Positions 1 through 64,000 of a DNA stretch of 64,000 nt are shown here, piece after piece; the first letter of the stretch is position 1; each line of letters begins with the position of its first letter. The position numbers and the translations under genes were made by a program. The stretch lies in contig JARGFK010000011.1 of the NCBI GenBank assembly GCA_029211065.1, positions 1 through 64,000 of the forward strand. The letters are read 5' to 3'. The stretch comes from Desulfobacterales bacterium. Its GTDB lineage: Bacteria; Desulfobacterota; Desulfobacteria; Desulfobacterales; JARGFK01. The notes under the pieces are model-generated. The model was not told where the DNA came from. It worked only from the letters and a program-made list of their open reading frames with translations, and did no database searches.

Positions 1-145
1 TCGCTGGGAGCAGTTCTGGTCGTTTTTTGTTAACCGTCATTTTCCCGAGTTTGGAACGTAATATCAGGCGTACACCCTTTTGACCCATGCTAGAAAAAAA
101 CATTTTATTACCATAATATCTCTTTGTTAAATTTCCAAAGGAACC

Positions 146-2700
146 ATGAGAAACAATTCTGATAAAAGTGACCGGCGGGAACCCGCGGCCGGCACCCTGG
201 GCACATTCGGCGGGGTATTTACCCCCAGCATCCTGACCATCCTGGGTATTATCCTTTTTTCGAGACTCGGCTATGTTGTGGGCAGCGGCGGCCTTGGCCG
301 GACATTGGGCATCCTGCTGATTGCAAACGCCATATCGGTCCTTACCTCCCTTTCGCTCTCGGCTATTTCAACCAACATCCGCGTCAAGGTCGGCGGCGTC
401 TACTACCTCATATCCAGAACCCTCGGCCTGGAATTCGGCGGCGCCATCGGCATTGTCATGTTTCTGGCCCAGTCGGTATCCATTGCGTTTTATTGCATCG
501 GCTTCGGCGAGGTGCTGGCGGTAATCGTTGCCGCCGGAAACGTAAAGATTTTTTCCCAGATTGTGGCCTTATTGTCCCTGGCCGTCCTGTTTGCCCTTGC
601 CTGGATGGGGGCGGACTTGGCCACCCGGTTTCAGTATGTGGTCATGGCTTTTCTCGGTGCGGCCCTGGTTTCCTTCTTTGTCGGTGGATTTGCCAACTGG
701 AATGTTGAACTACTCGTTAAAAACTGGTCGACTCCTGAAAACGGCCTTCCGTTCTGGGCGCTTTTCAGCATCTACTTTCCGGCGGTAACCGGATTTACCC
801 AGGGCTCCAGCATGTCCGGGGACCTGAAAGACCCCGGCAAAAGCCTTCCGCTGGGCACCTTGCTGGCCGTGGGCATATCCATTCTGGTCTATTTTTTGGT
901 GCGGCGGTGCTCCTGGCCGGGTCCCTCCCGGGAAGTATCCTGGTCAGTGATTACGGGGCAATGAAACGGGTGTCCCTGGCGCGGTTTCTGATAGACGCCG
1001 GCGTCATTGCCGCAACCCTGTCGTCCGCCATGGCTTCATTTCTGGGAGCACCCCGCATTTTACAGTCCCTGGCCGCCGACCGTATTTTTCCCTTTCTTCT
1101 TCCTTTTGCCAAAGGGTCCGGTCCGGCCAATAATCCGCGCAGGGCGGTCCTGCTCTCTCTCGGCATCGCCCTGGCGACCACCGGGCTTGGCCGGCTCAAC
1201 ATCATCGCTCCGGTGGTGTCCATGTTTTTCCTGGTGTCCTACGGCCTTTTAAATTACGCCACCTATTATGAAGCCAAGGCCGCCAGCCCCTCATTCCGGC
1301 CCCGTTTCCGATGGTTCCACGCCCGCCTGAGCCTGCTCGGCGCCCTGGCCTGTCTATGCACGATGATGACCATCGATTTTACAGCAGGCATTGTCGCTGT
1401 GGCGGTGTTGTTTGCTATTTATCATTACTTAAAGCAGACTTCCGGGCCGGCCCGCTGGGCCGACAGCCAGCGATCCTATCATCTTCAGCAGGTTCGGGAG
1501 AATCTGTTGTTCGCGGCGGCGGAACCGGAACATCCCCGCAACTGGCGCCCCCAGGTGTTGCTATTCTCCGAAGATGCCAACCGCCGCAAACCGCTTCTCG
1601 ATTTCGCTTCCTGGGTCCAGGGCCGCAGCGGTTTCACAACCGTGGTCCGCATCCTGGAGGGTGAGGGCATTCAGATGCTTCGACAAAAAGCAGAGGCCGA
1701 AACCGAACTGCAAAAAAGTATCCGGGAGCACGGCATATCGGCTTTTTCACTTGTGATGGCAGCCCCTGATTTGACTGTCGGAATCCATACGCTGGTTCAG
1801 GCCTTTGGCATCGGACCGCTGCGGGCCAATACCATTTTATTAAACTGGAAGGAACCGGTTCCGCTTGCCGGCCCTGACGCCAGCAAGGAGCCCTATGGCC
1901 GAAACCTGCGAACCGTTTTCCGGCTCGGTCGCAACATAGTGATTCTAGACGCGAAACCAAAAATATGGGAAGCGCTCGACTCCGTTCCCTCTGAAAAACG
2001 CCGGATCGATGTCTGGTGGTGTGAAGATGCCACCAGCGAACTGATGCTCCTGCTTGCCTATTTGATGACCCGCTGTGATGAATGGGCGGACGCATCCATT
2101 CGGGTTCTTGCCGCCTGCCCTGAACCGGAAGCGGAACAAGCGGTAGAGAATATACGCCAGCTGCTTGATGGCGCCCGTATTGAGGCGCAGCCCGAGGCGG
2201 TCACGGCGCCGAATACAGACATTGTTGCCGCCCGCTCAAAGGACGCCGCGCTGGTATTTCTTCCTTTTCGCCTGAAGGGGAGCCGACTCCTGGATCCATT
2301 CGGCGGTTCCCTGGAAGAACTCCTGCCCCGGCTGCCTTCGACGGTGCTGCTGCTGGCAGCTGAAGATATTGATCTGGATGCCGAACCGGAGGAAGGAAAG
2401 ATCGCTGAGATCGCTGCGGTCATGGATGTGCTGGAAGCTGCCCGCAAAAAAGCCCGCAAAAAGGAAAAGGCAGCCGAGAAAGCACAGACAGAGGCGGAGC
2501 AGAAGGTCCAGGAAGTTCAGGCGGCGGCACAGTCTGAAACAGATTCAGAAAATCTTGCACGACTTAAACTTGAAGCCGAAGCAGCACAGAAAACAGCAGC
2601 ACAGGCTTCCCAAAAAGCCGCCAAGGCAGCTGCAAAGGCCGATGACGCCGCCCAGGATGCAGAGGCGGCCGGTGTGCAGGTCCCGGAAGCCGACAAGTGA
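146..2700 (+). pseudogene. Cation-chloride cotransporter / amino-acid permease (SLC12/APC superfamily). The frame is broken by a 1-nt deletion in a T6 run at 892-897, splitting it into ORFs 146..964 and 907..2700. It has a long Ala/Lys/Glu/Gln-rich C-terminal tail.
   Basis: The N-terminus 'GTFGGVFTPSILTILGIILFSRLGYVVG' is the characteristic SLC12/APC opening motif, and multiple transmembrane segments follow. The two ORFs are contiguous in different frames, and adding one T to the T6 run restores '...ILVYFFGAAVLLAGSLPGS...'. The tail (about 2380-2700) is a low-complexity coiled-coil-like region. Confidence 0.7.
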
Positions 2701-2921
2701 TGAGGGGAAAGGGGGCCAGATGAGGCTATAAAGCTGGGAGGCTGGGAGGATTGAAAACCGAGACTCGATAAGTTTAAAGGGAAAGTACCAAACATCATTG
2801 CTTACAAGCATCCTGGCATTCAGGCAAAACGCAGAGCGTTTTTCAGCCTTGAACCCCTGAACCCTGTCCCGCCTTGGCGGGATTGAATCTTATAGTATCA
2901 CCAGCGTTTTTTAATACGATT

Positions 2922-4031
2922 CTATATTTTCTCCAACAAGTACGACCGGCTCCCGATCCCGAGAGTCTCGGCGTAATCCAGCTGATGGGCCCAGTCCACC
3001 TGGGGATAGATCCCTTTGAACTTATCCTCACCGGCCGCCCGGTTTGTGTTAAGGCTTGATTCCGGCAGGGCCGCTTCCTGGTTCACCAGATCGACACTGG
3101 CCTGGTCGATGGCCACCGGGTCTTTGGATGCCAGAATGCCGATATCCCTGACCACCGACGCATCATTGTGGGCATAGCAGTCGCAGGCCGGGGATACATC
3201 CGTAATAAAATTTATAAACAGGGTTTTGTTTTCTTTTCCCTTCAGGACCCCCTCGGTATATTCCATCATATTTTCCAAAAAAACCGGAATGGCCTGGTTC
3301 CACTGAATCTGAATGGCGCTGCTGGGGCAGACCAGGATGCATTCGCCGCAGCCGATGCACTTTTCCACATCGATCAGGGCCTTTTCTTCAAACAGCGACA
3401 GTGCTTCCTGGGAGCAATGCTGGACACATTCGCCGCAGCCGATGCACTTTTTCTTTACGACTTTGGGGTTGAGGGTGGAATGCTGGGCCAGCTTCCCCCG
3501 GCGGGACGCGCACCCCATTCCCAGGTTTTTCAGGGTCCCGCCGAAACCGGAAAGTTCGTGCCCCTTGAAGTGGGCCACGGAAACCAGGCTATCCGCCTGA
3601 ACGATCTCGGAAGCGATGTAAACCGTTTGAAACCGTTTCCGGTTGATGGATACGGCTGTTTCGCTTCTCCCCCTCAGCCCGTCGGCAATGATCAGCGGCG
3701 CATTCACCACTGCATAGGCAAATCCGTTGATGGTCGCGGTGGTTAAATGCGAAGGGGCATCGCTGCGGGTGCCGGCATAGAGCGTATTGGCGTCGGTTAA
3801 AAACGGGACGGCGCCCAAGGCCTTGATGCTTTCAACAATTTTTCGTAAAAAAACCGGCCGGATAAACGCAGTATTGCCCAGCTCGCCAAAGTGTAATTTG
3901 ACTGCCGTAATATCCCGGCCGGCCACAGCTTGAGACAAACCGGCCGTTTCAATCAGCCGGCCTATCTTGGCAAGGAGGTTTTCCTTGAAGGTTGCTTTTA
4001 AATCGATCATATAAACGATGGGTTTCATCAA
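2922..4031 (-). CDS. DUF362 domain protein with two 4Fe-4S ferredoxin-type cluster motifs
   Basis: Two CxxCxxCxxxCP motifs (CIGCGECVQHC, CIGCGECILVCP) sit inside a DUF362-like architecture. Length is 369 aa. Confidence 0.7.
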   Translation of the reverse strand: MMKPIVYMIDLKATFKENLLAKIGRLIETAGLSQAVAGRDITAVKLHFGELGNTAFIRPVFLRKIVESIKALGAVPFLTDANTLYAGTRSDAPSHLTTATINGFAYAVVNAPLIIADGLRGRSETAVSINRKRFQTVYIASEIVQADSLVSVAHFKGHELSGFGGTLKNLGMGCASRRGKLAQHSTLNPKVVKKKCIGCGECVQHCSQEALSLFEEKALIDVEKCIGCGECILVCPSSAIQIQWNQAIPVFLENMMEYTEGVLKGKENKTLFINFITDVSPACDCYAHNDASVVRDIGILASKDPVAIDQASVDLVNQEAALPESSLNTNRAAGEDKFKGIYPQVDWAHQLDYAETLGIGSRSYLLEKI

Positions 4032-4171
4032 AACTCCTTAAAATATTTATCGGCCGTTTGGTTTATAGGAGCAGTTCTCAGGGGTCGGGGATCAGGGGTA
4101 ATCATTATTTAGGGTCCTGGCCCCCCGACACCTGATCCCTGAAGGCTTGACGTTACTGTCTGCCCTCTCTA

Positions 4172-5083
4172 ATGTCAAGTTGTTTGCCTTTTGGCGTTTA
4201 TGAAAAATTGATCATTTGTCTTGACAGGCCAGCGACAATTGAAGTTACATATAAATTAAGGATCAGAGGCCGACTTTGGTCTAAGCCCGGAGGGTATGAT
4301 TTCAACAAGTGCCATTGGGGAAATTCGTGCTTCGTATTTAAATTTTATAAGGCAGCGCCACTGAGCTCTGACCAAGCCTATAAAAAACAGGTTTTCTATG
4401 AAGGAATTAATTTGGAACTTGATATAAAGCTGAAACTGCTGGAACGGATGTATCAATTATACGACGATAGTCTCGCATCCTATGACCTGGCCTGCCGGAA
4501 ATTTTGTTTGGACTGCTGTACCCGTAATGTCACAATCACTACCCTGGAGGGGTATCAGATTATCAGGCATTTATTATTTCATGACCAGCTGAAATTTTTA
4601 GAGAGACTGAAGGCAGATGTGTCGCTTCCGCGCTTTCAGCCCCGCACCACCACGAACCGGATTGCCCGGCTGTGCGCGGCGGGAGATGATATTCCGGCTG
4701 AAGAAACCGATTCCGACAGGGGCGCCTGTCCCTTGCTGGAAGACAGCCTGTGCCGCATTTATGCGGTCCGGCCGTTCGGGTGCCGCTGCCTGGTTTCTAT
4801 AAAAAAATGCGCTGACACCGGCTGTGCCGAAGTGGATGACTTTCTGCTGAGCGTAAACACCGTGTTCCTGCAATATATTGAACATATCGATATGAAAGGC
4901 CGGTCCGGGAATCTTATCGATGTGCTGCTCTGGATGGAATCGGAAAAAAACCGTCAGATTTATGAAGGGGGCGCCCTGCCGGAAAGCGAAATGATCGGCA
5001 ACCAGCCGATCCCATTTCTGTTTGTCCCGCCGAAACACCGGGACAGAATGAAACCGATCATAAACGCGCTGCAGTCGCTTTAA
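4172..5083 (+). CDS. YkgJ/UPF0153-family cysteine-cluster (CxxCxxCC zinc/iron-chelating domain) protein. The start is uncertain; an internal Met near 4451 is possible.
   Basis: Motifs 'CRKFCLDCC' and 'CPLLEDSLCRIYAVRPFGCRCL' are typical of PF03692-type proteins. A promoter-like TTGACA at 4218-4223 inside the long ORF suggests the true start lies downstream. Confidence 0.55.
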   Translation: MSSCLPFGVYEKLIICLDRPATIEVTYKLRIRGRLWSKPGGYDFNKCHWGNSCFVFKFYKAAPLSSDQAYKKQVFYEGINLELDIKLKLLERMYQLYDDSLASYDLACRKFCLDCCTRNVTITTLEGYQIIRHLLFHDQLKFLERLKADVSLPRFQPRTTTNRIARLCAAGDDIPAEETDSDRGACPLLEDSLCRIYAVRPFGCRCLVSIKKCADTGCAEVDDFLLSVNTVFLQYIEHIDMKGRSGNLIDVLLWMESEKNRQIYEGGALPESEMIGNQPIPFLFVPPKHRDRMKPIINALQSL

Positions 5084-5213
5084 AAGATGATCCTAAATTT
5101 TGATGGTCTCGTAAAAAGTCGAAAATGCTTCTCAATCGTCATTCCCGCGAAAGCGGGAATCCAGTGATTTCAATATGCAAAATTTCCGGCAACTGGAATT
5201 TTACTGCTTGCCC

Positions 5214-5242
5214 TTGACGGTTAAAGACGATTTTCATATACT
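5214..5242 (+). promoter_or_regulatory. Sigma70-type promoter (TTGACG-N17-TATACT) upstream of the HTH/YhcG gene pair
   Basis: TTGACG is at 5214-5219 and TATACT at 5237-5242, separated by a 17-nt spacer. Confidence 0.45.
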
Positions 5243-5370
5243 CTCATTGGTTTTTATTAGTTTTTGTAGATATCTAAACGGCCCACCTGCTGTGGCATTG
5301 TAAACCCAGACAGAACCTGGCCAAGAGGGATGTAATTACTGCTGAAGAACGCTGGGTTGGCGTCGATGAT

Positions 5371-5544
5371 GTGGCCACCCACCTTGGGGTTGCCAAACAC
5401 TCTGTGTATAGATGGATCGAACAGCGGGCGCTTCCATCTCACCGGGTGGGGCGGCTCTTTCGTTTCAAGTTATCCGAAATAGACGAGTGGGTGAATTCCG
5501 GCGGAGCCGGCTACAAAAAACCTGATTCCAGGGAAAATCACTAA
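5371..5544 (+). CDS. Small helix-turn-helix DNA-binding protein of the excisionase/AlpA (MerR-like) family. No canonical ATG is present; the start is assigned to GTG.
   Basis: Translation 'EERWVGVDDVATHLGVAKHSVYRWIEQRALPSHRVGRLFRFKLSEIDEWV' matches the excisionase-type HTH pattern (…tvyrWi…lP..rvGr..rF…l..W). The in-frame open region 5269-5544 has no ATG, so the start is uncertain and the gene may be decaying. Confidence 0.4.
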   Translation: MATHLGVAKHSVYRWIEQRALPSHRVGRLFRFKLSEIDEWVNSGGAGYKKPDSRENH

Positions 5545-5662
5545 TGGCGAAACCACTCGCCGATAGAATCATAAAGAGAATCATCCAGTCAGCCAAGCTG
5601 TAGCACCGTCTTGTCATGCCGACGGCTCACGGCGACCCCGGCGGAAATGAGAAAGCGGTTCA

Positions 5663-6958
5663 ATGACGAATAAACCAAAAAGTCCGGATACGAGTTTGGA
5701 TGTCCATTACGATTCGGTCCTTGGGGACATCTCCAATGTCATTGATGCGGCCAGAAGGTCTGCAGCCCGTTCGATAAATTACATCATGACTGCGGCTTAT
5801 TGGCTGGCCGGAAGGCGTATCGTGGAGTCCGAACAGGAAGGCGAGAAACGCGCCACGTACGGAGAGGAATTGCTCAAACGGTTGTCGGTCGATCTTGGCA
5901 AACGTTATGGACGTGGGTTCGGAGTTGATAATCTCCAGCGATTTCGCGCCTTCTACCTCGTTTACCCCCCAGAACGAATTTACGCGACACTGTCGCGTAA
6001 ATTGCCTGATGAAGACCAGATCGGGAAATACGCAACGCCGTTGCGTATTTCTCAAACGAAATCAATGGACAAACCTGACGGTTCAATTCTCCAGACACCG
6101 TCTGCAGAATTGGCCCTTGTCGAGATTGCGCGCTGTTTCCATCTACCCTGGTCTGCCTATGTCCGCTTGCTTTCGGTGAAAAATGAAAATGCCAGGGGCT
6201 TCTACGAAACCGAAGCTTTGCGCGGCGGCTGGTCGGTGCGGCAACTCGACCGGCAGATTAATTCCCAGTTCTACGAACGGACAGCCCTTTCCCGCAACAA
6301 AACCGCCATGTTGAGCAAGGGGCAAAAGGCGCTGCCTGAAGATACTGTTCTTCCTGAAGAAGAAATCAAAGACCCTTTTATGCTGGAATTTCTTGGCCTC
6401 AAGGACGAATATTCCGAAACCGACCTGGAAGAGGCGCTTATCCGACATCTGGAGACCTTTCTCTTGGAGTTGGGCGGCGATTTCTGCTTTATCGGCAGAC
6501 AGAAGCGCCTTCGCATCGGTGACGAATGGTATCGGGTGGACCTGCTCTTTTTCCATCGTCGCCTGCGATGCCTGGTGATCATCGACCTGAAGCTCGGCAA
6601 ATTCACCCACTCCGATGCCGGTCAGATGCACCTTTATCTCAACTATGCGCGGGAACACTGGGTTCACAAGGATGAAAATCCACCCGTGGGGCTGATCCTT
6701 TGCGCCCGAAAAGATGAGGCCGTCGCCCGGTACGCCCTTGAAGGGCTCCCTAACAAGGTGATGGCCTCGGAGTATCGGACGGCACTGCCGGATGAAAAGG
6801 AACTGGCGGCCGAGATTGAACGGACACAGGCTTTGCTGCAGGATCGAAAAAGAACCGCTTTGACTTTGCGCCCGGCAATTAGGACAAAAAAAGGTAAAAA
6901 AACCACGCGGAGCTCAGCAGGCAGAAAAGGGGCTGCAAAGGGGCCAAAGGGATCATAA
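5663..6958 (+). CDS. YhcG-family (DUF1016) PD-(D/E)xK nuclease
   Basis: An N-terminal DUF1016-like region is followed by a C-terminal core 'FCFIGRQKRLRIGDEWYRVDLLFFHRRLRCLVIIDLKLGKFTHSDAGQMHLYLNYAREH' (D...ExK nuclease fold). The C-terminal tail is Lys/Gly-rich. Confidence 0.75.
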   Translation: MTNKPKSPDTSLDVHYDSVLGDISNVIDAARRSAARSINYIMTAAYWLAGRRIVESEQEGEKRATYGEELLKRLSVDLGKRYGRGFGVDNLQRFRAFYLVYPPERIYATLSRKLPDEDQIGKYATPLRISQTKSMDKPDGSILQTPSAELALVEIARCFHLPWSAYVRLLSVKNENARGFYETEALRGGWSVRQLDRQINSQFYERTALSRNKTAMLSKGQKALPEDTVLPEEEIKDPFMLEFLGLKDEYSETDLEEALIRHLETFLLELGGDFCFIGRQKRLRIGDEWYRVDLLFFHRRLRCLVIIDLKLGKFTHSDAGQMHLYLNYAREHWVHKDENPPVGLILCARKDEAVARYALEGLPNKVMASEYRTALPDEKELAAEIERTQALLQDRKRTALTLRPAIRTKKGKKTTRSSAGRKGAAKGPKGS

Positions 6959-7163
6959 ATAGCGCAACCGGCACAAGTCGTTCAGAAATCGGATGCAATC
7001 CGGGAGCAGGAAACGGATTTCAGGAATTCCTCCCTGGAGAGGAGAGCGGTTGTCATAAAAACATTCCGTTATCCCAACATTTTTTTCTACAACCGCTTAT
7101 ACCGCAATTCATTGTTTCGGAACTTTATTATGGAAAGCGGTATAACACTCCATACGTAAACCA

Positions 7164-9080
7164 ATGCCGAAAAAGAAAACAAAACTGGATCGATTTGCCG
7201 ATTTGACCTGGAATGATCTCGAGGAATGGGCCGGAAGCAAGATCGTCTCCCGGGGGAAGAATTATCAGCGTCAGGGCCATGTCAGTGATTTGGCCGTAAC
7301 CGAAGACGACGGCCTGATCGCCTGGGTGGACGGTACGGAAAGGTATGCTACCAAGGTGGCCATGGATGACGACGGTCTGCCGGATTCGGTCTGCACCTGC
7401 CCTTATGAAGTGGATTGCAAGCACGGGGTGGCGGTGGTGGTCGATTATCTCAAGCGGATGGAAGACAATAAGCCCTTTCCCAAGGCAGGCCGGGACGATG
7501 CCCGCTTGAAGCTACTGAAAGATGAAGACTGGGATGATGAACCGATTGATGAGGAAATGGCGGTATCCGAGGACGTGCAAAAGGAGATCGACCCGTTTCT
7601 AAAAGGAAAAACAAAAACTCAACTCATTGAGCTATTTCACGAAATCGCGCGACAGCACCCTGAAATGGCGCAGGCGCTTGAAGACCACCGGCAATTGACA
7701 TCAGGCCATACCAAAACACTGGTGACACGCCTTCGCCGTGAAATTCAAGAGATCGGCAATGAACCCGGCTGGCAGGATTACTGGCGGGGCGGCGGGTATA
7801 CGCCGGACTATTCCGGAATTCGCAAGAAGCTTGAAACACTACTTGAAACCGGGCATGCCGACGAGGTGCTGAAGCTGGGGCGGGAACTGATGTCCACCGG
7901 TATCCGCCAGGTGGAGGAGAGCCATGACGAGGGTGAGACGGCGATGGAGGTTGCCGACTGTATGCCGGTGATCGTCAAAGCATTGGATCGGTCTTCACTT
8001 GATTCTGCCGATAAGCTGAACTGGGCTTTAGATGCCGAGCTAAAGGACCAGTACGAGGTGTGTGAGGCCTTTGTCGAATATCTCCACCGCCAGCACCCCA
8101 AATCCGCCTGGCAGGCCCTTGCGGACCGGCTGTTGTTGCGTTTGAAGGAGGTGAAACATTCTAAAGGCGCTGACGATTTCAGCCGCCGCTACGAACGTGA
8201 CCGGCTCAGTGACTGGGCGATCTACGCCTTGGATCAGGCCGGCCGGAAGGACGAGATTATCCCCCTATGTGAGGCTGAGGCCAACAAGACGGGCAGCTAT
8301 GACCGCTTGGTCAAGCTCCTGGTTTCGGCACGTCGCTATGAGGAGGCCGAATGCTGGATTCGGGAGGGAGTCCAAGCGACAAAAGACAAATGGCCTGGGA
8401 TCGCCGCCGGACTGCGTAATGCACTTCGGGAAATTCGAACGCAACAGAAGAACTGGCCTGTGGTGGCGGCGATACAGGTCGAGGAATTCGTACGCCGTCC
8501 CTCGCGACAGGCTTTTACAAGCTGCCAAAAGGCCGCTGCCAAGGTCATGGCTTGGCCTGAGGTGCGCGAATTCCTATTGCAATACCTCGAAAAAGGCGAG
8601 CCGCCCTGGAAGCGGGAGGGCTGGTCCCTTCCGGATTCCGGCCTGGATGTGCCGGAAACTGAACGAAAAGACCGATTTCCAATGGTGAGCGATCTTATTG
8701 AAATGGCCATATTGGAAAAGAAACCCGAACGAGTATTATTTTGGTACGACCGGCTTCCAAAGAAACAATACGGGTGGTACGGCATTGACGACGATGAGGT
8801 TGCCACGGCCGTTCAAACCCATGCCCCGGATCGAGCGGTGGCCATCTGGAAGCGCAAGGCGGAAAAATTGATCGCCCAGGTCAAGCCAAAGGCATACCAG
8901 GAGGCGGGCCGATACTTGCGCAAGGCCGCCAAAATCATGGCCGAAGAAAGAAAACAAGCGGAGTGGAACCGATATCTGCAAAGCCTGAGGGAACACCATG
9001 CCCGCAAGATCCGACTGACTGCGGTCCTGGATAGCCTAGACGAAAAACCGATCATAAAAAAGAAGACACCGTCGAAATAA
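7164..9080 (+). CDS. SWIM zinc-finger domain protein (638 aa), function unknown
   Basis: The N-terminal motif 'CTCPYEVDCKHGVAV' follows the SWIM CxCxnCxH pattern. The rest is largely alpha-helical and uncharacterised. No SNF2 helicase partner is adjacent. Confidence 0.7.
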   Translation: MPKKKTKLDRFADLTWNDLEEWAGSKIVSRGKNYQRQGHVSDLAVTEDDGLIAWVDGTERYATKVAMDDDGLPDSVCTCPYEVDCKHGVAVVVDYLKRMEDNKPFPKAGRDDARLKLLKDEDWDDEPIDEEMAVSEDVQKEIDPFLKGKTKTQLIELFHEIARQHPEMAQALEDHRQLTSGHTKTLVTRLRREIQEIGNEPGWQDYWRGGGYTPDYSGIRKKLETLLETGHADEVLKLGRELMSTGIRQVEESHDEGETAMEVADCMPVIVKALDRSSLDSADKLNWALDAELKDQYEVCEAFVEYLHRQHPKSAWQALADRLLLRLKEVKHSKGADDFSRRYERDRLSDWAIYALDQAGRKDEIIPLCEAEANKTGSYDRLVKLLVSARRYEEAECWIREGVQATKDKWPGIAAGLRNALREIRTQQKNWPVVAAIQVEEFVRRPSRQAFTSCQKAAAKVMAWPEVREFLLQYLEKGEPPWKREGWSLPDSGLDVPETERKDRFPMVSDLIEMAILEKKPERVLFWYDRLPKKQYGWYGIDDDEVATAVQTHAPDRAVAIWKRKAEKLIAQVKPKAYQEAGRYLRKAAKIMAEERKQAEWNRYLQSLREHHARKIRLTAVLDSLDEKPIIKKKTPSK

Positions 9081-9245
9081 CGATCTTTAACAGCAGGATC
9101 ACACTGTTCACGTCGGATGACGAAAAGGTGCGACGCATCCACCAAATCCTCTGTAAATTTAACCAACCATGGGACGGTTGGTGGCGAAGATAAAGACGAA
9201 TATGGAAAAGGCTGTTGTTGAAAAAGCCACAAGTCCGATTAAGAC

Positions 9246-10085
9246 TTAAATTTTTAACAGCTCGGCGGCATTTTTCCCCAGAATACGCCGGGTTTCATCC
9301 GGCGAAAGTCCGGCTGCTTCCATTTCCTTGAAATATTTGGCAGGCTTGATCAACGGATAGTCGCTGCCGAACAAAATTTTTTCAGGGCCCACAATTTGAA
9401 CGGCAATGCTGTAAACCTTGGGATCATATAGAAAGGGGGATGCAGCCGTATCAAAATAAATATTTTGCAGGCTTTCCTTGATTTCCTTTTTTACCAGATG
9501 GAAGAAAAACAGTCCCCCGCCCCAGTGGGCCAGAACGATCTTGTTTTCAGGAAACTTCCGTATCAGCCCATAGAGCTGCGGAAACGTCATGGGAACTTTG
9601 CCGGGATATTTATGACCGATGGGCTTATTGGTATGAATCAGAACCGGCACATCGGCCTGCCGGCAGATCTCCATAATGGGCGCCAAACGATTAATGGACC
9701 CCTCATCAAACCCAGACTGATAATATGCAAGCTCACCGACGCCGGAAAAACTTCCCGCCAGACAGCGCTGCGCTTCGGTTACAGCTTCCTCACTGAATGG
9801 ATCCAGACAGCAAAAACCGATCAGACGCGTTGGAAATCTTTCTATTGATTCAGCGATATAGTCGTTATGATCGCTCAGGGTCTTGGGGTTTTTCCAGGGG
9901 AAACCAAAGACGACGGCCTTGTCGATTTCCTGTGCGTCCATCACCGCGATCAGCTCCTGCGCCCCAATCAATTTTGACTTCGGCAAACTGTAAAGCAATG
10001 AAAACGCCGTCTCGGCAGGAAAATACTTCTCCCTGTTCTCGCGGATCTTCCCGGGAAAAATATGCGTATGAAAATCGATGATCAT
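9246..10085 (-). CDS. Amidohydrolase-2 family metal-dependent hydrolase (TIM barrel)
   Basis: The N-terminus 'MIIDFHTHIFP' is the hallmark of the Amidohydro_2 family. Length is 279 aa. Confidence 0.75.
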   Translation of the reverse strand: MIIDFHTHIFPGKIRENREKYFPAETAFSLLYSLPKSKLIGAQELIAVMDAQEIDKAVVFGFPWKNPKTLSDHNDYIAESIERFPTRLIGFCCLDPFSEEAVTEAQRCLAGSFSGVGELAYYQSGFDEGSINRLAPIMEICRQADVPVLIHTNKPIGHKYPGKVPMTFPQLYGLIRKFPENKIVLAHWGGGLFFFHLVKKEIKESLQNIYFDTAASPFLYDPKVYSIAVQIVGPEKILFGSDYPLIKPAKYFKEMEAAGLSPDETRRILGKNAAELLKI

Positions 10086-10263
10086 GTCTCTATCCCGCCT
10101 GAAGATATACTTTTATGGTTAAAATACATTTCACATGAGTTCGTGGCAACAAAAAAATGCTGCCGCAGGGCCAATCATCAATTTTGCAGAAAAATCTGCA
10201 AGAATCCAACCGCACACTTTGCCTAACCCTTTGTAATTTTGCGATGTTATTTAGAAAGCACGG

Positions 10264-10292
10264 TTGACAACCCAAGCCCCTTCTGATATTTT
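10264..10292 (+). promoter_or_regulatory. Candidate sigma70 promoter with extended -10 (TTGACA-N17-TGaTATTTT) for the SPFH/zinc-ribbon operon
   Basis: TTGACA is at 10264-10269 and an extended -10 'tgatatttt' lies at 10284-10292, about 95 nt upstream of the ATG at 10389. Confidence 0.35.
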
Positions 10293-10388
10293 TATTGCGG
10301 TAAAATCACGACCGGCGGATGTTGATGCCTGTGGGAGCGTCTGCTAAGTTCACACAATACATACGACAACTTTTGGGAGAATAATACC

Positions 10389-11405
10389 ATGGCCATCTTA
10401 AACAATCTCAAGCGGCAATTACGGTCCGTCATCGAGTGGCGTGAACCCAGGCCCGATACGCTTTTTTACCAGTGGAGCGACAACGGCGATGAAATCAAAA
10501 ACGTCTCCAAGCTGATTGTCAATCCTGGCCAGGGCTGTATTTTCGTTTACGAAGGCAAGATCCGTTCGGTCTTGGACAAACCCTGTCTGGTGGAACTTGA
10601 AACAGCCAACATCCCCTTCTGGACCACCATCAAAAAATTCATGCAGTCTTTTGAAAGCGAGCACAAGGTCGGCATCTATTATTTCCGCACCAGCAAGGTG
10701 CTCAATCAGAAATGGGGGACCCTGGCGCCCATCAAATATGAAGACCCGAAATTCGGATTCCCGGTGGCACTGAAGGCTTTCGGCAATTTCAGCTACCGCA
10801 TTGTTGAGCCGCGGGACTTTTTCGTCAACGTGGTGGGCGGACACAATAACTTCACCACCACCGATTTTCGCAGCATCATGAGCGAACGCCTGGTGCATCC
10901 CATCACCGACCACATCGCCGAACTCCGTTTGTCCTTCACGGAGATAGACGCTCAGCGTGAAGAAATCGCCCAGGGCATGGCCGAAAAATTGACCGCTGAC
11001 TTTGCCAAGCTCGGCTTTGAAATCACGGACTTCCGCATCGAAGGAACCAATTTTGACGAGGAGACCGTCAGACGCATCGGTCGGATTGCCGACCTGACCG
11101 CCGAAGCCCAGGCCATCAAAGCGGTGGGGGTTGATTACGCCGAACTGATGAAGCTGGAAGCCCTCAAGGAAGCGGCTAAAAACGAAGGCGGCGGCGCCGG
11201 CATGGGGGTGGGGCTCGGGGCCGGCCTCGGCATGGGACAGGCCATGGCCCAGTCCATGACCCAAAAGACCGCGGCCGCACCAGCATCGGACACCGGCAGC
11301 GATCCGGCGGCAAAACTGACCCAGCTAAAAAAAATGCACGAAGAGGGTCTGATCACCGACGAGGAATATACCGCCAAGAAAAAACAGATCCTTGATGCTT
11401 TTTAG
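10389..11405 (+). CDS. SPFH/Band-7-like domain protein with C-terminal SHOCT domain (YdjI-like)
   Basis: The N-terminal 250 aa resemble the SPFH-like 'virion core protein' family (PF13421-type). A Gly/Ala/Met-rich linker separates this from the C-terminal SHOCT motif 'KLTQLKKMHEEGLITDEEYTAKKKQILDAF'. Confidence 0.65.
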   Translation: MAILNNLKRQLRSVIEWREPRPDTLFYQWSDNGDEIKNVSKLIVNPGQGCIFVYEGKIRSVLDKPCLVELETANIPFWTTIKKFMQSFESEHKVGIYYFRTSKVLNQKWGTLAPIKYEDPKFGFPVALKAFGNFSYRIVEPRDFFVNVVGGHNNFTTTDFRSIMSERLVHPITDHIAELRLSFTEIDAQREEIAQGMAEKLTADFAKLGFEITDFRIEGTNFDEETVRRIGRIADLTAEAQAIKAVGVDYAELMKLEALKEAAKNEGGGAGMGVGLGAGLGMGQAMAQSMTQKTAAAPASDTGSDPAAKLTQLKKMHEEGLITDEEYTAKKKQILDAF

Positions 11406-11416
11406 GGGATGATGCC

Positions 11417-12091
11417 ATGGCCAGCTGTTGCAGTTGTTCAGCCCCGCTTCCTGCCGACACCAGTCGCTGCGGTTATTGCGGTACACGCAATGACATGAAT
11501 TTTGCTGCCATTAATCACTTTGCGGTTTCCCGGGAAGAGTCCGGACGGCAATGCCCCCATTGTCAGATTTTCCTCCAGTCCATCCGCCCGACGCCGGACA
11601 GCGCCTTTGTTCTCGAACGCTGCGAAATCTGCTTCGGGCTGTTTTTCGATCCGGGTGAGGTACAGGCATTTCTCGAGGCTTCGGTGACGAAGGCTTTCGA
11701 AGTCAATTTCAAGGAGATTGTCAACATCAACCGGGAGCGCGCCGACAAAGACCGGCAGGTCCGCTATATCAAATGCCCGGAATGCGGCAAATTCATGAAC
11801 CGGGTCAATTTCGGCTACCGCAGCGGCGTGGTCATGGACCAGTGCAGGCAGCACGGCGTCTGGATGGACAACGGTGAGCTCATCCATCTGATGGAATGGA
11901 AAAACGCCGGCGGACAGTTGCTGGACGAGCGCCAAAAGACTCAGCGCTTAAAAGAAGAACAGCGCAAGGCCCGGACGGCTGCCGCCAAAAAAACCGGCGC
12001 CGGCGCCATCTCCTTTGACAACCGCATTGACGACGCCCCCGGCGACCTGGCCCAGGCAGCCTTTTCCCTCCTGTCAAAATTCTTCGGGTGA
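11417..12091 (+). CDS. Zinc-ribbon protein with two TFIIB-type zinc-ribbon modules (YdjG-like)
   Basis: Two repeats of CPxC…CxxCxGxWxD are present ('CPHCQIF…CEICFGLFFDPGE' and 'CPECGKFM…CRQHGVWMDNGEL'). It starts 12 nt downstream of the SPFH gene and belongs to the same operon. Confidence 0.6.
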   Translation: MASCCSCSAPLPADTSRCGYCGTRNDMNFAAINHFAVSREESGRQCPHCQIFLQSIRPTPDSAFVLERCEICFGLFFDPGEVQAFLEASVTKAFEVNFKEIVNINRERADKDRQVRYIKCPECGKFMNRVNFGYRSGVVMDQCRQHGVWMDNGELIHLMEWKNAGGQLLDERQKTQRLKEEQRKARTAAAKKTGAGAISFDNRIDDAPGDLAQAAFSLLSKFFG

Positions 12092-12197
12092 TCCGACCCG
12101 AAAAACAGGCTCATCTGCTTCTATCATGCGACCGGGTATTATATGATTCACTATTTTAAGGCCTGAAACCTTGAACCTGAAACCTTGAACCATTTAT

Positions 12198-12512
12198 ATG
12201 TTTATCATCGCCGGCATCTCACCCAGAATAAAAACGCTTGACGGCACGCCCCGCATTTGTCCGTCCTGCGGACTGGCCCAGGCTTATCTCAAGAGGTCCG
12301 ACAGCTATTTCAGCCTTTTTTTTATTCCACTTTTTCGCGTCAAAAAAGGGGAGTCGTTTATCCGTTGTGAACGTTGTGAAACCGTCGTGTCGGATAAGGC
12401 CGCCCCCTTTCGCACTTGGAAGGCCCAACGCACAAATCAATGCAAAAGCTGCGGAAAAACGATGGATAAAGGATTTGTCTACTGCCCCTACTGTGGGAAA
12501 CCAGTTGCTTAA
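12198..12512 (+). CDS. Small zinc-ribbon domain protein
   Basis: Four CxxC pairs are present (CPSC, CERC, CKSC, CPYC) in 104 aa. Confidence 0.5.
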   Translation: MFIIAGISPRIKTLDGTPRICPSCGLAQAYLKRSDSYFSLFFIPLFRVKKGESFIRCERCETVVSDKAAPFRTWKAQRTNQCKSCGKTMDKGFVYCPYCGKPVA

Positions 12513-12556
12513 GAAACAGGACACCGTATCTAAAACGGTAAATACCAGGGCCACGA

Positions 12557-13084
12557 ATGCTTAAAAACATCCACTCCCGGCAAGCTATTGAACCTGATAC
12601 GGAACGCCATGTCGTCCTCGTCACCCCGGAAGTCCACTGGAATACCGGCAATGTCGGTCGGACCTGTCTGGGCGCCGGTGCGTTTCTGCACCTGGTAAAA
12701 CCCCTGGGATTTTCCCTGGACAGCCGTGAAGTCAAGAGGGCCGGGCTGGATTACTGGTCAAAGGTAAAACTCTCGGTCTGGGATAATTTTGATGATTTTT
12801 TAGAAAAGATGTCGCCCCAAGAAGAGGAAATGGCCTTATTTACCAAAAACGGAACCCGGCTTTTCTGGTCGCTCTCTGCATCAAAACGATTGTTTCTTGT
12901 GTTTGGCCCGGAATCCAAAGGATTGTCCAGTAACATGCTTTCGCGCTACCCCCATTCAAGCTATCGCATTCCCGTCTCCCCGGAGATCAGGTCATTGAAT
13001 CTGTCAACGGCGGTTGGGATTGCACTTTATGAAAGTTTGAGGTTTAATTCCGTATCTATTAACGAAGGAAACGGTTTTCGCTAA
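12557..13084 (+). CDS. trmL: tRNA (cytidine/uridine-2'-O-)-methyltransferase TrmL (SpoU class)
   Basis: Motifs 'HVVLVTPEVHWNTGNVGRTC', 'GFSLDSREVKRAGLDYW' and 'LVFGPESKGL' match TrmL. Size (175 aa) is typical. Confidence 0.75.
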   Translation: MLKNIHSRQAIEPDTERHVVLVTPEVHWNTGNVGRTCLGAGAFLHLVKPLGFSLDSREVKRAGLDYWSKVKLSVWDNFDDFLEKMSPQEEEMALFTKNGTRLFWSLSASKRLFLVFGPESKGLSSNMLSRYPHSSYRIPVSPEIRSLNLSTAVGIALYESLRFNSVSINEGNGFR

Positions 13085-13149
13085 AAACAATTCGACCGAA
13101 CATGCTTATCATTGCCAACCCGAAATAGACGGCAGAGAGGGCGGAATAA

Positions 13150-14094
13150 ATGAAATCGGCTGTTGAAATCCATTCGGCAAACCAGCCACCCCCAAGAAGC
13201 TTAAATGGATCTTTGCGGGTAGTGGCCGGCATTGGCCGGCTTCACATCACGGCCATCGCGGCCATGGGCGTTTTTACCTTTGGCTGGCTGTTTACCGGAA
13301 GCTACCCCTGGTTCCTGACGGTTGTCTGTGCACTGGACTGGTTTATTGTCAACCTGACGAACCGCGTGGTGGACATCGCAGAAGACAGCGTCAACGACAT
13401 CCGCCATACGGACTGCGTTTATCATCACCGCAAGCGCTTGCTGACTTTGAGCATGACGCTGATGGTCGGTTCGCTGGCGGTTGTACATATGATCAATCCG
13501 GCGATCACCCCGCTGAGGATTGCCGGCCACCTGTTGGGCGTCTTTTACAACTGGCCGCTGTTGCCGGGGACGCGCCGCTTGAAAGAGATCTACTTCTGGA
13601 AAAACACCGCCTCGGGCGCCGGTTTCTTAATTACGGTTTTCGGGTATCCCCTGGCGACCGCCTTCTGGATAAATGAGAAGCATTCCTTTCCGCCGGGAAT
13701 CACCTGGACAACGGTCTTCCTGACCGCGGTATTCTTTTCCCTTTTTATTCAGAGCTACGAAATTCTTTATGATCTCCGAGATATAAAAGGAGATGCCCTC
13801 CGCGGCATCCGAACCTATCCGGTCGTCCATGGCGAACGGATCGCCGTCCTTATGATCGACACCCTGATTGTTGCGTCCGCCGTTGTTTTAACACTGGGCT
13901 ATGTGCGGGGTGTTGTCCCCTGGCGCATTTTCATCATGATCGCCGCGCCCCTTCTCCAGATTGTCGTTTACAAATACGCCTTGCACCGGCAGGAGCTGAT
14001 GGCAGGCTGTATCCGTCTTACATGGATGGGGGCAGCGCTTTTCTGTATTTATCATCTGTGGGTGCTGGCGGACCTGCCGGGAGCTGATTTTTAA
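13150..14094 (+). CDS. UbiA-family aromatic/polyprenyl prenyltransferase (membrane)
   Basis: The Asp-rich motifs 'NRVVDIAEDSVND' and 'YDLRDIKGD' are present, along with 8-9 predicted transmembrane segments. Confidence 0.75.
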   Translation: MKSAVEIHSANQPPPRSLNGSLRVVAGIGRLHITAIAAMGVFTFGWLFTGSYPWFLTVVCALDWFIVNLTNRVVDIAEDSVNDIRHTDCVYHHRKRLLTLSMTLMVGSLAVVHMINPAITPLRIAGHLLGVFYNWPLLPGTRRLKEIYFWKNTASGAGFLITVFGYPLATAFWINEKHSFPPGITWTTVFLTAVFFSLFIQSYEILYDLRDIKGDALRGIRTYPVVHGERIAVLMIDTLIVASAVVLTLGYVRGVVPWRIFIMIAAPLLQIVVYKYALHRQELMAGCIRLTWMGAALFCIYHLWVLADLPGADF

Positions 14095-14924
14095 TGATGC
14101 TTCTGGAGCTGGCAGGAATCTTTTTCAGTATCTTTATTGTTTTTGGTTTTGCGGCCAAAGACCCTCGCCCCGTCCGCTTTTTGGCAAGGGCGGTCATTGT
14201 TTCCGCCTCAGCCTGGATGGCTGAAGAAAGCTGTATTCTGCTGTACCGTTTTTATGCTTATCACCCCAACTGGAATTTATGTTTAGATCAGGTCCCCCTG
14301 CTGATTGTTGTCACCTGGCCGATCATCATCTTCTCAGCCATGGAGTTGACGTCCCGCATTCGGATCGCGCACCCCGTAAAGGGCCTGTTTGCGGGCGCTG
14401 CCGTGGTTGCCAGCGATAGCTTATTTATCGAACCGATTTCCGTCAAGGCCGGACTTTGGCAATGGACGCTGCCGGGATTATTCAACGTGCCGCCCATCGG
14501 CATTCTGGGCTGGTTCTTTTTTGCGCTCCTGAGTATAGGCGTCTTGAACACCAAGCGCTTGAAGGGGCCCCGGACCATCCATGACACCCTGCTGCTTGTC
14601 ATACCCGTATTGGGCACTCATTTTTTGCTGCTGCTCTCTTGGTGGGGGGCCTTTCGATGGATAAATTTTCAGTTGCCGATCCCGGCAATCGTCGGGGTCG
14701 GCTGGTGTGTTTCTTTTGTTATGATTGCCACCATTCTTAAAAAACAAACCGGCAGAGGAATAAGAAAAAGAACCCTGCTGCTGCGCATCCCGGCGGCCCT
14801 TTTCTTCTTTGGCTTGTTGGTGGTGAAAGCGACTGCCCCCCTCCCCCTGGCAGCTTATGCGATCGCTTTTGTGCCCCCTTATGTATTGCTCATGCTCCAA
14901 CAGTATCGGCGCCATGCCACTTGA
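14094..14924 (+). CDS. Polytopic membrane protein, possibly a DUF422 / carotenoid-biosynthesis-like family member, co-transcribed with the UbiA gene
   Basis: The protein is hydrophobic, 276 aa. Its start overlaps the UbiA stop (ATGA at 14091-14094). Confidence 0.45.
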   Translation: MMLLELAGIFFSIFIVFGFAAKDPRPVRFLARAVIVSASAWMAEESCILLYRFYAYHPNWNLCLDQVPLLIVVTWPIIIFSAMELTSRIRIAHPVKGLFAGAAVVASDSLFIEPISVKAGLWQWTLPGLFNVPPIGILGWFFFALLSIGVLNTKRLKGPRTIHDTLLLVIPVLGTHFLLLLSWWGAFRWINFQLPIPAIVGVGWCVSFVMIATILKKQTGRGIRKRTLLLRIPAALFFFGLLVVKATAPLPLAAYAIAFVPPYVLLMLQQYRRHAT

Positions 14925-15005
14925 CTATCAAAACCTTTTTCACTATATCCGGACAAAGACGGCACAACTCCCTTAAGCGAAAAAAATGAAGGGCCACCCG
15001 AAGCC

Positions 15006-16784
15006 ATGAAAACCTCATCATCTTTGTTTAATAAAAGCGTCCCAGAATCCCGGCAACTGATAGATGTTGCCCTGGGCCGCGAGGCTGCCGACCTAGCCGT
15101 CGTCAATGCAAGTTTGCTGAACGTTTACACTGGAGAAGTTCTGAAAAACTACGCAGTCTGCGCCAAGGGAAGATGGATCGCCTATATGGGCGACAACCCC
15201 GGCAGCATCATTACTGCCGGCACTCATGTTATCGATGCCCAGGGCTGCCCGCTGATTCCCGGCCTTATCGACGGCCATGCCCACCTTGCCTGGATGTATA
15301 CGGCCGCTGAATTTTTAAAACATGTCATCCCGGGGGGGACCACCACCATCGTTACTGAAACCATGGAAACGTTTCCCGTCGCCGGCCATGACGGTGTCAT
15401 CGATTTTTTAAATTCCTGCAAAGAGCAGCCCGTTAAAATCTTTGCCACGGCGCCGGTAATGGTTTCCATCAGCCAACAGGCCCGGGGCATTTCCACGGAC
15501 GCCTTACGTTCGCTTCTTGAAAGAGACGATATCCTAGGGCTGGGAGAATCTTACTGGCAGGCCGTACTCCAGGACCCGGACAGCATTCTGCCCATTTTTA
15601 GACAGGCGCAGCTTTTCAATAAAACCCTGGAGGGACACACCGCCGGAGCAACCGCCGGCAAATTGGTGGCCTCTGTTGCCGCCGGTATCTCCTCCTGTCA
15701 TGAGCCCATCACCGCGGACGAAGTTTTAGACCGGCTGCGCCTGGGACTGAACGTCATGATCAGAGAGGGCAGCATTCGCAGAGACCTCCAATCCATTTCC
15801 CGGATAAAAGACAGCGGCATTAGCTTCAGGCGGCTTTCCTTCGTAACCGACGGGATTGAACCGAAAGATCTCCTTGAAAAAGGATACATGGAATTTGTCG
15901 TACAAAAGGCCATTGACTGCGGCTTTGACCCGGTTGCCGCCATCCGCATGGCCACACTAAACGTGGCGGAACATTTTTCAATAGACAGTCTTGTGGGCGG
16001 GATCGCCCCGGGCCGGTTTGCAGACATGCTTATCCTTCCCGACCTCAAGACCATTAAGCCCCGATATGTCATCAGCAACGGCCGGCTGGTCGCCCGGGAC
16101 GGCCGTCTTCTGGTTACTCCCAGGATTCATCAGTTCAGCCAAAAGAGCCGGAAGAGCGTCGCCCTTCCCAGGGAACTGAAACCGTCGGATTTTTCCGTTC
16201 CGGCAAAAAGCGGTGAAACAAAAGCCGGCGTCAGAATGATTGAACTGATCACCGACCTGGTGACCCGAGAAAAACATGAAACGCTTGCCGCAGCCGGCGG
16301 CGAAATTCAGGCGGATCTTGATAGAGATATCATCAAAGTGGCTGCCATCGACCGGACCCATGTGCCCGGCAAAATGTTTACCGGCTTTATCAGGGGCTTT
16401 AACCTCAAATCCGGCGCCATTGCATCCAGCGGGGCCTGGGACACATCGGACATAGTGGTCGTGGGCACAAATAGTGCGGACATGGCAACGGCGGTAAACC
16501 GGATTATGGCCTTGCAGGGCGGCGCCGTTGTCTGCAGCCGCGGCGACATCCTGGCTGAAATTCCGCTGCCGATAATGGGTATCATTTCCGAGCTTCCCAT
16601 GAGAGACCTGGCGGCGAAACTTGAAGGCTTGAACGCGGCAATTTCACAGTTGGGCGTTTCTTTAAAAAACCCCTTGTTGACGCTGATCACCCTTACCGGC
16701 GCCGCTATTCCCTATTTAAGGATCTGTGAAGAAGGCCTGGTGAATCTGAAAGACGGCCGGCCCCTTGGATTATTCATAGATTAA
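15006..16784 (+). CDS. ade: Adenine deaminase
   Basis: The amidohydrolase motif 'PGLIDGHAHL' is present. Size is about 590 aa, with a C-terminal adenine-deaminase-type domain. Confidence 0.8.
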   Translation: MKTSSSLFNKSVPESRQLIDVALGREAADLAVVNASLLNVYTGEVLKNYAVCAKGRWIAYMGDNPGSIITAGTHVIDAQGCPLIPGLIDGHAHLAWMYTAAEFLKHVIPGGTTTIVTETMETFPVAGHDGVIDFLNSCKEQPVKIFATAPVMVSISQQARGISTDALRSLLERDDILGLGESYWQAVLQDPDSILPIFRQAQLFNKTLEGHTAGATAGKLVASVAAGISSCHEPITADEVLDRLRLGLNVMIREGSIRRDLQSISRIKDSGISFRRLSFVTDGIEPKDLLEKGYMEFVVQKAIDCGFDPVAAIRMATLNVAEHFSIDSLVGGIAPGRFADMLILPDLKTIKPRYVISNGRLVARDGRLLVTPRIHQFSQKSRKSVALPRELKPSDFSVPAKSGETKAGVRMIELITDLVTREKHETLAAAGGEIQADLDRDIIKVAAIDRTHVPGKMFTGFIRGFNLKSGAIASSGAWDTSDIVVVGTNSADMATAVNRIMALQGGAVVCSRGDILAEIPLPIMGIISELPMRDLAAKLEGLNAAISQLGVSLKNPLLTLITLTGAAIPYLRICEEGLVNLKDGRPLGLFID

Positions 16785-16835
16785 TATTAAATACTTGAAG
16801 ATTGCATACAAGACTAAGATGAATAAGAATTAAAA

Positions 16836-17624
16836 ATGAAAATACTCAACTCAAAGTTGGATCTTCAGTTGTTTTACCATCAAGCAAGCGAAGCACGCCA
16901 AAAAGCGATATTATTAGATTATGATGGAACACTTGCGCCATTTCACGTCAATCCCGAAAAAGCCTTCCCTTACCCCGGTGTGCGTGAGATGCTGAAGAAA
17001 GTCATGCAAGCACCTGATGTTCGGACGGTTTTTATCAGCGGCAGGTGTATCAGGGATTTGGAAGCCCTTTTAGAGTTCGATGTCAAACCGGAGTTAAGGG
17101 GCTCTCATGGGTTGGAAAGATTGAAGTCGGACGGTTCCTATGAGGTTGCCTCAATGGATGAAATGGCCGTGCAAGGTCTGGTCATGGCCGATGAGTGGAT
17201 CGAAACAACCGACTATCTAAATCGATGTGAAAAAAAACCGGGGTGTCTTGCCGTCCGTTGGCGAGGATTGAATGAACGAAAGATCAGCGAAATGAAAAGT
17301 CAGGTCATGGAAACATTCTCAAGAATCGCCGAAGATTGGAAATTGAGTTTAGAAGAATTTGATGGCGGCCTCGAACTCCGGGCGCCTGTTCGAAACAAGG
17401 GAGATGCCGTAAAAACAGTTCTTTACGAAATGGGGCCGGATGTTGTTGCTGCTTATTTGGGTGACGATGTGACGGATGAGGATGCATTCAAAGCCATTAA
17501 AGGAAGAGGATTGGCAGTTCTGGTTCGAAACGCATTACGGCCGACAGCAGCCGATATCTGGATCAAACCCCCCGAAGAGCTTTTAAACTTTCTTTCCAAC
17601 TGGCTACCTCGGGGAGGGAAGTAA
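16836..17624 (+). CDS. otsB: Trehalose-6-phosphate phosphatase (HAD-IIB)
   Basis: HAD motifs 'LLDYDGTLAP' and 'LGDDVTDEDAF' are present. Length is 262 aa. Confidence 0.8.
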   Translation: MKILNSKLDLQLFYHQASEARQKAILLDYDGTLAPFHVNPEKAFPYPGVREMLKKVMQAPDVRTVFISGRCIRDLEALLEFDVKPELRGSHGLERLKSDGSYEVASMDEMAVQGLVMADEWIETTDYLNRCEKKPGCLAVRWRGLNERKISEMKSQVMETFSRIAEDWKLSLEEFDGGLELRAPVRNKGDAVKTVLYEMGPDVVAAYLGDDVTDEDAFKAIKGRGLAVLVRNALRPTAADIWIKPPEELLNFLSNWLPRGGK

Positions 17625-17682
17625 GGGCTTTCAGCTTAAGAGCCGACCCGATAGCGCCGCTGCCATCGGGAATTCAGAATCA

Positions 17683-18774
17683 ATGCAAAGATTCACCATA
17701 AAAGAGGCCGGTATGTTTGACTTTATAAAAAACTACGAGACCTGGATGAGGGCGGGAATTGTTTTATTCGCGGCCGTTATCGTTGCCCTGGTGGCATCCT
17801 ATTTACTTATCAAGGGTTTTGAACGTCTATCAGCTCGCAGCGGAACAACACTGGATAATATCTTCTTCAGGCATTGCCGGGGGCCTTTTCGGTGGCTTAT
17901 CCTCGTCATCTCATTGAATTTTTTCATGCCGCTGGGTCAACTGACGGCCTCTGCGCATGCTTTTGTCAGTCAAGTCCTATACATTTTGTTGATTCTATCT
18001 TTCGCCTGGTTGGTTGTGAAGGTAACGGGTGTGATGGAAGAATTTATGCTCTCAAGATATCGAATGGATGTGTCCGACAATCTGAGGGCCAGGGCAATAC
18101 AAACCCAGATCCGAATCATAAAAAGAATCATCCTGGTAGTCGTGGGTATATTGACATTCGCCGTAATTCTCATGACATTCAGCAAGATCCGCCAGATAGG
18201 AACCAGCATCCTGGCCTCAGCAGGCATTGTGGGGATTATCGTAGGCTTTGCCGCGCAGCGGTCCATCAGCACATTGCTTGCGGGTATTCAGATTGCCTTT
18301 ACCCAGCCCATCCGAATCGATGATGTGGTCATTGTTGAAAATGAATGGGGCCGGATTGAAGAGATTACGCTGACCTATGTGGTGGTTCGAATTTGGGACC
18401 TCCGTCGATTGATTGTGCCCATCACGTACTTTATGGAAAAACCGTTTCAGAATTGGACTCGCACATCGGCCGATATTTTGGGACCCGTCTTTCTTTATGT
18501 TGATTACACCGTTCCGGTTCAAGCTGTCAGGGAAGAATTATATCGGATTTTAAAAGACTCACCCCTCTGGGATGGAAAAGTATGGGGCCTTCAGACCACA
18601 AACGCTTCGGAAAGAACCGTGGAATTACGGGCGCTCATGAGTGCGGCGGATGCGTCCAATGCCTGGAATCTGCGATGTGAAGTCAGGGAAAAACTTATTG
18701 AATTCATTCAGAAACAATATCCCCATGGTTTGCCCAGGGTTCGGGCCGAAGTTGAAAATCGCAAAGTCGTTTAA
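17683..18774 (+). CDS. Mechanosensitive ion channel, MscS family
   Basis: N-terminal transmembrane helices are followed by the MscS beta-domain ('IRIDDVVIVENEWGRIEEITLTYVVVRIWD'). Confidence 0.8.
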   Translation: MQRFTIKEAGMFDFIKNYETWMRAGIVLFAAVIVALVASYLLIKGFERLSARSGTTLDNIFFRHCRGPFRWLILVISLNFFMPLGQLTASAHAFVSQVLYILLILSFAWLVVKVTGVMEEFMLSRYRMDVSDNLRARAIQTQIRIIKRIILVVVGILTFAVILMTFSKIRQIGTSILASAGIVGIIVGFAAQRSISTLLAGIQIAFTQPIRIDDVVIVENEWGRIEEITLTYVVVRIWDLRRLIVPITYFMEKPFQNWTRTSADILGPVFLYVDYTVPVQAVREELYRILKDSPLWDGKVWGLQTTNASERTVELRALMSAADASNAWNLRCEVREKLIEFIQKQYPHGLPRVRAEVENRKVV

Positions 18775-18793
18775 AACAGATAAAAAAACCACA

Positions 18794-20992
18794 TTATTCA
18801 TTTTCGCCCCTTCTCCACCTTAATAGCTTTTCAATGAAAGACCTCAGCGCCCTCGGATTCGGCAGTTGATAAGAAGCATCCGTGTTTCCGCTTCCCACCT
18901 TTACGCTGACAATTCGATCATCGGTCATCCGAAACATATTTTCATCCGTTTCGTCGTCGCCGGCGCACAAAACCGCATCAAAGTTATTTTGTGAGATAAA
19001 ATATTCCATTACGATCCCTTTGTTTACCTTAGTCGAATTAACTTCCACGATTTTTTTACCGTGATGGATTTCAACCGGCAGATTAGATAGCATTTCGTAA
19101 AGTTCGCTCACCAGTTGATTGGCCTTTATGGTGCTCAGTTCCGGGTCTGTTCTGCGATAATGCCACACCACCGATGATGTCTTTTCCTCAACAAAACTTC
19201 CGGGTATGGTTTCGGCATAGAGTCTGAAAATATCCTTAATCTGGTTTTTCCACGATAAATCGGCGTTGGGATTGAACGTGATCCATTCAGATGAATTACT
19301 TGTCCTGTAATAGTAGCCGTGTTCGGCGATAAGATTTAAATGATACTTGGAAAACCACCGGTCCATGTCTTCTTTTTTCCGGCCGCTGATCAGATAAGTT
19401 TCAACGGTGGCAACTTCACTGATTTTACGGAGAAGCCCATCGAGTTCTTCATCTGGAACGGCGTCCGATGGCTTTGGTTTCAACTCGGACAATGTTCCGT
19501 CATAATCCAGAAAAATGGCGACCCTCTTTTGGGGGACGATCTTTTTCCGCACAGTAGACTCCAGGTCTTCGGCCACCGCCGAGGCCGCCTTATGGGGCAA
19601 CGTTTCCGACGAAAGATCCCGGATGAAAGATTTTGCCCAAAGACGGGCGTTGTGCCGGGTTACCCGCTGTTTCATCAATTCCAATCGCACCCTTCGTTCT
19701 TCTTCCGGCAGATTGAATGCCTCCCGCAGGCTCTGAACCATGTCGCCAATATTATAAGGGTTGACGATGGATGCATGCGAAAGCTCCTGGGCGGCGCCTG
19801 CAAATTCACTCAGGATCAGCACCCCGTGTTTATCCTCCTGCTGGCAAAACAGATATTCCTTGGCCACCAGATTCATGCCGTCGATAAGTGGCGTGACCAG
19901 TGCCACATCGGCGATGGCATACAGGGCGCAAAGCTCACTAAAATCGATGGAACGATAGATGAAATGAACGGGAACGTTTTTGGTGGTCGAATATCTTCCA
20001 TTAATTTTGGAGACTTTCTGCTCCACCTGCCGGCGCAGGTCGCGGTATTCCCGCACGCTTTCCCGGGAGGGGACGTTGATGAAAATAAAAACAATATCAT
20101 CCCGCATCCCGTCGGCCTGTAAATAACGTTCGATGGCGTCCAGCCTGCGGGGAATTCCCTTTGTATAATCCATACGCTCTACGCTCAGAACAATCTTCTT
20201 CCCCGAATGGGCCTTTCTCAGATCGTTCAGGCTTTTGCGATAGGCGTCAGAGCTTAATTCGCGAGAAAACTTATCGGTATTGATGCCGATGGGATAAACC
20301 CCGATGATCGTATCATGGAAAGTTCCGGGGACTCTGTACATTTCCGATTCAATCCCCAGGATGCGAAGCACCGAACTGCGAAAATGCCGCAAATATCCGA
20401 AGGTGTGAAACCCGATCAAATCCGCACCCAGCATCCCCTCGGTCACTTCCGTTCGATTCGGGTGGCAACGGAATACCTCATAGGATGGAAACGGGGTGTG
20501 CAAAAAAAATCCGATCTTCAGAGAGGGCCTGCGCTTCCTGAGAATCGCCGGCAACAGCATGAGATGATAATCGTGAATCCACACGTTATCGCCCTCGCGG
20601 GCGATATCTAACACGGCGTCGGCAAAGATATGGTTAACCCGCCGATACTGCTCAAACCACCTTTCTTCATACCTGGCGTGGGTGGTCATATAATGCAGCA
20701 ACGGCCACATGCTGGAGTTGGAAAATCCGGTGTAATAATCGGTCACTTCCTTTTTGGTCAGAAATACCGGGTAGTAGTTGAAACGCGCTTTCAACTCAGC
20801 GGCGATCTGTTTTTTATTTGCCGAGTTGCCTGTGACGTCTCCGGCCCAGCCTACCCATTTAAAATCATAGATCTGTTTGAGCCCGTCCATTGCGCCGACC
20901 AGCCCACCCGACGACTTTGTTAGGGTTTCACCGACGGTCACCGGCAATCGATTCGAGACATTGATAACGGTCTGCATAACTGGCACCTCCAC
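18794..20992 (-). CDS. otsA: Bifunctional trehalose-6-phosphate synthase / trehalose-6-phosphate phosphatase (OtsA-OtsB fusion, GT20 plus HAD)
   Basis: GT20 motifs are present ('VSNRLPV', '[12 protein letters not shown]', '[13 protein letters not shown]'), with a C-terminal TPP domain ('[12 protein letters not shown]', '[10 protein letters not shown]'). A possible alternative start lies at Met-6. Confidence 0.85.
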
Positions 20993-21157
20993 AACTCATT
21001 CAACCTTCATTATTGATATGCATACACCAGACAGCCTGTTAATTCAACCCAGAGAGCCCGCCCCGAATTTTCCAGGATAAATGTCGCAGACTTTTCATCA
21101 GACGGCATTTGTGTTATGAGTATAGAGTAAAAGCATGAAAAAAAGGATGAATATGAC

Positions 21158-23149
21158 ATGAAATCAGTTGAACCCAGAAAACGCGTCGTTATTTCGGGGG
21201 TTTCCCCGGAAGTCGCCTCCGGTCGGTTTGCTGTGAAGCGGGTTGTGGGAGAAACGGTTCAGGTTCAGGCCGATATCTTCATCGACAGCCATGACGAAAT
21301 TTCGGCGTTTCTTTTTTACCGGAGCCAAAAAGAAAGCCGGTGGTCATCGGTCCCCATGCGATTGATTTCCAACGACCGCTGGGCCGGCGCTTTTACCGTG
21401 GAAGAACTCGGGATCTACCATTATATTATCCAGGCTTGGGCGGATCGGTTCAAAACCTGGCAAAGGGACATTGGGAAAAAATTGGCCGCCGGCCAGGATG
21501 TTTCCATCGATTTTCTGATCGGAGCCGAGTTGCTCGAATCGGCGGGTTCGCGGGCTGTCGGCCCGGATGCCGAGCAGCTTTATCAATGGGCGGAAATGCT
21601 CAAATCAGACGCCGATTCCGATGAAAAGACACTTCTTATTAAAAGCCGAAAAATGACCCACTTGATGGCGAAATATCCGGACCGCCGGTTTGCAGAGATT
21701 AACGGGAAAAAGCTGGAAGTGATCGTCGAGCGGAAGCGTGCGCGTTTTAGCACCTGGTACGAGATGTTTCCCCGATCGTGCGGACCGCTTCAAGGGAACC
21801 ACGGCACCTTCGATGATTGTATCGACCGGCTGCCTTATATCGCTGAAATGGGATTCGATGTTCTTTATTTCCCCCCGATTCACCCCATCGGCCGCACCAA
21901 ACGCAAGGGTAAAAACAATGCGCCCGTAGCGGGACCGGATGATCTTGGAAGCCCCTGGGCCATCGGCGCCGAAGAAGGGGGCCATAAGACCATTCATCCG
22001 CAATTGGGAACACTGGATGACTTTCGGCGCCTGATCGCCAGGGCACTTGAATTGCGTATCGAAATTGCAATAGACATTGCATTTCAGTGTTCGCCGGACC
22101 ATCCCTATGTCAGCGAACATCCTGAGTGGTTTCGGCTGAGACCCGACGGAGCAATCCAATATGCCGAAAATCCTCCGAAAAAATATGAAGACATCTATCC
22201 GTTTGATTTTGAGACCGAAAAATGGCAGGACCTTTTCCAGGAGCTGATCGGCGTGGTCCGATTCTGGGCCGATCAGGGAATTCGAATTTTTCGGGTGGAC
22301 AACCCGCATACCAAACCTTTTTCGCTCTGGGAAGCGCTTATCCATGAGATCAAGCGCGATTATCCGGAGGTTGTTTTTCTGGCCGAAGCCTTTACCCGCC
22401 CCAAAATCATGTACCGGCTTGCCAGCGTGGGATTTACGCAATCTTATACATACTTTGCCTGGCGAAACACGAAAACCGAAATTACGCAGTACTTCACGGA
22501 ATTGACCCAGACCGATATCAGGGAGATCTTTTGGCCGAACCTGTGGCCGAACACACCCGATATCCTTACGGAATACTTACAGACCGGGGGAAAGCCCGCT
22601 TTCGTGATCCGACTGATCCTGGCTGCCACTCTGGGCGCCAGTTACGGCATTTACGGACCGGCCTTCGAACGTTGCGAAAACAGACCGAAGGAGCCGGGAA
22701 GTGAAGAATACCTGGATTCCGAGAAATACCAGCTTCGACACTGGGATATCGATTCCCCCGATAGCCTCCGGGACGTCATCGCCCGGGTGAACCGAATCCG
22801 GCGCGATAATCCGGCGCTTCAGCACGATTGGCGCCTCCATTTTCATCCCATAAACAATGAACAGCTCATCTGCTACAGCAAACATACACAGGACGGTTCC
22901 AATATTGTTTTAACCGTCGTCAATCTCGACCCGCACCACACCCATTCCGGCTGGATCGAACTGTCACTTGAAAAATTGGGTCTGGACCCCGGCCTGCCAT
23001 TTCAGGTCCATGACCTTTTGAGCGACGCGCGCTATCTGTGGCAGGGATCGCGAAATTTTGTCGAACTCAATCCGCAGGCAGCCCCGGCGCATATATTCCG
23101 CATTCGAAGGCGCATCCGCACGGAAAGGGATTTCGATTATTTTCTCTAA
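21158..23149 (+). CDS. glgE: Alpha-1,4-glucan:maltose-1-phosphate maltosyltransferase GlgE (GH13_3)
   Basis: The signature '[12 protein letters not shown]' and GH13 catalytic regions ('[10 protein letters not shown]', '[11 protein letters not shown]') are present. Length is 663 aa. Confidence 0.85.
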
Positions 23150-23159
23150 AAGAGACCCG

Positions 23160-26100
23160 ATGGCGATTACAAGGAAAGACGATGCGATCCTGGAGGAAAA
23201 CCCGCTCTGGTATAAGGACGCGATCATTTATCAGCTTCACGTAAAAACCTTTTGCGACAGCAATGGCGACGGCATCGGCGATTTTCAGGGGCTGACCCAA
23301 AAACTCGATTACCTTCAACGTCTGGGAATTACGGCCATCTGGCTCCTGCCGTTTTACCCTTCACCGCTCAAAGACGACGGCTACGACATTGCCCATTACA
23401 CGGACATCCATCCATCATACGGCACACTTCGTGATTTTAAGGCTTTTTTGCGCCAAGCGCATCGCCGGGGCCTGCGGGTGATTACCGAACTGCCCGTCAA
23501 CCACACATCGGATCAGCATCCCTGGTTTCAGCGCGCCAGAAAAGCCAAACCCGGAAGCCGCTGGCGTGATTTTTACGTATGGAGCGATACGCCGGATAAA
23601 TACAGCCAAGCGCGCATCATCTTCCAGGATTTCGAATCTTCCAACTGGAACTGGGACTCTGTGGCAGGCGCCTATTTCTGGCATCGATTCTATTCCCACC
23701 AGCCCGATCTTAATTTTGACAATTCGAACGTTCGGAAGGCTGTTTTTCGCGCACTCGATTTCTGGCTGGAGATGGGGGTCGACGGCATGCGTTTGGATGC
23801 AGTGCCTTATCTGCATGAACGAGAGGGAACAAATTGCGAAAACCTTCCGGAGACTCACGGTTTTCTAAAGAAACTCAGGGCGCACATCGATGCCCGCCAC
23901 CGAGACCGAATGCTGCTGGCGGAGGCCAATCAGTGGCCCGAAGATGCAGCGGCGTATTTTGGAAACGGTGATGAATGCCATATGAATTTCCATTTTCCCC
24001 TTATGCCGCGCCTGTTCATGGCGCTGAGAATGGAAGACCGGTTTCCCATAATCGACATTCTGGATCAGACCCCGGAGATCCCCGAATCTTGCCAGTGGGC
24101 GGTATTTTTACGAAATCACGATGAATTGACCCTCGAGATGGTGACCGATGAAGAACGGGACTATATGTATCGGATGTATGCCCGGGACCCCCAGATGCGG
24201 CTTAATCTCGGAATACGGCGCCGGCTCTCGCCGCTGTTGGGAAATCACCGGCGGCGGATCGAACTGATGAACGCGCTGCTGCTTTCCATGCCCGGATCAC
24301 CCATCCTTTATTATGGGGATGAGATCGGGATGGGGGATAATGTTTTTCTGGGAGATCGCGACGGCGTTCGCACCCCCATGCAGTGGAGCCCGGATCGCAA
24401 TGCCGGTTTTTCCCGGGCCAACCCCCAGCGGTTATACCTGCCGGTAATTATCGACCCGGAATACCATTATGAAGTTATCAACGTTGAGTCCCTGGAAGGC
24501 AATCAGCATTCGCTGCTGTGGTGGATGCGGCGCATGATTGGTTTGCGAAAACGCTACAAGGCCTTTAGCCGCGGAACACTTGAATTCCTTCAGCCGGATA
24601 ACCCAAGTATTCTAGCCTTTGTCCGCCGCTACGAAGACGAACATCTCCTGGTGGTGGTCAATCTTTCCCGCTATGTTCAGTTTGTCAAGCTCGACCTTTC
24701 CGGGTATGCGGGAGCAGCCCTTATCGAACTGTTCGGACGAATGGCCTTTCCCGGGGTGGAAAAGACGCCTTACTTTCTCACCCTCGGCCCTCATTCTTTC
24801 TACTGGTTTCAATTGCAGCCGGCTGAAACGTTTCAGCCTGCCGAGTTGCACGCGACGGAACAAAAGACCCTGCCGCTTTTCAAACTATCCCGATCCATCG
24901 AGGAAGTCTTTACGGAAAAATACGCTTCCCGGCTCGAAGCGCTGCTGACGCAGTATCTGGGCAGCCAGAGGTGGTTCGGGGGCAAGGCCCGGCAGATCAA
25001 GACCGGCCGGCTGCGGGAGATCCTACCGCTAGAGGGAGACGGTTACAAGGCGTTTTTGATGTTTCTGGAAACAGCTTATATGGATGGCGGCACAGAAACC
25101 TACCAGCTTTCGATGTCGTATGCCGCCGGAAAGCGCGCACAAGAAATCCGAAGCCATAGCGCCTCTAGGGTTTTGGCCCGACTGCAGTTCAAGAACACCA
25201 CCGAAGAGGGGATCCTCTATGACCCGCTGGCCGACAAATCCTTTGATAACCTGCTGCTGCAAATACTGGCCCGTGGCTACCGGAAAAAAGGGATTGCGGG
25301 AGAGCTCAAAGCCGCCATGGGCCCGACGTTCCGGAAGATCCTACAAACCGATTCGACCCCGCCCGAGCCTTCGATCATCGCCGCCGATCAGAGCAATTCT
25401 TCTATTGTCTATGGCAATCGTTTCATCTTAAAGTTGTTCCGGCAGGTTCAGGACGGTCTCAACCCGGATCTTGAGATTGGCCGGATGCTCACAAAAAACC
25501 GATTTCAACATGTCCCCCCGGTGGCGGGCGCCATCGAATATGCCAGCGGCAAAGACGAGCCCAAAACCCTGGCCATCCTTCAGGGGTACATTGGCAACCA
25601 AGGTGATGCGTGGCAGTACACCATCAATCTGCTCAATTCCTACTTCAAGCAGTTGATAGAAGAATCGCTCGCCAAAAAGCAAGCCTCCAATCCGAACGCA
25701 TCGATAATCGATCTGTCTCAAGAATCCCCTCCCCGGGAGGCCGTCGACCGGATCGGGCTCTATTTGGAATCGGTGCGTCTGCTTGCCCGGCGAACCGCCG
25801 AATTACACCTCATCCTGACGTCTGACACATCGGACCCGGCCTTTGCACCGGAACCCTTTTCCAAGCTTTACCAGCGAAGCATTTATCAGTCCATGCGCGC
25901 AACGACCAAACGCAACCTGACGCTGCTTCGCAGGCGCCTTCCGGATCTGCCCGAAGAGATCAAGCCCTTGGCCATCCGCGTCTTGGAAGCGGAAAAGGCT
26001 ATCATTGAACGTTTCCGGCGCTTGCTGGACCGGCAGATCGACGCCCGGCGGTCCCGCTGTCATGGCGACTACCATCTGGGTCAAGTGCTTTACACGGGCA

Positions 26101-26522
26101 AAGATTTTGTCATCATCGATTTTGAAGGCGAACCGGCCCGTCCCATATCCGAACGTCGCATTAAGCGCTCCCCCCTTCGGGATGTGGCCGGCATGCTCAG
26201 GTCATTTCACTACGCCGCCCATTTTGCGTTGATGGAGGTGGAAGAGCGCGGGCAGTCTCGACCGGGGGAGCGTCCATTTTTGGGCTCGTGGGCAAACTAC
26301 TGGCATATGTGGGTAGGCGCCATGTTTCTTAAGGACTATCTGAACGTTTCTGCTCAAGGAAAGTTTCTGCCCAGCAACCATGAGGACCTTTGCGTCCTTC
26401 TGGATATTTACCTGCTGGAAAAAAGCATCTACGAACTGGGCTACGAACTCAACAATCGGCCCGACTGGGCGCAGATTCCCCTTCATGGCATCTGCCAACT
26501 GACGGGGGCGTTGCAAGCGTAG
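23160..26522 (+). CDS. treS: Trehalose synthase TreS fused to maltokinase (Mak/Pep2)
   Basis: The N-terminal GH13 TreS domain ('[19 protein letters not shown]', 'MRLDAVPYL') is followed by a C-terminal about 450-aa maltokinase-like domain. The ATG at 23160 follows the glgE stop. Confidence 0.85.
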
Positions 26523-26558
26523 CCTTTCTGTAAAAAAAAGCGCGCCGGAGGAGGCGTT

Positions 26559-28466
26559 ATGGATTTGAGTTTACTGACCGACGACGACATCTATCTGTTT
26601 AATGAAGGCCGGCACTTTCAGCTGTATAATAAAATGGGCGCCCATCTGATAAAAAGGGACGGAACACCTGGCGCCTATTTCGCGGTGTGGGCTCCCAATG
26701 CGAGGCAGGTCAGCGTGACCGGAGATTTCAACAACTGGGAAAACGACCGGCACTTGCTCCAACCCCGGGGGTCGTCCGGGATCTGGGAAGGGTTTATTGA
26801 CGGGGTTTCTGACGGCGCATCCTACAAATTTCATATTCTCTCCAAATTAAATGATTATCGGGTGGACAAAGCCGATCCCTTTGCTTTTTACAGTGAAATT
26901 TCGCCTAAAACGGCATCCAGGGTCTGCAATCTCGAGTATGAATGGGGAGACGAAGATTGGATGGCCCGGCGTAAGCTGACAGATGCCGCTGCCTCGCCGA
27001 TGGCCGTTTATGAGCTTCATCCGGGCTCGTGGATGCGGGTTCCGGAGGATCACAACCGATCGCTGACCTATCGCGAACTTGCCGACAAGTTGACCGAATA
27101 CCTTCTTCAAACGGGATTTACCCATGTGGAGTTTCTGCCGGTGATGGAGCATCCCTTTTTCGGTTCGTGGGGATACCAGTGCCTCGGGTATTTCGCCCCC
27201 ACCAGTCGCTACGGCCATCCACGGGACTTGATGTTCCTGATCGATCATCTGCACCAGCACGGCTTCGGGGTGATCCTAGACTGGGTTCCTTCGCATTTCC
27301 CTACGGACGAGCACGGGCTCGACTTTTTCGACGGCACCCACCTTTTCGAGCACGCCGATCCCCGAAAAGGGATCCATCCGGACTGGAATAGCTGCATCTT
27401 TAATTACGGCCGCAGCGAAATCCAGAGTTTTTTGATCAGCAGCGCCCTGTTCTGGCTGGATAAATACCACATCGACGGATTCCGAGTGGATGCCGTCGCC
27501 TCGATGCTCTACCTGGATTATTCCCGAAACCCGGGAGAGTGGATTCCCAACGAATACGGCGGCAAGGAGAACCTGGAGGCCATCTCTTTGTTGAAACGCT
27601 TCAACGACGAGGTGCATCGCAATTATCCCCAGACGCTAACCATTGCGGAAGAATCCACCGCCTGGCCCATGGTGTCGCGACCGACCTACCTGGGAGGCCT
27701 TGGCTTCGACATGAAGTGGGATATGGGGTGGATGCACGACACCCTGGCTTATTTATCCAAAGACCCGATCCATCGGACCTATCACCACGACCGGCTGACC
27801 TTCCGGATGCTTTATGCCTTCAAGGAAAACTATATCCTGCCGCTTTCCCATGACGAGGTCGTTCACGGCAAAGGATCGCTGCTGGGCAAGATGCCCGGGG
27901 ATGAATGGCAAAAGTTTGCCAACCTGAGGCTCCTGTTCGGCTATATGTACGCCCAGCCCGGCAAAAAATTGCTCTTCATGGGGGGCGAATTCGGCCAGTT
28001 GAGCGAATGGGCGCATGACAAGAGCCTGGACTGGCATTTGCTCGATCTCCCCCTTCATAAGGGGCTCCGCAATTGGGTGAAGGACCTCAACAGTCTCTAT
28101 CGGGATCAGCCTGCCCTTCATGCGCAGGATTTTACCCCCGAAGGGTTTCGCTGGATCGACTGCAACGATTCTCTGCAGAGCACCCTCAGCCTGATACGAA
28201 AAGGGGACAAGGATTCAGATGTCCTCATTATCGCCTGCAATTTCACCCCGATCCCGAGGCATAACTTCCGGGTGGGAGCGCCGCACGGCGGGACCTGGAT
28301 CGAACTGCTAAACAGTGATAGCCGGCATTATGGCGGCAGCGGTCAGGGAAGCCTCGGGGCGGTTGAAGCCGCACCCGTTCGGCATCACGACCTGCCATAT
28401 TCTTTGAATCTCACCTTGCCTCCCCTATCGGTTGTATTTTTCAAAAGATCGGAGCCGGCCAAATGA
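26559..28466 (+). CDS. glgB: 1,4-alpha-glucan branching enzyme GlgB (GH13_9)
   Basis: The CBM48 N-terminus ('FAVWAPNARQVSVTGDFNNW') and GH13 core ('GFRVDAVASMLY', 'IAEEST') are present. An RBS 'ggagg' lies upstream. Confidence 0.9.
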   Translation: MDLSLLTDDDIYLFNEGRHFQLYNKMGAHLIKRDGTPGAYFAVWAPNARQVSVTGDFNNWENDRHLLQPRGSSGIWEGFIDGVSDGASYKFHILSKLNDYRVDKADPFAFYSEISPKTASRVCNLEYEWGDEDWMARRKLTDAAASPMAVYELHPGSWMRVPEDHNRSLTYRELADKLTEYLLQTGFTHVEFLPVMEHPFFGSWGYQCLGYFAPTSRYGHPRDLMFLIDHLHQHGFGVILDWVPSHFPTDEHGLDFFDGTHLFEHADPRKGIHPDWNSCIFNYGRSEIQSFLISSALFWLDKYHIDGFRVDAVASMLYLDYSRNPGEWIPNEYGGKENLEAISLLKRFNDEVHRNYPQTLTIAEESTAWPMVSRPTYLGGLGFDMKWDMGWMHDTLAYLSKDPIHRTYHHDRLTFRMLYAFKENYILPLSHDEVVHGKGSLLGKMPGDEWQKFANLRLLFGYMYAQPGKKLLFMGGEFGQLSEWAHDKSLDWHLLDLPLHKGLRNWVKDLNSLYRDQPALHAQDFTPEGFRWIDCNDSLQSTLSLIRKGDKDSDVLIIACNFTPIPRHNFRVGAPHGGTWIELLNSDSRHYGGSGQGSLGAVEAAPVRHHDLPYSLNLTLPPLSVVFFKRSEPAK

Positions 28467-28941
28467 CGCGGCCGCCTCTGGGAGCAATCTGTCTGGGTGA
28501 AGGGCGCACCAGCTTCCTGGTGTGGGCCCCGAAAGCCAAACGCGTTTCACTTCACAGCCTGTCCCCAAATGAGTGGATGGTGCGGTTTGAAAAATTTCCT
28601 CGCGGCTATCACGGCGTAATCGTTGAAAACCTTCACCCCGGAACGCGCTACCTGTTTCGCCTCGACGACCGCCTGGAACGGCCGGATCCCGCGTCCCGAT
28701 TTCAACCAAAAGGCATTCACGGCCCCTCCGAAGTCCTTGATCCGCATTTTCCATGGAAGGACCACTGCTGGACCGGTATCTGTTTTACGAAATTCACGTT
28801 GGCGCTTACACCTCCGAAGGCACCTTTGACGCGATCATGCCGCATCTTGCGGATTTAAAAGAATTGGGGATAACCGCCGTCGAACTGGCATTGTCTCCTT
28901 ATGCTTTGATTGTACTTACACGAAGAAAGAACAGCGACTGA
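28463..28941 (+). pseudogene. treZ: Remnant of malto-oligosyltrehalose trehalohydrolase TreZ: only the N-terminal about 160 aa remain, with an internal frameshift near 28761-28787, truncated after the start of the catalytic domain
   Basis: ORF 28463..28858 ('FLVWAPKAKRVSL…DPHFPWKD') and ORF 28753..28941 ('YEIHVGAYTSEGTF…LGITAVEL') together match the TreZ N-terminus (CBM48 plus the beginning of GH13). The reading frame ends about 400 aa early, where the GH57 gene starts with an overlapping TGATG. Confidence 0.6.
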
Positions 28942-31367
28942 TGGAACGTTTTGTCTGCATTCATGCTCATTTTTACCAGCCCCCCCGGGAAAACGCATGG
29001 CTTGAGGCGGTTGAACTCCAGGACTCGGCCTACCCCTACCACGACTGGAATGAACGCATCACCGCAGAGTGCTATGGGCCCAATGCGACTTCGCGGATAC
29101 TGGATGAACAGGGCCGGATTATCGATATCGTAAACAATTATTCCGCTATCAGCTTCAACTTCGGCCCAACGCTGCTCTGTTGGCTGGAACGGCACGCCCC
29201 GGAAGTTTACAGCGCGATCCTGGAAGCCGATCGGGAAAGCGGCCGGCGGTTTTCCGGGCACGGTTCCGCATTGGCACAGGCTTACAATCACATGATCCTT
29301 CCACTGGCAAACCCTCGCGACAAGATAACCCAGGTCTTGTGGGGGATCAAAGATTTCGAATACCGGTTCCGGCGAAAACCGGAAGGGATGTGGCTTCCGG
29401 AAACAGCAGTCGACCTGGCCACCCTGGAAGTCCTGGCCGACTGCGGCATCCTTTTTACCATCCTGGCTCCCAGACAAGCCAAACGGGTTAAAGCGATGGA
29501 TAAAAACCGATGGCGAGATATCAGCGGCGCTCGGATCGACCCCACCCGGGCGTATCTGATCCGGCTTCCTTCCGGAAAGACGATCAACCTCTTCTTCTAT
29601 GACGGTCCGGTATCACGCGCAGTCGCTTTTGAAGGTCTTTTATACAAAGGGGAGACCTTTGCCAACCGACTGCTGGATGCCTTCCCCAACGATCGCAGCG
29701 ATCCCGCCCTGCTGCATATTGCCACCGATGGGGAAAGCTACGGGCATCATCACCCGAACGGCGACATGGCGCTGGCCTATGCGCTGCATTATATCGAAAG
29801 CCAGGGGTTGGCCCGGATCACCAACTACGTCGAGTTTCTTGAAAAACACCCCCCAACCCACGAAGTTGAAATTTTTGAAAACAGCTCCTGGAGCTGCATC
29901 CACGGCATCGAACGCTGGCGCTCCGATTGCGGATGCAATTCCGGCCGGCACCCCAAAGGGCGACAGGCTTGGCGCACCCCTTTGCGTGAGGCCCTTGACT
30001 GGCTCCGGGACGCGCTGGCGCCGGCGTATGAAAAGGAGACCCAAGGATTGGTAAAGGATCCCTGGGCCGCCCGCAATAACTACATTCGGGTCATTCTGGC
30101 TCGATCCCAGGACGCCGTTGGGGCCTTTTTTGAAAAAAATCAATCCAAACCCCTTTCCGATTCAGACCGAACCCGGGTGATCGAACTGATGGAGCTCCAG
30201 CGCAATGCCATGCTCATGTATACCAGTTGCGGGTGGTTCTTCGATGATATTTCGGGAATCGAAACGGTCCAGATTATCCAGTATGCCGGCCGGGTGCTCC
30301 AGATTGCCAAACAAATCTTTGGTGAATCCATGGAGCCTCATTTTCTGGAACTTTTAAATATGGCCGAAAGCAATCTCGCCGCTTATGGAAATGGAAGGCA
30401 GTTATACGAAAAATTCGTTGTTCCCGCGATAGTGGATTTGAAAACCGTTGCCGCCCATTATGCGCTGAGCTCCCTTTTTGAAGAGTATCCGGGGGAGACA
30501 TCGATCTATTGTTATACCGTCAAGCAGGAAGCGCATCGAGCCAGCCGGGTGGGTAAGGCCAAGCTCGCCGTCGGTCAGGTAGCGGTCATCTCGCAAATCA
30601 CACTGCAATCATCCCGCTTCGGTTACGGGGTCATGCACTGGAGAGACCATAACCTGAGCGGTTGCTTGATGGAAGACCTCCCAAGTGAACACGATGACCG
30701 GTTTGCCGATGAAATATTTGACGCCTTCGACAAAGCCTCTTTCCCGGAGACGCTTTCGCTGCTCGAAAAGTCGCTGGGCACCTCCCTTTACTCGATTCGG
30801 AGTCTGTTTTGTGACGAACAGCGCCGAATTATGCACTTGATACTTAAATCCACCCTGATGGATGTCGAACAAAATTATCGTCAGATTAATGAAGCCAACG
30901 CTCCGCTGCTAAGGTTTTTGACGGATAATAATATCCCGCCGCCGCAAGCCCTGCTGGCCGCCGCCCGGTATGTGATGAACATGGATTTGATCCGCGCCTT
31001 TAAACAGGAAGATCCCGATGGGTCCGCCATCCAGAATCTTCTTGAAAGCGCCCGGCGTCAGGGGATCTCCCTGGATTCCGCCACCCTGGAAATAACGATC
31101 CGAAGGCGGCTGGAGTCCTTGATGGACCGGCTTCTGGCTGCCCCTGCGGACATTCGCCTGCTGGGGGAAATCGAAGCTTTATTTCGCCTTTTGGAGGCAT
31201 TGCCGTTTGAAATAAATTTAAGAAAAATTCAAAATATCTATTACGCCATTATGAAATCGTACTATCCCGACTGCCTGGAAAAAGCATCGCAAGAAAATAA
31301 GGAGATCCAGCAGTGGATTGGTATCTTCAAATCCCTTGGAGATATTTTAAAGGTTTCAGTTTCATAG
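28941..31367 (+). CDS. Glycoside hydrolase family 57 protein with C-terminal DUF3536-like extension
   Basis: The N-terminus 'CIHAHFYQPPREN' and 'HIATDGESYGHH' match GH57. Length is 808 aa. Confidence 0.8.
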   Translation: MERFVCIHAHFYQPPRENAWLEAVELQDSAYPYHDWNERITAECYGPNATSRILDEQGRIIDIVNNYSAISFNFGPTLLCWLERHAPEVYSAILEADRESGRRFSGHGSALAQAYNHMILPLANPRDKITQVLWGIKDFEYRFRRKPEGMWLPETAVDLATLEVLADCGILFTILAPRQAKRVKAMDKNRWRDISGARIDPTRAYLIRLPSGKTINLFFYDGPVSRAVAFEGLLYKGETFANRLLDAFPNDRSDPALLHIATDGESYGHHHPNGDMALAYALHYIESQGLARITNYVEFLEKHPPTHEVEIFENSSWSCIHGIERWRSDCGCNSGRHPKGRQAWRTPLREALDWLRDALAPAYEKETQGLVKDPWAARNNYIRVILARSQDAVGAFFEKNQSKPLSDSDRTRVIELMELQRNAMLMYTSCGWFFDDISGIETVQIIQYAGRVLQIAKQIFGESMEPHFLELLNMAESNLAAYGNGRQLYEKFVVPAIVDLKTVAAHYALSSLFEEYPGETSIYCYTVKQEAHRASRVGKAKLAVGQVAVISQITLQSSRFGYGVMHWRDHNLSGCLMEDLPSEHDDRFADEIFDAFDKASFPETLSLLEKSLGTSLYSIRSLFCDEQRRIMHLILKSTLMDVEQNYRQINEANAPLLRFLTDNNIPPPQALLAAARYVMNMDLIRAFKQEDPDGSAIQNLLESARRQGISLDSATLEITIRRRLESLMDRLLAAPADIRLLGEIEALFRLLEALPFEINLRKIQNIYYAIMKSYYPDCLEKASQENKEIQQWIGIFKSLGDILKVSVS

Positions 31368-31386
31368 AAAAGCAAAGGAGCCATGC

Positions 31387-32883
31387 GTGAACATCCGCTC
31401 AAGCGGCGTCCTGCTGCCGGTCTTTTCCTTGCCGTCGCGATTTGGTATCGGTGATCTCGGCCCCGGTTCCCACAAGATGGTCGATTTGTTGCACGACGCC
31501 GGCCAGCGTTACTGGCAGGTGCTTCCCATCAACCCTACCGTTTCGGCCGGTTTTCATTCGCCTTACCAAAGCCCGTCGGCATTTGCTTTCAATCCGCTGC
31601 TGATCAGCCCGGAGGGTCTCTACGAAGACGGGCATCTATCCCGCCAAGACCTGCAAACGGCGCCCGTTTTTTCTGAAAAACAGATTGACTACGAAGCGGT
31701 CTCCCGGTTTAAGAAGCAGCTTTTTTTAAAAGCTTTTGAGCGGTTCGGGAAAAGAGGCGGCGATCCGGGATTTATTGAATTCTGTGAAAAAAACGATCCA
31801 TGGCTGCAAGATTTTTCCTGCTACATGGCATTTAAGACCCATTTTAAGGAAAAGACGTGGCGTGATTGGCCGGCTCCGATTCGAATGCGCCAAAAAGGTG
31901 CAACCCGGTCGCTCGCTAACCACTTGTTGGAAGAAATAGACTTCATTAAATTTTTGCAGTATATTTTTTGGGTGCAATGGCAGCGGCTAAAGGCCTATTG
32001 CAAAGGAACAGGGGTTCATATCCTGGGGGACATCCCCATCTATGTCCCTTATGACAGCGCCGATGTCTGGGCGAACCCGAAATTGTTCAAACTTGATCGA
32101 CAGCTGCGCCCCGAGGCTGTCTCAGGTGTACCCCCCGACTATTTCAGCAAGACCGGGCAGCTCTGGGGACACCCGGTCTACAGATGGACAGTTCATCAAA
32201 AAACCCGGTACGCGTGGTGGGGTTTTCGAATTTCCCATAATTTGGGTTTATTTGACGCGATTCGGATCGATCATTTCAGGGGGCTGGTAGCCTGCTGGGA
32301 AGTTCCTTCCGGAAAACGCACCGCCAAAAACGGAAAATGGGTCAACGTGCCTGCGGTCGATTTTTTTAACGAGATGATGCGGCGTTTTACGGCTTTTCCG
32401 GTCATTGCGGAAGACCTCGGCTACATCACGGCCGATGTGCGGGAAATCATGCGCCGCTATGATTTCCCGGGAATGAGGCTGCTCGTTTTCGGATTCGGCG
32501 GCGACTTGTCAATCAACCCCAATGCACCGCACAATATTGGTAGGGACTGTGTGATCTACACCGGAACCCATGACACCAATACCATCAGGGGATGGTATGA
32601 AGGGGACGCCGTCCAAAGTGAAAAAGAGCAGTTGCATGCCTACCTGGGCCGGAGGCTTTCCGCCGACGATCTGCCGCAGGAAATGATCCGGCTTGCCATG
32701 ATTTCGCCGGCGTTCCTGTGCATTATTCCCATGCAGGACCTTCTCTCCCTGGGAAAGGATGCCCGCATCAACATTCCTGGCCGGTCAGAAGGCAACTGGC
32801 TGTGGCGAATGACGCCGGCACAATTTTCAGCGGTCCCGCGCAAACAGCTCCGGCAAATGACCAGGCTGTATGCCAGGGCCTGA
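31387..32883 (+). CDS. malQ: 4-alpha-glucanotransferase (amylomaltase, GH77)
   Basis: Motifs 'SSGVLLPVFSLPS…GIGDLG', 'IRIDHFRG' and 'VIAEDLG' match GH77. Confidence 0.85.
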   Translation: MNIRSSGVLLPVFSLPSRFGIGDLGPGSHKMVDLLHDAGQRYWQVLPINPTVSAGFHSPYQSPSAFAFNPLLISPEGLYEDGHLSRQDLQTAPVFSEKQIDYEAVSRFKKQLFLKAFERFGKRGGDPGFIEFCEKNDPWLQDFSCYMAFKTHFKEKTWRDWPAPIRMRQKGATRSLANHLLEEIDFIKFLQYIFWVQWQRLKAYCKGTGVHILGDIPIYVPYDSADVWANPKLFKLDRQLRPEAVSGVPPDYFSKTGQLWGHPVYRWTVHQKTRYAWWGFRISHNLGLFDAIRIDHFRGLVACWEVPSGKRTAKNGKWVNVPAVDFFNEMMRRFTAFPVIAEDLGYITADVREIMRRYDFPGMRLLVFGFGGDLSINPNAPHNIGRDCVIYTGTHDTNTIRGWYEGDAVQSEKEQLHAYLGRRLSADDLPQEMIRLAMISPAFLCIIPMQDLLSLGKDARINIPGRSEGNWLWRMTPAQFSAVPRKQLRQMTRLYARA

Positions 32884-32978
32884 TACAGGGACCTCTTTAT
32901 CTCCACAGGCAGGCCAGGGCGGGCTGGAAAAGATGTTAAAAAGCATCCGGAAGAAAATCTTTGCGGCAAGAAGACCCG

Positions 32979-34757
32979 TCATCCATCGCCTGCCAATGTT
33001 ATCGCCGTGTCGACAAGTGACAGATGGCTGTATCCCTGGGGATAATTGCCCAACAGCCGCTTGGTCTTGAAATCGATATCCTCGCTCAACAGCCCAAGGT
33101 GGTTTCGATAGCCCAGCATTTTTTCAAACAGGGCCTCGGCCTCTTTTCTTTTTCCGATTTTCCACAGGCCCCTTATCAGCCAGAAGCTGCAGGCCGTAAA
33201 CGACGATTTCGGAACGCCGAAATCGTCGTGATTCCTGTAACGGTACATCAGCCCCTCCTTTTCGAGCCGTTTCCTTGTCAACATGACCGTGCTTACATAC
33301 TTCGAGTCGTCGGAAGATATGAATCCGTAATGCTCCAGCAGGAGGTTGGCGGCGTCCAGGTCTTTTTCGCCGTAAGCCTGGGTAAATGCCCCCAATTCAG
33401 CGTTCCATCCCTTTTCGAGAATATCCTTCAGGATGGTTTCCCGCATCTTCGACCATACCCGCACATAGCTCGGCATCCCGAAATATTGCGCGATCCGGGC
33501 GGCCCGATCCATGCTCACCCAGCAGAGCACCTTGGAAAAGGTGAAATGCTTGTTTGACCCCCGAAATTCCCATATGCCGCGGTCCTTTCGGGTCCAATTC
33601 TGTTCCACATGCCGGGCCAGGGTGCGAACGACGGTCCACAGATCCTCCCGGTTCTCGACCGCCTCGCGCTTGAAAATCGTCAGGTATTGATAAATCACGT
33701 CCAACACGACGCCAAAGATGTCATTTTGTTTTTGGCTGTAAGCCGCGTTTCCGATGCGGACCGGTCTTGAATTTTCATAACCGGCCAACCAATCCAACTT
33801 TTTTTCCGTCAGCTTTTTCTGCCCGTTGATGCCGTAAACAATCTGTATCTTCTCATTCTTAAATGGAATGACATCGATCACATAGTCCAGAAAACGCTTG
33901 GCGACCCGGTAGTGGCCCAGTTTTACCATCACGCTTACGGCCATGCCCGCATCCCGAAGCCAGCAGTATCGGTAGTCCCAGTTTCTTTCGGCGCCCGGGT
34001 CCTCCGGCAAGGACGTGGTGACCGCCGCAAGCATGGCGCCGGTCTTTTGATAGGTCAACAATTTCAGTACCAGGGCGCTTCGACCGATTTCATCATTAAA
34101 GCGTGAAAACCGCCGGGTCTTGGAGGACCAGATCAGCCAGTAGATCCGGGTCCTTTCGTACTCCAAAACAATGGCGTCGATGTTCAGCGGGGTGAGCTTC
34201 TGATTGTAGCTGAGCAGAAAAAAGCAATCCCGGTCGATGGCAATCGGTTCACCGGCCGCCACCCGGGAAAGCTCAAGATCGGAGTATAGATAGATGGACT
34301 CGTAAGGCCCCTTGACGGTTCCGGTTTTAATGTATTCTTTTCGCACCTCGGTCTTTACGTCATGTTGCGCGTATACCGGCCGCGGATTATAAATGACACG
34401 GATTTTCGGCTTGCCGGAAATGTGCCTGACATATCGGATGAGATCCGGGGGGCAGTAGTATAGCCCGGATTCGATCTTGTAGCGCGGCATAAAATCGATC
34501 AGCTCGAATCGATCTTCTCCATTGGAAAAGGCGGTCTTCAGAACGTTGGTTTTCGAGACATATCGTTGTTGGATGCCGTACTTGCCGGAGACCTCGATGG
34601 AAAACTCCCCCCCTTGCTGCGAATCCAGAATTTTGGCGAAAACAGCGGGGGAATCGAATGTGGGCAGACAACACCATTCAATCGCTCCCCGTTCCGATAC
34701 CAGTGCGGCGCTCGTGCAGTTGCCGATCACGCCGTAATTCAAATTTTTCATGTGCAC
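32979..34757 (-). CDS. Glycoside hydrolase family 15 (glucoamylase / trehalase-like)
   Basis: The N-terminus 'YGVIGNCTSAALVS…GAIEWCCLPTFDSP' and 'RYCWLRDA' are GH15 signatures. Length is 592 aa. Confidence 0.8.
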   Translation of the reverse strand: MHMKNLNYGVIGNCTSAALVSERGAIEWCCLPTFDSPAVFAKILDSQQGGEFSIEVSGKYGIQQRYVSKTNVLKTAFSNGEDRFELIDFMPRYKIESGLYYCPPDLIRYVRHISGKPKIRVIYNPRPVYAQHDVKTEVRKEYIKTGTVKGPYESIYLYSDLELSRVAAGEPIAIDRDCFFLLSYNQKLTPLNIDAIVLEYERTRIYWLIWSSKTRRFSRFNDEIGRSALVLKLLTYQKTGAMLAAVTTSLPEDPGAERNWDYRYCWLRDAGMAVSVMVKLGHYRVAKRFLDYVIDVIPFKNEKIQIVYGINGQKKLTEKKLDWLAGYENSRPVRIGNAAYSQKQNDIFGVVLDVIYQYLTIFKREAVENREDLWTVVRTLARHVEQNWTRKDRGIWEFRGSNKHFTFSKVLCWVSMDRAARIAQYFGMPSYVRVWSKMRETILKDILEKGWNAELGAFTQAYGEKDLDAANLLLEHYGFISSDDSKYVSTVMLTRKRLEKEGLMYRYRNHDDFGVPKSSFTACSFWLIRGLWKIGKRKEAEALFEKMLGYRNHLGLLSEDIDFKTKRLLGNYPQGYSHLSLVDTAITLAGDG

Positions 34758-34910
34758 CCTCCTTCAAACCATAAGTCGGTATTTAGAAAAAGCCCCACCG
34801 GAAATTCTTTCAATAGATCTGAAATATAATGTCTTCCGCGCTCAGCTGGATGCGGTAGGTCGAAATAGGTAACGCTGAAACCACGTGATCCATGCCTATT
34901 TCCTTTTTTT

Positions 34911-36155
34911 CTATACTTGCTTAACGGATGATTTTGCCTGATTGACCAGCTTCTGGTAATAATTCAAGGTCTTTTTTGCAACAGCCGTCCAACTAAAGAC
35001 TTCCTGAATTCTCTTTCGCGAGCATTTTCCCATTTTATCGAGCTCAGCGGGATCTCCGAGCATTTGGTCTATCTGGCGTGCCAGTGCGCGGGCGAACCGA
35101 TCGGGGTCTCGAGGCTCTGGATCCTGCGGGCTCTTCGGCTCGAAGGAAACCAGGCGGCCTGTTTGTCCGTCTACCACCACTTCGCGTATGCCCCCGACAG
35201 CCGATGCAACCACCGGCGTGCCACAGGACATGGCTTCCAAGTTAATGATTCCGAAAGGCTCATAAATAGACGGGCAGACAAAAAGCTGCGCGTGGCTGTA
35301 TAAAACGATCAAATCCTCCCGCGGGACTGTTTCCTCAACCCAGATGATCTTTTTTCGGAATTGTTTCTGAATTTTTCTAACCATACCCGAAACCTCCTGC
35401 CTGAACTCCGGCGTGTCCGGGGCGCTGGCACACACGACCGCCTGAACATCCGTTTCGAGGTGGGAAATCGCCGCAAGGAAATGGTGAATCCCCTTTTGCC
35501 GGGTCAGACGAGAAACCATCATAATATAGGGCTTTTCGGGATTGATCCCATAAGATGCCACAACCGATGGATTTTCCCTGGATCGATAGTGATCGGCGTC
35601 GATCCCATTGAAAATAACCTCCATCCTTTGTTCGGGAATTCCATAGACGCGTTGGATATCGTCATTCATGGACCGGGAAACCGCAATAACGCCGTCCGCA
35701 TTCTGAAACGCGGTCTTTTCGATCCATGAACTGGCGAAGTAAGCCCGCCCCAATTGCTCCTTCTTCCATGGGCGCAGGGGTTCCAATGAATGGGCGGTCA
35801 ACACCAGGGGAACACCCAGCATCTGTTTGAGGAGACACCCGGCCAGATGCGTGTACCATGTATGGCAGTGGATAAGGTCCGCCTCTTCGAGCGCACCGGC
35901 CATCAGTGCATCTCGTATGAGCGTATCGATAAGGGAGGGATAGTCGGTTCCCTTAATGTTACAGGTCGAAGGAAGTTGAACTCCCGTTATGTTTAAATTC
36001 GATGCCTGTTTGTATTGATCGCCAAAGCACATCACCTTGATCTCGTTCACCCCGTCATCGATCTTCGCGAGATTTCCGGTTAGATAATCTACGTGTACGC
36101 CTGCACCGCCGTAAATATAAGGCGGAAACTCTTTCGTCAAAACGGCTATTTTCAA
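34911..36155 (-). CDS. glgA: GT4-family glycogen synthase / alpha-maltose-1-phosphate synthase (GlgA/GlgM-type)
   Basis: The N-terminus 'KIAVLTKEFPPYIYGGAGVHV' and 'EPFGIINLEAM' are typical of actinobacterial-type GT4 glycogen synthases linked to the GlgE pathway. Confidence 0.8.
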   Translation of the reverse strand: MKIAVLTKEFPPYIYGGAGVHVDYLTGNLAKIDDGVNEIKVMCFGDQYKQASNLNITGVQLPSTCNIKGTDYPSLIDTLIRDALMAGALEEADLIHCHTWYTHLAGCLLKQMLGVPLVLTAHSLEPLRPWKKEQLGRAYFASSWIEKTAFQNADGVIAVSRSMNDDIQRVYGIPEQRMEVIFNGIDADHYRSRENPSVVASYGINPEKPYIMMVSRLTRQKGIHHFLAAISHLETDVQAVVCASAPDTPEFRQEVSGMVRKIQKQFRKKIIWVEETVPREDLIVLYSHAQLFVCPSIYEPFGIINLEAMSCGTPVVASAVGGIREVVVDGQTGRLVSFEPKSPQDPEPRDPDRFARALARQIDQMLGDPAELDKMGKCSRKRIQEVFSWTAVAKKTLNYYQKLVNQAKSSVKQV

Positions 36156-36554
36156 AACAACGCCACCTTTTCTTTTAAAGAATAATCTGATGCCGATTGC
36201 CTGTCCATGACTGCTGTAGGGGCTTTATCATAAAATGGAAAGCGCCCTCACCTGGCTTGAAGTAATAATTTCTTATAGTCAATTTCAGTACCAAATGAAA
36301 GCATCATTTGAACATAAGAGGAATATCCGGCCCGGGGCAGGCTGAACGACGGGTCGATCTTTCCTTTAAAGCCGTCGAGTCTTGGGAATTTTTGAACTGA
36401 AATTCGACAATCACACCAAAAATGTTTATAGATAGTTTATTGGCATCGAATGCTTTTTTCTGCACCGATCCCGCCTTTTTCAGATTGACGTAAAAGAAAA
36501 ATGTTTTTTTACGGCGCATAACCCCTTAGGTTTTAGCCGTCGAAAGGAGAAAAA

Positions 36555-37535
36555 ATGCGAAAATACATTATTATTTTTATTCTTTTCCTGGCAGCTGTTG
36601 CGATGGGCTGCGCACCCAAAATAAAACTTTATCCGGACGCGACGGACCCCTTGAAAGAATTTACCGTTTCCGGAACGGGCAAAGAAAAAGTGCTGATAAT
36701 TCCCATAACCGGCATCCTGTCGGACAAATCCAGGGGAACTATTATCGACAAGCCCTCCATCGTCCAGGAAGTTGTATCCCAGCTTCAACTGGCGGAAAAA
36801 AATAAAGAGATAAAGGCGGTCGTTCTTAAAATCAATTCACCCGGAGGCTCTGTTACCGCCAGTGACATTCTCTATCACGAAATCGCGGCCTTTAAAAAGC
36901 GCAGCGGCGTTAAGGTGGTTGCCGCCATGATGGATGTGGCCGCATCCGGCGGATATTACATTGCCCTGCCGGCCGACCATATCCTGGCGCACCCCACCAC
37001 CCTGACCGGCTCTGTGGGGGTTATCCTGCTGATGCCCAAGGTCACCGAACTCATGGACAAAATCGGCGTGGGCGTCGACATTCATAAGTTTGGAGAAAAC
37101 AAGGACATGGCCTCACCCTTTCGTCCGGCGACCGCCGAAGAAAACAAACTGCTGCAGAACATAACCGATGACTTCGGCCGCCGGTTTATCACGCTGGTGA
37201 AAACCCATCGCAAGCCGACAAGCGAACATCTGGAACTAACGGCCAGCGCCCGGGTGTTCACGGCCCAAGAAGCAAAGGAAATCGGCCTGATTGACGCAGT
37301 GGGCTATTTAAGCGATGCGTTTGCGACCGCAAAAAAACTTTCAGGGGTGCCGGACGACGCCCGGGTGGTGGTCTATCGCCGCAGCGAATATGCCAATGAC
37401 AACATCTATAATACCGCCGTGAGCCGGAACGGCGACTTGAATGTTTCTTTGGTTAATCTGAATCTGCCCCCGGCGCTGTCTTCCATGGACCCCGGTTTTT
37501 ATTATCTCTGGCTGCCGGGAACCGGCTCGTTTTAG
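36555..37535 (+). CDS. sppA: Signal peptide peptidase SppA (S49, 36K type)
   Basis: A signal peptide/lipobox-like N-terminus is followed by S49 motifs ('INSPGGSVTASD', 'MDVAASGGYY'). Confidence 0.8.
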   Translation: MRKYIIIFILFLAAVAMGCAPKIKLYPDATDPLKEFTVSGTGKEKVLIIPITGILSDKSRGTIIDKPSIVQEVVSQLQLAEKNKEIKAVVLKINSPGGSVTASDILYHEIAAFKKRSGVKVVAAMMDVAASGGYYIALPADHILAHPTTLTGSVGVILLMPKVTELMDKIGVGVDIHKFGENKDMASPFRPATAEENKLLQNITDDFGRRFITLVKTHRKPTSEHLELTASARVFTAQEAKEIGLIDAVGYLSDAFATAKKLSGVPDDARVVVYRRSEYANDNIYNTAVSRNGDLNVSLVNLNLPPALSSMDPGFYYLWLPGTGSF

Positions 37536-37636
37536 AAGATATCGACACCTATTGCCGCTCAATTATCATTCTCGTTACGTCTGTTGGCAATGCGTGTTCA
37601 CTATGATATTTACAGAATAATTTCAAATTTAATAGT

Positions 37637-38407
37637 TTGCCTATTCTGCATATATCTGAATTTAAGGAACTGATAATTTTGACATCAAAAGCGTCTCTAA
37701 CTGCGGATGTCATCTTGCAAGCTGAATCGTATGATGGAATCCGAGCGGGAATTGCAGGTTTAAAAGATGTTTTAGAAGGCCCTTCATATCAAGCGCCAGA
37801 AGGCCCGCGCAGCGCAACCCAGATGGACGATGTTTTGATTAATAATTGGCCGGTGCAGGCCCAAACCGTGTTGATACTGGGGTTGAATCATCCGGAAAAG
37901 GACCCGCGTTTGGACTATTGGGAACGCGGCGATACCTGGGGAAACAGGCGTCTTCGGGAAATATCGGAGTTGCTGAAAAGGTGGCTGCGAGAAAAATATG
38001 ACCTGGCCGCTCACCCGCTGCCCTATCATATTGAAAAGGGAGGACTGTTTCTCAAAGACGCCGCTGTTTTATCCGGCATGGGTATCATCGGTCGAAGCAA
38101 TCTGTTATTGCATCCCGAGTGGGGACCTAGAATCAGGCTGCGTTCGATTCTGCTGGAGGGGGATTTCCAGCCGACAGAAGCACTTGAAGGATTTACCCCA
38201 TGTGAAACCTGCGAGGTTTTTTGCCATAAAGCCTGCCCAATGAAGGCCTTTCCCAACGGGAAATATAGCCGGTTGATCTGCCTTAAGCAGATAGATGCCG
38301 ACGTGGAAAATAAAGTTCCCGCTGGAGAAATCGGCAAAAATGGTAAACGCAATTTGGTGATTACATATTGCCGTGCCTGTGAATTGTCTTGCCCGGTAGG
38401 GGCTTAA
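37637..38407 (+). CDS. 4Fe-4S double-cluster protein, epoxyqueuosine-reductase (QueG) / reductive-dehalogenase-like
   Basis: C-terminal motifs 'CETCEVFCHKACP' and 'CRACELSCP' are present. The start is uncertain. Confidence 0.5.
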   Translation: MPILHISEFKELIILTSKASLTADVILQAESYDGIRAGIAGLKDVLEGPSYQAPEGPRSATQMDDVLINNWPVQAQTVLILGLNHPEKDPRLDYWERGDTWGNRRLREISELLKRWLREKYDLAAHPLPYHIEKGGLFLKDAAVLSGMGIIGRSNLLLHPEWGPRIRLRSILLEGDFQPTEALEGFTPCETCEVFCHKACPMKAFPNGKYSRLICLKQIDADVENKVPAGEIGKNGKRNLVITYCRACELSCPVGA

Positions 38408-38747
38408 AAACTTCGCCGAATCCACCCTAACCGGGATGAATTTTTTAAAAGGATCAAGGGACGGCAATCGCTGAGTTTAAAGTCACTGGATTTTCTTTAA
38501 AACAGCCTTTTTACGTACAGCGCCACCGTATCACAACCCACATGGCCATTTCCCAACGACACAATCCGACAACGCTCCCAAAGTTTTTTCAGCACCGCTA
38601 TCTTGAAGAGTGTTGGATCTATACTTGATGCTTTTGTTTAGATCTAAATATGGTAATACTCGGCAGGCATGGCATGTTTTCAATTACCATGTTTTCCTGA
38701 TAATATTTTGGGGTGCTTGAGTCTATCCCGTTTACGAATATAGCAAA

Positions 38748-40022
38748 TTGGGGGAAATATACGTGCCGGTTCTTGATCACTTCATCAGGGAAAAACAACG
38801 TTTTCTTAATCACTGCACCCAATGCGGGCTCTGTGCCGAAGGCTGCCCGATTTTACCCTATACGGATATCAGCGAGATTCCCTCTTGGGATATTCAGAAA
38901 GGGGTGTTTGATTTTATGGACAGCGGAACTCCCAATCAACAGGCTTACACCAAGGCTTTTGCCTGCATGGAATGTTTTAAATGCACGTCCGGCATGTGCC
39001 CCGAGGACCTAAACCCCTTGCTGGTCAACGAACTCATCAAGGAAGACTATATCTCCAAAGGACTGATAAATACGGCTTTCGGTGACGCCAAACCATCCGC
39101 CGGTAACCATCGGGTACTGGCAAGCGTCCAGGTATCCGGACCGGAATACAACCGAATTACCCTATCCCCTAATAAGCAAACGGTACCCTACGTTTTTTTC
39201 CCCGGATGCAACGTATACTCTCAACCGGAAAAAATTCTTAATGCTTTGGATATTATGGACGCTATCGGCGATGAATACGCCTTTCTGCCGGGTATTGAGT
39301 TTTGCTGCGGCGACAACCATTTGTTTTTGGGTGATATCAGGGCGGGATGCAACAGGGCTGAAGAACTGGTAGCGGCTATCGCACGCTTCGATCCAGATGC
39401 CATCGTGCTCTGGTGCCCTACCTGCCTTTGTCGTTTTGATAAATACATCAAGCCTTCCATGGATGTCCCGTTTGAGATTCTGTCGTTTCCGCAGTACTTG
39501 GCTGAAAACATGAACAAACTGCCACTCACCCGGGCTGCGGCCGGAACGGTCACACTCCATGAAGCTTGCAAGTCGGCCCACACGGGAGTTGACCGCAATG
39601 GACCCCGTGAGGTATTGCGGCAATTGCCCGGGGTGGCGCCCAGGGAAATGAAGCATCATGGCATGGAAACAATTTGCTGCGGCAGTGGTGCCGACCGCTG
39701 GTTCCCGCAAAGCAGCGCCCGGCTTCGTAAAGACCGCCTTCAGGAAGCTGCCCAAACCGGAGCGGAGCGACTGGTTACGGTTTGTCACTATTGCAGCCAG
39801 GCTTTTGCGGCTGAAGAACCGCATTACGATTTCAGCATCACCAATTACGTCAATCTGGTAGCCGAGGCCATTGGCATCCGGCGTGACGATACGTTCAAGA
39901 AATATACGCTTTGGGGAAACCTGGATCGGATTTTAAAGGATGCGAATGAACGTATCGCAAAATCGCCTTTTGAAAGAGAACGCATCATTGAAGTGTTGCA
40001 AACCGTCTTTGTGGGATTGTAA
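38748..40022 (+). CDS. HdrD/GlpC-like (Fe-S)-binding protein with two ferredoxin motifs and two CCG domains
   Basis: Ferredoxin motifs 'CTQCGLCAEGCP' and 'CMECFKCTSGMCP' are followed by CCG motifs ('FPGCNV…', 'FCCGDN', 'ICCGSGA'). Confidence 0.7.
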   Translation: MGEIYVPVLDHFIREKQRFLNHCTQCGLCAEGCPILPYTDISEIPSWDIQKGVFDFMDSGTPNQQAYTKAFACMECFKCTSGMCPEDLNPLLVNELIKEDYISKGLINTAFGDAKPSAGNHRVLASVQVSGPEYNRITLSPNKQTVPYVFFPGCNVYSQPEKILNALDIMDAIGDEYAFLPGIEFCCGDNHLFLGDIRAGCNRAEELVAAIARFDPDAIVLWCPTCLCRFDKYIKPSMDVPFEILSFPQYLAENMNKLPLTRAAAGTVTLHEACKSAHTGVDRNGPREVLRQLPGVAPREMKHHGMETICCGSGADRWFPQSSARLRKDRLQEAAQTGAERLVTVCHYCSQAFAAEEPHYDFSITNYVNLVAEAIGIRRDDTFKKYTLWGNLDRILKDANERIAKSPFERERIIEVLQTVFVGL

Positions 40023-40081
40023 TCCTGTAATCAAATCATGAAATCGTTTTTTTTCGTAAAAAAGAATTTCAAACTGAACGG

Positions 40082-41347
40082 TTGAATATTATGATCTCTA
40101 CCTTGATATCTTTCAGTGCGCTATATATCTCAGTGTTTACACTTCTTTTGGGGACTGGTTTTCTTGGGTTTTTTCTAAGTTTGCGCATGACGCTTCAGGG
40201 CTTTTCGGCGTTGTTAACCGGATGGATTATGGCTGCCTATTTTTTAGGAATGGTCCTGGGTTCTTTTTTCTGCCAGCGACTGATTCAAGGGGTAGGGCAT
40301 ATCCGTTCGTTTGCGGCATTTGCCGCTATCGCCACAACAACTGTCTTGCTTCATGGACTCTATGCCGATCCATGGTTCTGGTGGCTTTTGAGGTTATTGA
40401 CCGGTATCACGACAATGGGGCTTTACATGGTCATCGAAAGCTGGCTGAATGAGTGTACGGAGCCTCAATTTCGAGGGCGTGTTTTTGCAATGTATATGTT
40501 GACGCTTTGTCTGGGAGTGGCTCTCGGACAGTTATTTCCAATTGTGAGCGATGTCCATAGTCAAGCGCCGTTTTTTGTTGTCGGTATCTTTTTCTCCATC
40601 TGTCTGGTGCCGATAGCCGTTACACGGACGATCTCTCCAAAAATTCCTGACGTAACAAGATTTAACCTCTTTGTGCTGCTGAAAAAAGCGCCGCTGGGCA
40701 TGCTGGGATGTCTGAGCGCCGGCTTGATTAACGGTGCTTTTTACGCGATGGGACCGGTCTTTGGCAATCAAATCGGATTAACGGTTTCCCGAACGGCCGG
40801 GTTTATGGCAGTGACTATATTCGGCAGCCTTCTGTTCCAATGGCCGATAGGCATCATTTCAGATCGGTTTAATCGGGCGGTTGTTTTGTCTTTATTAAGC
40901 GTGCTTGCCGCACTCGGCGGTATGGGCATCATTATGCTGCCTGAAATACATTACGCCTTATTCCTTTTTCTTATGGTGCTTTACGGGGGGCTCATTTTTA
41001 CGATCTATCCCGTCTCCGTAGCCAGAACGCATGATTTATTTGAGACAACGGATATTGTTCCGGTCAGTTCAGCCCTGCTGCTGAGTTACGGTATCGGCGC
41101 CAGCCTGGGACCCATTATCGCTTCCGGCATGATGACCCTGCTGAATAGCCCTTACGGATTGTTTGTGTTTTTTTCATTAACTGCCGGATTGTTTGCATTG
41201 TTCAGTTTTTATTTGGTCCACATGGAGAAGATTAAAGTCCTTCCCGTAAGTGCACAGGTCAAGTTTGCTCCCATGAAAAATTCATCTCCGGTCGCGTCGC
41301 AACTGGATCCTCGAACGGCAGTCGACAGGACCGATGGGGCCTTTTAA
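40082..41347 (+). CDS. MFS transporter
   Basis: There are 12 predicted transmembrane segments. MFS-like loop motifs are present ('GHIRSF', 'RLLTGIT'). Confidence 0.75.
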   Translation: MNIMISTLISFSALYISVFTLLLGTGFLGFFLSLRMTLQGFSALLTGWIMAAYFLGMVLGSFFCQRLIQGVGHIRSFAAFAAIATTTVLLHGLYADPWFWWLLRLLTGITTMGLYMVIESWLNECTEPQFRGRVFAMYMLTLCLGVALGQLFPIVSDVHSQAPFFVVGIFFSICLVPIAVTRTISPKIPDVTRFNLFVLLKKAPLGMLGCLSAGLINGAFYAMGPVFGNQIGLTVSRTAGFMAVTIFGSLLFQWPIGIISDRFNRAVVLSLLSVLAALGGMGIIMLPEIHYALFLFLMVLYGGLIFTIYPVSVARTHDLFETTDIVPVSSALLLSYGIGASLGPIIASGMMTLLNSPYGLFVFFSLTAGLFALFSFYLVHMEKIKVLPVSAQVKFAPMKNSSPVASQLDPRTAVDRTDGAF

Positions 41348-41492
41348 TGTTTTTATTTGTCTATACTCATGAAGCGTTTACTTTTTATCGGTATTTTTCG
41401 GATGAAAGACACATCCGGGTCGGTTCTGGAAAAATCCAACAGTAGTGAATTGAAAATCGTGAAGCTTTCAGTCGAGCGGTTTTAAAATGGAT

Positions 41493-42908
41493 TCATCGTC
41501 TAGATGCAGCCGCCGCTTGCCGACCGGCAATGCGGCCGAACACGATGCATTCGGGAAGGGCGCAACTGCCCAGGCGGCTGGCACCGTGTATACCCCCGCA
41601 AACCTCGCCGGCGGCAAAAAGGCCCGCAATGGGGCGGCCATCGAGGTCGAGGACCTGCGCATTTGAATTGATCTGCAGACCGCCGGGGGTGTAATGGACC
41701 TTGGGCCACAGCCGGATGGCATAAAAGGGGGGCGTGACAATCAATTGGGCCCCTTGGCCCAGAGGTTTGCCGAATTCGTCCTGCTTTCCTTCGGCAACCA
41801 TTCGATTGTAACGCTCCATCGTTGCTTTCAGCTGCCGGACCGGCATTTGATAGGCCGATGCGAGGTCAAGCATATTCTCAAACCCTTTCACAACCCCCCG
41901 CTTCAGGGCGCGTGCCAGGCTATCGGATGCCCGTGCGGCTCCGCTGGCATCCACGATCCCCACACAGACATGACCGGCCTTGAACATGGCGTCGCACCGC
42001 CGCCTGCGATCCGCCCACTCATTGACGATCCGACCGCCGGTGGCCGGGTCGATCAGGATACCGGCCGGATACACGCTGTAGGATGCAAAACTGGCCCCGC
42101 GTCCATAGCCGGTTTCGTCGGCACACCCCCAAGGCCCCAGTTGTATCCAGGACAGATGGACCGCTGCGGCGTTTATTTTTAAGGCTGCAATTAATCCTTC
42201 CGCCGTGGCGCCCCGATGGTTGGTGGTACCGATGGATTCATCCAAAGCGGGATTCTGGCGGGTGCGGAAAGAAACGTCATTGCCGAAGCCGCCTGTGGCC
42301 AAAATAACGGCGCGTCTGGCGCGGATATGTTTAACAATGCCACTGTCTTTCGCGCCGAACCTGCCGCCGGATCGAATCCGTACGCCGGAGACCGCACCGC
42401 CTTTGTCGGTGATCAGGCGGACCAGCCGGCAGCGGGTGCGTATGTCGACACCCAATGCGTCCAACCGGGCCCGTTGCGCTCTGATGATATCCGCGCCGGA
42501 GTGGCTGCGCGTCGTGAGGCAGCGGGCAACCGAGTGACCCCCGAAACGGTCCAGGCGATCCTGATACCTGACCCCCAGATCGTTGATTGTCCAGTTTACG
42601 GCTTCTCCGGCCTTTTCGGCCACGATGCGGGCAAGGTGGGGATTATTGAGCCCCATGCCGGCAGCGAGCATGTCCTGATAAAGCAGTTCCGCTGAGTCCT
42701 TGATGCCTTGTTGTTTCTGCAAAGGGTTTCCCGGCGCGGCCAAACCGCCGTCGCTGATCCGGGTGTTGCCGCCGGTCACCTTCATCTGCTCGAGCACCAG
42801 GACGCTTGCCCCAGCTCGGCCGGCTTCGATGGCGGCAGACAGGCCGGCAGCACCGCTGCCGATGATGATTATATCCGTTGTTTCATCCCAGGCTGGCATA
42901 CTGTCCAA
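41493..42908 (-). CDS. FAD-binding flavoprotein of the fumarate-reductase / succinate-dehydrogenase flavoprotein family (soluble type)
   Basis: The dinucleotide fold 'DIIIIGSGAAGLSAA', the 'TGGNTRISDGG' motif and the C-terminal 'AGLFAAGEVCGGIHGASRLG' are present. Confidence 0.7.
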   Translation of the reverse strand: MDSMPAWDETTDIIIIGSGAAGLSAAIEAGRAGASVLVLEQMKVTGGNTRISDGGLAAPGNPLQKQQGIKDSAELLYQDMLAAGMGLNNPHLARIVAEKAGEAVNWTINDLGVRYQDRLDRFGGHSVARCLTTRSHSGADIIRAQRARLDALGVDIRTRCRLVRLITDKGGAVSGVRIRSGGRFGAKDSGIVKHIRARRAVILATGGFGNDVSFRTRQNPALDESIGTTNHRGATAEGLIAALKINAAAVHLSWIQLGPWGCADETGYGRGASFASYSVYPAGILIDPATGGRIVNEWADRRRRCDAMFKAGHVCVGIVDASGAARASDSLARALKRGVVKGFENMLDLASAYQMPVRQLKATMERYNRMVAEGKQDEFGKPLGQGAQLIVTPPFYAIRLWPKVHYTPGGLQINSNAQVLDLDGRPIAGLFAAGEVCGGIHGASRLGSCALPECIVFGRIAGRQAAAASRR

Positions 42909-42938
42909 TCCTTAACGAAACGAAAATCTAATCCGGTT

Positions 42939-43778
42939 CTACTTGCGGGTGGCCATGGCGTAGGTGATCCGATCGATAACGATGGCCATGAATACGATGC
43001 ACAGGCCGGCTTCAAATCCGCGGCCGATTTCGATCCGGTTAATAGCCAGCAGGACTTCGAAGCCGAGCCCCTTGGCGCCGATCATCGAGGCAATAACAAC
43101 CATGGCCAGGGCCATCATGGTGGTTTGATTCACACCGACCATGATGGTCGGTCGCGCCAGAGGGAGCTGTACTTTAAACAGTATCTGCCAGTAACTGGAT
43201 CCAAAAGCATGGGCGGCCTCCACCACGCTGGGCGACACTTCCCGGATACCGACATTGGTCAGTCGAATGACCGGCGGAACGGCGTAAACTATGGTGGCAA
43301 ACAAGGCGGGCACCTTGCCCAGGCCGAAGAGCATCAGTGCCGGAATCAGGTAAACGAAACTCGGCATGGTTTGCATGCCGTCCAGCAGTGGCTTGATAGC
43401 TGATTCAAATGTATCGCTGGACGCCATGACAATGCCCAAGGGAATCCCTATGGCCAGAGAAATGATCACGGACGAAGTGACCAGCGCCAGTGTGCGCATG
43501 GATAATTCCCAATAGCCCAGGGTACCCATGAAAAACAGCATCGCGGCCATAATTAAACCGGACCACCATCTTCCCATCAGGCGCCATGCCAACAGGCCGG
43601 TGCCGATCACCAGGACCGGCCACGGCAACCATATAAAGAATTTTTCCACCACCAGCATGAACTGTAAAATGGCCGTGCCGAGGGCATCGAAAAAGCCGCC
43701 AAAATTATTGAGGAGCCAGTCCATGGCCCTTTCAGTCCATACATCCAGAGGGATATTTATGTTATCGGGAAACTCCAT
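42939..43778 (-). CDS. proW: Glycine betaine/proline ABC transporter permease
   Basis: An ABC TMD with the EAA-like loop is present. It is adjacent to the SBP and ATPase genes. Confidence 0.85.
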   Translation of the reverse strand: MEFPDNINIPLDVWTERAMDWLLNNFGGFFDALGTAILQFMLVVEKFFIWLPWPVLVIGTGLLAWRLMGRWWSGLIMAAMLFFMGTLGYWELSMRTLALVTSSVIISLAIGIPLGIVMASSDTFESAIKPLLDGMQTMPSFVYLIPALMLFGLGKVPALFATIVYAVPPVIRLTNVGIREVSPSVVEAAHAFGSSYWQILFKVQLPLARPTIMVGVNQTTMMALAMVVIASMIGAKGLGFEVLLAINRIEIGRGFEAGLCIVFMAIVIDRITYAMATRK

Positions 43779-43863
43779 GTAATTTGTCCCTTAATGTTGA
43801 GAATGGTCCGCCGACGTCGAACAGGTCGGGCAATTCGACCCAGCCGGCTGTTATCCACCATCT

Positions 43864-44910
43864 CTATTTCATGGCGGCCTTTACCTTTGCGGCCGTCTCG
43901 GCAGAAACCCATTGCGTCCACAGGCTCTCATAGGTTTTTAGAAACCACATGGCACCGTCCGCGGGTTTGCCCTTGCTATCTTGCATGTATGCCAGAAATT
44001 TGTTGTTGATATCGAGCGTCGTTTCATATTTTTTTAAAAATGCCGCCACATCCGGTGCCCATTCTGGAAGTTTCTTGTGAACAATAATATCGCATTTGAC
44101 CGCCGGGTATGCGCATTTTGCAGTGGATTTGAAGGTCGCATCATCAAAGGGCGGCTCTTCCAGTTGGGTCATGTCCAGTTTTCCCAGGACCCATGTCGGG
44201 GCCCAATAATAGCCGATCCAGGGTTTGCCGCGCTTGTAGGCAGCCTCCATGCTGGCGGCCAGGGCGGCCCCGGAACCGGGTTCCATGATGTTGTAATACT
44301 TGTCGACACCGTAGGCCTTGAACTTTTTGTCATTGATGATTTTACAGGACCAGCCGGGGATGCAGCTGTAAAAGCGGCCCTTTTGGGGATCTTCCGGGTC
44401 CTTGAACAGTTCCCAGTATTTGGGCATGTCAAACACCGATTTCAAGCCGGGAGCCGTTGCCTTGATTCCCCGTTTGGGATCTCCCTTGACCATGTAGGTG
44501 GGCACATACCAACCCTGAACACTGTTGGGAAAGTTAGCCCCTAATTGAATAAAGCCTTCTTTCGTGTTCGGGTCCCTGCCCTTGGCCAGCCCCTCATTGT
44601 AAAGTTCCTGCCAGTTTTCCGTCCAGGTCTCCATATTGACATTAGGGGCTTCGCTGCCTTTTGCCGCAATCAGCGCTGTGTTGAGCATGATTGTTTCACC
44701 GGCGGTATATCTAACCTCATATCCCAATCCGTGCTCAATTATAAAGCCCGCGATACGATTATGGACCTGGGCGCTGTCCCATCCAAAATCGGCAAAAACA
44801 ATGGCCTGTTTTGCTGCCGCCACTGTCGTACTGCCAATCAGCACCGTCGCAAACACAAGTCCTGCCAGCAGGACCCATCGGCGTAAGCTTCGAGTTCTCA
44901 AACCTTTCAT
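43864..44910 (-). CDS. proX: Glycine betaine/proline ABC transporter substrate-binding protein
   Basis: A signal peptide and a ProX/OpuAC-type fold are present ('FADFGWDSAQVH', aromatic Trp box). Confidence 0.8.
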   Translation of the reverse strand: MKGLRTRSLRRWVLLAGLVFATVLIGSTTVAAAKQAIVFADFGWDSAQVHNRIAGFIIEHGLGYEVRYTAGETIMLNTALIAAKGSEAPNVNMETWTENWQELYNEGLAKGRDPNTKEGFIQLGANFPNSVQGWYVPTYMVKGDPKRGIKATAPGLKSVFDMPKYWELFKDPEDPQKGRFYSCIPGWSCKIINDKKFKAYGVDKYYNIMEPGSGAALAASMEAAYKRGKPWIGYYWAPTWVLGKLDMTQLEEPPFDDATFKSTAKCAYPAVKCDIIVHKKLPEWAPDVAAFLKKYETTLDINNKFLAYMQDSKGKPADGAMWFLKTYESLWTQWVSAETAAKVKAAMK

Positions 44911-44951
44911 TTTAACCTCCTTTTTAATATTTTATAACAGACCGATGACCA

Positions 44952-46166
44952 TCAAGCAGTCTCGCCGTTTTGCTTTGCGCTTCCCGATGTGCATTCCGCC
45001 AGCGCCGCCAACAGGAATCCTTTGATGATAACGCCCTGTAAGTTATTGGTTTCGTCAACGACTGCAATGGGGTAGATATTGTCTGTCAAAAGCGGAAACA
45101 GGTCAATGGCCGGTGTGTCCGGAGACACCCGCTGAATATCCCGGATCAGAATGCGATCCAGTGTTTTATCGCCGCGCCGGATGGCTTCAGCAGCATCCGT
45201 GGCGGTAACAATACCGGCCAGTTGGCGGTCTTTACGAACAAAAATTTTGGATATGCCGGCTTTTTTCATTTTTCGCATGGCTGAATGAGGGCCGTCTGTC
45301 CCATAATAGGCAATGGCCTCGGATTTTTTTATGATTTTTTCGGCAGTGATGATCTTGCTCATGTCCACGTCTTCGACAAACTTGGCCACATATTCGTTGG
45401 CCGGATTGGTCAAAATCTGCTCAGCGGTTCCAGTCTGCACGATTCCCCCGTCTTTCATCAGTACGATTCGGTCGCCAATTTTTATGGCTTCGTCTAAGTC
45501 ATGACTGATAAAAACGATTGTCTTCCGCATTTTATCCTGCAGCTTGATGAGCTCGTCCTGCATTTCTCGGCGGATCAGTGGGTCCAGAGCACTAAAGGCT
45601 TCATCCATCAACATGATGTCGGCATCCAAGGCCAATGCCCGCGCGAGTCCGACACGTTGCTGCATGCCGCCGCTGAGTTGGTCCGGAAATGCGTCTTCCC
45701 ATCCCTTGAGCCCCACCTGTTCCAAGGCTTTCATGGCAGAATCTTTTCTTTTGGCTGATTCGACTTTCTGGATTTCGAGGCCGTATTCTACGTTGCGAAG
45801 CACAGTCCGATGAGGGAAAAGAGCAAAGTTCTGAAAGACCATACCGAAGTGTTTCTGACGAAACTCGCGCAGCTCTTTTTCGGACAGACCGATAACGTCC
45901 TGCCCATCGACAGTGACCTTGCCGGCGGTGGGTTCGATCAACCGATTGATGCATCGCACCAGCGTTGATTTGCCGCTGCCCGAAAGCCCCATGACAACGA
46001 GGATCTCTCCTTCGCTGACGTCAAAAGACACATCGACCAAACCCACTCCGTGGCGGGTTTTTTCCATGATTTCTTGTTTGCTGAGCCCCTGCTCGACCAG
46101 ACGCATTGCCTTTTCAGGATGGGAACCGAAGATTTTGAATAGATTTTGTATGACGATTTTTTTCAT
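44952..46166 (-). CDS. proV: Glycine betaine/proline ABC transporter ATP-binding protein with tandem CBS domains
   Basis: Walker A 'GLSGSGKST', the signature 'LSGGMQQRV' and a C-terminal CBS pair are present. Confidence 0.85.
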   Translation of the reverse strand: MKKIVIQNLFKIFGSHPEKAMRLVEQGLSKQEIMEKTRHGVGLVDVSFDVSEGEILVVMGLSGSGKSTLVRCINRLIEPTAGKVTVDGQDVIGLSEKELREFRQKHFGMVFQNFALFPHRTVLRNVEYGLEIQKVESAKRKDSAMKALEQVGLKGWEDAFPDQLSGGMQQRVGLARALALDADIMLMDEAFSALDPLIRREMQDELIKLQDKMRKTIVFISHDLDEAIKIGDRIVLMKDGGIVQTGTAEQILTNPANEYVAKFVEDVDMSKIITAEKIIKKSEAIAYYGTDGPHSAMRKMKKAGISKIFVRKDRQLAGIVTATDAAEAIRRGDKTLDRILIRDIQRVSPDTPAIDLFPLLTDNIYPIAVVDETNNLQGVIIKGFLLAALAECTSGSAKQNGETA

Positions 46167-46170
46167 TGCC

Positions 46171-46704
46171 TCAACGCTGCGATTTGGTGAATGAATTATG
46201 GGTTGAAGACTGCGCCGGCTCGATGGGACCTGTCGTCAGCATCGGTGCCGCCAAAATTTGTTTGGCACCCATCATGTCCACCAGCCGATTCAAGGAGCTG
46301 AGAATCATATGCTGCTCCCAGCTTTGCATTTCACTGAACTGCTGGATAAACGATTCTTGCATCAGCGGCGGTGCGGTTTCCAGCAGAAAATCTCCGGACG
46401 AAGTGGTTTCGATCAGCGTACGGCGCCGGTCGCGAGCACTTTGTCTTCTGGAGATCAAACCCTTTTTTTCCAGTCGATCTATAATACCGGTTACCGTCGC
46501 CTGGCTGAGGCTAATGGCCCGTGAAAGATCGCTGGCCGTTATTTCACTGGATTGTGAGATTTCTTTCAGAATGATCAACTGGGGACCGGTAAGACCAAAC
46601 TGTTTGACCAGACTTTTGGAGTGCAGGTCGATTGACTGGATAATACGCCGTATGGCGATCAAGACATGATCGCACACAGACGTGGTTTGGGAATTATTTG
46701 TCAT
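46171..46704 (-). CDS. MarR-family transcriptional regulator, first gene of the marR-proVWX operon
   Basis: A winged helix is present ('LTGPQLIILKEI…ITASDLSRAISLSQATVTGIIDRLEKKGLISR'). Its stop is 4 nt from the proV start. Confidence 0.8.
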   Translation of the reverse strand: MTNNSQTTSVCDHVLIAIRRIIQSIDLHSKSLVKQFGLTGPQLIILKEISQSSEITASDLSRAISLSQATVTGIIDRLEKKGLISRRQSARDRRRTLIETTSSGDFLLETAPPLMQESFIQQFSEMQSWEQHMILSSLNRLVDMMGAKQILAAPMLTTGPIEPAQSSTHNSFTKSQR

Positions 46705-46834
46705 GAGAATACACCCGATATTTTTAAGCCGCCAATTGATGCGCTAAAAAGCTTTTTGGTCAAATAAATATTTACACCAAAATTTTTATAACTCAAAGTA
46801 AGTATTTGAAAATCTGATGAATTTAATATTATAT

Positions 46835-46858
46835 AATTACTTGTATTTACAAATTAAT
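46835..46858. promoter_or_regulatory. Perfect 24-bp palindrome tatttacaaattaatttgtaaata in the AT-rich divergent control region, a candidate operator
   Basis: Exact reverse-complement symmetry was checked base by base. It lies in the 467-bp, roughly 30% GC region between the marR-proVWX operon and the fructokinase-SPS-sucrose phosphorylase operon. Confidence 0.4.
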
Positions 46859-47170
46859 TTGTAAATATCGATATCACAGTTAAAAATAATTATCAACGCC
46901 TTAACCCAATTAATTCTCAAAAAACATATTGTGTTCTTAATAATTACGGATTGTTGTTTTGTTAGATTATGGCAAATACGGTTCGTATGGCGGTCAACTC
47001 TGAGCGGATATGGCAGTTTGACATTCACGCTCATATAACCTATTATTTTATAAGCGATTGCACAGCCTTCAACCCAAAAAACCTCATAATTAAAGGATTG
47101 GTACGGTGTATTCTTCAAAATCTTTTAATCTGAAAAACCGGTCTCGACCGCAATAGGTTTAAGATATTTC

Positions 47171-48076
47171 ATGGTACTCGTCATAGGAGAAATACTTTTT
47201 GATATCTTTCCGGAATACCGCCGTCTGGGCGGCGCTCCGTTTAATTTTGCTTATCATTTGAAAAATCTGGGAATGGATACGCGTTTTATTTCACGTGTCG
47301 GCCGGGATGAACCAGGCCAAAAAATTATAGATTTTATCGATAAACACGGATTCAATGGGGATGATATTCAAGTGGATCCCGATCATGAAACCGGCACTGT
47401 ACATGTCAAGTTAAATCCAGACGGAACTCCTGAATTTAATATTCGGCCCAACGCGGCCTACGATTACATTCAATGTGACGAATCCGTCAAAAAGCTGCTG
47501 GAGCATCCGCCGGCGTTAATTTATTTCGGCACTCTGATGCAGCGGACTGGAAATGGGTTTCAAACAATTCAGCAGATGCTGTCTCAAAAAAAAACCGCCA
47601 CCCGAACGTTATATGACATCAATTTAAGGCCGGGCTGCTATAGCGAGAAAATCATCGCTGCCTCTTTGGAAAGGACGGACATCCTCAAACTTAATCATGA
47701 GGAGCTATCGTTTTTAAGCTGGATGCTGAGAGAAAAAACAGGCACCCGGAACCTCATCGACAGGCTGTTTCGGGAGTTTGCAATAGAATCCATCGTGTTG
47801 ACGGCCGGCGAGAACGGCAGTGAATGGTTTACGGATAAGAAACATCGCCGCATTAAACCAACCGGACCCATAGATATTGTCGATACGGTTGGCGCAGGCG
47901 ATGCCTATGCCGCCATCGTTGCCCTGGGTTATCTGCAGAAATGGCCGGTTGAAAAAATCTTGTCACTGGCCAATTGTTTTGCCGCCCATATTTGCTCAAT
48001 CAAAGGGGCACTCCCTGACGGCAAAGATGTCTACAATCGTATTTTAAAAAAGAGAGGCGATTTGGATGAAAGCTGA
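47171..48076 (+). CDS. PfkB-family carbohydrate kinase (fructokinase-like)
   Basis: The N-terminus 'LVIGEILFDIF' and 'DTVGAGDAY' are present. Confidence 0.8.
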   Translation: MVLVIGEILFDIFPEYRRLGGAPFNFAYHLKNLGMDTRFISRVGRDEPGQKIIDFIDKHGFNGDDIQVDPDHETGTVHVKLNPDGTPEFNIRPNAAYDYIQCDESVKKLLEHPPALIYFGTLMQRTGNGFQTIQQMLSQKKTATRTLYDINLRPGCYSEKIIAASLERTDILKLNHEELSFLSWMLREKTGTRNLIDRLFREFAIESIVLTAGENGSEWFTDKKHRRIKPTGPIDIVDTVGAGDAYAAIVALGYLQKWPVEKILSLANCFAAHICSIKGALPDGKDVYNRILKKRGDLDES

Positions 48077-50263
48077 AGGAATTTATATCCAAATGTTTAG
48101 CATCCACGGCTTGGTGCGTTCTGAAAACATGGAACTTGGCCGGGATGCCGACACCGGCGGGCAGGTGAAATACGTAATCGAGCTCGGCAATGTTCTCAGC
48201 CAGGCGAAAGGAATCCGGCGTGTTGATCTTTTTACCCGTCTGATATCTGATAAAGCCGTATCCGACGATTATGCCAAACCGATCGAATCCGTGAATGAAA
48301 AATTTCGAATCGTCCGTATCCAGTGCGGCGGACGTAAATACATCCGCAAAGAGCTGCTGTGGCCCCACCTGGAAGAATTTATCGATAAAACCATTAAATT
48401 TATCAAGCGTGAAGGTGACATCTCCCATGTGGTGCATGGTCACTATGCCGACGGCGGATATGTAGCCATGCAGCTATCGCGTATATTCGGCATTCCTTTT
48501 GTTTTTACCGGCCATTCGCTGGGAAGAATCAAGAAGCAAAAGCTGATGAACGAAGGGCTCGGTGAAGAAGAAGTCAAAAAAAATATCGCATCGATCACCG
48601 TATTCAAGTGGAAGAGGAAATCCTAAAATGTGCCGACCTGATTGTGACCAGTACGAACCAGGAGATTCAGGATCAATACGGTATGTATCCGCATGATGAC
48701 CTGCCCGAATTTCGCGCAATTCCGCCGGGCATTGATGTTGACAAGTTTTACCCTTTCTATCACGATATGTTGCCCGAAGCCGAGCGCCCGGAATCGGCCA
48801 TGTATGCCAAAGCGTCGCTGATGCAGGAACTCAACCGTTTTTTTCTGCACCCGGACAAGCCTTTGATTTTAGCGCTATGCCGGCCCGACAAGCGCAAAAA
48901 TATTGACGGGCTTATTCGGGCCTATGGCGAAAATTCAAACTTACAGGCCATGGCCAATCTGGCGATTTTTGCCGGCATACGCAAAGATATCCGCCTGATG
49001 GAAGAAAATGAGCGAGACGTGCTGACCCAGATGCTGCTGTTGATGGACAAATACAACCTGTACGGGAAAATGGCTATCCCCAAACAGCACGATTTTGAAC
49101 ACGAAGTCCCGGAGATCTATCGTATCGCCGCTGAGAAAAAAGGTGTTTTTGTAAACTCGGCCCTAACGGAACCATTTGGTATCACCCTGCTGGAGGCTTC
49201 CGCTTCCGGGCTGCCGGTTGTCGCCACCAATGATGGCGGCCCCAGAGATATCATTCATAACTGCCGCAGCGGAATCCTGGTGGATCCAACCCAATCCGAA
49301 GAAATTGCCTGTGCCGTTAGCGGGATCATCGCCCACAACCACCAGTGGGACAAATTTTCAAAAAATGGTGTCATGAATACCCGTAAACACTATACTTGGC
49401 AAAGTCATGCCCGAAAGTATATCGCTGAAATCAAGCGTCTGCTGGAAAAGTCAGATGCCGCCGATTTGGCTGCGGCAGTTCCATCCAATTCTATCGGCAA
49501 CAGATTGATAAAGATAAATTATTTTGTTGTCTGTGATATCGACAACACCCTGATCGGCGGCAGGAATGAAGACCTGTTGGAGCTGATTCATCTATTGACC
49601 GACTGTAAAGTGTTTGTCGGTTTCGGCGTCGCTACCGGTCGCACGGTGGATTCCGCCGTTACCGTTTTACAGGGGCATGGGATCCCTTCCCCGGATATCA
49701 TCATATCGTCGGTGGGAAGCGAAATTTACTACGGCCCGGACAGGCACTACAGTCAAGGGTGGAAGACCCATATTTCCAGCCGTTGGAATCGCGATAAAAT
49801 CGTCACACTGTTAGAACAATTTGATTTTTTAGAATACCAGTTGGAAGCAACCCAGCGGAAATTTAAAATCAGCTATGATATGGCGCCCGACAAGGATCAT
49901 TTGGCAATGATACACGCTCGGCTGCTCAAACATAAATGCCGCTACAATCTGGTCTATTCCCATCAGAAACATCTGGACATTCTCCCCTTTCGGGCATCCA
50001 AAGGAAAGGCACTTCGCTATTTGAGTTACAAATGGGGAATTCCGCTCTCCAACTTTCTGGTCTGCGGCGATTCCGGCAACGACGAGGAGATGCTGCGCGG
50101 CGAGCCCCGGGCCGTTGTGGTTGGCAATTACAGCCCCGAACTGGAAAAATTGAAAGGACAAAAACATATCTTTTTTGCCAAAGCGCCCTATGCCGGTGGT
50201 ATTCTTGAAGCCATTGACCATTATCAGTTCATTCAAACCGCAAAGGCCGATGCATCATCATGA
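48066..50263 (+). pseudogene. Sucrose-phosphate synthase with C-terminal sucrose-phosphatase-like HAD domain, interrupted by a 1-nt deletion in an A8 run at 48576-48583 (ORFs 48066..48626 and 48608..50263)
   Basis: The SPS N-terminus is 'IHGLVRSENMELGRDADTGGQVKYV'. Inserting one A restores '...VKKKYRIDHRIQVEEEILKCADLIVTSTNQE...'. The C-terminus carries a HAD motif 'VVCDIDNTL'. Confidence 0.75.
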
Positions 50264-51707
50264 CACTGCAAAATAAAATTCAGCTCATCACCTATCCGGA
50301 CAGTCTGGGGCATAATCTGCCTGAACTTCATTATGTCCTGCGAAAATATCTCCGCAAAGCAGTCGGAGGGGTACACCTTTTACCTTTCTATCCGTCTTCG
50401 GCGGACCGGGGATTCGCACCGTTGACTTATGACGAGGTTGATCCCGCTTTCGGAAGTTGGGAAGATGTCGATAAAATCGGTCGCGATTTTGACATGGTCA
50501 TTGATTTCATGGTCAATCATATTTCCCGTCAATCCTTGTTCTTTCAGGACTATATCGAAAACGGCGCTGTGTCCCCGTATGCCGACATGTTTTTAAGCTT
50601 CAGAAAAATCAGTCCCAACGGCGAAATCAGCGATGCCGATCTGGCCAAAGTATATACCCGCAAGCCCCGCCATCCCTATACGGTGATAGAACGTTCCGAC
50701 GGCTCCAAAGAAAAAATTTGGTGTACCTTTGACTATGAACAAATTGATCTGGATTACACTTCTGCCGTCACCCGGGAAGTCATGCGCAAGTTCCTGATTC
50801 GGTTGGCCCGCAGCAGCGCCAAATTAATCCGATTAGACGCCATTGCTTACACCACCTTCAAAGTTGGAACCAACTGTTTTTTCTAGAACCGCAAATCTGG
50901 GAATTACTGGATTGGTTAAGCGATCTGACGAGAACGTTTGATACCGACGTATTGCCCGAGGTGCACGAGCATTACAGCTATCAGTTCAAGTTGGCGGAAA
51001 AAGGGTACTGGTCCTATGATTTTGCGCTGCCCCTGCTGGTTCTCAATGCTCTCTATCATCATACCAACAAAAAACTCGTCGAGTGGCTGCGGATCTGCCC
51101 TCACAAACAGATAACGGCTCTTGATACCCACGATGGTATCGGTGTCGTCGATGTTCGGGATCTTCTGGCCCCTGAAGATATCGACCGCACCATTGAAGGG
51201 CTCTATCAAAAAGGCTCCAATGTCAAACGGATATATTCCGGACCGGAATATCAAAATTTGGACATCTATCAGGTCAACTGTACTTACTACTCAGCCCTGG
51301 AATCAAATGACGATTCCTATTTGACGGCGCGTACCATCCAGTTTTTTGCGCCGGGTATTCCGCAGGTTTACTATGTCGGCTTGCTGGCGGGAGAAAATGA
51401 CATTGAGATGGTTGAGAAAACGCAATCGGGCAGAAATATCAACCGACATAACTATGATCTTGATGAAATTCAGACGGCCACGGAAAAACCGGCGGTCAAG
51501 CGGTTATTAAAATTAATGGAATTCCGCAACACCTTTCCGGCCTTCAACGGAGAATTCAGGATCCACGATTCAGATGAAAGTGAACTTGTGCTCTCCTGGA
51601 CGATGGAGGGTTATCAAGCGACGGCTATAATCGATTTGGCCAACTATCAAACCAGAATTCAGTACCATGATGCGGCGGCCGGTCACAGTGATGAATTTAG
51701 GGTTTGA
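50260..51707 (+). pseudogene. Sucrose phosphorylase family (GH13_18) enzyme, interrupted by a 1-nt deletion in a T6 run at 50877-50882 (ORFs 50260..50886 and 50952..51707)
   Basis: The N-terminus 'KIQLITYPDSLG…VHLLPFYPSSADRGFAPLTYDEVDPAFGSW' is followed by 'IRLDAIAYT'. Reading through with T7 gives '…GTNCFFLEPQIWELLDWLSDLTRTFDTDVLPEVHEHY…', continuous with the second ORF. Confidence 0.75.
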
Positions 51708-51832
51708 TCAATCATCTCCTGTAGGGGCATCCATTGGATTTAAGCAACGGTTTCATTGTCGTCAGCCCTCTCGTTTAGTTTACACTATTGTTGCAGGATT
51801 TGGGAATGTTGTGTCTTTATAAAATATTGTCG

Positions 51833-52912
51833 TTAAGATATTTTCAGGTCACTCCCGGCAAATCCAAATTCCGACAAAATCGAAAGCGCAACCCTAACCG
51901 CCTCATTCGGGTTTAAATAGGTTTCAACAAAAAGGTCTGTTCCGGCAATGCCTGCCGGAAAGCGCAGTTCGTTTGAATTGGCATTGAAATAATATTTTTT
52001 ACCCACCGAATGCCATTGAAGGCTGTCGATATCCTGATGATGCTCCGTCCTTAAAACTTCGCACAATTTAACCAGCAGTTCCTCCCAGGATTTGACTTTG
52101 CATATCTTCCCTTTCAACGAAAAAGAGGTGATGGATTGCCCGTCATAAGATTTTTGCACCTCTTTTTCAGGTATAAACACAGCCTTTTCCATTCTGGACG
52201 CTGCCTTTTCTTCCGGCTGCGGCGCCGGCGCTTCGGTCTTTTGCGGCTGCTTTAAATATTCGCTTAAAAAATTGACGATCGCATTCTTTTCCGCCGGAAC
52301 GCCACTCATTTTTTCAGCGGTTTCACCTATCAGTTTGATCAGCATGTCATGGGGTTCAGACAATATCTTGGACCAGGCCTCCGGGATTGCTTTCCGGGCG
52401 GCCTGCTGTAGTATATTTTTTAGTATATCCGCCGCTCTTTTTAGGGCAGCCCCTTTTGAAACCTCATCCCTTTTCAAAAAGGCCGTCAACTGCTCTTCAA
52501 TATCATTGGTCTTTTGCTTTGAAAAATCCAATACGACAAACCGGTTTTGAAGCGCATTGCCCTTATTGGATGAAAGATAAAACCACCAGATGACGCCATT
52601 GGTCAAAATTGCAAGTTCAACCCCTTTTTTGGAAGCATATTCAAAAACCTTTTCCTGGTGTTTATCCAGGGTTTCCTTGGGTTTAACGACTTTTATGAGT
52701 ACCTTGCGGGTGTTTTTTATGCTTAAGGCATAGTCTGCCTGCTGCGATTCATTCCCAAGATTGGGATTTACTTCATCAACATTGAAAATATCCCAGCCCA
52801 GCAAAAACAACACTCTTAATACGATCGCCTGTTTGGTCGCGGCTTCATCAAAGGAATTGACCTGTTTGTTTGATTTGATGCCGTCAACAAATTCAACCAG
52901 TTGTCGTTCCAT
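51833..52912 (-). CDS. HsdR-N-terminal-like PD-(D/E)xK nuclease-domain protein (standalone), low GC
   Basis: The N-terminus has 'EAATKQAIVLRVLFLLGWD…ADYAL…KVLIKVVKPKE…ELAILTNGVIWWFY', typical of the type-I restriction R-subunit N-terminal nuclease fold. The C-terminal about 150 aa are of unknown function. GC is about 43% against about 57% in the flanks. Confidence 0.5.
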   Translation of the reverse strand: MERQLVEFVDGIKSNKQVNSFDEAATKQAIVLRVLFLLGWDIFNVDEVNPNLGNESQQADYALSIKNTRKVLIKVVKPKETLDKHQEKVFEYASKKGVELAILTNGVIWWFYLSSNKGNALQNRFVVLDFSKQKTNDIEEQLTAFLKRDEVSKGAALKRAADILKNILQQAARKAIPEAWSKILSEPHDMLIKLIGETAEKMSGVPAEKNAIVNFLSEYLKQPQKTEAPAPQPEEKAASRMEKAVFIPEKEVQKSYDGQSITSFSLKGKICKVKSWEELLVKLCEVLRTEHHQDIDSLQWHSVGKKYYFNANSNELRFPAGIAGTDLFVETYLNPNEAVRVALSILSEFGFAGSDLKIS

Positions 52913-53093
52913 TTCTTAATTCCTTTATAGCGTTAAAAGGGTGCCCTTTGACTTTTATCGATTGTTTCATGTATTTTATACTGATCTTGCGGATAAATCA
53001 AAATTTTTTAATTTAAAAGACAGACCCGGCCGCAAACCTCCTTTTCAGAATGTTCCCGGGTGGAATTTTCAACCTCAAGAGGCGACGTGTAGT

Positions 53094-53270
53094 ATGACCA
53101 GTAAAAATTTCAAAGAACAATGTACAGACCTGACTCAGGAGCTTAAAATAAACATCCCCTGTCGGCTGGCCGAGCGAATTGAGGCGTTTTCTTCGAAAAA
53201 CGGGTCAACCATTTCAGCGGTGGTCATCGAAGCTTTGGATATTTTCCTGAGGAAGCAGAATCAAGACTAA
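53094..53270 (+). CDS. Ribbon-helix-helix (CopG/Arc-like) small DNA-binding protein
   Basis: 'KINIPCRLAERIEAFSSKNGSTISAVVIEALDIFL' shows the beta-alpha-alpha RHH pattern. An RBS 'aagagg' lies about 12 nt upstream of the ATG at 53094. It is divergent from the HsdR-N-like gene. Confidence 0.5.
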   Translation: MTSKNFKEQCTDLTQELKINIPCRLAERIEAFSSKNGSTISAVVIEALDIFLRKQNQD

Positions 53271-53482
53271 AAGTTCTCAGGGATCGGGATCAGATATTTT
53301 CCTTTGATTCAGTTTGATGGGCTGAAAAAGGGGCGCTGGCAGGCTGTTGAAAAACAAGAATCAGGTCGCCAGGCGAGGCGCGCGACGATTCGACACGCGC
53401 AGTCCCGCCAAAGCGGGATGAGCATTAGCGAGAGTCGCCCAACGCCGAATGGCGACCGCAGCCGCAGCTTTGCAACGGCCTG

Positions 53483-54853
53483 CTATGAAAGGAACGGCTC
53501 CAGCATATAGATCAGGTCGCTTTCACGCGTGGGATATGGGCTCATGATGCATTGACGGTATAGTTCATCAGCAGGAATGCCGTTGACCATCGCCAGCTTG
53601 AGGGTATGGACCAGGCCGCCGGTATTATCTGAAAGAAAATGGGCGCCCAGTATCCGATTTTCCTCTCCGACGAGAATCTTATAGGCTGCATGTTTTAAGC
53701 CGATTCGTTTATAAGTGGGCCATCCCAGGTTTTTTTCAAAGCTCCTGCGGTAATCGTTTCCTTCCTGTTTTAAAGCCGCTTCTGTTTTTCCCACCATGCC
53801 GTACTGGGGGTAGGTAAAGAGAACCGCAGGTACGGCCCCATAATCGATACGGGCGCTTTTGGAAAGGCCATGTTCAGCTAAAATGTTTTTTGCCGCCACA
53901 TGGGCCTCGTAATCCGCCACCCGGGCCAGCTGAATCGTTGCAGCACAATCACCGACGGCGTAAACGCGCGGATTGGAAGTTTTCATCCCCTTATCAACTG
54001 TGACTCCTTTTTTGGAATACTGAATCTTACCCGCCTCAAGGTCAAGGAACTCCACATTCGGAATTCTTCCCGCACCGTGAACAACAAGGTCGGCCTTAAA
54101 GATACGCCGCGGATCGGTCCGGATGATGGTTTCACCGGCCTTTTTTTGAATGGATGTAATCTGGATGCCGGTATGGACCCGGATGCCTTCTTCCCGTGAG
54201 GCCGCCATTAGCAAATCAACCATTTCCGGGTCAAAGGGACCCAGCGGCCGGTCAGTGACTTCCAGAATATCGATACGAACGTTCGACAAACCCAGCCGGG
54301 CTGCGAAATGGGCAAATTCAAAAGCGACAAATCCACCCCCGACGAAAACGATCCGTCTGGGCAGTTTTTTTAATCCAAGAAAATCATCACTGGTCGCAAG
54401 GTATTCGTTTCCTTCAATGGGCAATTCCATCGGCCGGGCGCCGGTGGCCAGAATGATATGGCCGGCTTTTAAGGATTTTCCGTCCACCGCCAGCGTACCG
54501 GTATCAATAAATCTGGCATTCCCCTTAACGTAAGCAATGCCGGCCGACTCAAGACCTTTCACGGTTCCCGAGGGGATGCGGGAAGTAAAACCGCTTTTTT
54601 GTTTTTGAATGGTCGTCCAGACCCCCCTGGCAGCCTTGGCAACGCCTTTCCCGGTTAAATGTTTTGACCTGGCAACGGTTTCCGTAACCTCATAAAACCA
54701 TTTTTTGGGTTGGCAGCCGGCCAAGGCACAGGTTCCTCCCGGCCGATCACTTTTTTCAACCACAGCCACCTTCAGCCCCTTTTCCTGCAGGTCATATGCG
54801 GCGGTTTGTCCGGCGGTTCCCGAACCGACGATCAAAGCATCAAATTCACGCAT
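53483..54853 (-). CDS. Class-I pyridine-nucleotide disulfide oxidoreductase (glutathione-reductase / dihydrolipoamide-dehydrogenase family)
   Basis: The FAD fold 'FDALIVGSGTAG', the redox dithiol 'GGTCALAGCQPKK', the NAD fold 'IVFVGGGFVAFEFA' and a C-terminal dimerisation domain are present. The longer ORF extends to 54874. Confidence 0.75.
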   Translation of the reverse strand: MREFDALIVGSGTAGQTAAYDLQEKGLKVAVVEKSDRPGGTCALAGCQPKKWFYEVTETVARSKHLTGKGVAKAARGVWTTIQKQKSGFTSRIPSGTVKGLESAGIAYVKGNARFIDTGTLAVDGKSLKAGHIILATGARPMELPIEGNEYLATSDDFLGLKKLPRRIVFVGGGFVAFEFAHFAARLGLSNVRIDILEVTDRPLGPFDPEMVDLLMAASREEGIRVHTGIQITSIQKKAGETIIRTDPRRIFKADLVVHGAGRIPNVEFLDLEAGKIQYSKKGVTVDKGMKTSNPRVYAVGDCAATIQLARVADYEAHVAAKNILAEHGLSKSARIDYGAVPAVLFTYPQYGMVGKTEAALKQEGNDYRRSFEKNLGWPTYKRIGLKHAAYKILVGEENRILGAHFLSDNTGGLVHTLKLAMVNGIPADELYRQCIMSPYPTRESDLIYMLEPFLS

Positions 54854-55036
54854 GTTCACCCCTTTTCCCATCAAGTTTCATGCCTGGTTCAGCCTTCGAG
54901 TAGTATATAGCCAACCTGGGCCACAGCGACCAGCCGGTTGGCCGCATCAAAAAGATCAACCGCAACCGGGCATAAGGTACGGCCTATTTTCTATACCACA
55001 AAACAGTCTGATTTGAAATTCCGGAGTTGCCGGCGG

Positions 55037-56914
55037 TCAATAACTTCCTAAAATTTTCAAAAAATCGGTCCTTTCAATCAACCGGTTTAAAATCGGTTTA
55101 AATGTTTCCGCCTCCACATCCGCTTCCACATCGGCATAAAACATATACTCCCATGGCTTGCCGTGAATGGGCCGCGATTCCAGTTTTACCAGGTTGATGT
55201 TGTTTTCCGCAAAAATCTTCATTACCTCAAACAGCGATCCCGGATGGTGATCGGTGGAAAAAATAAGCGCTGATTTCCCACAGTCCCCTTTTTTAAGGGC
55301 CTGGGTCCCGACGATTACAAAGCGGGTATAGTTGCGGGGGTCGGTTTCAATCCCTTCCTCAACGACCGTCATTCCGTATATCTCGGCGGCCTCTTTACTG
55401 CCGATGGCGGCATCGCCGGGGGTGTGCACTTTGCTGATCGTCTTAACCGCGCTGGCGGTATCTTTGACCGGCACCAGCTCCCATCTGCCGTGGGATTCCA
55501 GAAACCGGCCACACTGTTGAAACGCCTGAGCCGGCGACAAAACCCGTTTAATGTCTCTAAGTTGGGTCCCCGGATGCGCGATGAGATGGTGAATAATGCG
55601 CAGGGTTAATTCCCCGATGATTCTCAAATCATATTCGAGTAGAAGGTCATAGTTGGCATGAATGCTTCCGGACAGGGAGTTTTCCAGGGGCACCACTCCG
55701 AAATTGACTTCATTGGTTTTGACAGCCTCAAAAATGGACCGAAAGGTCGGTTTGGATACGGCGGCAACCTTTGAGCCGAAATACTGGTTGCAGGCCCTGT
55801 GGCTGTAGGTCCCGGGTTCGCCCAGAAAAGCGGCCGAAGGTTTGCTTTTTCCGATATTTTGCTGCAAAAGACTGACGACCGTCGCCTTTTCCAGATAGCC
55901 GAAATCCAGCTGCTTGCCCACCACCGGCGCAATCACATAGATATCGCGCATCAGTTGTCCAAACTGTTTCGGATAAAGACTCTGGGCGCCGTCGGAAAGG
56001 GCCTTGTCCGGTTCATTGTGCACCTCGATAATCAGGGCGTCCGCGCCTGCGGCAACTGCCGCCCGGGCCATGGGGCTGACCTTTTCGCGGATGCCGGTGG
56101 CATGGCTCGGATCGATCATGACCGGCAGATGGGTCAACGCCTTTAAAACCGGAATGGCGGATAGATCCAGGGTGTTGCGGGTATAGGGTTCAAACGTGCG
56201 GATGCCTCTTTCGCATAGAATCACCTGGCCATTCCCCTCGGAAAGAATATATTCGGCCGACATCAGCCACTCTTCAATGGTTGACGACAACCCGCGCTTT
56301 AAGATAACCGGCTTGTTCATCTGCCCCACACATTTTAAAAGCTCGAAATTCTGCATGTTGCGCGCACCGATTTGCACGATGTCAACATATTTTAGCATGA
56401 GTTCCCCCTGGGCGGGGGAAGTCATTTCACTGGCCACCCGCAGACCGGTCGCATCCCGCACCTCCGCCAGAATTTTCAGCCCTTCTTCGCCCATGCCCTG
56501 AAAAGAATAGGGGGAAGATCTGGGTTTAAAAGCGCCGCCCCGGAATAGGACCGCGCCATATTTTTTGACCTCATGGGCAATCGCCAGGGCCTGCTCTCTG
56601 TTTTCGATGGCGCAGGGCCCGGCCGCCACGGCAATCCGTTCCCCGCCGATGGTCACATCGCCGACCTGTACATGGGTGTCTTCGGGATGCATCTGGCGGC
56701 TGACCAGTTTAAACGCGGTTGAAATGGGAATGACTTTTTCAATCCCCGGCAGTTTTTCAAAAATTTGAACGTCCTTGTTTTTACCTCCTACCGCCCCGAT
56801 AACATTCTGGCCGGCGCCGGCAATTTCCCGAACGATGCATCCTTGCCCGGAAAGCGTTGAGTGAATGATACTTTTTTCTTTTTCCGTAATTTCCTTTTTT
56901 AACACCAGCAGCAT
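55037..56914 (-). CDS. Bifunctional 3-deoxy-7-phosphoheptulonate (DAHP) synthase (type I-beta) / prephenate dehydratase with ACT domain
   Basis: The N-terminal about 340 aa belong to the KDO8P/DAHPS-I-beta family ('AAGPCAIE', 'KPRSSPYSFQG', 'MIDPSHA'). The C-terminal about 280 aa match a PDT domain ('AAFLGEPGTYSH', 'TRFVIV') plus ACT. Confidence 0.8.
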   Translation of the reverse strand: MLLVLKKEITEKEKSIIHSTLSGQGCIVREIAGAGQNVIGAVGGKNKDVQIFEKLPGIEKVIPISTAFKLVSRQMHPEDTHVQVGDVTIGGERIAVAAGPCAIENREQALAIAHEVKKYGAVLFRGGAFKPRSSPYSFQGMGEEGLKILAEVRDATGLRVASEMTSPAQGELMLKYVDIVQIGARNMQNFELLKCVGQMNKPVILKRGLSSTIEEWLMSAEYILSEGNGQVILCERGIRTFEPYTRNTLDLSAIPVLKALTHLPVMIDPSHATGIREKVSPMARAAVAAGADALIIEVHNEPDKALSDGAQSLYPKQFGQLMRDIYVIAPVVGKQLDFGYLEKATVVSLLQQNIGKSKPSAAFLGEPGTYSHRACNQYFGSKVAAVSKPTFRSIFEAVKTNEVNFGVVPLENSLSGSIHANYDLLLEYDLRIIGELTLRIIHHLIAHPGTQLRDIKRVLSPAQAFQQCGRFLESHGRWELVPVKDTASAVKTISKVHTPGDAAIGSKEAAEIYGMTVVEEGIETDPRNYTRFVIVGTQALKKGDCGKSALIFSTDHHPGSLFEVMKIFAENNINLVKLESRPIHGKPWEYMFYADVEADVEAETFKPILNRLIERTDFLKILGSY

Positions 56915-56975
56915 TTTAATTCCTCCTAATGAAATTGACTCACAAGCGCGTTATGGTCTATGACCCCATGGGCAA

Positions 56976-57050
56976 ATAAAAAACCCCGGGAGAATTCTCC
57001 CGGGGCTGAAAAAAACCCCGGGCAGACCGTTGCTGGGTCCACCCGGGGAG
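56976..57050 (-). terminator. Attenuator: two consecutive rho-independent terminator hairpins, each followed by a U-run, in the leader of the DAHP synthase / prephenate dehydratase gene
   Basis: The minus-strand RNA reads ccccgggtggacccagcaacggtctgcccgggg-UUUUUUU-cag-ccccgggagaauucucccgggg-UUUUUU. The stems are 7 bp and 9 bp. Confidence 0.6.
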
Positions 57051-57070
57051 TTTGTGCTATTATTTAAAGG

Positions 57071-57154
57071 CTAAACAACCGGATGGACGCTTCTAAAGCT
57101 AAAAAAGAAGCGTCTGAAAATAAAAAAAGTATGTCCGGTGGGGTTGTTTAACAT
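57071..57154 (-). CDS. Phe-rich attenuator leader peptide (pheL-like): MLNNPTGHTFFIFRRFFFSFRSVHPVV
   Basis: A 27-codon ORF carries 7 Phe codons within 11 residues. The RBS AGAGG lies 9 nt upstream of the ATG at 57154. An 8-bp pause hairpin (gacgcttc…gaagcgtc) sits inside the coding region. Confidence 0.6.
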   Translation of the reverse strand: MLNNPTGHTFFIFRRFFFSFRSVHPVV

Positions 57155-57179
57155 GGTATCTAACCTCTTGTTGAGGCGA

Positions 57180-57208
57180 TTTATAATGGGCCTTTCAGCT
57201 TTTGTCAA
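57180..57208 (-). promoter_or_regulatory. Near-consensus sigma70 promoter (TTGACA-N17-TATAAA) driving the Phe leader and the DAHP synthase / prephenate dehydratase gene
   Basis: On the minus strand, TTGACA corresponds to plus 57203-57208 and TATAAA to plus 57180-57185, with an exact 17-nt spacer. Confidence 0.55.
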
Positions 57209-57259
57209 GGACTGTTTTAATTCAATTTCCACCGCACCAGAGATTACCGCAAAAGAATA

Positions 57260-58186
57260 TTACTCCGCTCGCAGCAATCCATGATACGCATAAATATCAC
57301 TGACTGTCTTGGATGATAAAAACTGCAAAAAATCGCCCCCCCACCTGCCGCCGTCGCCAACGATGCCGGCGTGCGTCAGGCTGATAATATTTTCTGGGGC
57401 CGGTTGAGGATCCAACGTCGTACCGCCCAGAGGAATCATCTCAAACAGCGCCGGGAAAATCCGGATATACCGTAATGCCAGATGATAATAAACGATCGCA
57501 ACATCGGCGCGATCATCAGCCAGGGCCTGGGGTACCTCCCGGTGATGAATCCGTTCGCCGTAAACGATCCCTGTTCCGGCCGCATCAGTCAAAAATGACA
57601 ACTCAATCCCTTCTCCGGCAGCCATTCCTTTTAAGGTATCCACATATCCCCTGTAGCTCACCGTTTCAGTTTCCGGGTTTGATAAAAACAGGCGCAGATT
57701 TTGTTGTGCCAGATCCGCAACTCCTGAAATATTTTTCGGATTTCCTTTTTTGACCAATAAGACACTGCCGCGATTTCGCATAAACGGCTTGTGGGTCTGC
57801 ATATAACCTTCAGCAACCAGATTGTCGAGCACCTTCGGCGGGCTGATAAAGACATGGGGAGATACGCGGATGATCAGATTGCCCATTTGAAGAGCACCAG
57901 CCTTCAGCAGGTTCACAATAGGGCCTGGCGGGGTTGTAGCATAGAATATTCCGGACAACTCTTTATGCTGCTGTAAAAAAAGATCCAGGCATTCCCTAAG
58001 CGCCATGTGGTGATTTCCGTCAGAAAGTACCACCAGTTCCGCATTCGCTGGGTCCCCATGAAAGTCCAGGCAGATGTTTGAACCCGGTTGATTCCAGTGG
58101 AAACATTGTCTATTTTCGCCAGTATTCTCCTCTGGCCAGTCAAGATAGGCTGGTTCTTTCTCAGGGTTGTCAGTCTGCTGTATCAT
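57260..58186 (-). CDS. ModA/PBP2-like substrate-binding-fold protein with no obvious signal peptide, last gene of the tctCBA operon
   Basis: ModA-like blocks are present ('ELVVLSDGNHHMAL', 'PHVFISPP', 'VLLVKKGNPKNISGVADL', 'DVAIVYYHLA'). The N-terminus is hydrophilic. The tctA stop lies 5 nt upstream. Confidence 0.45.
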   Translation of the reverse strand: MIQQTDNPEKEPAYLDWPEENTGENRQCFHWNQPGSNICLDFHGDPANAELVVLSDGNHHMALRECLDLFLQQHKELSGIFYATTPPGPIVNLLKAGALQMGNLIIRVSPHVFISPPKVLDNLVAEGYMQTHKPFMRNRGSVLLVKKGNPKNISGVADLAQQNLRLFLSNPETETVSYRGYVDTLKGMAAGEGIELSFLTDAAGTGIVYGERIHHREVPQALADDRADVAIVYYHLALRYIRIFPALFEMIPLGGTTLDPQPAPENIISLTHAGIVGDGGRWGGDFLQFLSSKTVSDIYAYHGLLRAE

Positions 58187-58190
58187 ACCG

Positions 58191-59687
58191 TTATTTTTTT
58201 TTCATCGAAGTTTTAGCTGTCTTGAAAACGATATAACCCGTAACACACATTAAGATCATTGCCACTGGACGCTTGAAGAACATAAACGTATCAAGCTCCG
58301 ATGCAATAATGACCTGCTGAAGCGCAGTCTCCCAAATCGGCGTCAGAATAAAACCGATAATAAAACAGATGTGGGAATAATCATACTTTCTCATGAAATA
58401 TGCAAGAAATGCAAAAAACAGCATGAGCATGACATCAAAAACATTATACGCCCCCAGATAGGAGCCCATGATGCAGGTGAAGATGATTATGGGATAGAGG
58501 ATCGGCCGGGGTGTTTGTACCGCCTTACAAGAGGCCCTTAATCCCAGACGCCCGACAATCAGCAAAAAGATATTGGCAATGATTAGACTGCCGTATATGG
58601 AGTAGATGAATTGCGCATTCTGTTCAAACATCAAAGGCCCGGGGATCATGCCGTGTATGATGAACGCGCCGATGAGCAGGGCCGCGGCCACATTGCCCGG
58701 AATCCCCAGGGTGAACAATGGAATCAGGCTGGACGCACAGACCGCACTGTTGGCCGATTCCGAAGCGGCAATGCCCTCAAGGGCGCCCATACCAAATTTT
58801 TCAGGATGTTTTGATCTTTTCTTTGCCTGGTCGTAAGCGAAAAAGGAGGCCACCGGCGCGCCCAGACCGGGCATGGCGCCAACCGCGGTACCCGCTATGG
58901 CTGAACGCAGGAGTGTTTTGATATTACGGCGATACTCGGGCCAGGAAAGGAAGCGGTCTTCCGGTTTGTCGGAGAACGTGCAGGTGGCTTCGGAACCGTC
59001 GATATTATTATTGTAATGACTCTCCAATTGGATGATGATTTCAGCGAAAGCCAGCATCCCGATACCGATAGGAATCAGTGCGATGCCCCTTTCCAATTTA
59101 TAAAGCCCAAAGGTCAAACGCGGCAGTGCGGACACCGGTTCCATGCCGATGGTGCCTACAAAGATGCCGAGTGCAGCGGCGATAAGGCCCCGTGCAAGCG
59201 ATTTCGTTCCCAACCCGGCAATGATGGTCATGGCCATGCAGATCAAGGCAAAAATTTCCGGCGGTCCCATGTACAGGGCCACCGTCGCGAGAGGTGCGGC
59301 CACTAAAATCAGTACCCAGGTCGCAAAAAAATCCCCGGAAACCGACCCATAGAGTGCCATGCGCAAGGCTTTTTCGCCCTTACCTTGTAACGCCAGCGGG
59401 TAGCCGTCCCACGAGGTTGCCGCAGCTTCGGGTGTGCCCGGTGTATTGAGCAGTACGCCGGAGATGGCGCCCCCATAAAAAGCCCCCTTATTGAGGCCCA
59501 CCAGAAAGCCGATGGCCGACACGGGGGACATGTAGTACGATAGCGGTATGCACAGGGCAATGGCCATGGGCCCGTTAATGCCCGGAATCGCCCCTGCGAT
59601 CATGCCCGCCGTGACCCCCACCAGCACAAACAGCAAGTTTAAGGGGTGCAGTGAATCTATGAATCCTGCAATAATTAGTTCAAACAC
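58191..59687 (-). CDS. tctA: Tripartite tricarboxylate transporter large permease TctA
   Basis: The protein is a polytopic membrane protein of 498 aa. The N-terminus 'GAIPGINGPMAIALCIPL' is present. Confidence 0.85.
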   Translation of the reverse strand: MFELIIAGFIDSLHPLNLLFVLVGVTAGMIAGAIPGINGPMAIALCIPLSYYMSPVSAIGFLVGLNKGAFYGGAISGVLLNTPGTPEAAATSWDGYPLALQGKGEKALRMALYGSVSGDFFATWVLILVAAPLATVALYMGPPEIFALICMAMTIIAGLGTKSLARGLIAAALGIFVGTIGMEPVSALPRLTFGLYKLERGIALIPIGIGMLAFAEIIIQLESHYNNNIDGSEATCTFSDKPEDRFLSWPEYRRNIKTLLRSAIAGTAVGAMPGLGAPVASFFAYDQAKKRSKHPEKFGMGALEGIAASESANSAVCASSLIPLFTLGIPGNVAAALLIGAFIIHGMIPGPLMFEQNAQFIYSIYGSLIIANIFLLIVGRLGLRASCKAVQTPRPILYPIIIFTCIMGSYLGAYNVFDVMLMLFFAFLAYFMRKYDYSHICFIIGFILTPIWETALQQVIIASELDTFMFFKRPVAMILMCVTGYIVFKTAKTSMKKK

Positions 59688-59714
59688 ACCTGCTCCTATC
59701 GGATACGCTCCGGT

Positions 59715-60215
59715 TTACGGCATGGGGATACCGAGTCCATATCGCATGACCGCACACATAAAACCCACCGTAACAGCAGCTACTATCGCCATGGTAACTG
59801 GCCGGCGCTGACCGCAAAGGTATTGGATCAACAACATAAACACGAGCCCGGCCGGGATAAAACCGATCCAATTCATGGCGGGCATCAACAGGATGCAGGG
59901 GATCATGAAACAGACAAGACGCCACAAATACACCCTTTCTGCCAGGGGAATATCCCCTGATTGACCCGCTTTGGACTTTGTTGGTTTAGATTTAAAATGA
60001 GAAAAAAAATTAAGCCCCAGCGACAACAATGAAAGGGCCAATATGCTCCCGAAAGCCACATGGGGCAGAAGCGCAGAAGAGACACCATAACCCGGATATG
60101 GGGGTGTAAAGGTGGGAATGACCCATAGTAAAAAAACCAAACTCCCCAACGCGACACCTGCAGAGACGAGATTTTCTCTTTTCTTTCTCGTCATACCATC
60201 CTCACTCGAATTCAT
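59715..60215 (-). CDS. tctB: Tripartite tricarboxylate transporter small subunit TctB
   Basis: It is a small 4-TM protein between tctC and tctA. The start may be the internal Met at 60191. Confidence 0.6.
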   Translation of the reverse strand: MNSSEDGMTRKKRENLVSAGVALGSLVFLLWVIPTFTPPYPGYGVSSALLPHVAFGSILALSLLSLGLNFFSHFKSKPTKSKAGQSGDIPLAERVYLWRLVCFMIPCILLMPAMNWIGFIPAGLVFMLLIQYLCGQRRPVTMAIVAAVTVGFMCAVMRYGLGIPMP

Positions 60216-60338
60216 TGTTTATCATAGCAGCAATCTGCCAGTGCAGATTCTTTTTTGGTACCGACGCTTTAGGGCCGTTATAGAGATCCCGAATCGGGAT
60301 CTCTAACGACCGTTTCGGTGGGTCCGGTGCTGTTAATT

Positions 60339-61310
60339 TTACTTCCCTGCTTTTGCCTGGCGCCCAAATTTATCATAGGCACTCTTCATATACGTCTTTG
60401 CGGCATCCTTGCCATAGTCCACTGGCCCCATTTTCAGCTTTATGGCAACAAATTCACGAAACGCTTTATCCGTTGAGAGTTTCATCAGGATCTCTTCCAG
60501 TTTGTCCGCTATGTCACCGGGCAGGCCTTTTGGCGCAGTCAGCACTACAAACATTTCCACGGATTCGTCCCAACCCTGTTCCTTAACGGTGGGGACATCT
60601 TGAAGTTCTTTACGACCTTTGGGGTCTTTAAGCCGTGTGGGTGTTGATGCTGCCAGCAGCGTCAATTTTTCCGGCACGTACCCAAACAAAATGGCGCCCA
60701 GGTGTCCTATGTTGGCATGACCACCCATAACGGCTGATATGATCGATGGTCCGCCCTGGCTCGGCATAAGGGCCAGCTTGACCCCCTCACTGGCGGCGAT
60801 GCGCTTCATCACATCACGGTCGTCAGACCCCTGAAACATATAGATCAGGCCCCCTTTGTTTTCCTTCTTCGCCCACGCAAAGGCGTCTTTTAAGCCCTTC
60901 CAGCCACGATCGGGTGTGCACACAAAACCGCTCTGATTGAGCCCCAGCATGGAAATGAATTGAAAATCATCAAACTTGTAGCTTGTTTTGACGAAATGGG
61001 GTGAATAGGTGTACGCGGCCGTAGCACCCACACCCAGGGTATATCCATCGGGTTTAGCGTTTTTCAGGTCCATGGCCATTACGCTCCCATGGGACCCCCC
61101 GGGCGTGTTGATCACCAGTACGGGTTGACCCAGTTCAGCACTCATGGCATCAGCCAGCTTTCGTGTCAACAAATCAATCTGGGCGCCGGGCTTTACCATG
61201 GTAAGCATTTTTATCGGTCGATCCGGGTAGTCAGCCGCAAAAACGGGCTGGATAACGCAAAGGCCGGCAAGGGCTGCATACAAAAACAAGGTCATGAAGG
61301 TGGAACGCAT
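60339..61310 (-). CDS. tctC: Tripartite tricarboxylate transporter substrate-binding protein TctC (Bug family). The start is assigned to the signal-peptide Met.
   Basis: The signal peptide is 'MRSTFMTLFLYAALAGLCVIQPVFAADYPDRPIK…'. The longer ORF extends to 61460, but its extra N-terminus is hydrophilic and basic. Confidence 0.75.
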   Translation of the reverse strand: MRSTFMTLFLYAALAGLCVIQPVFAADYPDRPIKMLTMVKPGAQIDLLTRKLADAMSAELGQPVLVINTPGGSHGSVMAMDLKNAKPDGYTLGVGATAAYTYSPHFVKTSYKFDDFQFISMLGLNQSGFVCTPDRGWKGLKDAFAWAKKENKGGLIYMFQGSDDRDVMKRIAASEGVKLALMPSQGGPSIISAVMGGHANIGHLGAILFGYVPEKLTLLAASTPTRLKDPKGRKELQDVPTVKEQGWDESVEMFVVLTAPKGLPGDIADKLEEILMKLSTDKAFREFVAIKLKMGPVDYGKDAAKTYMKSAYDKFGRQAKAGK

Positions 61311-61948
61311 GCTCTTTCTCCTTTTGGTTGAATTTTTTGTACGCGCAACAACACGAAAACGATTTTCCCTGTTATTGGCGAACGTAGGCTTCACGTTTTT
61401 CAGATTTTGATAGTCGCTCATAAATATCCTCCTTTTTATATGGGTCATTACACTGGTCATGGTTAAATTCCCGAGATTGCCGTTTTCATATTTTTCCGGA
61501 ATTTTAACTATATTTCTTTAAAAGTCACCCGAATATCGTGCAGACGATAAACAGCGATTATTTTTTCCGTGTAGATAAAAGAAGCTCTGGAAAAACGGTG
61601 CAGAAGCTCGAAATAGTCCAACGGCATCTCTTGAAAGAGATTTTTCCGGTGAAGGGATAAGAACTTGCTTTTTTTAGGCCGAGCCATACAAAGTTTCGGC
61701 TTGTGAGTCAAGGAAAAGACCACTGCTGCAGTTTAGATAATAGGCATCACATTGAGGCCGGCCAAAGGAACTCGATGTTCTTAATCGTTTATCCCCGGCA
61801 AATTGAACGAGTCATGACAGCTTCTACTTATTAAAAATCTTCGTCATTATCGTCCATCCGATAGATTTGTTTTATTTATTACGTTTAGTAAGGATATCCA
61901 GAAATATAGATTTGGAGGAACATTTATTTTCATTGAAAGGAGTAAAAC

Positions 61949-63700
61949 ATGTCTAAAGAACAACCAGCAGACATCAATGAAATCCCAACGGAGGTCATTG
62001 AAACGGATTTACTAATTGTCGGCGGCGGCAATGCCGGCTGTTTTGCCGCAATTGAAGCCAAGAAGCTCAACCCTGAGCTCAAGGTCGCCATCATGGAAAA
62101 AGCTCATATCAGCAGAAGCGGCGCAACCGCCGCCGGTATGGACGCCATCAACACCTATATCCCCCCCGGCAAAACCCCGGAAGACCTGGTTCGGTGGAGT
62201 CGTTCACAGGTCGGTGGAGGACCGCTTCGGGAGGATTTGGCCCTGAGTAATGCAAAAATTTTAAACGGGGCTGTAGAGGATCTTGCCTCCTGGGGTCTTC
62301 CCATCATCCGGGATGATGAAGGCACGCCCCAGTATCGCGGGGGCTGGGACATTTCCATCCACGGCGAGCAGCTCAAACCCATCATGGCGGAAAAGGCCAT
62401 GGAGGTCGGTGCGGAAGTTTACAATCGTGTGGCTGCCACCAACTTGCTGATGGACGGCGACAAATGCGTCGGCGCCATGGGATTCGGCGTCAAGGATGGC
62501 AAGTTTTATGTGTTTCGCGCCAAAGCCACCGTTGTTTCAACCGGCGGGGCTTGCGGTCTGTATAAGTCTTATACCAGCGACGCCACCAACTCCCACCATC
62601 AAACCTGGATGTGCCCATTTAACGTTGGATCCGGATATGCCATTGGGATTCGCAAAGGCGCCGAGATGACCTCTTTTGAACAGCGATGGGTGGCCACCCG
62701 GACCAAAGATCACTGCGGACCGGTGGATACGATTTCAGTGGGTTATAAATCCAATATCATCAACGCCAAGGGCGAGAAGATTTTAGAAAAGCACTATGCG
62801 CATATGGGCGGGGACAAAGCGCCGCGTTACATTCGCGCCAACGCCCCCATGGAGGAATGGTTGGCCGGCAGGGGACCGACCTATGCGGATACCACGCACT
62901 TGACGGCGGAGGACGTTAGAGACCTCAAAACAGATTATCTGAACGAGAGGCCATCGTTTGTTCTTTTTCTAGCCAGCCGGGGCCAGGACATCACCAAGGA
63001 CCCGATTGAAATCTATGGCAGTGACCCGTATGTTGTGGGGGGCCATACCGGCAGCGGCTACTGGGTGGAAATCAACCGAATGACCACCATTCCCGGCCTT
63101 TTTGGCGCCGGCGAATCAGCCGGCGGCAACCCCAATAAGTTCGTGGGTGGCTGTGCAGCCGAAGGCAAACTAGCGGCCCGCGGCGCTGTGGAATATTTAG
63201 GCTCGGTTTCTCTGCCCGAACTGAATTCACAGCAGGTGGAACAGGAGAAGGAACGGGTCTTTGCTCCGCTTTTACGGGGTGCCGAATTTGACGGCGTCGC
63301 CCCCCTTGAGATGGAAGAGCGCATGCAGCGGCTGATGGATGAATATGCCGGCGGAACCTCTCAGTTCTACCGGACCAATGAAGAACGGCTGGATTACGCC
63401 CTTAAACACCTGAAGATGCTCCAGGAACAGGTGAAGTTCCTTTATGCCAAAGACCTTCACGATCTCATGAGCGCCCACGAAGTGGTAGACCGGCTGGATG
63501 TGGCAGAAGTCCTAACGCATCACCTGAAGTTTCGCAAAGAAACCCGCTGGAAGGGCTGGCAGACCCGCTCGGATTACCCGGATATGGATCCAAAATTCGA
63601 TTGTTTCGTGGAAAGCAAACGGAATATTGAAACAGGCGAAATAGAAACGTTCACCCGACCCTATGAACAAATCGTTCCCGGGGATCGGTTCAAAGCATAA
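61949..63700 (+). CDS. aprA: Adenylylsulfate reductase alpha-subunit (AprA)-like FAD flavoprotein, a short (583 aa) homolog
   Basis: Motifs 'TDLLIVGGGNAGCFAA', 'ERSGATAAGMDAINTYI', 'NRMTTIPGLFGAGESAGG', 'MDEYAGG' and 'FRKETRWKGW' follow the AprA pattern. A strong RBS 'aaggag' is present. Confidence 0.65.
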   Translation: MSKEQPADINEIPTEVIETDLLIVGGGNAGCFAAIEAKKLNPELKVAIMEKAHISRSGATAAGMDAINTYIPPGKTPEDLVRWSRSQVGGGPLREDLALSNAKILNGAVEDLASWGLPIIRDDEGTPQYRGGWDISIHGEQLKPIMAEKAMEVGAEVYNRVAATNLLMDGDKCVGAMGFGVKDGKFYVFRAKATVVSTGGACGLYKSYTSDATNSHHQTWMCPFNVGSGYAIGIRKGAEMTSFEQRWVATRTKDHCGPVDTISVGYKSNIINAKGEKILEKHYAHMGGDKAPRYIRANAPMEEWLAGRGPTYADTTHLTAEDVRDLKTDYLNERPSFVLFLASRGQDITKDPIEIYGSDPYVVGGHTGSGYWVEINRMTTIPGLFGAGESAGGNPNKFVGGCAAEGKLAARGAVEYLGSVSLPELNSQQVEQEKERVFAPLLRGAEFDGVAPLEMEERMQRLMDEYAGGTSQFYRTNEERLDYALKHLKMLQEQVKFLYAKDLHDLMSAHEVVDRLDVAEVLTHHLKFRKETRWKGWQTRSDYPDMDPKFDCFVESKRNIETGEIETFTRPYEQIVPGDRFKA

Positions 63701-63719
63701 TTTTAAGGAGGAAATCAAT

Positions 63720-64000
63720 ATGCCACCGAGAGTTGACAAAGAAAAATGTGACGGCTGTAAAGCTGAAGAAGAAACACTCTGTGAACAAATCTGCCCGGGA
63801 GATCTCATGACCCTTGGCGAAAACAAGAAAGCCTATTGCCGGCAGCCTCGTGATTGCTGGGACTGCATGTCTTGTACGAAAGTTTGTCCGGTGGGAGCCA
63901 TTGAAACCCGAATCCCTTACCAGCTGGGTTACCATGGCGCCAAGCTTATCCCGATGATGGGAACGGACAACATTACCTGGACGTGTGTGGACATTAACGG
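63720..64000 (+). CDS. aprB: Adenylylsulfate reductase beta-subunit (AprB)-like 4Fe-4S ferredoxin, truncated at the window end
   Basis: 'MPPRVDKEKCDGCKAEEETLCEQICPGDLM…CWDCMSCTKVCPVGAI' parallels the AprB N-terminus. The RBS 'aaggagg' is present. Confidence 0.6.
   Translation, partial: MPPRVDKEKCDGCKAEEETLCEQICPGDLMTLGENKKAYCRQPRDCWDCMSCTKVCPVGAIETRIPYQLGYHGAKLIPMMGTDNITWTCVDIN

Follow-up and report, generated by a model that had tools for sequence, protein, structure and literature searches.

A candidate phenylalanine leader-peptide attenuator upstream of a DAHP synthase/prephenate dehydratase fusion gene in Desulfobacterales

Known attenuators and related leader elements

The described systems closest to the leader reported here include: (i) pheL-pheA of Escherichia coli, which shares the amino acid and the principle, (ii) the his attenuator of Salmonella and E. 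coli, which shares the layout of the RNA, (iii) aroR-aroF of Corynebacterium glutamicum, which shares the regulated function, and (iv) a potential pheL of Desulfobacterium autotrophicum and an unnamed RNA element of the Geobacteraceae.

The pheL-pheA system of E. coli senses charged tRNA-Phe, the same principle as proposed here (PMC3082878, PMC11802643). The E. coli and Desulfobacterales leaders have in common a short open reading frame (ORF) rich in Phe codons (7 in a run), a leader hairpin, a choice between antiterminator and terminator, and a prephenate dehydratase encoded downstream. They differ in scale, as the E. coli leader has 15 codons, four RNA segments and one terminator, whereas the leader described here has 27 codons, six segments and two hairpins followed by U tracts. 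They also differ in the regulated protein, which includes chorismate mutase in E. coli but DAHP synthase in that place here. While pheL-pheA is from the Gammaproteobacteria, the present leader is from the Desulfobacterales and has no detectable sequence or structure homology to it.

The his attenuator of Salmonella and E. coli is a relay of six segments, in which the pairings A:B, C:D and E:F terminate transcription and the pairings B:C and D:E allow read-through. The Desulfobacterales leader has the same six-segment relay, with R1:R2, R3:R4 and R5:R6 opposed to R2:R3 and R4:R5. The amino acid sensed is a different one, and only the architecture is alike. In a further difference, the middle hairpin (R3:R4) of the Desulfobacterales leader usually has its own U tract (59 of 69 relatives) and, thus, may terminate alone.

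The closest precedent for the regulated function is aroR of C. glutamicum, a Phe-Tyr-Phe leader of a DAHP synthase operon (aroR-aroF) that responds to Phe limitation (Neshat et al. 2014, as summarised in PMC11802643). As in the Desulfobacterales, an aromatic-codon leader controls a DAHP synthase. By the description given in that summary, to which the comparison is confined, aroR is from the Actinomycetota and encodes a shorter peptide with mixed codons. By contrast, the Desulfobacterales leader is purely of the Phe type before the fusion gene, and mixed Phe/Tyr/Trp codons are found only in a paralogous copy before a putative aroQ.

A single sentence of Gurvich et al. 2011 states that D. autotrophicum potentially uses pheL (PMC3082878). 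The criteria of that study were a Phe-codon ORF and a terminator/antiterminator upstream of an annotated pheA (PMC3082878). This putative pheL comes from the same order as the leader described here and answers to the same criteria, while no family, structure, covariation or distribution was reported for it; it is very probably a member of the Desulfobacterales leader family. In the Geobacteraceae, an unnamed conserved RNA element of 190-270 nt lies 5' of aroG-2 (Gmet_R0069/GSUR082; PMC2700814). Similarly to the leader described here, the Geobacter element precedes a DAHP synthase, in this case of the Thermotoga type and suspected to be Phe-related, in a former deltaproteobacterium (PMC2700814). 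By contrast, PMC2700814 mentions no leader peptide, and the element, compared by its description only, might be analogous to the Desulfobacterales leader. In a literature search on attenuators in Deltaproteobacteria/Desulfobacterota, the only finds were the sentence of Gurvich et al. and the Geobacter element. Thus, the rarity that an initial annotation of the present locus had claimed for Desulfobacterota stands in that such attenuators are barely described there, but was slightly overstated, a potential pheL having been noted in 2011 (PMC3082878).

The leader of the fusion gene

The window analysed here is a stretch of 64,000 nt from a Desulfobacterales bacterium (contig JARGFK010000011.1). 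The minus strand at 56915-57259, which separates an upstream gene (stop codon at 57260) from a structural gene (ATG at 56914), carries the complete set of elements that the initial annotation had read as an attenuator (Table 1). From its sequence, this element is very likely a ribosome-mediated transcription attenuator that senses charged tRNA-Phe and sets the read-through into a DAHP synthase/prephenate dehydratase fusion gene.

Table 1. Features of the leader and of the regulated gene in the window
Feature	Coordinates	Strand	Basis and remarks
-35 box TTGACA of the leader promoter	57203..57208	-	read directly
-10 box TATAAA, 17-nt spacer from the -35 box	57180..57185	-	read directly
Shine-Dalgarno sequence AGAGG of the leader ORF	57164..57168	-	read directly; 9 nt, then ATG
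Leader ORF (pheL-like), 27 codons + TAG, MLNNPTGHTFFIFRRFFFSFRSVHPVV	57071..57154	-	ATG at 57154, TAG at 57073-57071
Phe-codon cluster (codons 10, 11, 13, 16, 17, 18 and 20)	57095..57127	-	7 of 27 codons are Phe
R1 GACGCUUCU, 5' arm of leader hairpin 1:2	57106..57114	-	duplex energy -13.3 kcal/mol
R2 AGAAGCGUCCAUCCGG	57079..57094	-	partner of the 5' part is R1, of the 3' part (GUCCAUCCGG) R3 (antiterminator)
R3 CCCCGGGUGGACC, 5' arm of terminator hairpin 1	57036..57048	-	terminator scan
R4 GGUCUGCCCGGGG + U7, 3' arm and tail of terminator hairpin 1	57009..57028	-	terminator scan; arm 57028-57016, U7 57015-57009; alternative partner R5
Terminator hairpin 2: R5 CCCCGGGAG, loop AAUU, R6 CUCCCGGGG, U6	56978..57005	-	terminator scan; R5 57005-56997, R6 56992-56984, U6 56983-56978
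Shine-Dalgarno sequence AGGAGG of the structural gene	56922..56927	-	read directly; ATG at 56914
Regulated gene: ferredoxin-like regulatory domain + DAHP synthase (type I-beta) + prephenate dehydratase + ACT	55037..56914	-	625 aa

The promoter, the AGAGG ribosome-binding site and the 27-codon ORF with 7 Phe codons are all present as first annotated. The promoter matches the consensus at 11 of 12 positions, the exception being the last position of the -10 box, where A replaces the usual final T. The promoter is absent from the listing of the consensus scan because the scan demands T at this position. Thus, a short candidate ORF with a start codon, a ribosome-binding site and a stop codon lies in the 5' leader of a biosynthetic gene, and its codon cluster is for Phe, the amino acid made by the regulated pathway. 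The ORF is presumably translated. Of the 549 ATG-initiated ORFs of 15-60 aa in the window, it alone has at least 5 Phe within 11 residues; it has 7, while the runner-up has 4.

The regulated gene encodes a protein of 625 aa (NCBI MDF1590704.1, from a Desulfobacterales MAG), which is indeed the annotated DAHP synthase/prephenate dehydratase fusion. Its domains include DAHP_snth_FXD (PF18152), DAHP_synth_1 (PF00793), PDT (PF00800) and ACT (PF01842), with the NCBIfam models NF006421 and NF008865 matched in addition.

The internal pause hairpin of the initial annotation is likewise present within the leader ORF, although the stem formed by GACGCUUCU (57114-57106) and AGAAGCGUC (57094-57086) has 9 bp, not 8. 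Both of the GC-rich hairpins annotated before the structural gene are picked up by the terminator scan and carry the expected U tracts (U7 and U6), a putative intrinsic terminator thereby lying between the leader ORF and the structural gene. Terminator 1 has a 13-bp stem (57048-57036 with 57028-57016) and a loop of 7 nt, while terminator 2 pairs R5 with R6 around a loop of 4 nt. What did not stand is their reading as two independent terminators, the two being better read as one six-segment relay.

No known RNA family accounts for the element. A cmscan of positions 56500-57700 against Rfam (permissive filters, E up to 10) gave 15 weak matches, none at its gathering score. Phe_leader (RF01859) and the T-box are absent even at this permissive E value, and the match to His_leader (RF00514) is at chance level, its 17.0 bits (E = 6.1) falling short of the gathering score of 49. 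The top matches (anti-hemB, trpB motif and ncS037) merely align the two GC hairpins and were set aside. The element is thus not a member of the gammaproteobacterial pheL family, though it would work like it.

Two exclusive pairing states

The 261-nt leader is far more stably folded than shuffled sequences (z-score -5.6). An antiterminator that the first reading had not named is formed by GUCCAUCCGG (57088-57079, leader codons 23-26), which can base-pair with CCGGGUGGAC, part of the 5' arm of hairpin 1. The resulting R2:R3 duplex has 10 bp (-19.9 kcal/mol), and its R2 arm includes bases that also belong to the 3' arm of the hairpin within the ORF. A second helix of the switch, R4:R5 (7-9 bp, -21.4 kcal/mol), joins CCCGGGG on the 3' side of hairpin 1 to CCCCGGG on the 5' side of hairpin 2. 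The leader is thus modelled as six segments with two exclusive states: R1:R2 + R3:R4 + R5:R6, which would terminate transcription, and R2:R3 + R4:R5, which would allow read-through.

Distribution in relatives

A scan of GTDB, with one genome per species, identified 419 relatives of the fusion protein, of which the best 80 (65-88% identity) were analysed. All of these 80 are from Desulfobacterales or related Thermodesulfobacteriota MAGs. A leader ORF with the core F-G-R-F-F-F-x-F-R-S-V-H-P-x-x-stop is found by strict motif upstream of the orthologous gene in 68 of the 80 loci. Variants of the motif occur in 4 further loci (L005, L016, L046 and L078), while in two others (L042 and L048) the leader is 420-500 nt upstream, behind an insertion. 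In the remaining 6 of the 80, the upstream sequence is too short or is N-masked. The leader ORF is thus present in essentially all of the 80 loci that have enough upstream sequence. Conservation of the small ORF had been put forward as a check on the initial annotation, and it is borne out, as the 27-codon ORF is kept with its ATG and Phe run across the 68 analysable anchor-motif GTDB loci, with variants elsewhere (ATG start in 65/68, a median of 27 codons, Phe run in 68/68).

The two halves of the leader peptide differ in conservation. The N-terminal half is divergent in sequence, but its frame is never interrupted in the 68 loci, and extra Phe codons recur there. The last two residues vary freely, and the stop codon of relatives is 2-3 codons past R2. 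The promoter is also retained, in that about 60 of 67 related loci have an exact TTGACA, flanked by variable sequence, at a distance of 95-116 nt upstream from the conserved Arg codon. At the same spacing, the -10 element of relatives is TAnnnn, often TATAAT, TATAAG or TATAAA. By a simple AGGAGG-core criterion, a site of the AGGA/GAGG type is found 5-9 nt before the ATG in about two thirds of the relatives, and no Shine-Dalgarno match is found by this criterion in about 20.

Metagenomic sequences extend this distribution. A pattern scan of metagenome contigs identified at least 120 stretches, and the leader ORF occurs in at least about 100 contigs. Over the loci collected, a covariance model built from the alignment of 69 sequences (A1, below) gives matches of 93-175 bits in 94 of the first hundred loci (L001-L100), while its full-length matches in the second hundred (L101-L200), similar in number, score about 72-175 bits. 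One metagenomic stretch (L097) was rejected as a chance match to the pattern, being without the downstream structure. In the window, the same model finds exactly one copy (56956-57124, 137.6 bits). No second copy was found there by a degenerate pattern (3 mismatches) or by an unfiltered covariance-model search, and the weaker matches of the model in the window are the reverse strands of the palindromic hairpins of the element itself.

Two arrangements occur downstream of the leader among the metagenome matches listed: the fusion gene and, in a group that is more distant, an operon for an ACT-pair protein, a DAHP synthase lacking the N-terminal domain, and a chorismate mutase/prephenate dehydratase/ACT protein. 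In three of the matches listed (L112, L174 and L192), two copies of the leader occur at a distance of about 840 nt. Downstream of the first copy is a gene for a putative type II 3-dehydroquinase (aroQ), assigned by an N-terminal sequence motif; the Phe run of this copy is interrupted by a Tyr codon (W-Y-F-S-F-G-R-F-Y-F-S-F). The ACT/DAHP synthase/pheA operon follows the second copy.

The surroundings of the element in the window are, by contrast, not retained. The upstream gene encodes a binding protein (57260-58186, same strand as the leader), and this gene was not found upstream in any of the 56 related loci with at least 1500 nt of upstream sequence. The downstream neighbour in the window, a disulfide oxidoreductase gene, was not found beside the element in relatives. 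Thus, the element belongs to the Phe-pathway gene rather than to its surroundings.

Covariation and conservation of the Phe codons

Two alignments were compared: A1, of 69 sequences, and A2, an independent alignment of metagenomic instances that was fitted to the terminator structure only. In A1, 97.2% of the cells are paired in the terminator state, compared to at most 56.5% when the partners are slid. The antiterminator state reaches 99.1% in A1 (at most 63.0% in slid controls) and 96.6% in A2 (at most 61.5%), the R2:R3 pairing being reproduced in the latter.

Each helix is well kept, and compensatory changes occur in both states, giving covariation support to a mutually exclusive antiterminator. 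In A1, R1:R2 is paired in 97.7% of cells, and one of its pairs exchanges between CG, UG and UA. The R2:R3 helix is paired in 99.6%, with the third base of the His codon paired as UA in 32 sequences, CG in 20 and UG in 15. For R3:R4 and R5:R6 (terminator hairpin 2) the value is 98.0% in each case, one R3:R4 pair being GC in 37 sequences and AU in 32. R4:R5 also covaries (CG 50, UA 16). A single column of R3, which is G or A, covaries with both its R4 partner (GC 37, AU 32) and its R2 partner (UA 32, CG 20, UG 15), and such three-way covariation is predicted by alternative pairing. The mutually exclusive pairings that were to be sought after the initial annotation thus exist and covary, in the form of the R2:R3 antiterminator and the second switch helix, R4:R5.

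The U tracts are not equally conserved, as a U tract follows hairpin 2 in 68 of 69 relatives but follows R4 (hairpin 1) in 59, hairpin 1 being without one in the other 10. Thus, the universally conserved logic is that of a relay ending in hairpin 2, while hairpin 1 probably also terminates in most members, including that of the window.

The core Phe codons are invariant (67-69 of 69 sequences). Three of them are in the unpaired loop of R1:R2, with Phe in 68-69 of 69 sequences, while the codon between the loop Phe codons varies freely (S/I/G/N/A/C). This pattern suggests that the Phe codons themselves, and not the RNA alone, are under selection. The loop Phe codons are almost all UUU rather than UUC, and their third positions are as invariant as the first two; this preference for UUU exceeds what coding alone requires. 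In R2, non-synonymous changes (S to N or G; H to R, Q or C) occur where pairing is kept. For example, the change of S to N (AGC to AAC) accompanies a change of CGC to CGU in R1, and the CAU/CAC/CGU changes track R3. The reading of the locus as a ribosome-mediated attenuator based on Phe codons is thus supported by the conservation of the ORF, by the covarying alternative helices and by the linkage to the Phe pathway.

Proposed mechanism

In the proposed mechanism, transcription would start about 20 nt before the 27-codon leader ORF. By default, with no ribosome or with a ribosome at the leader stop codon, R1:R2, R3:R4 + U7 and R5:R6 + U6 would form and transcription would stop. When Phe is limiting, a ribosome would stall on the Phe codons that overlap and follow R1, such that R1 is masked and R2 is free. 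The free R2 (GUCCAUCCGG) would pair with R3 once the latter emerges, leaving R4 to pair with R5. With R2:R3 and R4:R5 in place, neither terminator would form and the polymerase would enter the gene. When Phe is replete, the ribosome would instead reach the UAG, which is 5 nt past R2, and cover R2, such that R3:R4 and R5:R6 form.

Folds computed for a nascent RNA that ends directly behind R3, with a 27-nt ribosome footprint masked, are consistent with this geometry. Here R2:R3 has the lowest energy if the A site is at Phe codon 11, 13 or 18. Without a ribosome, R1:R2 forms in place of R2:R3; a ribosome at the stop codon covers R2, and R2:R3 is likewise not the minimum-energy fold. In these nascent-RNA models, the antiterminator arm is thus accessible during a stall and inaccessible when the ribosome has reached the stop codon. 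For an A site at codons 16-17, R2:R3 is narrowly outcompeted by a long-range pairing specific to the window. At the edges of the cluster, a ribosome that stalls at codon 10 would leave R1 unmasked, and a stall at the last Phe codon (20) would already occlude the start of the antiterminator arm.

In folds of the full-length leader, the terminators invariably give the minimum-energy structure, even with a ribosome masked on the Phe codons (terminators at -47.3 kcal/mol versus -31.0 for R2:R3 + R4:R5 with R1 masked). An equilibrium (thermodynamic) switch on the full-length leader was therefore rejected, as the antiterminator is never the minimum-energy fold under Phe-codon masking. Since the terminators always win on the full-length leader, read-through must rely on co-transcriptional kinetic trapping, which textbook attenuators use as well. 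Stalling, trapping of the antiterminator and a response to Phe are the expected steps of the switch.

Alternative and additional readings

One further reading adds to the attenuator rather than replacing it. The leader may be more than a codon counter, with a layer of nascent-peptide action or polymerase pausing on classical attenuation, and the mixed Phe/Tyr/Trp paralogous copies may control different shikimate-pathway genes in the same genome, such that an aromatic leader-peptide regulon exists in Desulfobacterales. This extension is possible but doubtful. Features that could reflect a nascent-peptide or pausing layer are the near-invariant peptide core, the fixed length of 27 codons and the near-exclusive use of UUU in the loop.

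Quite improbable is a small ORF that encodes a micro-protein or an arrest peptide, in which FFFxFRSVHP acts in the exit tunnel in the manner of TnaC/SecM, instead of or besides the sensing of tRNA-Phe. The substitutions in R2 are non-synonymous yet keep pairing, which is the signature of selection at the level of RNA and not of peptide, and the last two residues and the entire N-terminal half of the peptide vary freely. Set against this, 13 residues are strikingly conserved although the structural proteins are only 65-88% identical, a Pro is located three codons before the stop, and the invariant use of UUU is otherwise unexplained.

A structured RNA switch read by a factor other than the ribosome (a Phe riboswitch, a T-box-like tRNA sensor or an RNA-binding protein), with the small ORF as a by-product, is very improbable. 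The conserved peptide (R-F...R-S-V-H-P) does coincide for the most part with the paired segments R1 and R2, such that RNA constraints alone explain that part of its conservation. The invariance of the Phe codons at their third positions fits such a switch as well, as do the several relatives without an obvious Shine-Dalgarno sequence. By contrast, the ORF has the marks of a translated frame, with an ATG in 65 of 68 loci, a constant length of 27 codons, a stop codon fixed relative to R2, and a frame that stays open through the divergent N-terminal half. The invariant Phe codons in the unpaired loop, with a freely varying codon between them, and the extra Phe codons in the variable part of the ORF also argue against a by-product. 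Rfam gave no riboswitch or T-box match, and the conserved structure is one of three consecutive hairpins, without a pocket-like multi-helix junction.

Finally, that the hairpins are constitutive tandem terminators of an upstream transporter/binding-protein operon and the Phe-rich ORF is coincidental has next to no probability and was rejected on comparative grounds, relatives not sharing the upstream gene: although this gene is on the same strand and, with no other terminator found by scan between its stop codon and the hairpins, its transcripts would meet them, it was found upstream in none of the 56 related loci, where the leader is present, and the leader accompanies Phe-pathway genes of differing architecture, has its own conserved -35 box and is unique in Phe richness among the 549 small ORFs.

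Implications for the Desulfobacterales

The ribosome-mediated attenuator favoured here is classical in principle and mechanistically unsurprising, and it leaves the understanding of attenuation unchanged. Its distinctive features are the his-like layout of six segments, the usual presence of two terminators, the unusually constant leader of 27 codons, and the paralogous copies with mixed aromatic codons. The attenuator also indicates that the fusion of DAHP synthase to prephenate dehydratase is an entry point to the shikimate pathway that is dedicated to Phe.

The element represents a conserved and unannotated family of cis-regulatory RNA in the Desulfobacterales that has no Rfam entry. Well over 150 instances occur among the sequences collected, and the related sediment bacteria that carry it number well over a hundred. 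A covariance model and a peptide motif are now usable by annotators to find the element. The Desulfobacterales are ecologically important and mostly uncultured sulfate reducers, the regulation of which is poorly known. Classical attenuation, with covariation support for both of its states, is thus extended to a lineage in which it previously had only a one-line mention.

Regulated gene and upstream neighbours

The fusion protein encoded behind the attenuator, for which NCBI gives just the name '3-deoxy-7-phosphoheptulonate synthase', has its DAHP synthase part fused straight to the prephenate dehydratase and ACT parts, and no chorismate mutase domain is present. The GTDB species scan identifies 419 relatives of this fusion. 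Upstream of the leader, the same strand carries genes for a solute-binding protein (PF13531) and TctA (PF01970), plus an ORF for a small membrane protein. They are not separated from the leader by any terminator-like site; thus, upstream transcripts would run into the attenuator too. The interval from terminator to gene is longer by 150-350 inserted bases in certain related loci (L002, L007, L015, L021, L040, L042 and L048), and in others (L090, L145 and L186) short imperfect repeats (…GAGCCGGTTTAGCCCGTTGAGCCGGTTTGGCCCG…) occur in runs between the attenuator and the first gene.

Coordinates of the attenuator-associated features (A1, 69-sequence leader alignment; L numbers, related loci)
Feature	Sequence	Position	Strand	Remarks
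Fusion protein	Window	55037-56914	minus	
Upstream genes	Window	57260-60215	minus	
Core Phe codons	Window	57095-57109		A1 columns 16-31
Spacer with possible hairpin	Window	57040-57075		A1 columns ~50-90; example of the hairpin in relatives GUAACGCCUAAAGUUAC
Leader Shine-Dalgarno region	Window	57155-57173		
Pairing partner of Shine-Dalgarno region	Window	57060-57072		just past leader stop
Frameshifted leader	L027	2768-2938		
Leader copies 1 and 2	L112	2539-2710 and 3380-3551		
Leader copies 1 and 2	L174	3015-3186 and 3856-4027		
Leader copies 1 and 2	L192	3221-3393 and 4062-4235		
Repeat runs	L090, L145, L186	170-500 nt downstream of leader anchor		anchor, conserved leader motif

Phe codons and folds of the leader

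The core Phe codons of the leader peptide nearly always read UUC UUU UUU nnn UUU. UUU is found at these codons in 67-69 of the 69 aligned sequences, compared to a share of only 65% among the Phe codons of the window's long ORFs, and three core Phe codons are unpaired in both RNA states. The fixed third bases are unexplained by coding need alone.

Further folds may be drawn beside the pairings of the six RNA segments (R1-R6). By eye and in a footprint-masked fold of the nascent RNA, the spacer between R2 and R3 could in many relatives form a small hairpin that holds the leader stop codon; the antiterminator would then close a shorter loop. When the window's leader is folded without constraints, its Shine-Dalgarno region pairs with bases just past the leader stop, and leader codons 2-4 pair with GGUUGUUUAG. 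The long-range helix rivals R2:R3 in the footprint-masked fold when the ribosomal A site is on codons 16-17, and is probably specific to the window's sequence, as one of its sides falls in the N-terminal part of the ORF, where conservation is poor.

One related leader (L027) carries a 1-base insertion past the Phe run (…TTTTTTATGTTTTAG), such that the ORF stops at 20 codons, right behind the Phe codons and short of R2; apart from this change, the RNA segments are preserved. The insertion may be a sequencing error, or it may occur naturally, in which case a ribosome terminating at the early stop would leave R2 uncovered.

Leaders before separate genes and in paired copies

Among the matches listed, the leader recurs in a more distant lineage ahead of unfused genes instead of the fusion (L090, L109, L145, L186 and others, together with L096 in the reverse orientation of its stored sequence). 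The operon of this lineage includes: (i) an ACT-pair protein (PF19571, ~147 aa) as the first gene, (ii) a DAHP synthase lacking the ferredoxin-like domain, and (iii) a chorismate mutase/prephenate dehydratase/ACT protein. The small ACT-pair protein could be a detached allosteric subunit of the DAHP synthase.

Three metagenome contigs among the matches listed (L112, L174 and L192) have two full leader copies on one strand, ~840 nt apart. By eye, the ORFs lying just upstream look like genes for chorismate synthase, for an aminotransferase and for a TyrA-like protein. Copy 2 is followed by the ACT-pair/DAHP synthase/pheA operon, and an N-terminal motif suggests that the gene after copy 1 is a putative type II 3-dehydroquinase. 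In the copy 1 peptide (...NWYFSFGRFYFSFRGVHPVL), the Phe run is interrupted by a Tyr codon and preceded by Trp/Tyr codons. Thus, the two-copy contigs with their mixed aromatic codons suggest a small attenuator regulon, in which the codon content of each leader is tuned to the pathway step.

Follow-up and report, generated by a model that had tools for sequence, protein, structure and literature searches.

An uncharacterised AprAB-like enzyme paired with a TTT importer in a putative Crp-family regulon of Desulfobacterales

Introduction

The dissimilatory APS reductase AprBA, with structures from A. fulgidus (1JNR and 2FJA) and D. gigas (3GYX), carries FAD and two [4Fe-4S] clusters. In the A. 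fulgidus enzyme, Asn74, Trp234, Arg265, and His398 hold the sulfate group and the FAD, and Arg317 clamps the adenine (PMC2211403). The same fold family includes the PAPS reductase of the methanogen M. thermolithotrophicus (8A8O), which acts on PAPS but not on APS, assembles as alpha2beta2, and has an alpha subunit of approximately 570 to 580 amino acids, a beta subunit of approximately 105 amino acids without a C-terminal tail, and the gene order A then B; its specificity for PAPS was proposed to come from the loop residues Lys120, Arg121, and Ser122, which make room for the 3'-phosphate (Jespersen and Wagner 2023, PMC10322725). The DiSCo study described further AprAB-like paralogues in Deltaproteobacteria and Nitrospira, in which AprB-like proteins are tail-less, AprA-like proteins have gaps in the capping and helical domains, and sodium:sulfate symporters are encoded nearby. 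That study pooled the AprAB-like family and proposed a role in sulfur assimilation from neighboring sat, cysC, and asr genes (Neukirchen and Sousa 2021, PMC8477390).

Putative AprAB genes have been reported from the gut. According to Sayavedra et al. (2024, PMC11610557), Bilophila wadsworthia lacks sat, has aprAB-like genes in two clusters, and shows improved growth with 10 mM APS, an effect that is not tied genetically to the aprAB-like genes. The report on Taurinivorans muris (PMC10507020) describes AprAB without Sat or QmoAB, the AprAB proteins being undetected under the conditions tried. Both papers regard these genes as coding for an ordinary APS reductase, and in the passages searched the linked transporter is unmentioned.

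Results

Gene content of the locus

The locus described here lies at the end of a 64,000-nt stretch of Desulfobacterales DNA (the window), where a four-gene importer operon runs divergently from the aprA'B' pair, as follows:

57260 to 58186, minus strand, fourth gene of the tct operon, 308-aa SBP_bac_11 protein with a ModA/Sbp-type fold (NCBI MDF1590705.1)
58191 to 59687, minus strand, tctA, large membrane subunit of the TTT transporter (Pfam TctA, 461.8 bits)
59715 to 60215, minus strand, tctB, small membrane subunit of the TTT transporter (Pfam TctB, 43.4 bits)
60339 to 61460, minus strand, tctC, periplasmic substrate-binding protein of the TTT transporter (Pfam TctC, 97.4 bits)
61534 to 61549, no strand, second operator-like palindrome TATCGTGCAGACGATA, in the tctC-proximal part of the divergent intergenic region
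61848 to 61863, no strand, operator-like palindrome TATCGTCCATCCGATA, which precedes the start codon of aprA' by 86 nt
61949 to 63700, plus strand, aprA', 583-aa FAD flavoprotein of the AprAB-like family, "GWD" clade (NCBI MDF1590709.1)
63720 to 64000, plus strand, aprB', ferredoxin subunit with two [4Fe-4S] clusters, first 93 of approximately 108 codons

The first-pass annotation of this DNA had described a flavoprotein with AprA features followed by an AprB-like gene, a short alpha subunit, a B gene cut by the window end, and a flanking Tct operon. The pair is present with A ahead of B, the alpha subunit falls short of AprA of A. fulgidus (643 amino acids) by 60 residues and of that of D. 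gigas (662 amino acids) by 79, and aprB' stops after 93 codons. The gene order and the short alpha subunit had been regarded as atypical, whereas both are the norm for the described AprAB-like family (PMC8477390; 8A8O). The Tct assignment stands for tctCBA, which are contiguous, on the same strand, and all above the Pfam gathering score, but not for positions 57260 to 58186, which hold an SBP_bac_11 gene.

AprA' belongs to a separate clade

The aprA' open reading frame is preceded by a strong ribosome-binding site (AAAGGAG), and its product contains the Pfam domains FAD_binding_2 and Succ_DH_flav_C. It matches A. fulgidus AprA with an E value of 2.8e-108 and the alpha subunit of the M. thermolithotrophicus PAPS reductase with an E value of 9.5e-153, and its best match in the PDB is 8a8o_A, at 513 bits, with 1jnr_A at 366 bits. 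The canonical aprA model TIGR02061 gives 392.9 bits, short of its curated equivalog cutoff of 641.75. The NCBI equivalog NF005331 is passed marginally (594.4 bits versus a cutoff of 557); this model is centered on the PAPS-reductase type, the Methanothermococcus enzyme scoring 884 bits. In a neighbor-joining tree, the AprA' clade (96/100 bootstrap) and the canonical AprA clade (100/100) are separate, with support that applies to the clades and not to their deep order, and AprA' does not nest inside bona fide AprA. Identity is at least 61% inside the AprA' clade and below 49% to all other sequences. Judged from sequence, AprA' is thus a member of a tight, monophyletic, uncharacterised clade that is neither canonical AprA nor the Methanothermococcus PAPS-reductase type, and the earlier proposal of a divergent Apr-family paralogue is borne out by the TIGR02061 score and the separate clade. 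Nearly every host seen belongs to the Desulfobacterota, the Nitrospirota, or comparable groups of sulfur respirers.

The proteins share with 8A8O the subunit lengths, the gene order, the catalytic Asn, Trp, Arg, and His with the Arg clamp, and a passing NF005331 score. They differ from it in identity (45 to 50% for AprA') and clade, in hosts that are sulfur respirers rather than a methanogen, and in a context with an importer, a Crp-family regulator, and Hdr-like genes instead of ATP sulfurylase, APS kinase, and PAP phosphatase. The likeness to AprBA lies in the fold family, the cofactors, and a partnership with HdrA-related genes, as of AprBA with QmoAB; unlike AprBA, however, AprA' is 60 to 80 amino acids shorter, having lost segments of the capping and helical domains, and the operon has a reversed gene order, a tail-less beta subunit, a dedicated importer and regulator, and no sat or qmoABC. 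The tail-less beta subunit (in orthologues), the gapped alpha subunit, and nearby DASS symporters recall the DiSCo paralogues, but the AprA' clade is without sat, cysC, or asr neighbors and has its own signature, importers, operator-like site, and Hdr module.

The aprB' gene has a ribosome-binding site (AAGGAGG) and its product scores 91.7 bits, below the cutoff, with the aprB model TIGR02060. All 93 residues are identical to those of locus L088, whose AprA' is 97.4% identical to the window protein. With aprB' truncated at the window edge, the C terminus was judged on orthologues, which are 108 amino acids long compared with 150 to 166 for canonical AprB. A 108-residue orthologue matches residues 1 to 108 of 1jnr_B (107 bits) and 3gyx_B, lacks the canonical C-terminal tail of 42 to 58 amino acids, and resembles canonical AprB more than it does the beta subunit of the PAPS reductase (69.5 bits). 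AprB' keeps the eight cysteines and the electron-transfer tryptophan equivalent to Trp-B48.

The catalytic residues are kept and the ribose/phosphate contacts are remodelled

The active-site comparison proposed in the first-pass annotation gave a divided picture. The sulfate/FAD site is kept in AprA' as N68, W220, R251, and H366, and the adenine clamp (A. fulgidus Arg317) as R296, all of them invariant in 79 clade members. In contrast, four to five ribose/phosphate contacts differ, with Tyr95, Gln145, Gly274, and His446 of A. fulgidus invariantly replaced by Trp83, Asp134, Asp260, and Asn396, two of the replacements being invariant Asp. A. fulgidus Val273-Gly274 corresponds to V259-D260, clamp residue Leu278 corresponds to V264, and the two positively charged residues at the channel entrance of AprA fall in segments deleted from AprA'. 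With these contacts changed and the entrance residues deleted, APS may bind differently or may not be the substrate of AprA'.

The Lys-Arg-Ser triad of the PAPS reductase reads Gly132-Trp133-Asp134 in AprA', with Asp134 invariant in the clade, while Arg130 corresponds to Arg118 of the Methanothermococcus enzyme and replaces Glu141 of A. fulgidus AprA. The AprA' clade lacks the T-G-Q...K signature that marks the PAPS-reductase group and has V-D-V...N instead. The clade signature (W83, R130, W133, D134, D260, V264, and N396) is identical across loci with DASS, TctCBA, and TauE/TSUP importers.

An importer and a Crp-family regulator accompany aprA'B'

The neighborhood survey covered 79 to 82 related loci (79 for the importer and signature counts, 82 for the regulator, operator, and sat counts). 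The gene immediately beside aprA'B' encodes a DASS importer in 40 of 79 loci, TctCBA in 24, and TauE/TSUP in 10. Among the aprA'-linked loci, TctC is 62 to 80% identical from Bilophila to Desulfobacterales, and TctA is 75 to 85% identical across orders. Two Bilophila loci (L065 and L070) fall in the AprA' clade with 71% identity, an identical signature, and the order tctCBA-aprA'B'-crp.

The exact palindrome TATCG-N6-CGATA occurs only twice in the window, both times between tctC and aprA'. The TATCGTCCATCCGATA site is conserved in an alignment with L001, L005, L021, and L025, and the TATCGTGCAGACGATA site is also present in L001, L005, and L088. Many loci have an equivalent palindrome 35 to 206 nt upstream of aprA', and in 54 of 82 loci the exact form is found ahead of the importer gene, of aprA', or of both. 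Over the 1.33 Mb of locus sequence, 72 exact sites were counted where 1.27 would be expected. No recognizable operator-like palindrome occurs in the Bilophila and D. desulfuricans-type loci. A promoter-like −35/−10 pair, identified by consensus match only, lies on the minus strand at 61528 to 61501, just downstream of TATCGTGCAGACGATA. A Crp-family gene adjoins the aprA'B' locus in 70 of 82 loci, and also in L088, where its position corresponds to sequence beyond the edge of the window. The linkage to the Tct transporter noted earlier is therefore real, as the same palindrome precedes both operons and the pairing of importer and aprA'B' is conserved across phyla. The two units are best read from their sequences as part of a putative Crp-family-controlled regulon with a candidate 5-6-5 palindromic operator.

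The listed tctC open reading frame has an N-terminal extension of 50 codons, and a signal-peptide-like segment in its translation begins at Met51, so that the true start is probably at 61310. The nearest solved structures to TctC are Bug/TTT binding proteins, relatives that bind carboxylates; characterized TTT systems also take sulfonates, as does SauXYZ with sulfoacetate (PMC10413351). The product of the fourth gene, which is separated from tctA by 4 nt, has no signal peptide and is predicted to be cytoplasmic. It scores 72.8 bits with Pfam SBP_bac_11, and the best Foldseek matches of its AlphaFold2 model (pLDDT of 86.4) are molybdate, sulfate, PEB3, and AcfC binding proteins, which points to the predicted fold of a tetrahedral-oxyanion binder.

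An Hdr module lies beyond the window edge in close relatives

The first-pass annotation had also noted the absence of sat and qmo. For sat this holds, as no Sat or CysC motif was found anywhere in the window or in any of the 82 loci, among which neither a PAP phosphatase nor the sulfur-assimilation neighbors sat, cysC/D, and asr are conserved. The absence of qmo, in contrast, is an artifact of the window ending at 64000. The proposed look beyond the edge, made through relatives 97% identical, reveals a Qmo-analogous Hdr set and neither canonical qmoABC nor sat: in L088, aprB' is followed by HdrA2-like, NarI/HdrC-like, HdrB-like, and crp genes.

The gene after aprB' in close relatives encodes a full-length HdrA and MvhD fusion, reminiscent of QmoABC and HdrA2B2C2, with HdrA2 as its best model (549 bits). 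Next comes an HdrC-like protein that carries a NarI-like membrane domain and matches QmoC weakly (81 bits), and the module includes an HdrB-like CCG protein (237 bits); all of these Hdr/Qmo scores are below the curated cutoffs. Unlike QmoABC, the module has one HdrA-like gene rather than QmoA and QmoB, and contains an HdrB-like subunit, which QmoABC lacks. The HdrA2-like gene follows aprB' in approximately 31 loci, including relatives whose AprA' is 93 to 97% identical to that of the window, and its partners are HdrC/HdrB-like or Fe-S/NAD proteins. The Bilophila loci L065 and L070, unlike these, have no Hdr module.

Discussion

We consider it somewhat better than an even chance (probability of roughly 0.55) that a putative Crp-controlled regulon, of which the present locus forms one half, brings in an anionic sulfo-compound and has it reduced to sulfite, in a two-electron step, by the AprA'B' enzyme in the cytoplasm. 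TctCBA would import the substrate, a DASS symporter or a TauE/TSUP permease filling the same position elsewhere. The reduced FAD N5 of AprA' would attack the sulfur atom, as in APS reductase, releasing sulfite and a leaving group, with electrons delivered by the two [4Fe-4S] clusters of AprB'. These electrons may be supplied by the HdrA2-like flavoprotein and its HdrC/HdrB-like partners, one version of which is membrane anchored, in a role analogous to that of QmoABC with canonical AprBA, and the sulfite could then feed DsrAB respiration. The leading candidate for the substrate is exogenous APS, with another sulfate ester or sulfonucleotide almost as likely because the ribose/phosphate part of the pocket is remodelled. 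This reading is favored by the retained catalytic residues and adenine clamp, the distinct clade, the pairing with importers, the shared palindrome and the adjacent Crp-family gene, the Hdr module, the lack of Sat and CysC motifs, the predicted oxyanion-binder fold of the fourth gene product, and the literature on sat-less Bilophila, with its growth response to APS, and on T. muris. Weighing against it are the replaced APS contacts, the missing palindrome in Bilophila and D. desulfuricans-type loci, and the undetected AprAB proteins of T. muris. None of the DASS, TctCBA (TTT), and TauE/TSUP families is known to carry nucleotides, which counts against APS import.

An unlikely alternative is that AprA'B' is a genuine dissimilatory APS reductase isoenzyme acting on intracellular APS made by Sat, with the transporter bringing in sulfate and the Hdr-like genes replacing Qmo. 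The retention of all catalytic residues and of the adenine clamp, the DASS gene (Na+:sulfate symporter family) in half of the loci, and an AprB' nearer to canonical AprB all fit this alternative, as does an HdrA-type partner that recalls the qmoAB-hdrBC arrangements of Gram-positive sulfate reducers (PMC4148979). The pass with NF005331, "adenylyl-sulfate reductase subunit alpha," also favors it, but only just reaches the cutoff of a model centered on the PAPS-reductase type, while TIGR02061 falls far short and the clade lies outside canonical AprA. A genuine APS reductase in a noncanonical arrangement, which the first-pass annotation had left as an option, is further disfavored by the replaced ribose/phosphate contacts, by the lack of sat in all 82 loci, and by an identical active site beside TTT and TSUP importers as well as in Bilophila, for which the absence of sat has been reported. 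Most hosts belong to named sulfate-reducer genera, which presumably already own aprBA-qmoABC, and this too counts against an isoenzyme.

We regard as improbable a PAPS reductase like that of Methanothermococcus, either assimilatory or recycling PAPS made by a neighboring sulfotransferase from imported sulfate esters. Among solved structures the closest relative is indeed 8A8O, with the same length, gene order, and tail-less beta subunit and with Arg130 at the position of Arg118, and a PAPS-type sulfotransferase (5'-PSB loop, R-x7-S motif) occurs in the same operon or regulon in the sister strains L001, L005, L006, and L010. However, the sulfotransferase is found in only about 4 of 82 loci, neither an APS kinase motif nor a PAP phosphatase is conserved nearby, the clade is separate and without the T-G-Q...K signature, and the specificity triad is replaced, with an invariant acidic residue at the presumed position of the 3'-phosphate. 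Equally improbable is a soluble fumarate-reductase-like enzyme for a nonsulfur substrate, for example, a di- or tricarboxylate entering via Tct or DASS. AprA' does belong to the fumarate reductase/succinate dehydrogenase flavoprotein superfamily, in which Arg251 and His366 are substrate-binding residues throughout, carboxylates are the classical cargo of the TTT and DASS families, and the nearest solved relatives of TctC bind them. Against this, the combination of Asn68 and Trp220 with Arg251, His366, and Arg296 is confined to the Apr-like sequences of the survey and missing from the next outgroups, the partner is an AprB-type ferredoxin and not of the SdhB/FrdB type, a TauE/TSUP permease takes the importer place in 10 loci, the hosts are almost all sulfur respirers, and the accessory proteins are a sulfotransferase or have an oxyanion-binder fold.

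Within the proposed coupling of uptake and reduction, the possession of its own uptake system and regulator suggests, from gene content, that AprA'B', as a probable second and divergent copy of APS reductase, allows respiration of a sulfur compound taken up from outside. More tentatively, the locus may encode a new respiratory system, in which the importer and an enzyme derived from APS reductase strip sulfite from an exogenous activated sulfo-compound, powered by an HdrA-type, possibly electron-bifurcating, module. The donors would be APS released by other microbes, a sulfate ester, or another sulfonucleotide. If activated sulfate from an external source is the substrate, hydrogen sulfide would be reached by a route that saves ATP. 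Sulfite and sulfate reducers, among them the gut pathobiont Bilophila, would respire sulfur without the ATP cost of sulfate activation, with a bearing on gut health and on sediment sulfur cycling.

Databases label the AprA' clade protein "adenylyl-sulfate reductase subunit alpha," so that metagenome surveys can take its presence as a sign of sulfate reduction; our comparisons suggest that this label is an overextension for the clade. Two sat-less gut sulfite respirers, Bilophila and Taurinivorans, have been reported with unexplained "AprAB" genes, and the Bilophila genes belong to the AprA' clade. The compactness of the regulon, with an importer, a regulator, a defined operator-like site, and often an electron module, makes this puzzle directly testable.

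The accessory gene appears to be swappable and, together with the exchanged transporter cassette, would adapt the tentative respiratory system to different sulfated donors. An SBP_bac_11 gene also follows tctA in L021, L023, L025, L049, L062, L066, L085, L087, and L088, and in the sister strains L001 and L005 the same slot is occupied by the PAPS-type sulfotransferase.

Two divergent operons for import and an AprA-like protein

The AprA-like flavoprotein gene and the AprB-like ferredoxin gene, designated here aprA' and aprB', form one of two divergent operons in this part of the window, as follows.

57260-58186, minus strand: SBP_bac_11 protein gene, 308 aa, no signal peptide, four bases past tctA
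58191-59687, minus strand: tctA, above the Pfam cut-off
59715-60215, minus strand: tctB, above the Pfam cut-off
60339-61460, minus strand: tctC, above the Pfam cut-off
61534-61549: palindrome TATCG-N6-CGATA, between tctC and aprA'
61848-61863: palindrome TATCG-N6-CGATA, between tctC and aprA'
61949-63700, plus strand: aprA', 583-aa flavoprotein, strong ribosome-binding site
from 63720, plus strand: aprB', ferredoxin-type, 93 codons seen before the window ends

Nineteen bases separate the stop of aprA' from the start of aprB'. The tctC open reading frame as listed carries 50 surplus N-terminal codons, and since a typical signal peptide begins at Met51, the real start is probably 61310, which gives a gap of about 640 bp between the operons. 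AprA' is identical to NCBI MDF1590709.1, entered as "adenylyl-sulfate reductase subunit alpha," and the SBP_bac_11 protein to MDF1590705.1, both from a Desulfobacterales MAG. The AprA/AprB-like pair beside tctCBA that the first-pass annotation had described is confirmed at these coordinates, and chance cannot account for the matches of AprA' to known Apr-type proteins (E = 1e-108 to 1e-153). Of the system described below, the window itself shows no more than the importer operon, the two palindromes, aprA', and the larger part of aprB'.

AprA' belongs to a separate branch of the AprAB-like family

Among the NCBIfam models, AprA' falls below the canonical aprA equivalog (TIGR02061, 393 bits versus a cut-off of 642) and narrowly above the cut-off of NF005331 (594 versus 557 bits). 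The latter model is centered on an enzyme of Methanothermococcus thermolithotrophicus (the Mt enzyme), which scores 884 bits; among solved structures, that of this enzyme (PDB 8A8O) gives AprA' its best match (513 bits). A 2023 study identified the Mt enzyme as a PAPS reductase built like a dissimilatory APS reductase (PMC10322725). A survey of 1.84 billion representative proteins, followed by a column-by-column residue table, placed AprA' in a compact clade with an internal identity of at least 61%; identity to any protein outside the clade is below 49%. In a distance-based neighbor-joining tree, which does not resolve the deep branching order, this clade has a bootstrap of 96/100 and lies outside both the PAPS reductase group and canonical AprA (100/100). 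The earlier suggestion of a divergent Apr-family paralog is upheld by the TIGR02061 score and by this separate clade.

The A-then-B order and the short alpha subunit had been taken as oddities of the locus. Both are usual among the AprAB-like paralogs described with DiSCo (PMC8477390), as is a beta subunit that lacks the C-terminal tail; AprA'B' has the same order and short alpha, and the 108-aa AprB' orthologs, which have no such tail, align to AprB residues 1 to 108 only. These traits are therefore not peculiar to the locus, and AprA'B' is a member of this known, broad family. A literature search for a characterized member of the clade found none and returned two physiology papers only. Judged by sequence, the clade is a separate and conserved branch, biochemically unexplored, that has a putative importer, regulator, and electron module of its own. 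The label "APS reductase" that databases give it has yet to be justified.

Residues for sulfite chemistry are retained in a remodeled pocket

Residues were mapped through gap-free stretches of HMMER alignments to Archaeoglobus fulgidus AprA(B) (PDB 1JNR) and to 8A8O, with residue roles in A. fulgidus AprA taken from Meyer and Kuever (PMC2211403). The sulfate/FAD site is intact, with Asn74, Trp234, Arg265, and His398 of AprA corresponding to N68, W220, R251, and H366 of AprA', and R296 is the counterpart of the adenine clamp Arg317. None of the five varies among 79 clade members. Several residues around the ribose and phosphate are replaced, as follows.

Replacements in the ribose/phosphate surroundings (A. 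fulgidus AprA, then AprA' of the window)
Tyr95: Trp83
Glu141: Arg130 (Arg also in the Mt enzyme)
Gln143-Trp144-Gln145: Gly132-Trp133-Asp134
Gly274: Asp260
Leu278: Val264
His446: Asn396

Moreover, two of the positively charged channel-entrance residues of AprA lie in segments deleted from AprA'. Of the two possibilities left by the first-pass annotation, a genuine APS reductase in a non-canonical arrangement is disfavored, as four or five of the APS ribose/phosphate contacts are changed. From the alignments, AprA' is read as keeping what is needed to carry out sulfite chemistry at FAD-N5 and to bind a flat ring, in a pocket unlike that of either characterized relative.

Gene neighborhood in relatives and beyond the window end

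Loci with clade aprA' genes were collected from species-representative genomes (80 loci) and several metagenome contigs and annotated by tblastn with reference proteins and a GC3-weighted gene caller, with Pfam and NCBIfam checks, so that synteny rests on crude gene calls of our own and tblastn. The constant core comprises one importer followed by aprA', aprB', and a Crp-family regulator, the last adjacent in 70 of 82 loci. The importer belongs to one of three families, and the active-site signature is identical among the three groups of loci.

Importer adjoining aprA' (79 loci with full AprA' open reading frames)
DASS (Na+:sulfate symporter family): 40
TctCBA: 24
TauE/TSUP permease: 10

Eight loci (L006, L010, L035, L039, L045, L047, L051, and L054) have, directly ahead of the DASS symporter gene, a gene for a PhnD-like periplasmic binding protein (Pfam Phosphonate-bd, signal peptide present), often with an operator upstream; it would be unusual for a DASS transporter to work with a binding protein. 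Hosts include, within Desulfobacterota, Desulfovibrio relatives, Bilophila, Desulfocapsaceae, Desulfobaccales, Desulfarculus, and Syntrophobacterales, and outside it Nitrospirota and a few others.

An HdrA2-like (HdrA plus MvhD) gene directly follows aprB' in about 31 loci, partnered by a small HdrC with HdrB, by a fusion of a NarI-like membrane domain to HdrC with HdrB, or by an Fe-S/NAD-binding set. Beyond these genes and the core, the 82 loci revealed no further conserved neighbors. The metagenome contig L088 served as a proxy for the sequence past the window end: its AprA' is 97.4% identical, its AprB' shows no difference in the 93 residues that the window covers, and its left side matches the window from the DAHP synthase/prephenate dehydratase gene through the SBP-fold gene, tctA, tctB, and tctC. 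After its 108-aa AprB' come the following genes.

HdrA2-like, 783 aa
NarI/HdrC-like, 584 aa
HdrB-like, 289 aa
crp, 231 aa

The sister strains L001 (96% identical) and L005 (93%) continue in the same way. The reported lack of qmo is therefore an effect of the window edge, and by analogy a non-canonical, Qmo-analogous electron module is expected directly downstream. The Sat motif is absent from the entire 64-kb window and all 82 loci. The APS kinase (CysC) motif is likewise absent from the window and all loci; a GLSGSGKST P-loop in the open reading frame at 44952-46166 was rejected because no matching LDGD motif is nearby, and a single CysH-like ECGIH motif, in the Bilophila locus L070, is antisense to tctA and was taken as chance.

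Importer and reductase genes share an operator-like palindrome

Alignment of the intergenic regions revealed the conserved palindrome TATCG-N6-CGATA (extended consensus, WYTATCGnCnnGnCGATARW). Its only two exact copies in the window are those between tctC and aprA'; allowing one mismatch gives 6 matches versus 1.3 expected. Across the loci, 72 exact copies occur in 1.33 Mb versus 1.27 expected, and in 54 of 82 loci the palindrome precedes the importer gene, whichever its family, and/or aprA' at a distance of a few hundred bases at most. The importer and reductase genes have this cis-element in common. We infer that the adjacent Crp-family protein binds it. In 64 of 64 such proteins the phosphate-binding cassette keeps its Gly and Arg, and the recognition helix is unlike that of Escherichia coli CRP, which fits an operator different from that of E. 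coli CRP. Upstream of aprA', the canonical FNR box TTGAT-N4-ATCAA (1 of 85 loci) and CRP box TGTGA-N6-TCACA (2 of 85) are essentially absent. No Rfam riboswitch or leader matched the long intergenic region save a chance-level S15, and nothing relevant to HcpR or a nitrosative-stress link was found in PMC5701242.

The uptake cassette appears to have been exchanged between lineages

The 308-aa protein, cytoplasmic and SBP-fold, gave a confident model (pLDDT, 86) resembling the molybdate, sulfate, PEB3, and AcfC binding proteins, whose ligands are tetrahedral oxyanions or small anions. In at least nine of the aprA'-linked loci, its gene comes after tctA. In L001 and L005 its slot is taken by a PAPS-type sulfotransferase, similar to tyrosylprotein and CurM sulfotransferases and with the 5'-PSB loop and R-x7-S motif; in another locus, L006, a palindrome copy lies upstream of a sulfotransferase gene. 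In a comparison of window positions 58191-61310 with L088, L001, and L087, the flanks of the window and L088 are 95 to 97% identical, whereas the Tct and SBP-fold proteins are merely 62 to 79% identical, and the window TctA and TctC are nearer to distant loci such as L087 than to L088. This suggests that the uptake part of the regulon, tctCBA with the accessory gene, was exchanged by recombination. The aprA'-linked proteins still form a coherent family (TctA, 75 to 85% identical; TctC, 62 to 80%). Two tandem tctA genes of 499 aa each are present in L088 (4456-7479) and in L004/L005 (4754-7892), where the window has one. At the start of an 845-kb contig (L085, 1314-1819), short fragments that match FAD_binding_2 weakly, possibly a decayed aprA', stand ahead of a Crp-tctCBA-SBP-fold operon.

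Candidate substrates and alternative functions

The most economical reading, which we put at somewhat better than even (about 0.55), is a regulon in which the importer would take up a sulfo-compound that AprA'B' would reduce to sulfite for respiration. APS is the leading candidate substrate, because the catalytic and adenine-binding residues are kept and because of two physiological parallels. Bilophila wadsworthia, which according to one study lacks sat and grows better with APS (PMC11610557), carries aprAB-like clusters of the clade adjoining tctCBA (loci L065 and L070). Taurinivorans muris is reported to have a comparable orphan AprAB without Sat or Qmo; its AprAB proteins were undetected on thiosulfate or sulfolactate, weak evidence against either as substrate (PMC10507020). 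The remodeled and more acidic ribose/phosphate pocket argues against APS. The DASS, Tct, and TSUP families are also not known to carry nucleotides, which again counts against it, and the odds are almost as good for another sulfate ester or sulfonucleotide.

Three other functions are less likely. An ordinary APS reductase supplied with APS by Sat would agree with the intact sulfate site and adenine clamp, and is improbable given loci that carry no Sat motif. A PAPS reductase like the Mt enzyme, the best solved relative, is more doubtful still: Lys120, Arg121, and Ser122, proposed to confer its PAPS specificity (PMC10322725), align with Gly132-Trp133-Asp134 of AprA', which therefore places an invariant acidic side chain at the 3'-phosphate position. 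Reduction of a non-sulfur carboxylate is similarly hard to credit. The clade is relevant to the puzzling AprAB genes found in sulfite respirers that lack sat.

Other features of the window

Next to the importer operon, a single 625-aa protein (55037-56914, minus strand) fuses a DAHP synthase ferredoxin-like domain, DAHP synthase, prephenate dehydratase, and ACT; in L005 and L088 this fusion gene likewise lies beside the aprA' module. Just upstream of the fusion gene, an element of about 75 nt (56972-57052, minus strand) is matched by several Rfam models, anti-hemB and the trpB ncRNA motif among them, all short of the gathering threshold (best E = 6e-4); aromatic amino acid biosynthesis may have an attenuator or leader here. 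A 638-aa open reading frame at 7164-9080 (plus strand) matches no Pfam family at E ≤ 1e-5. A contiguous alpha-glucan/trehalose block (18794-34757) looks like a complete GlgE pathway and contains the following genes.

OtsA-OtsB fusion, 732 aa, minus strand
GlgE-type maltosyltransferase
alpha-amylase/maltokinase-like fusion, 1154 aa, TreS-Pep2-like
branching enzyme; GH57+DUF3536; 4-alpha-glucanotransferase
GH15 glucoamylase/trehalase-like gene
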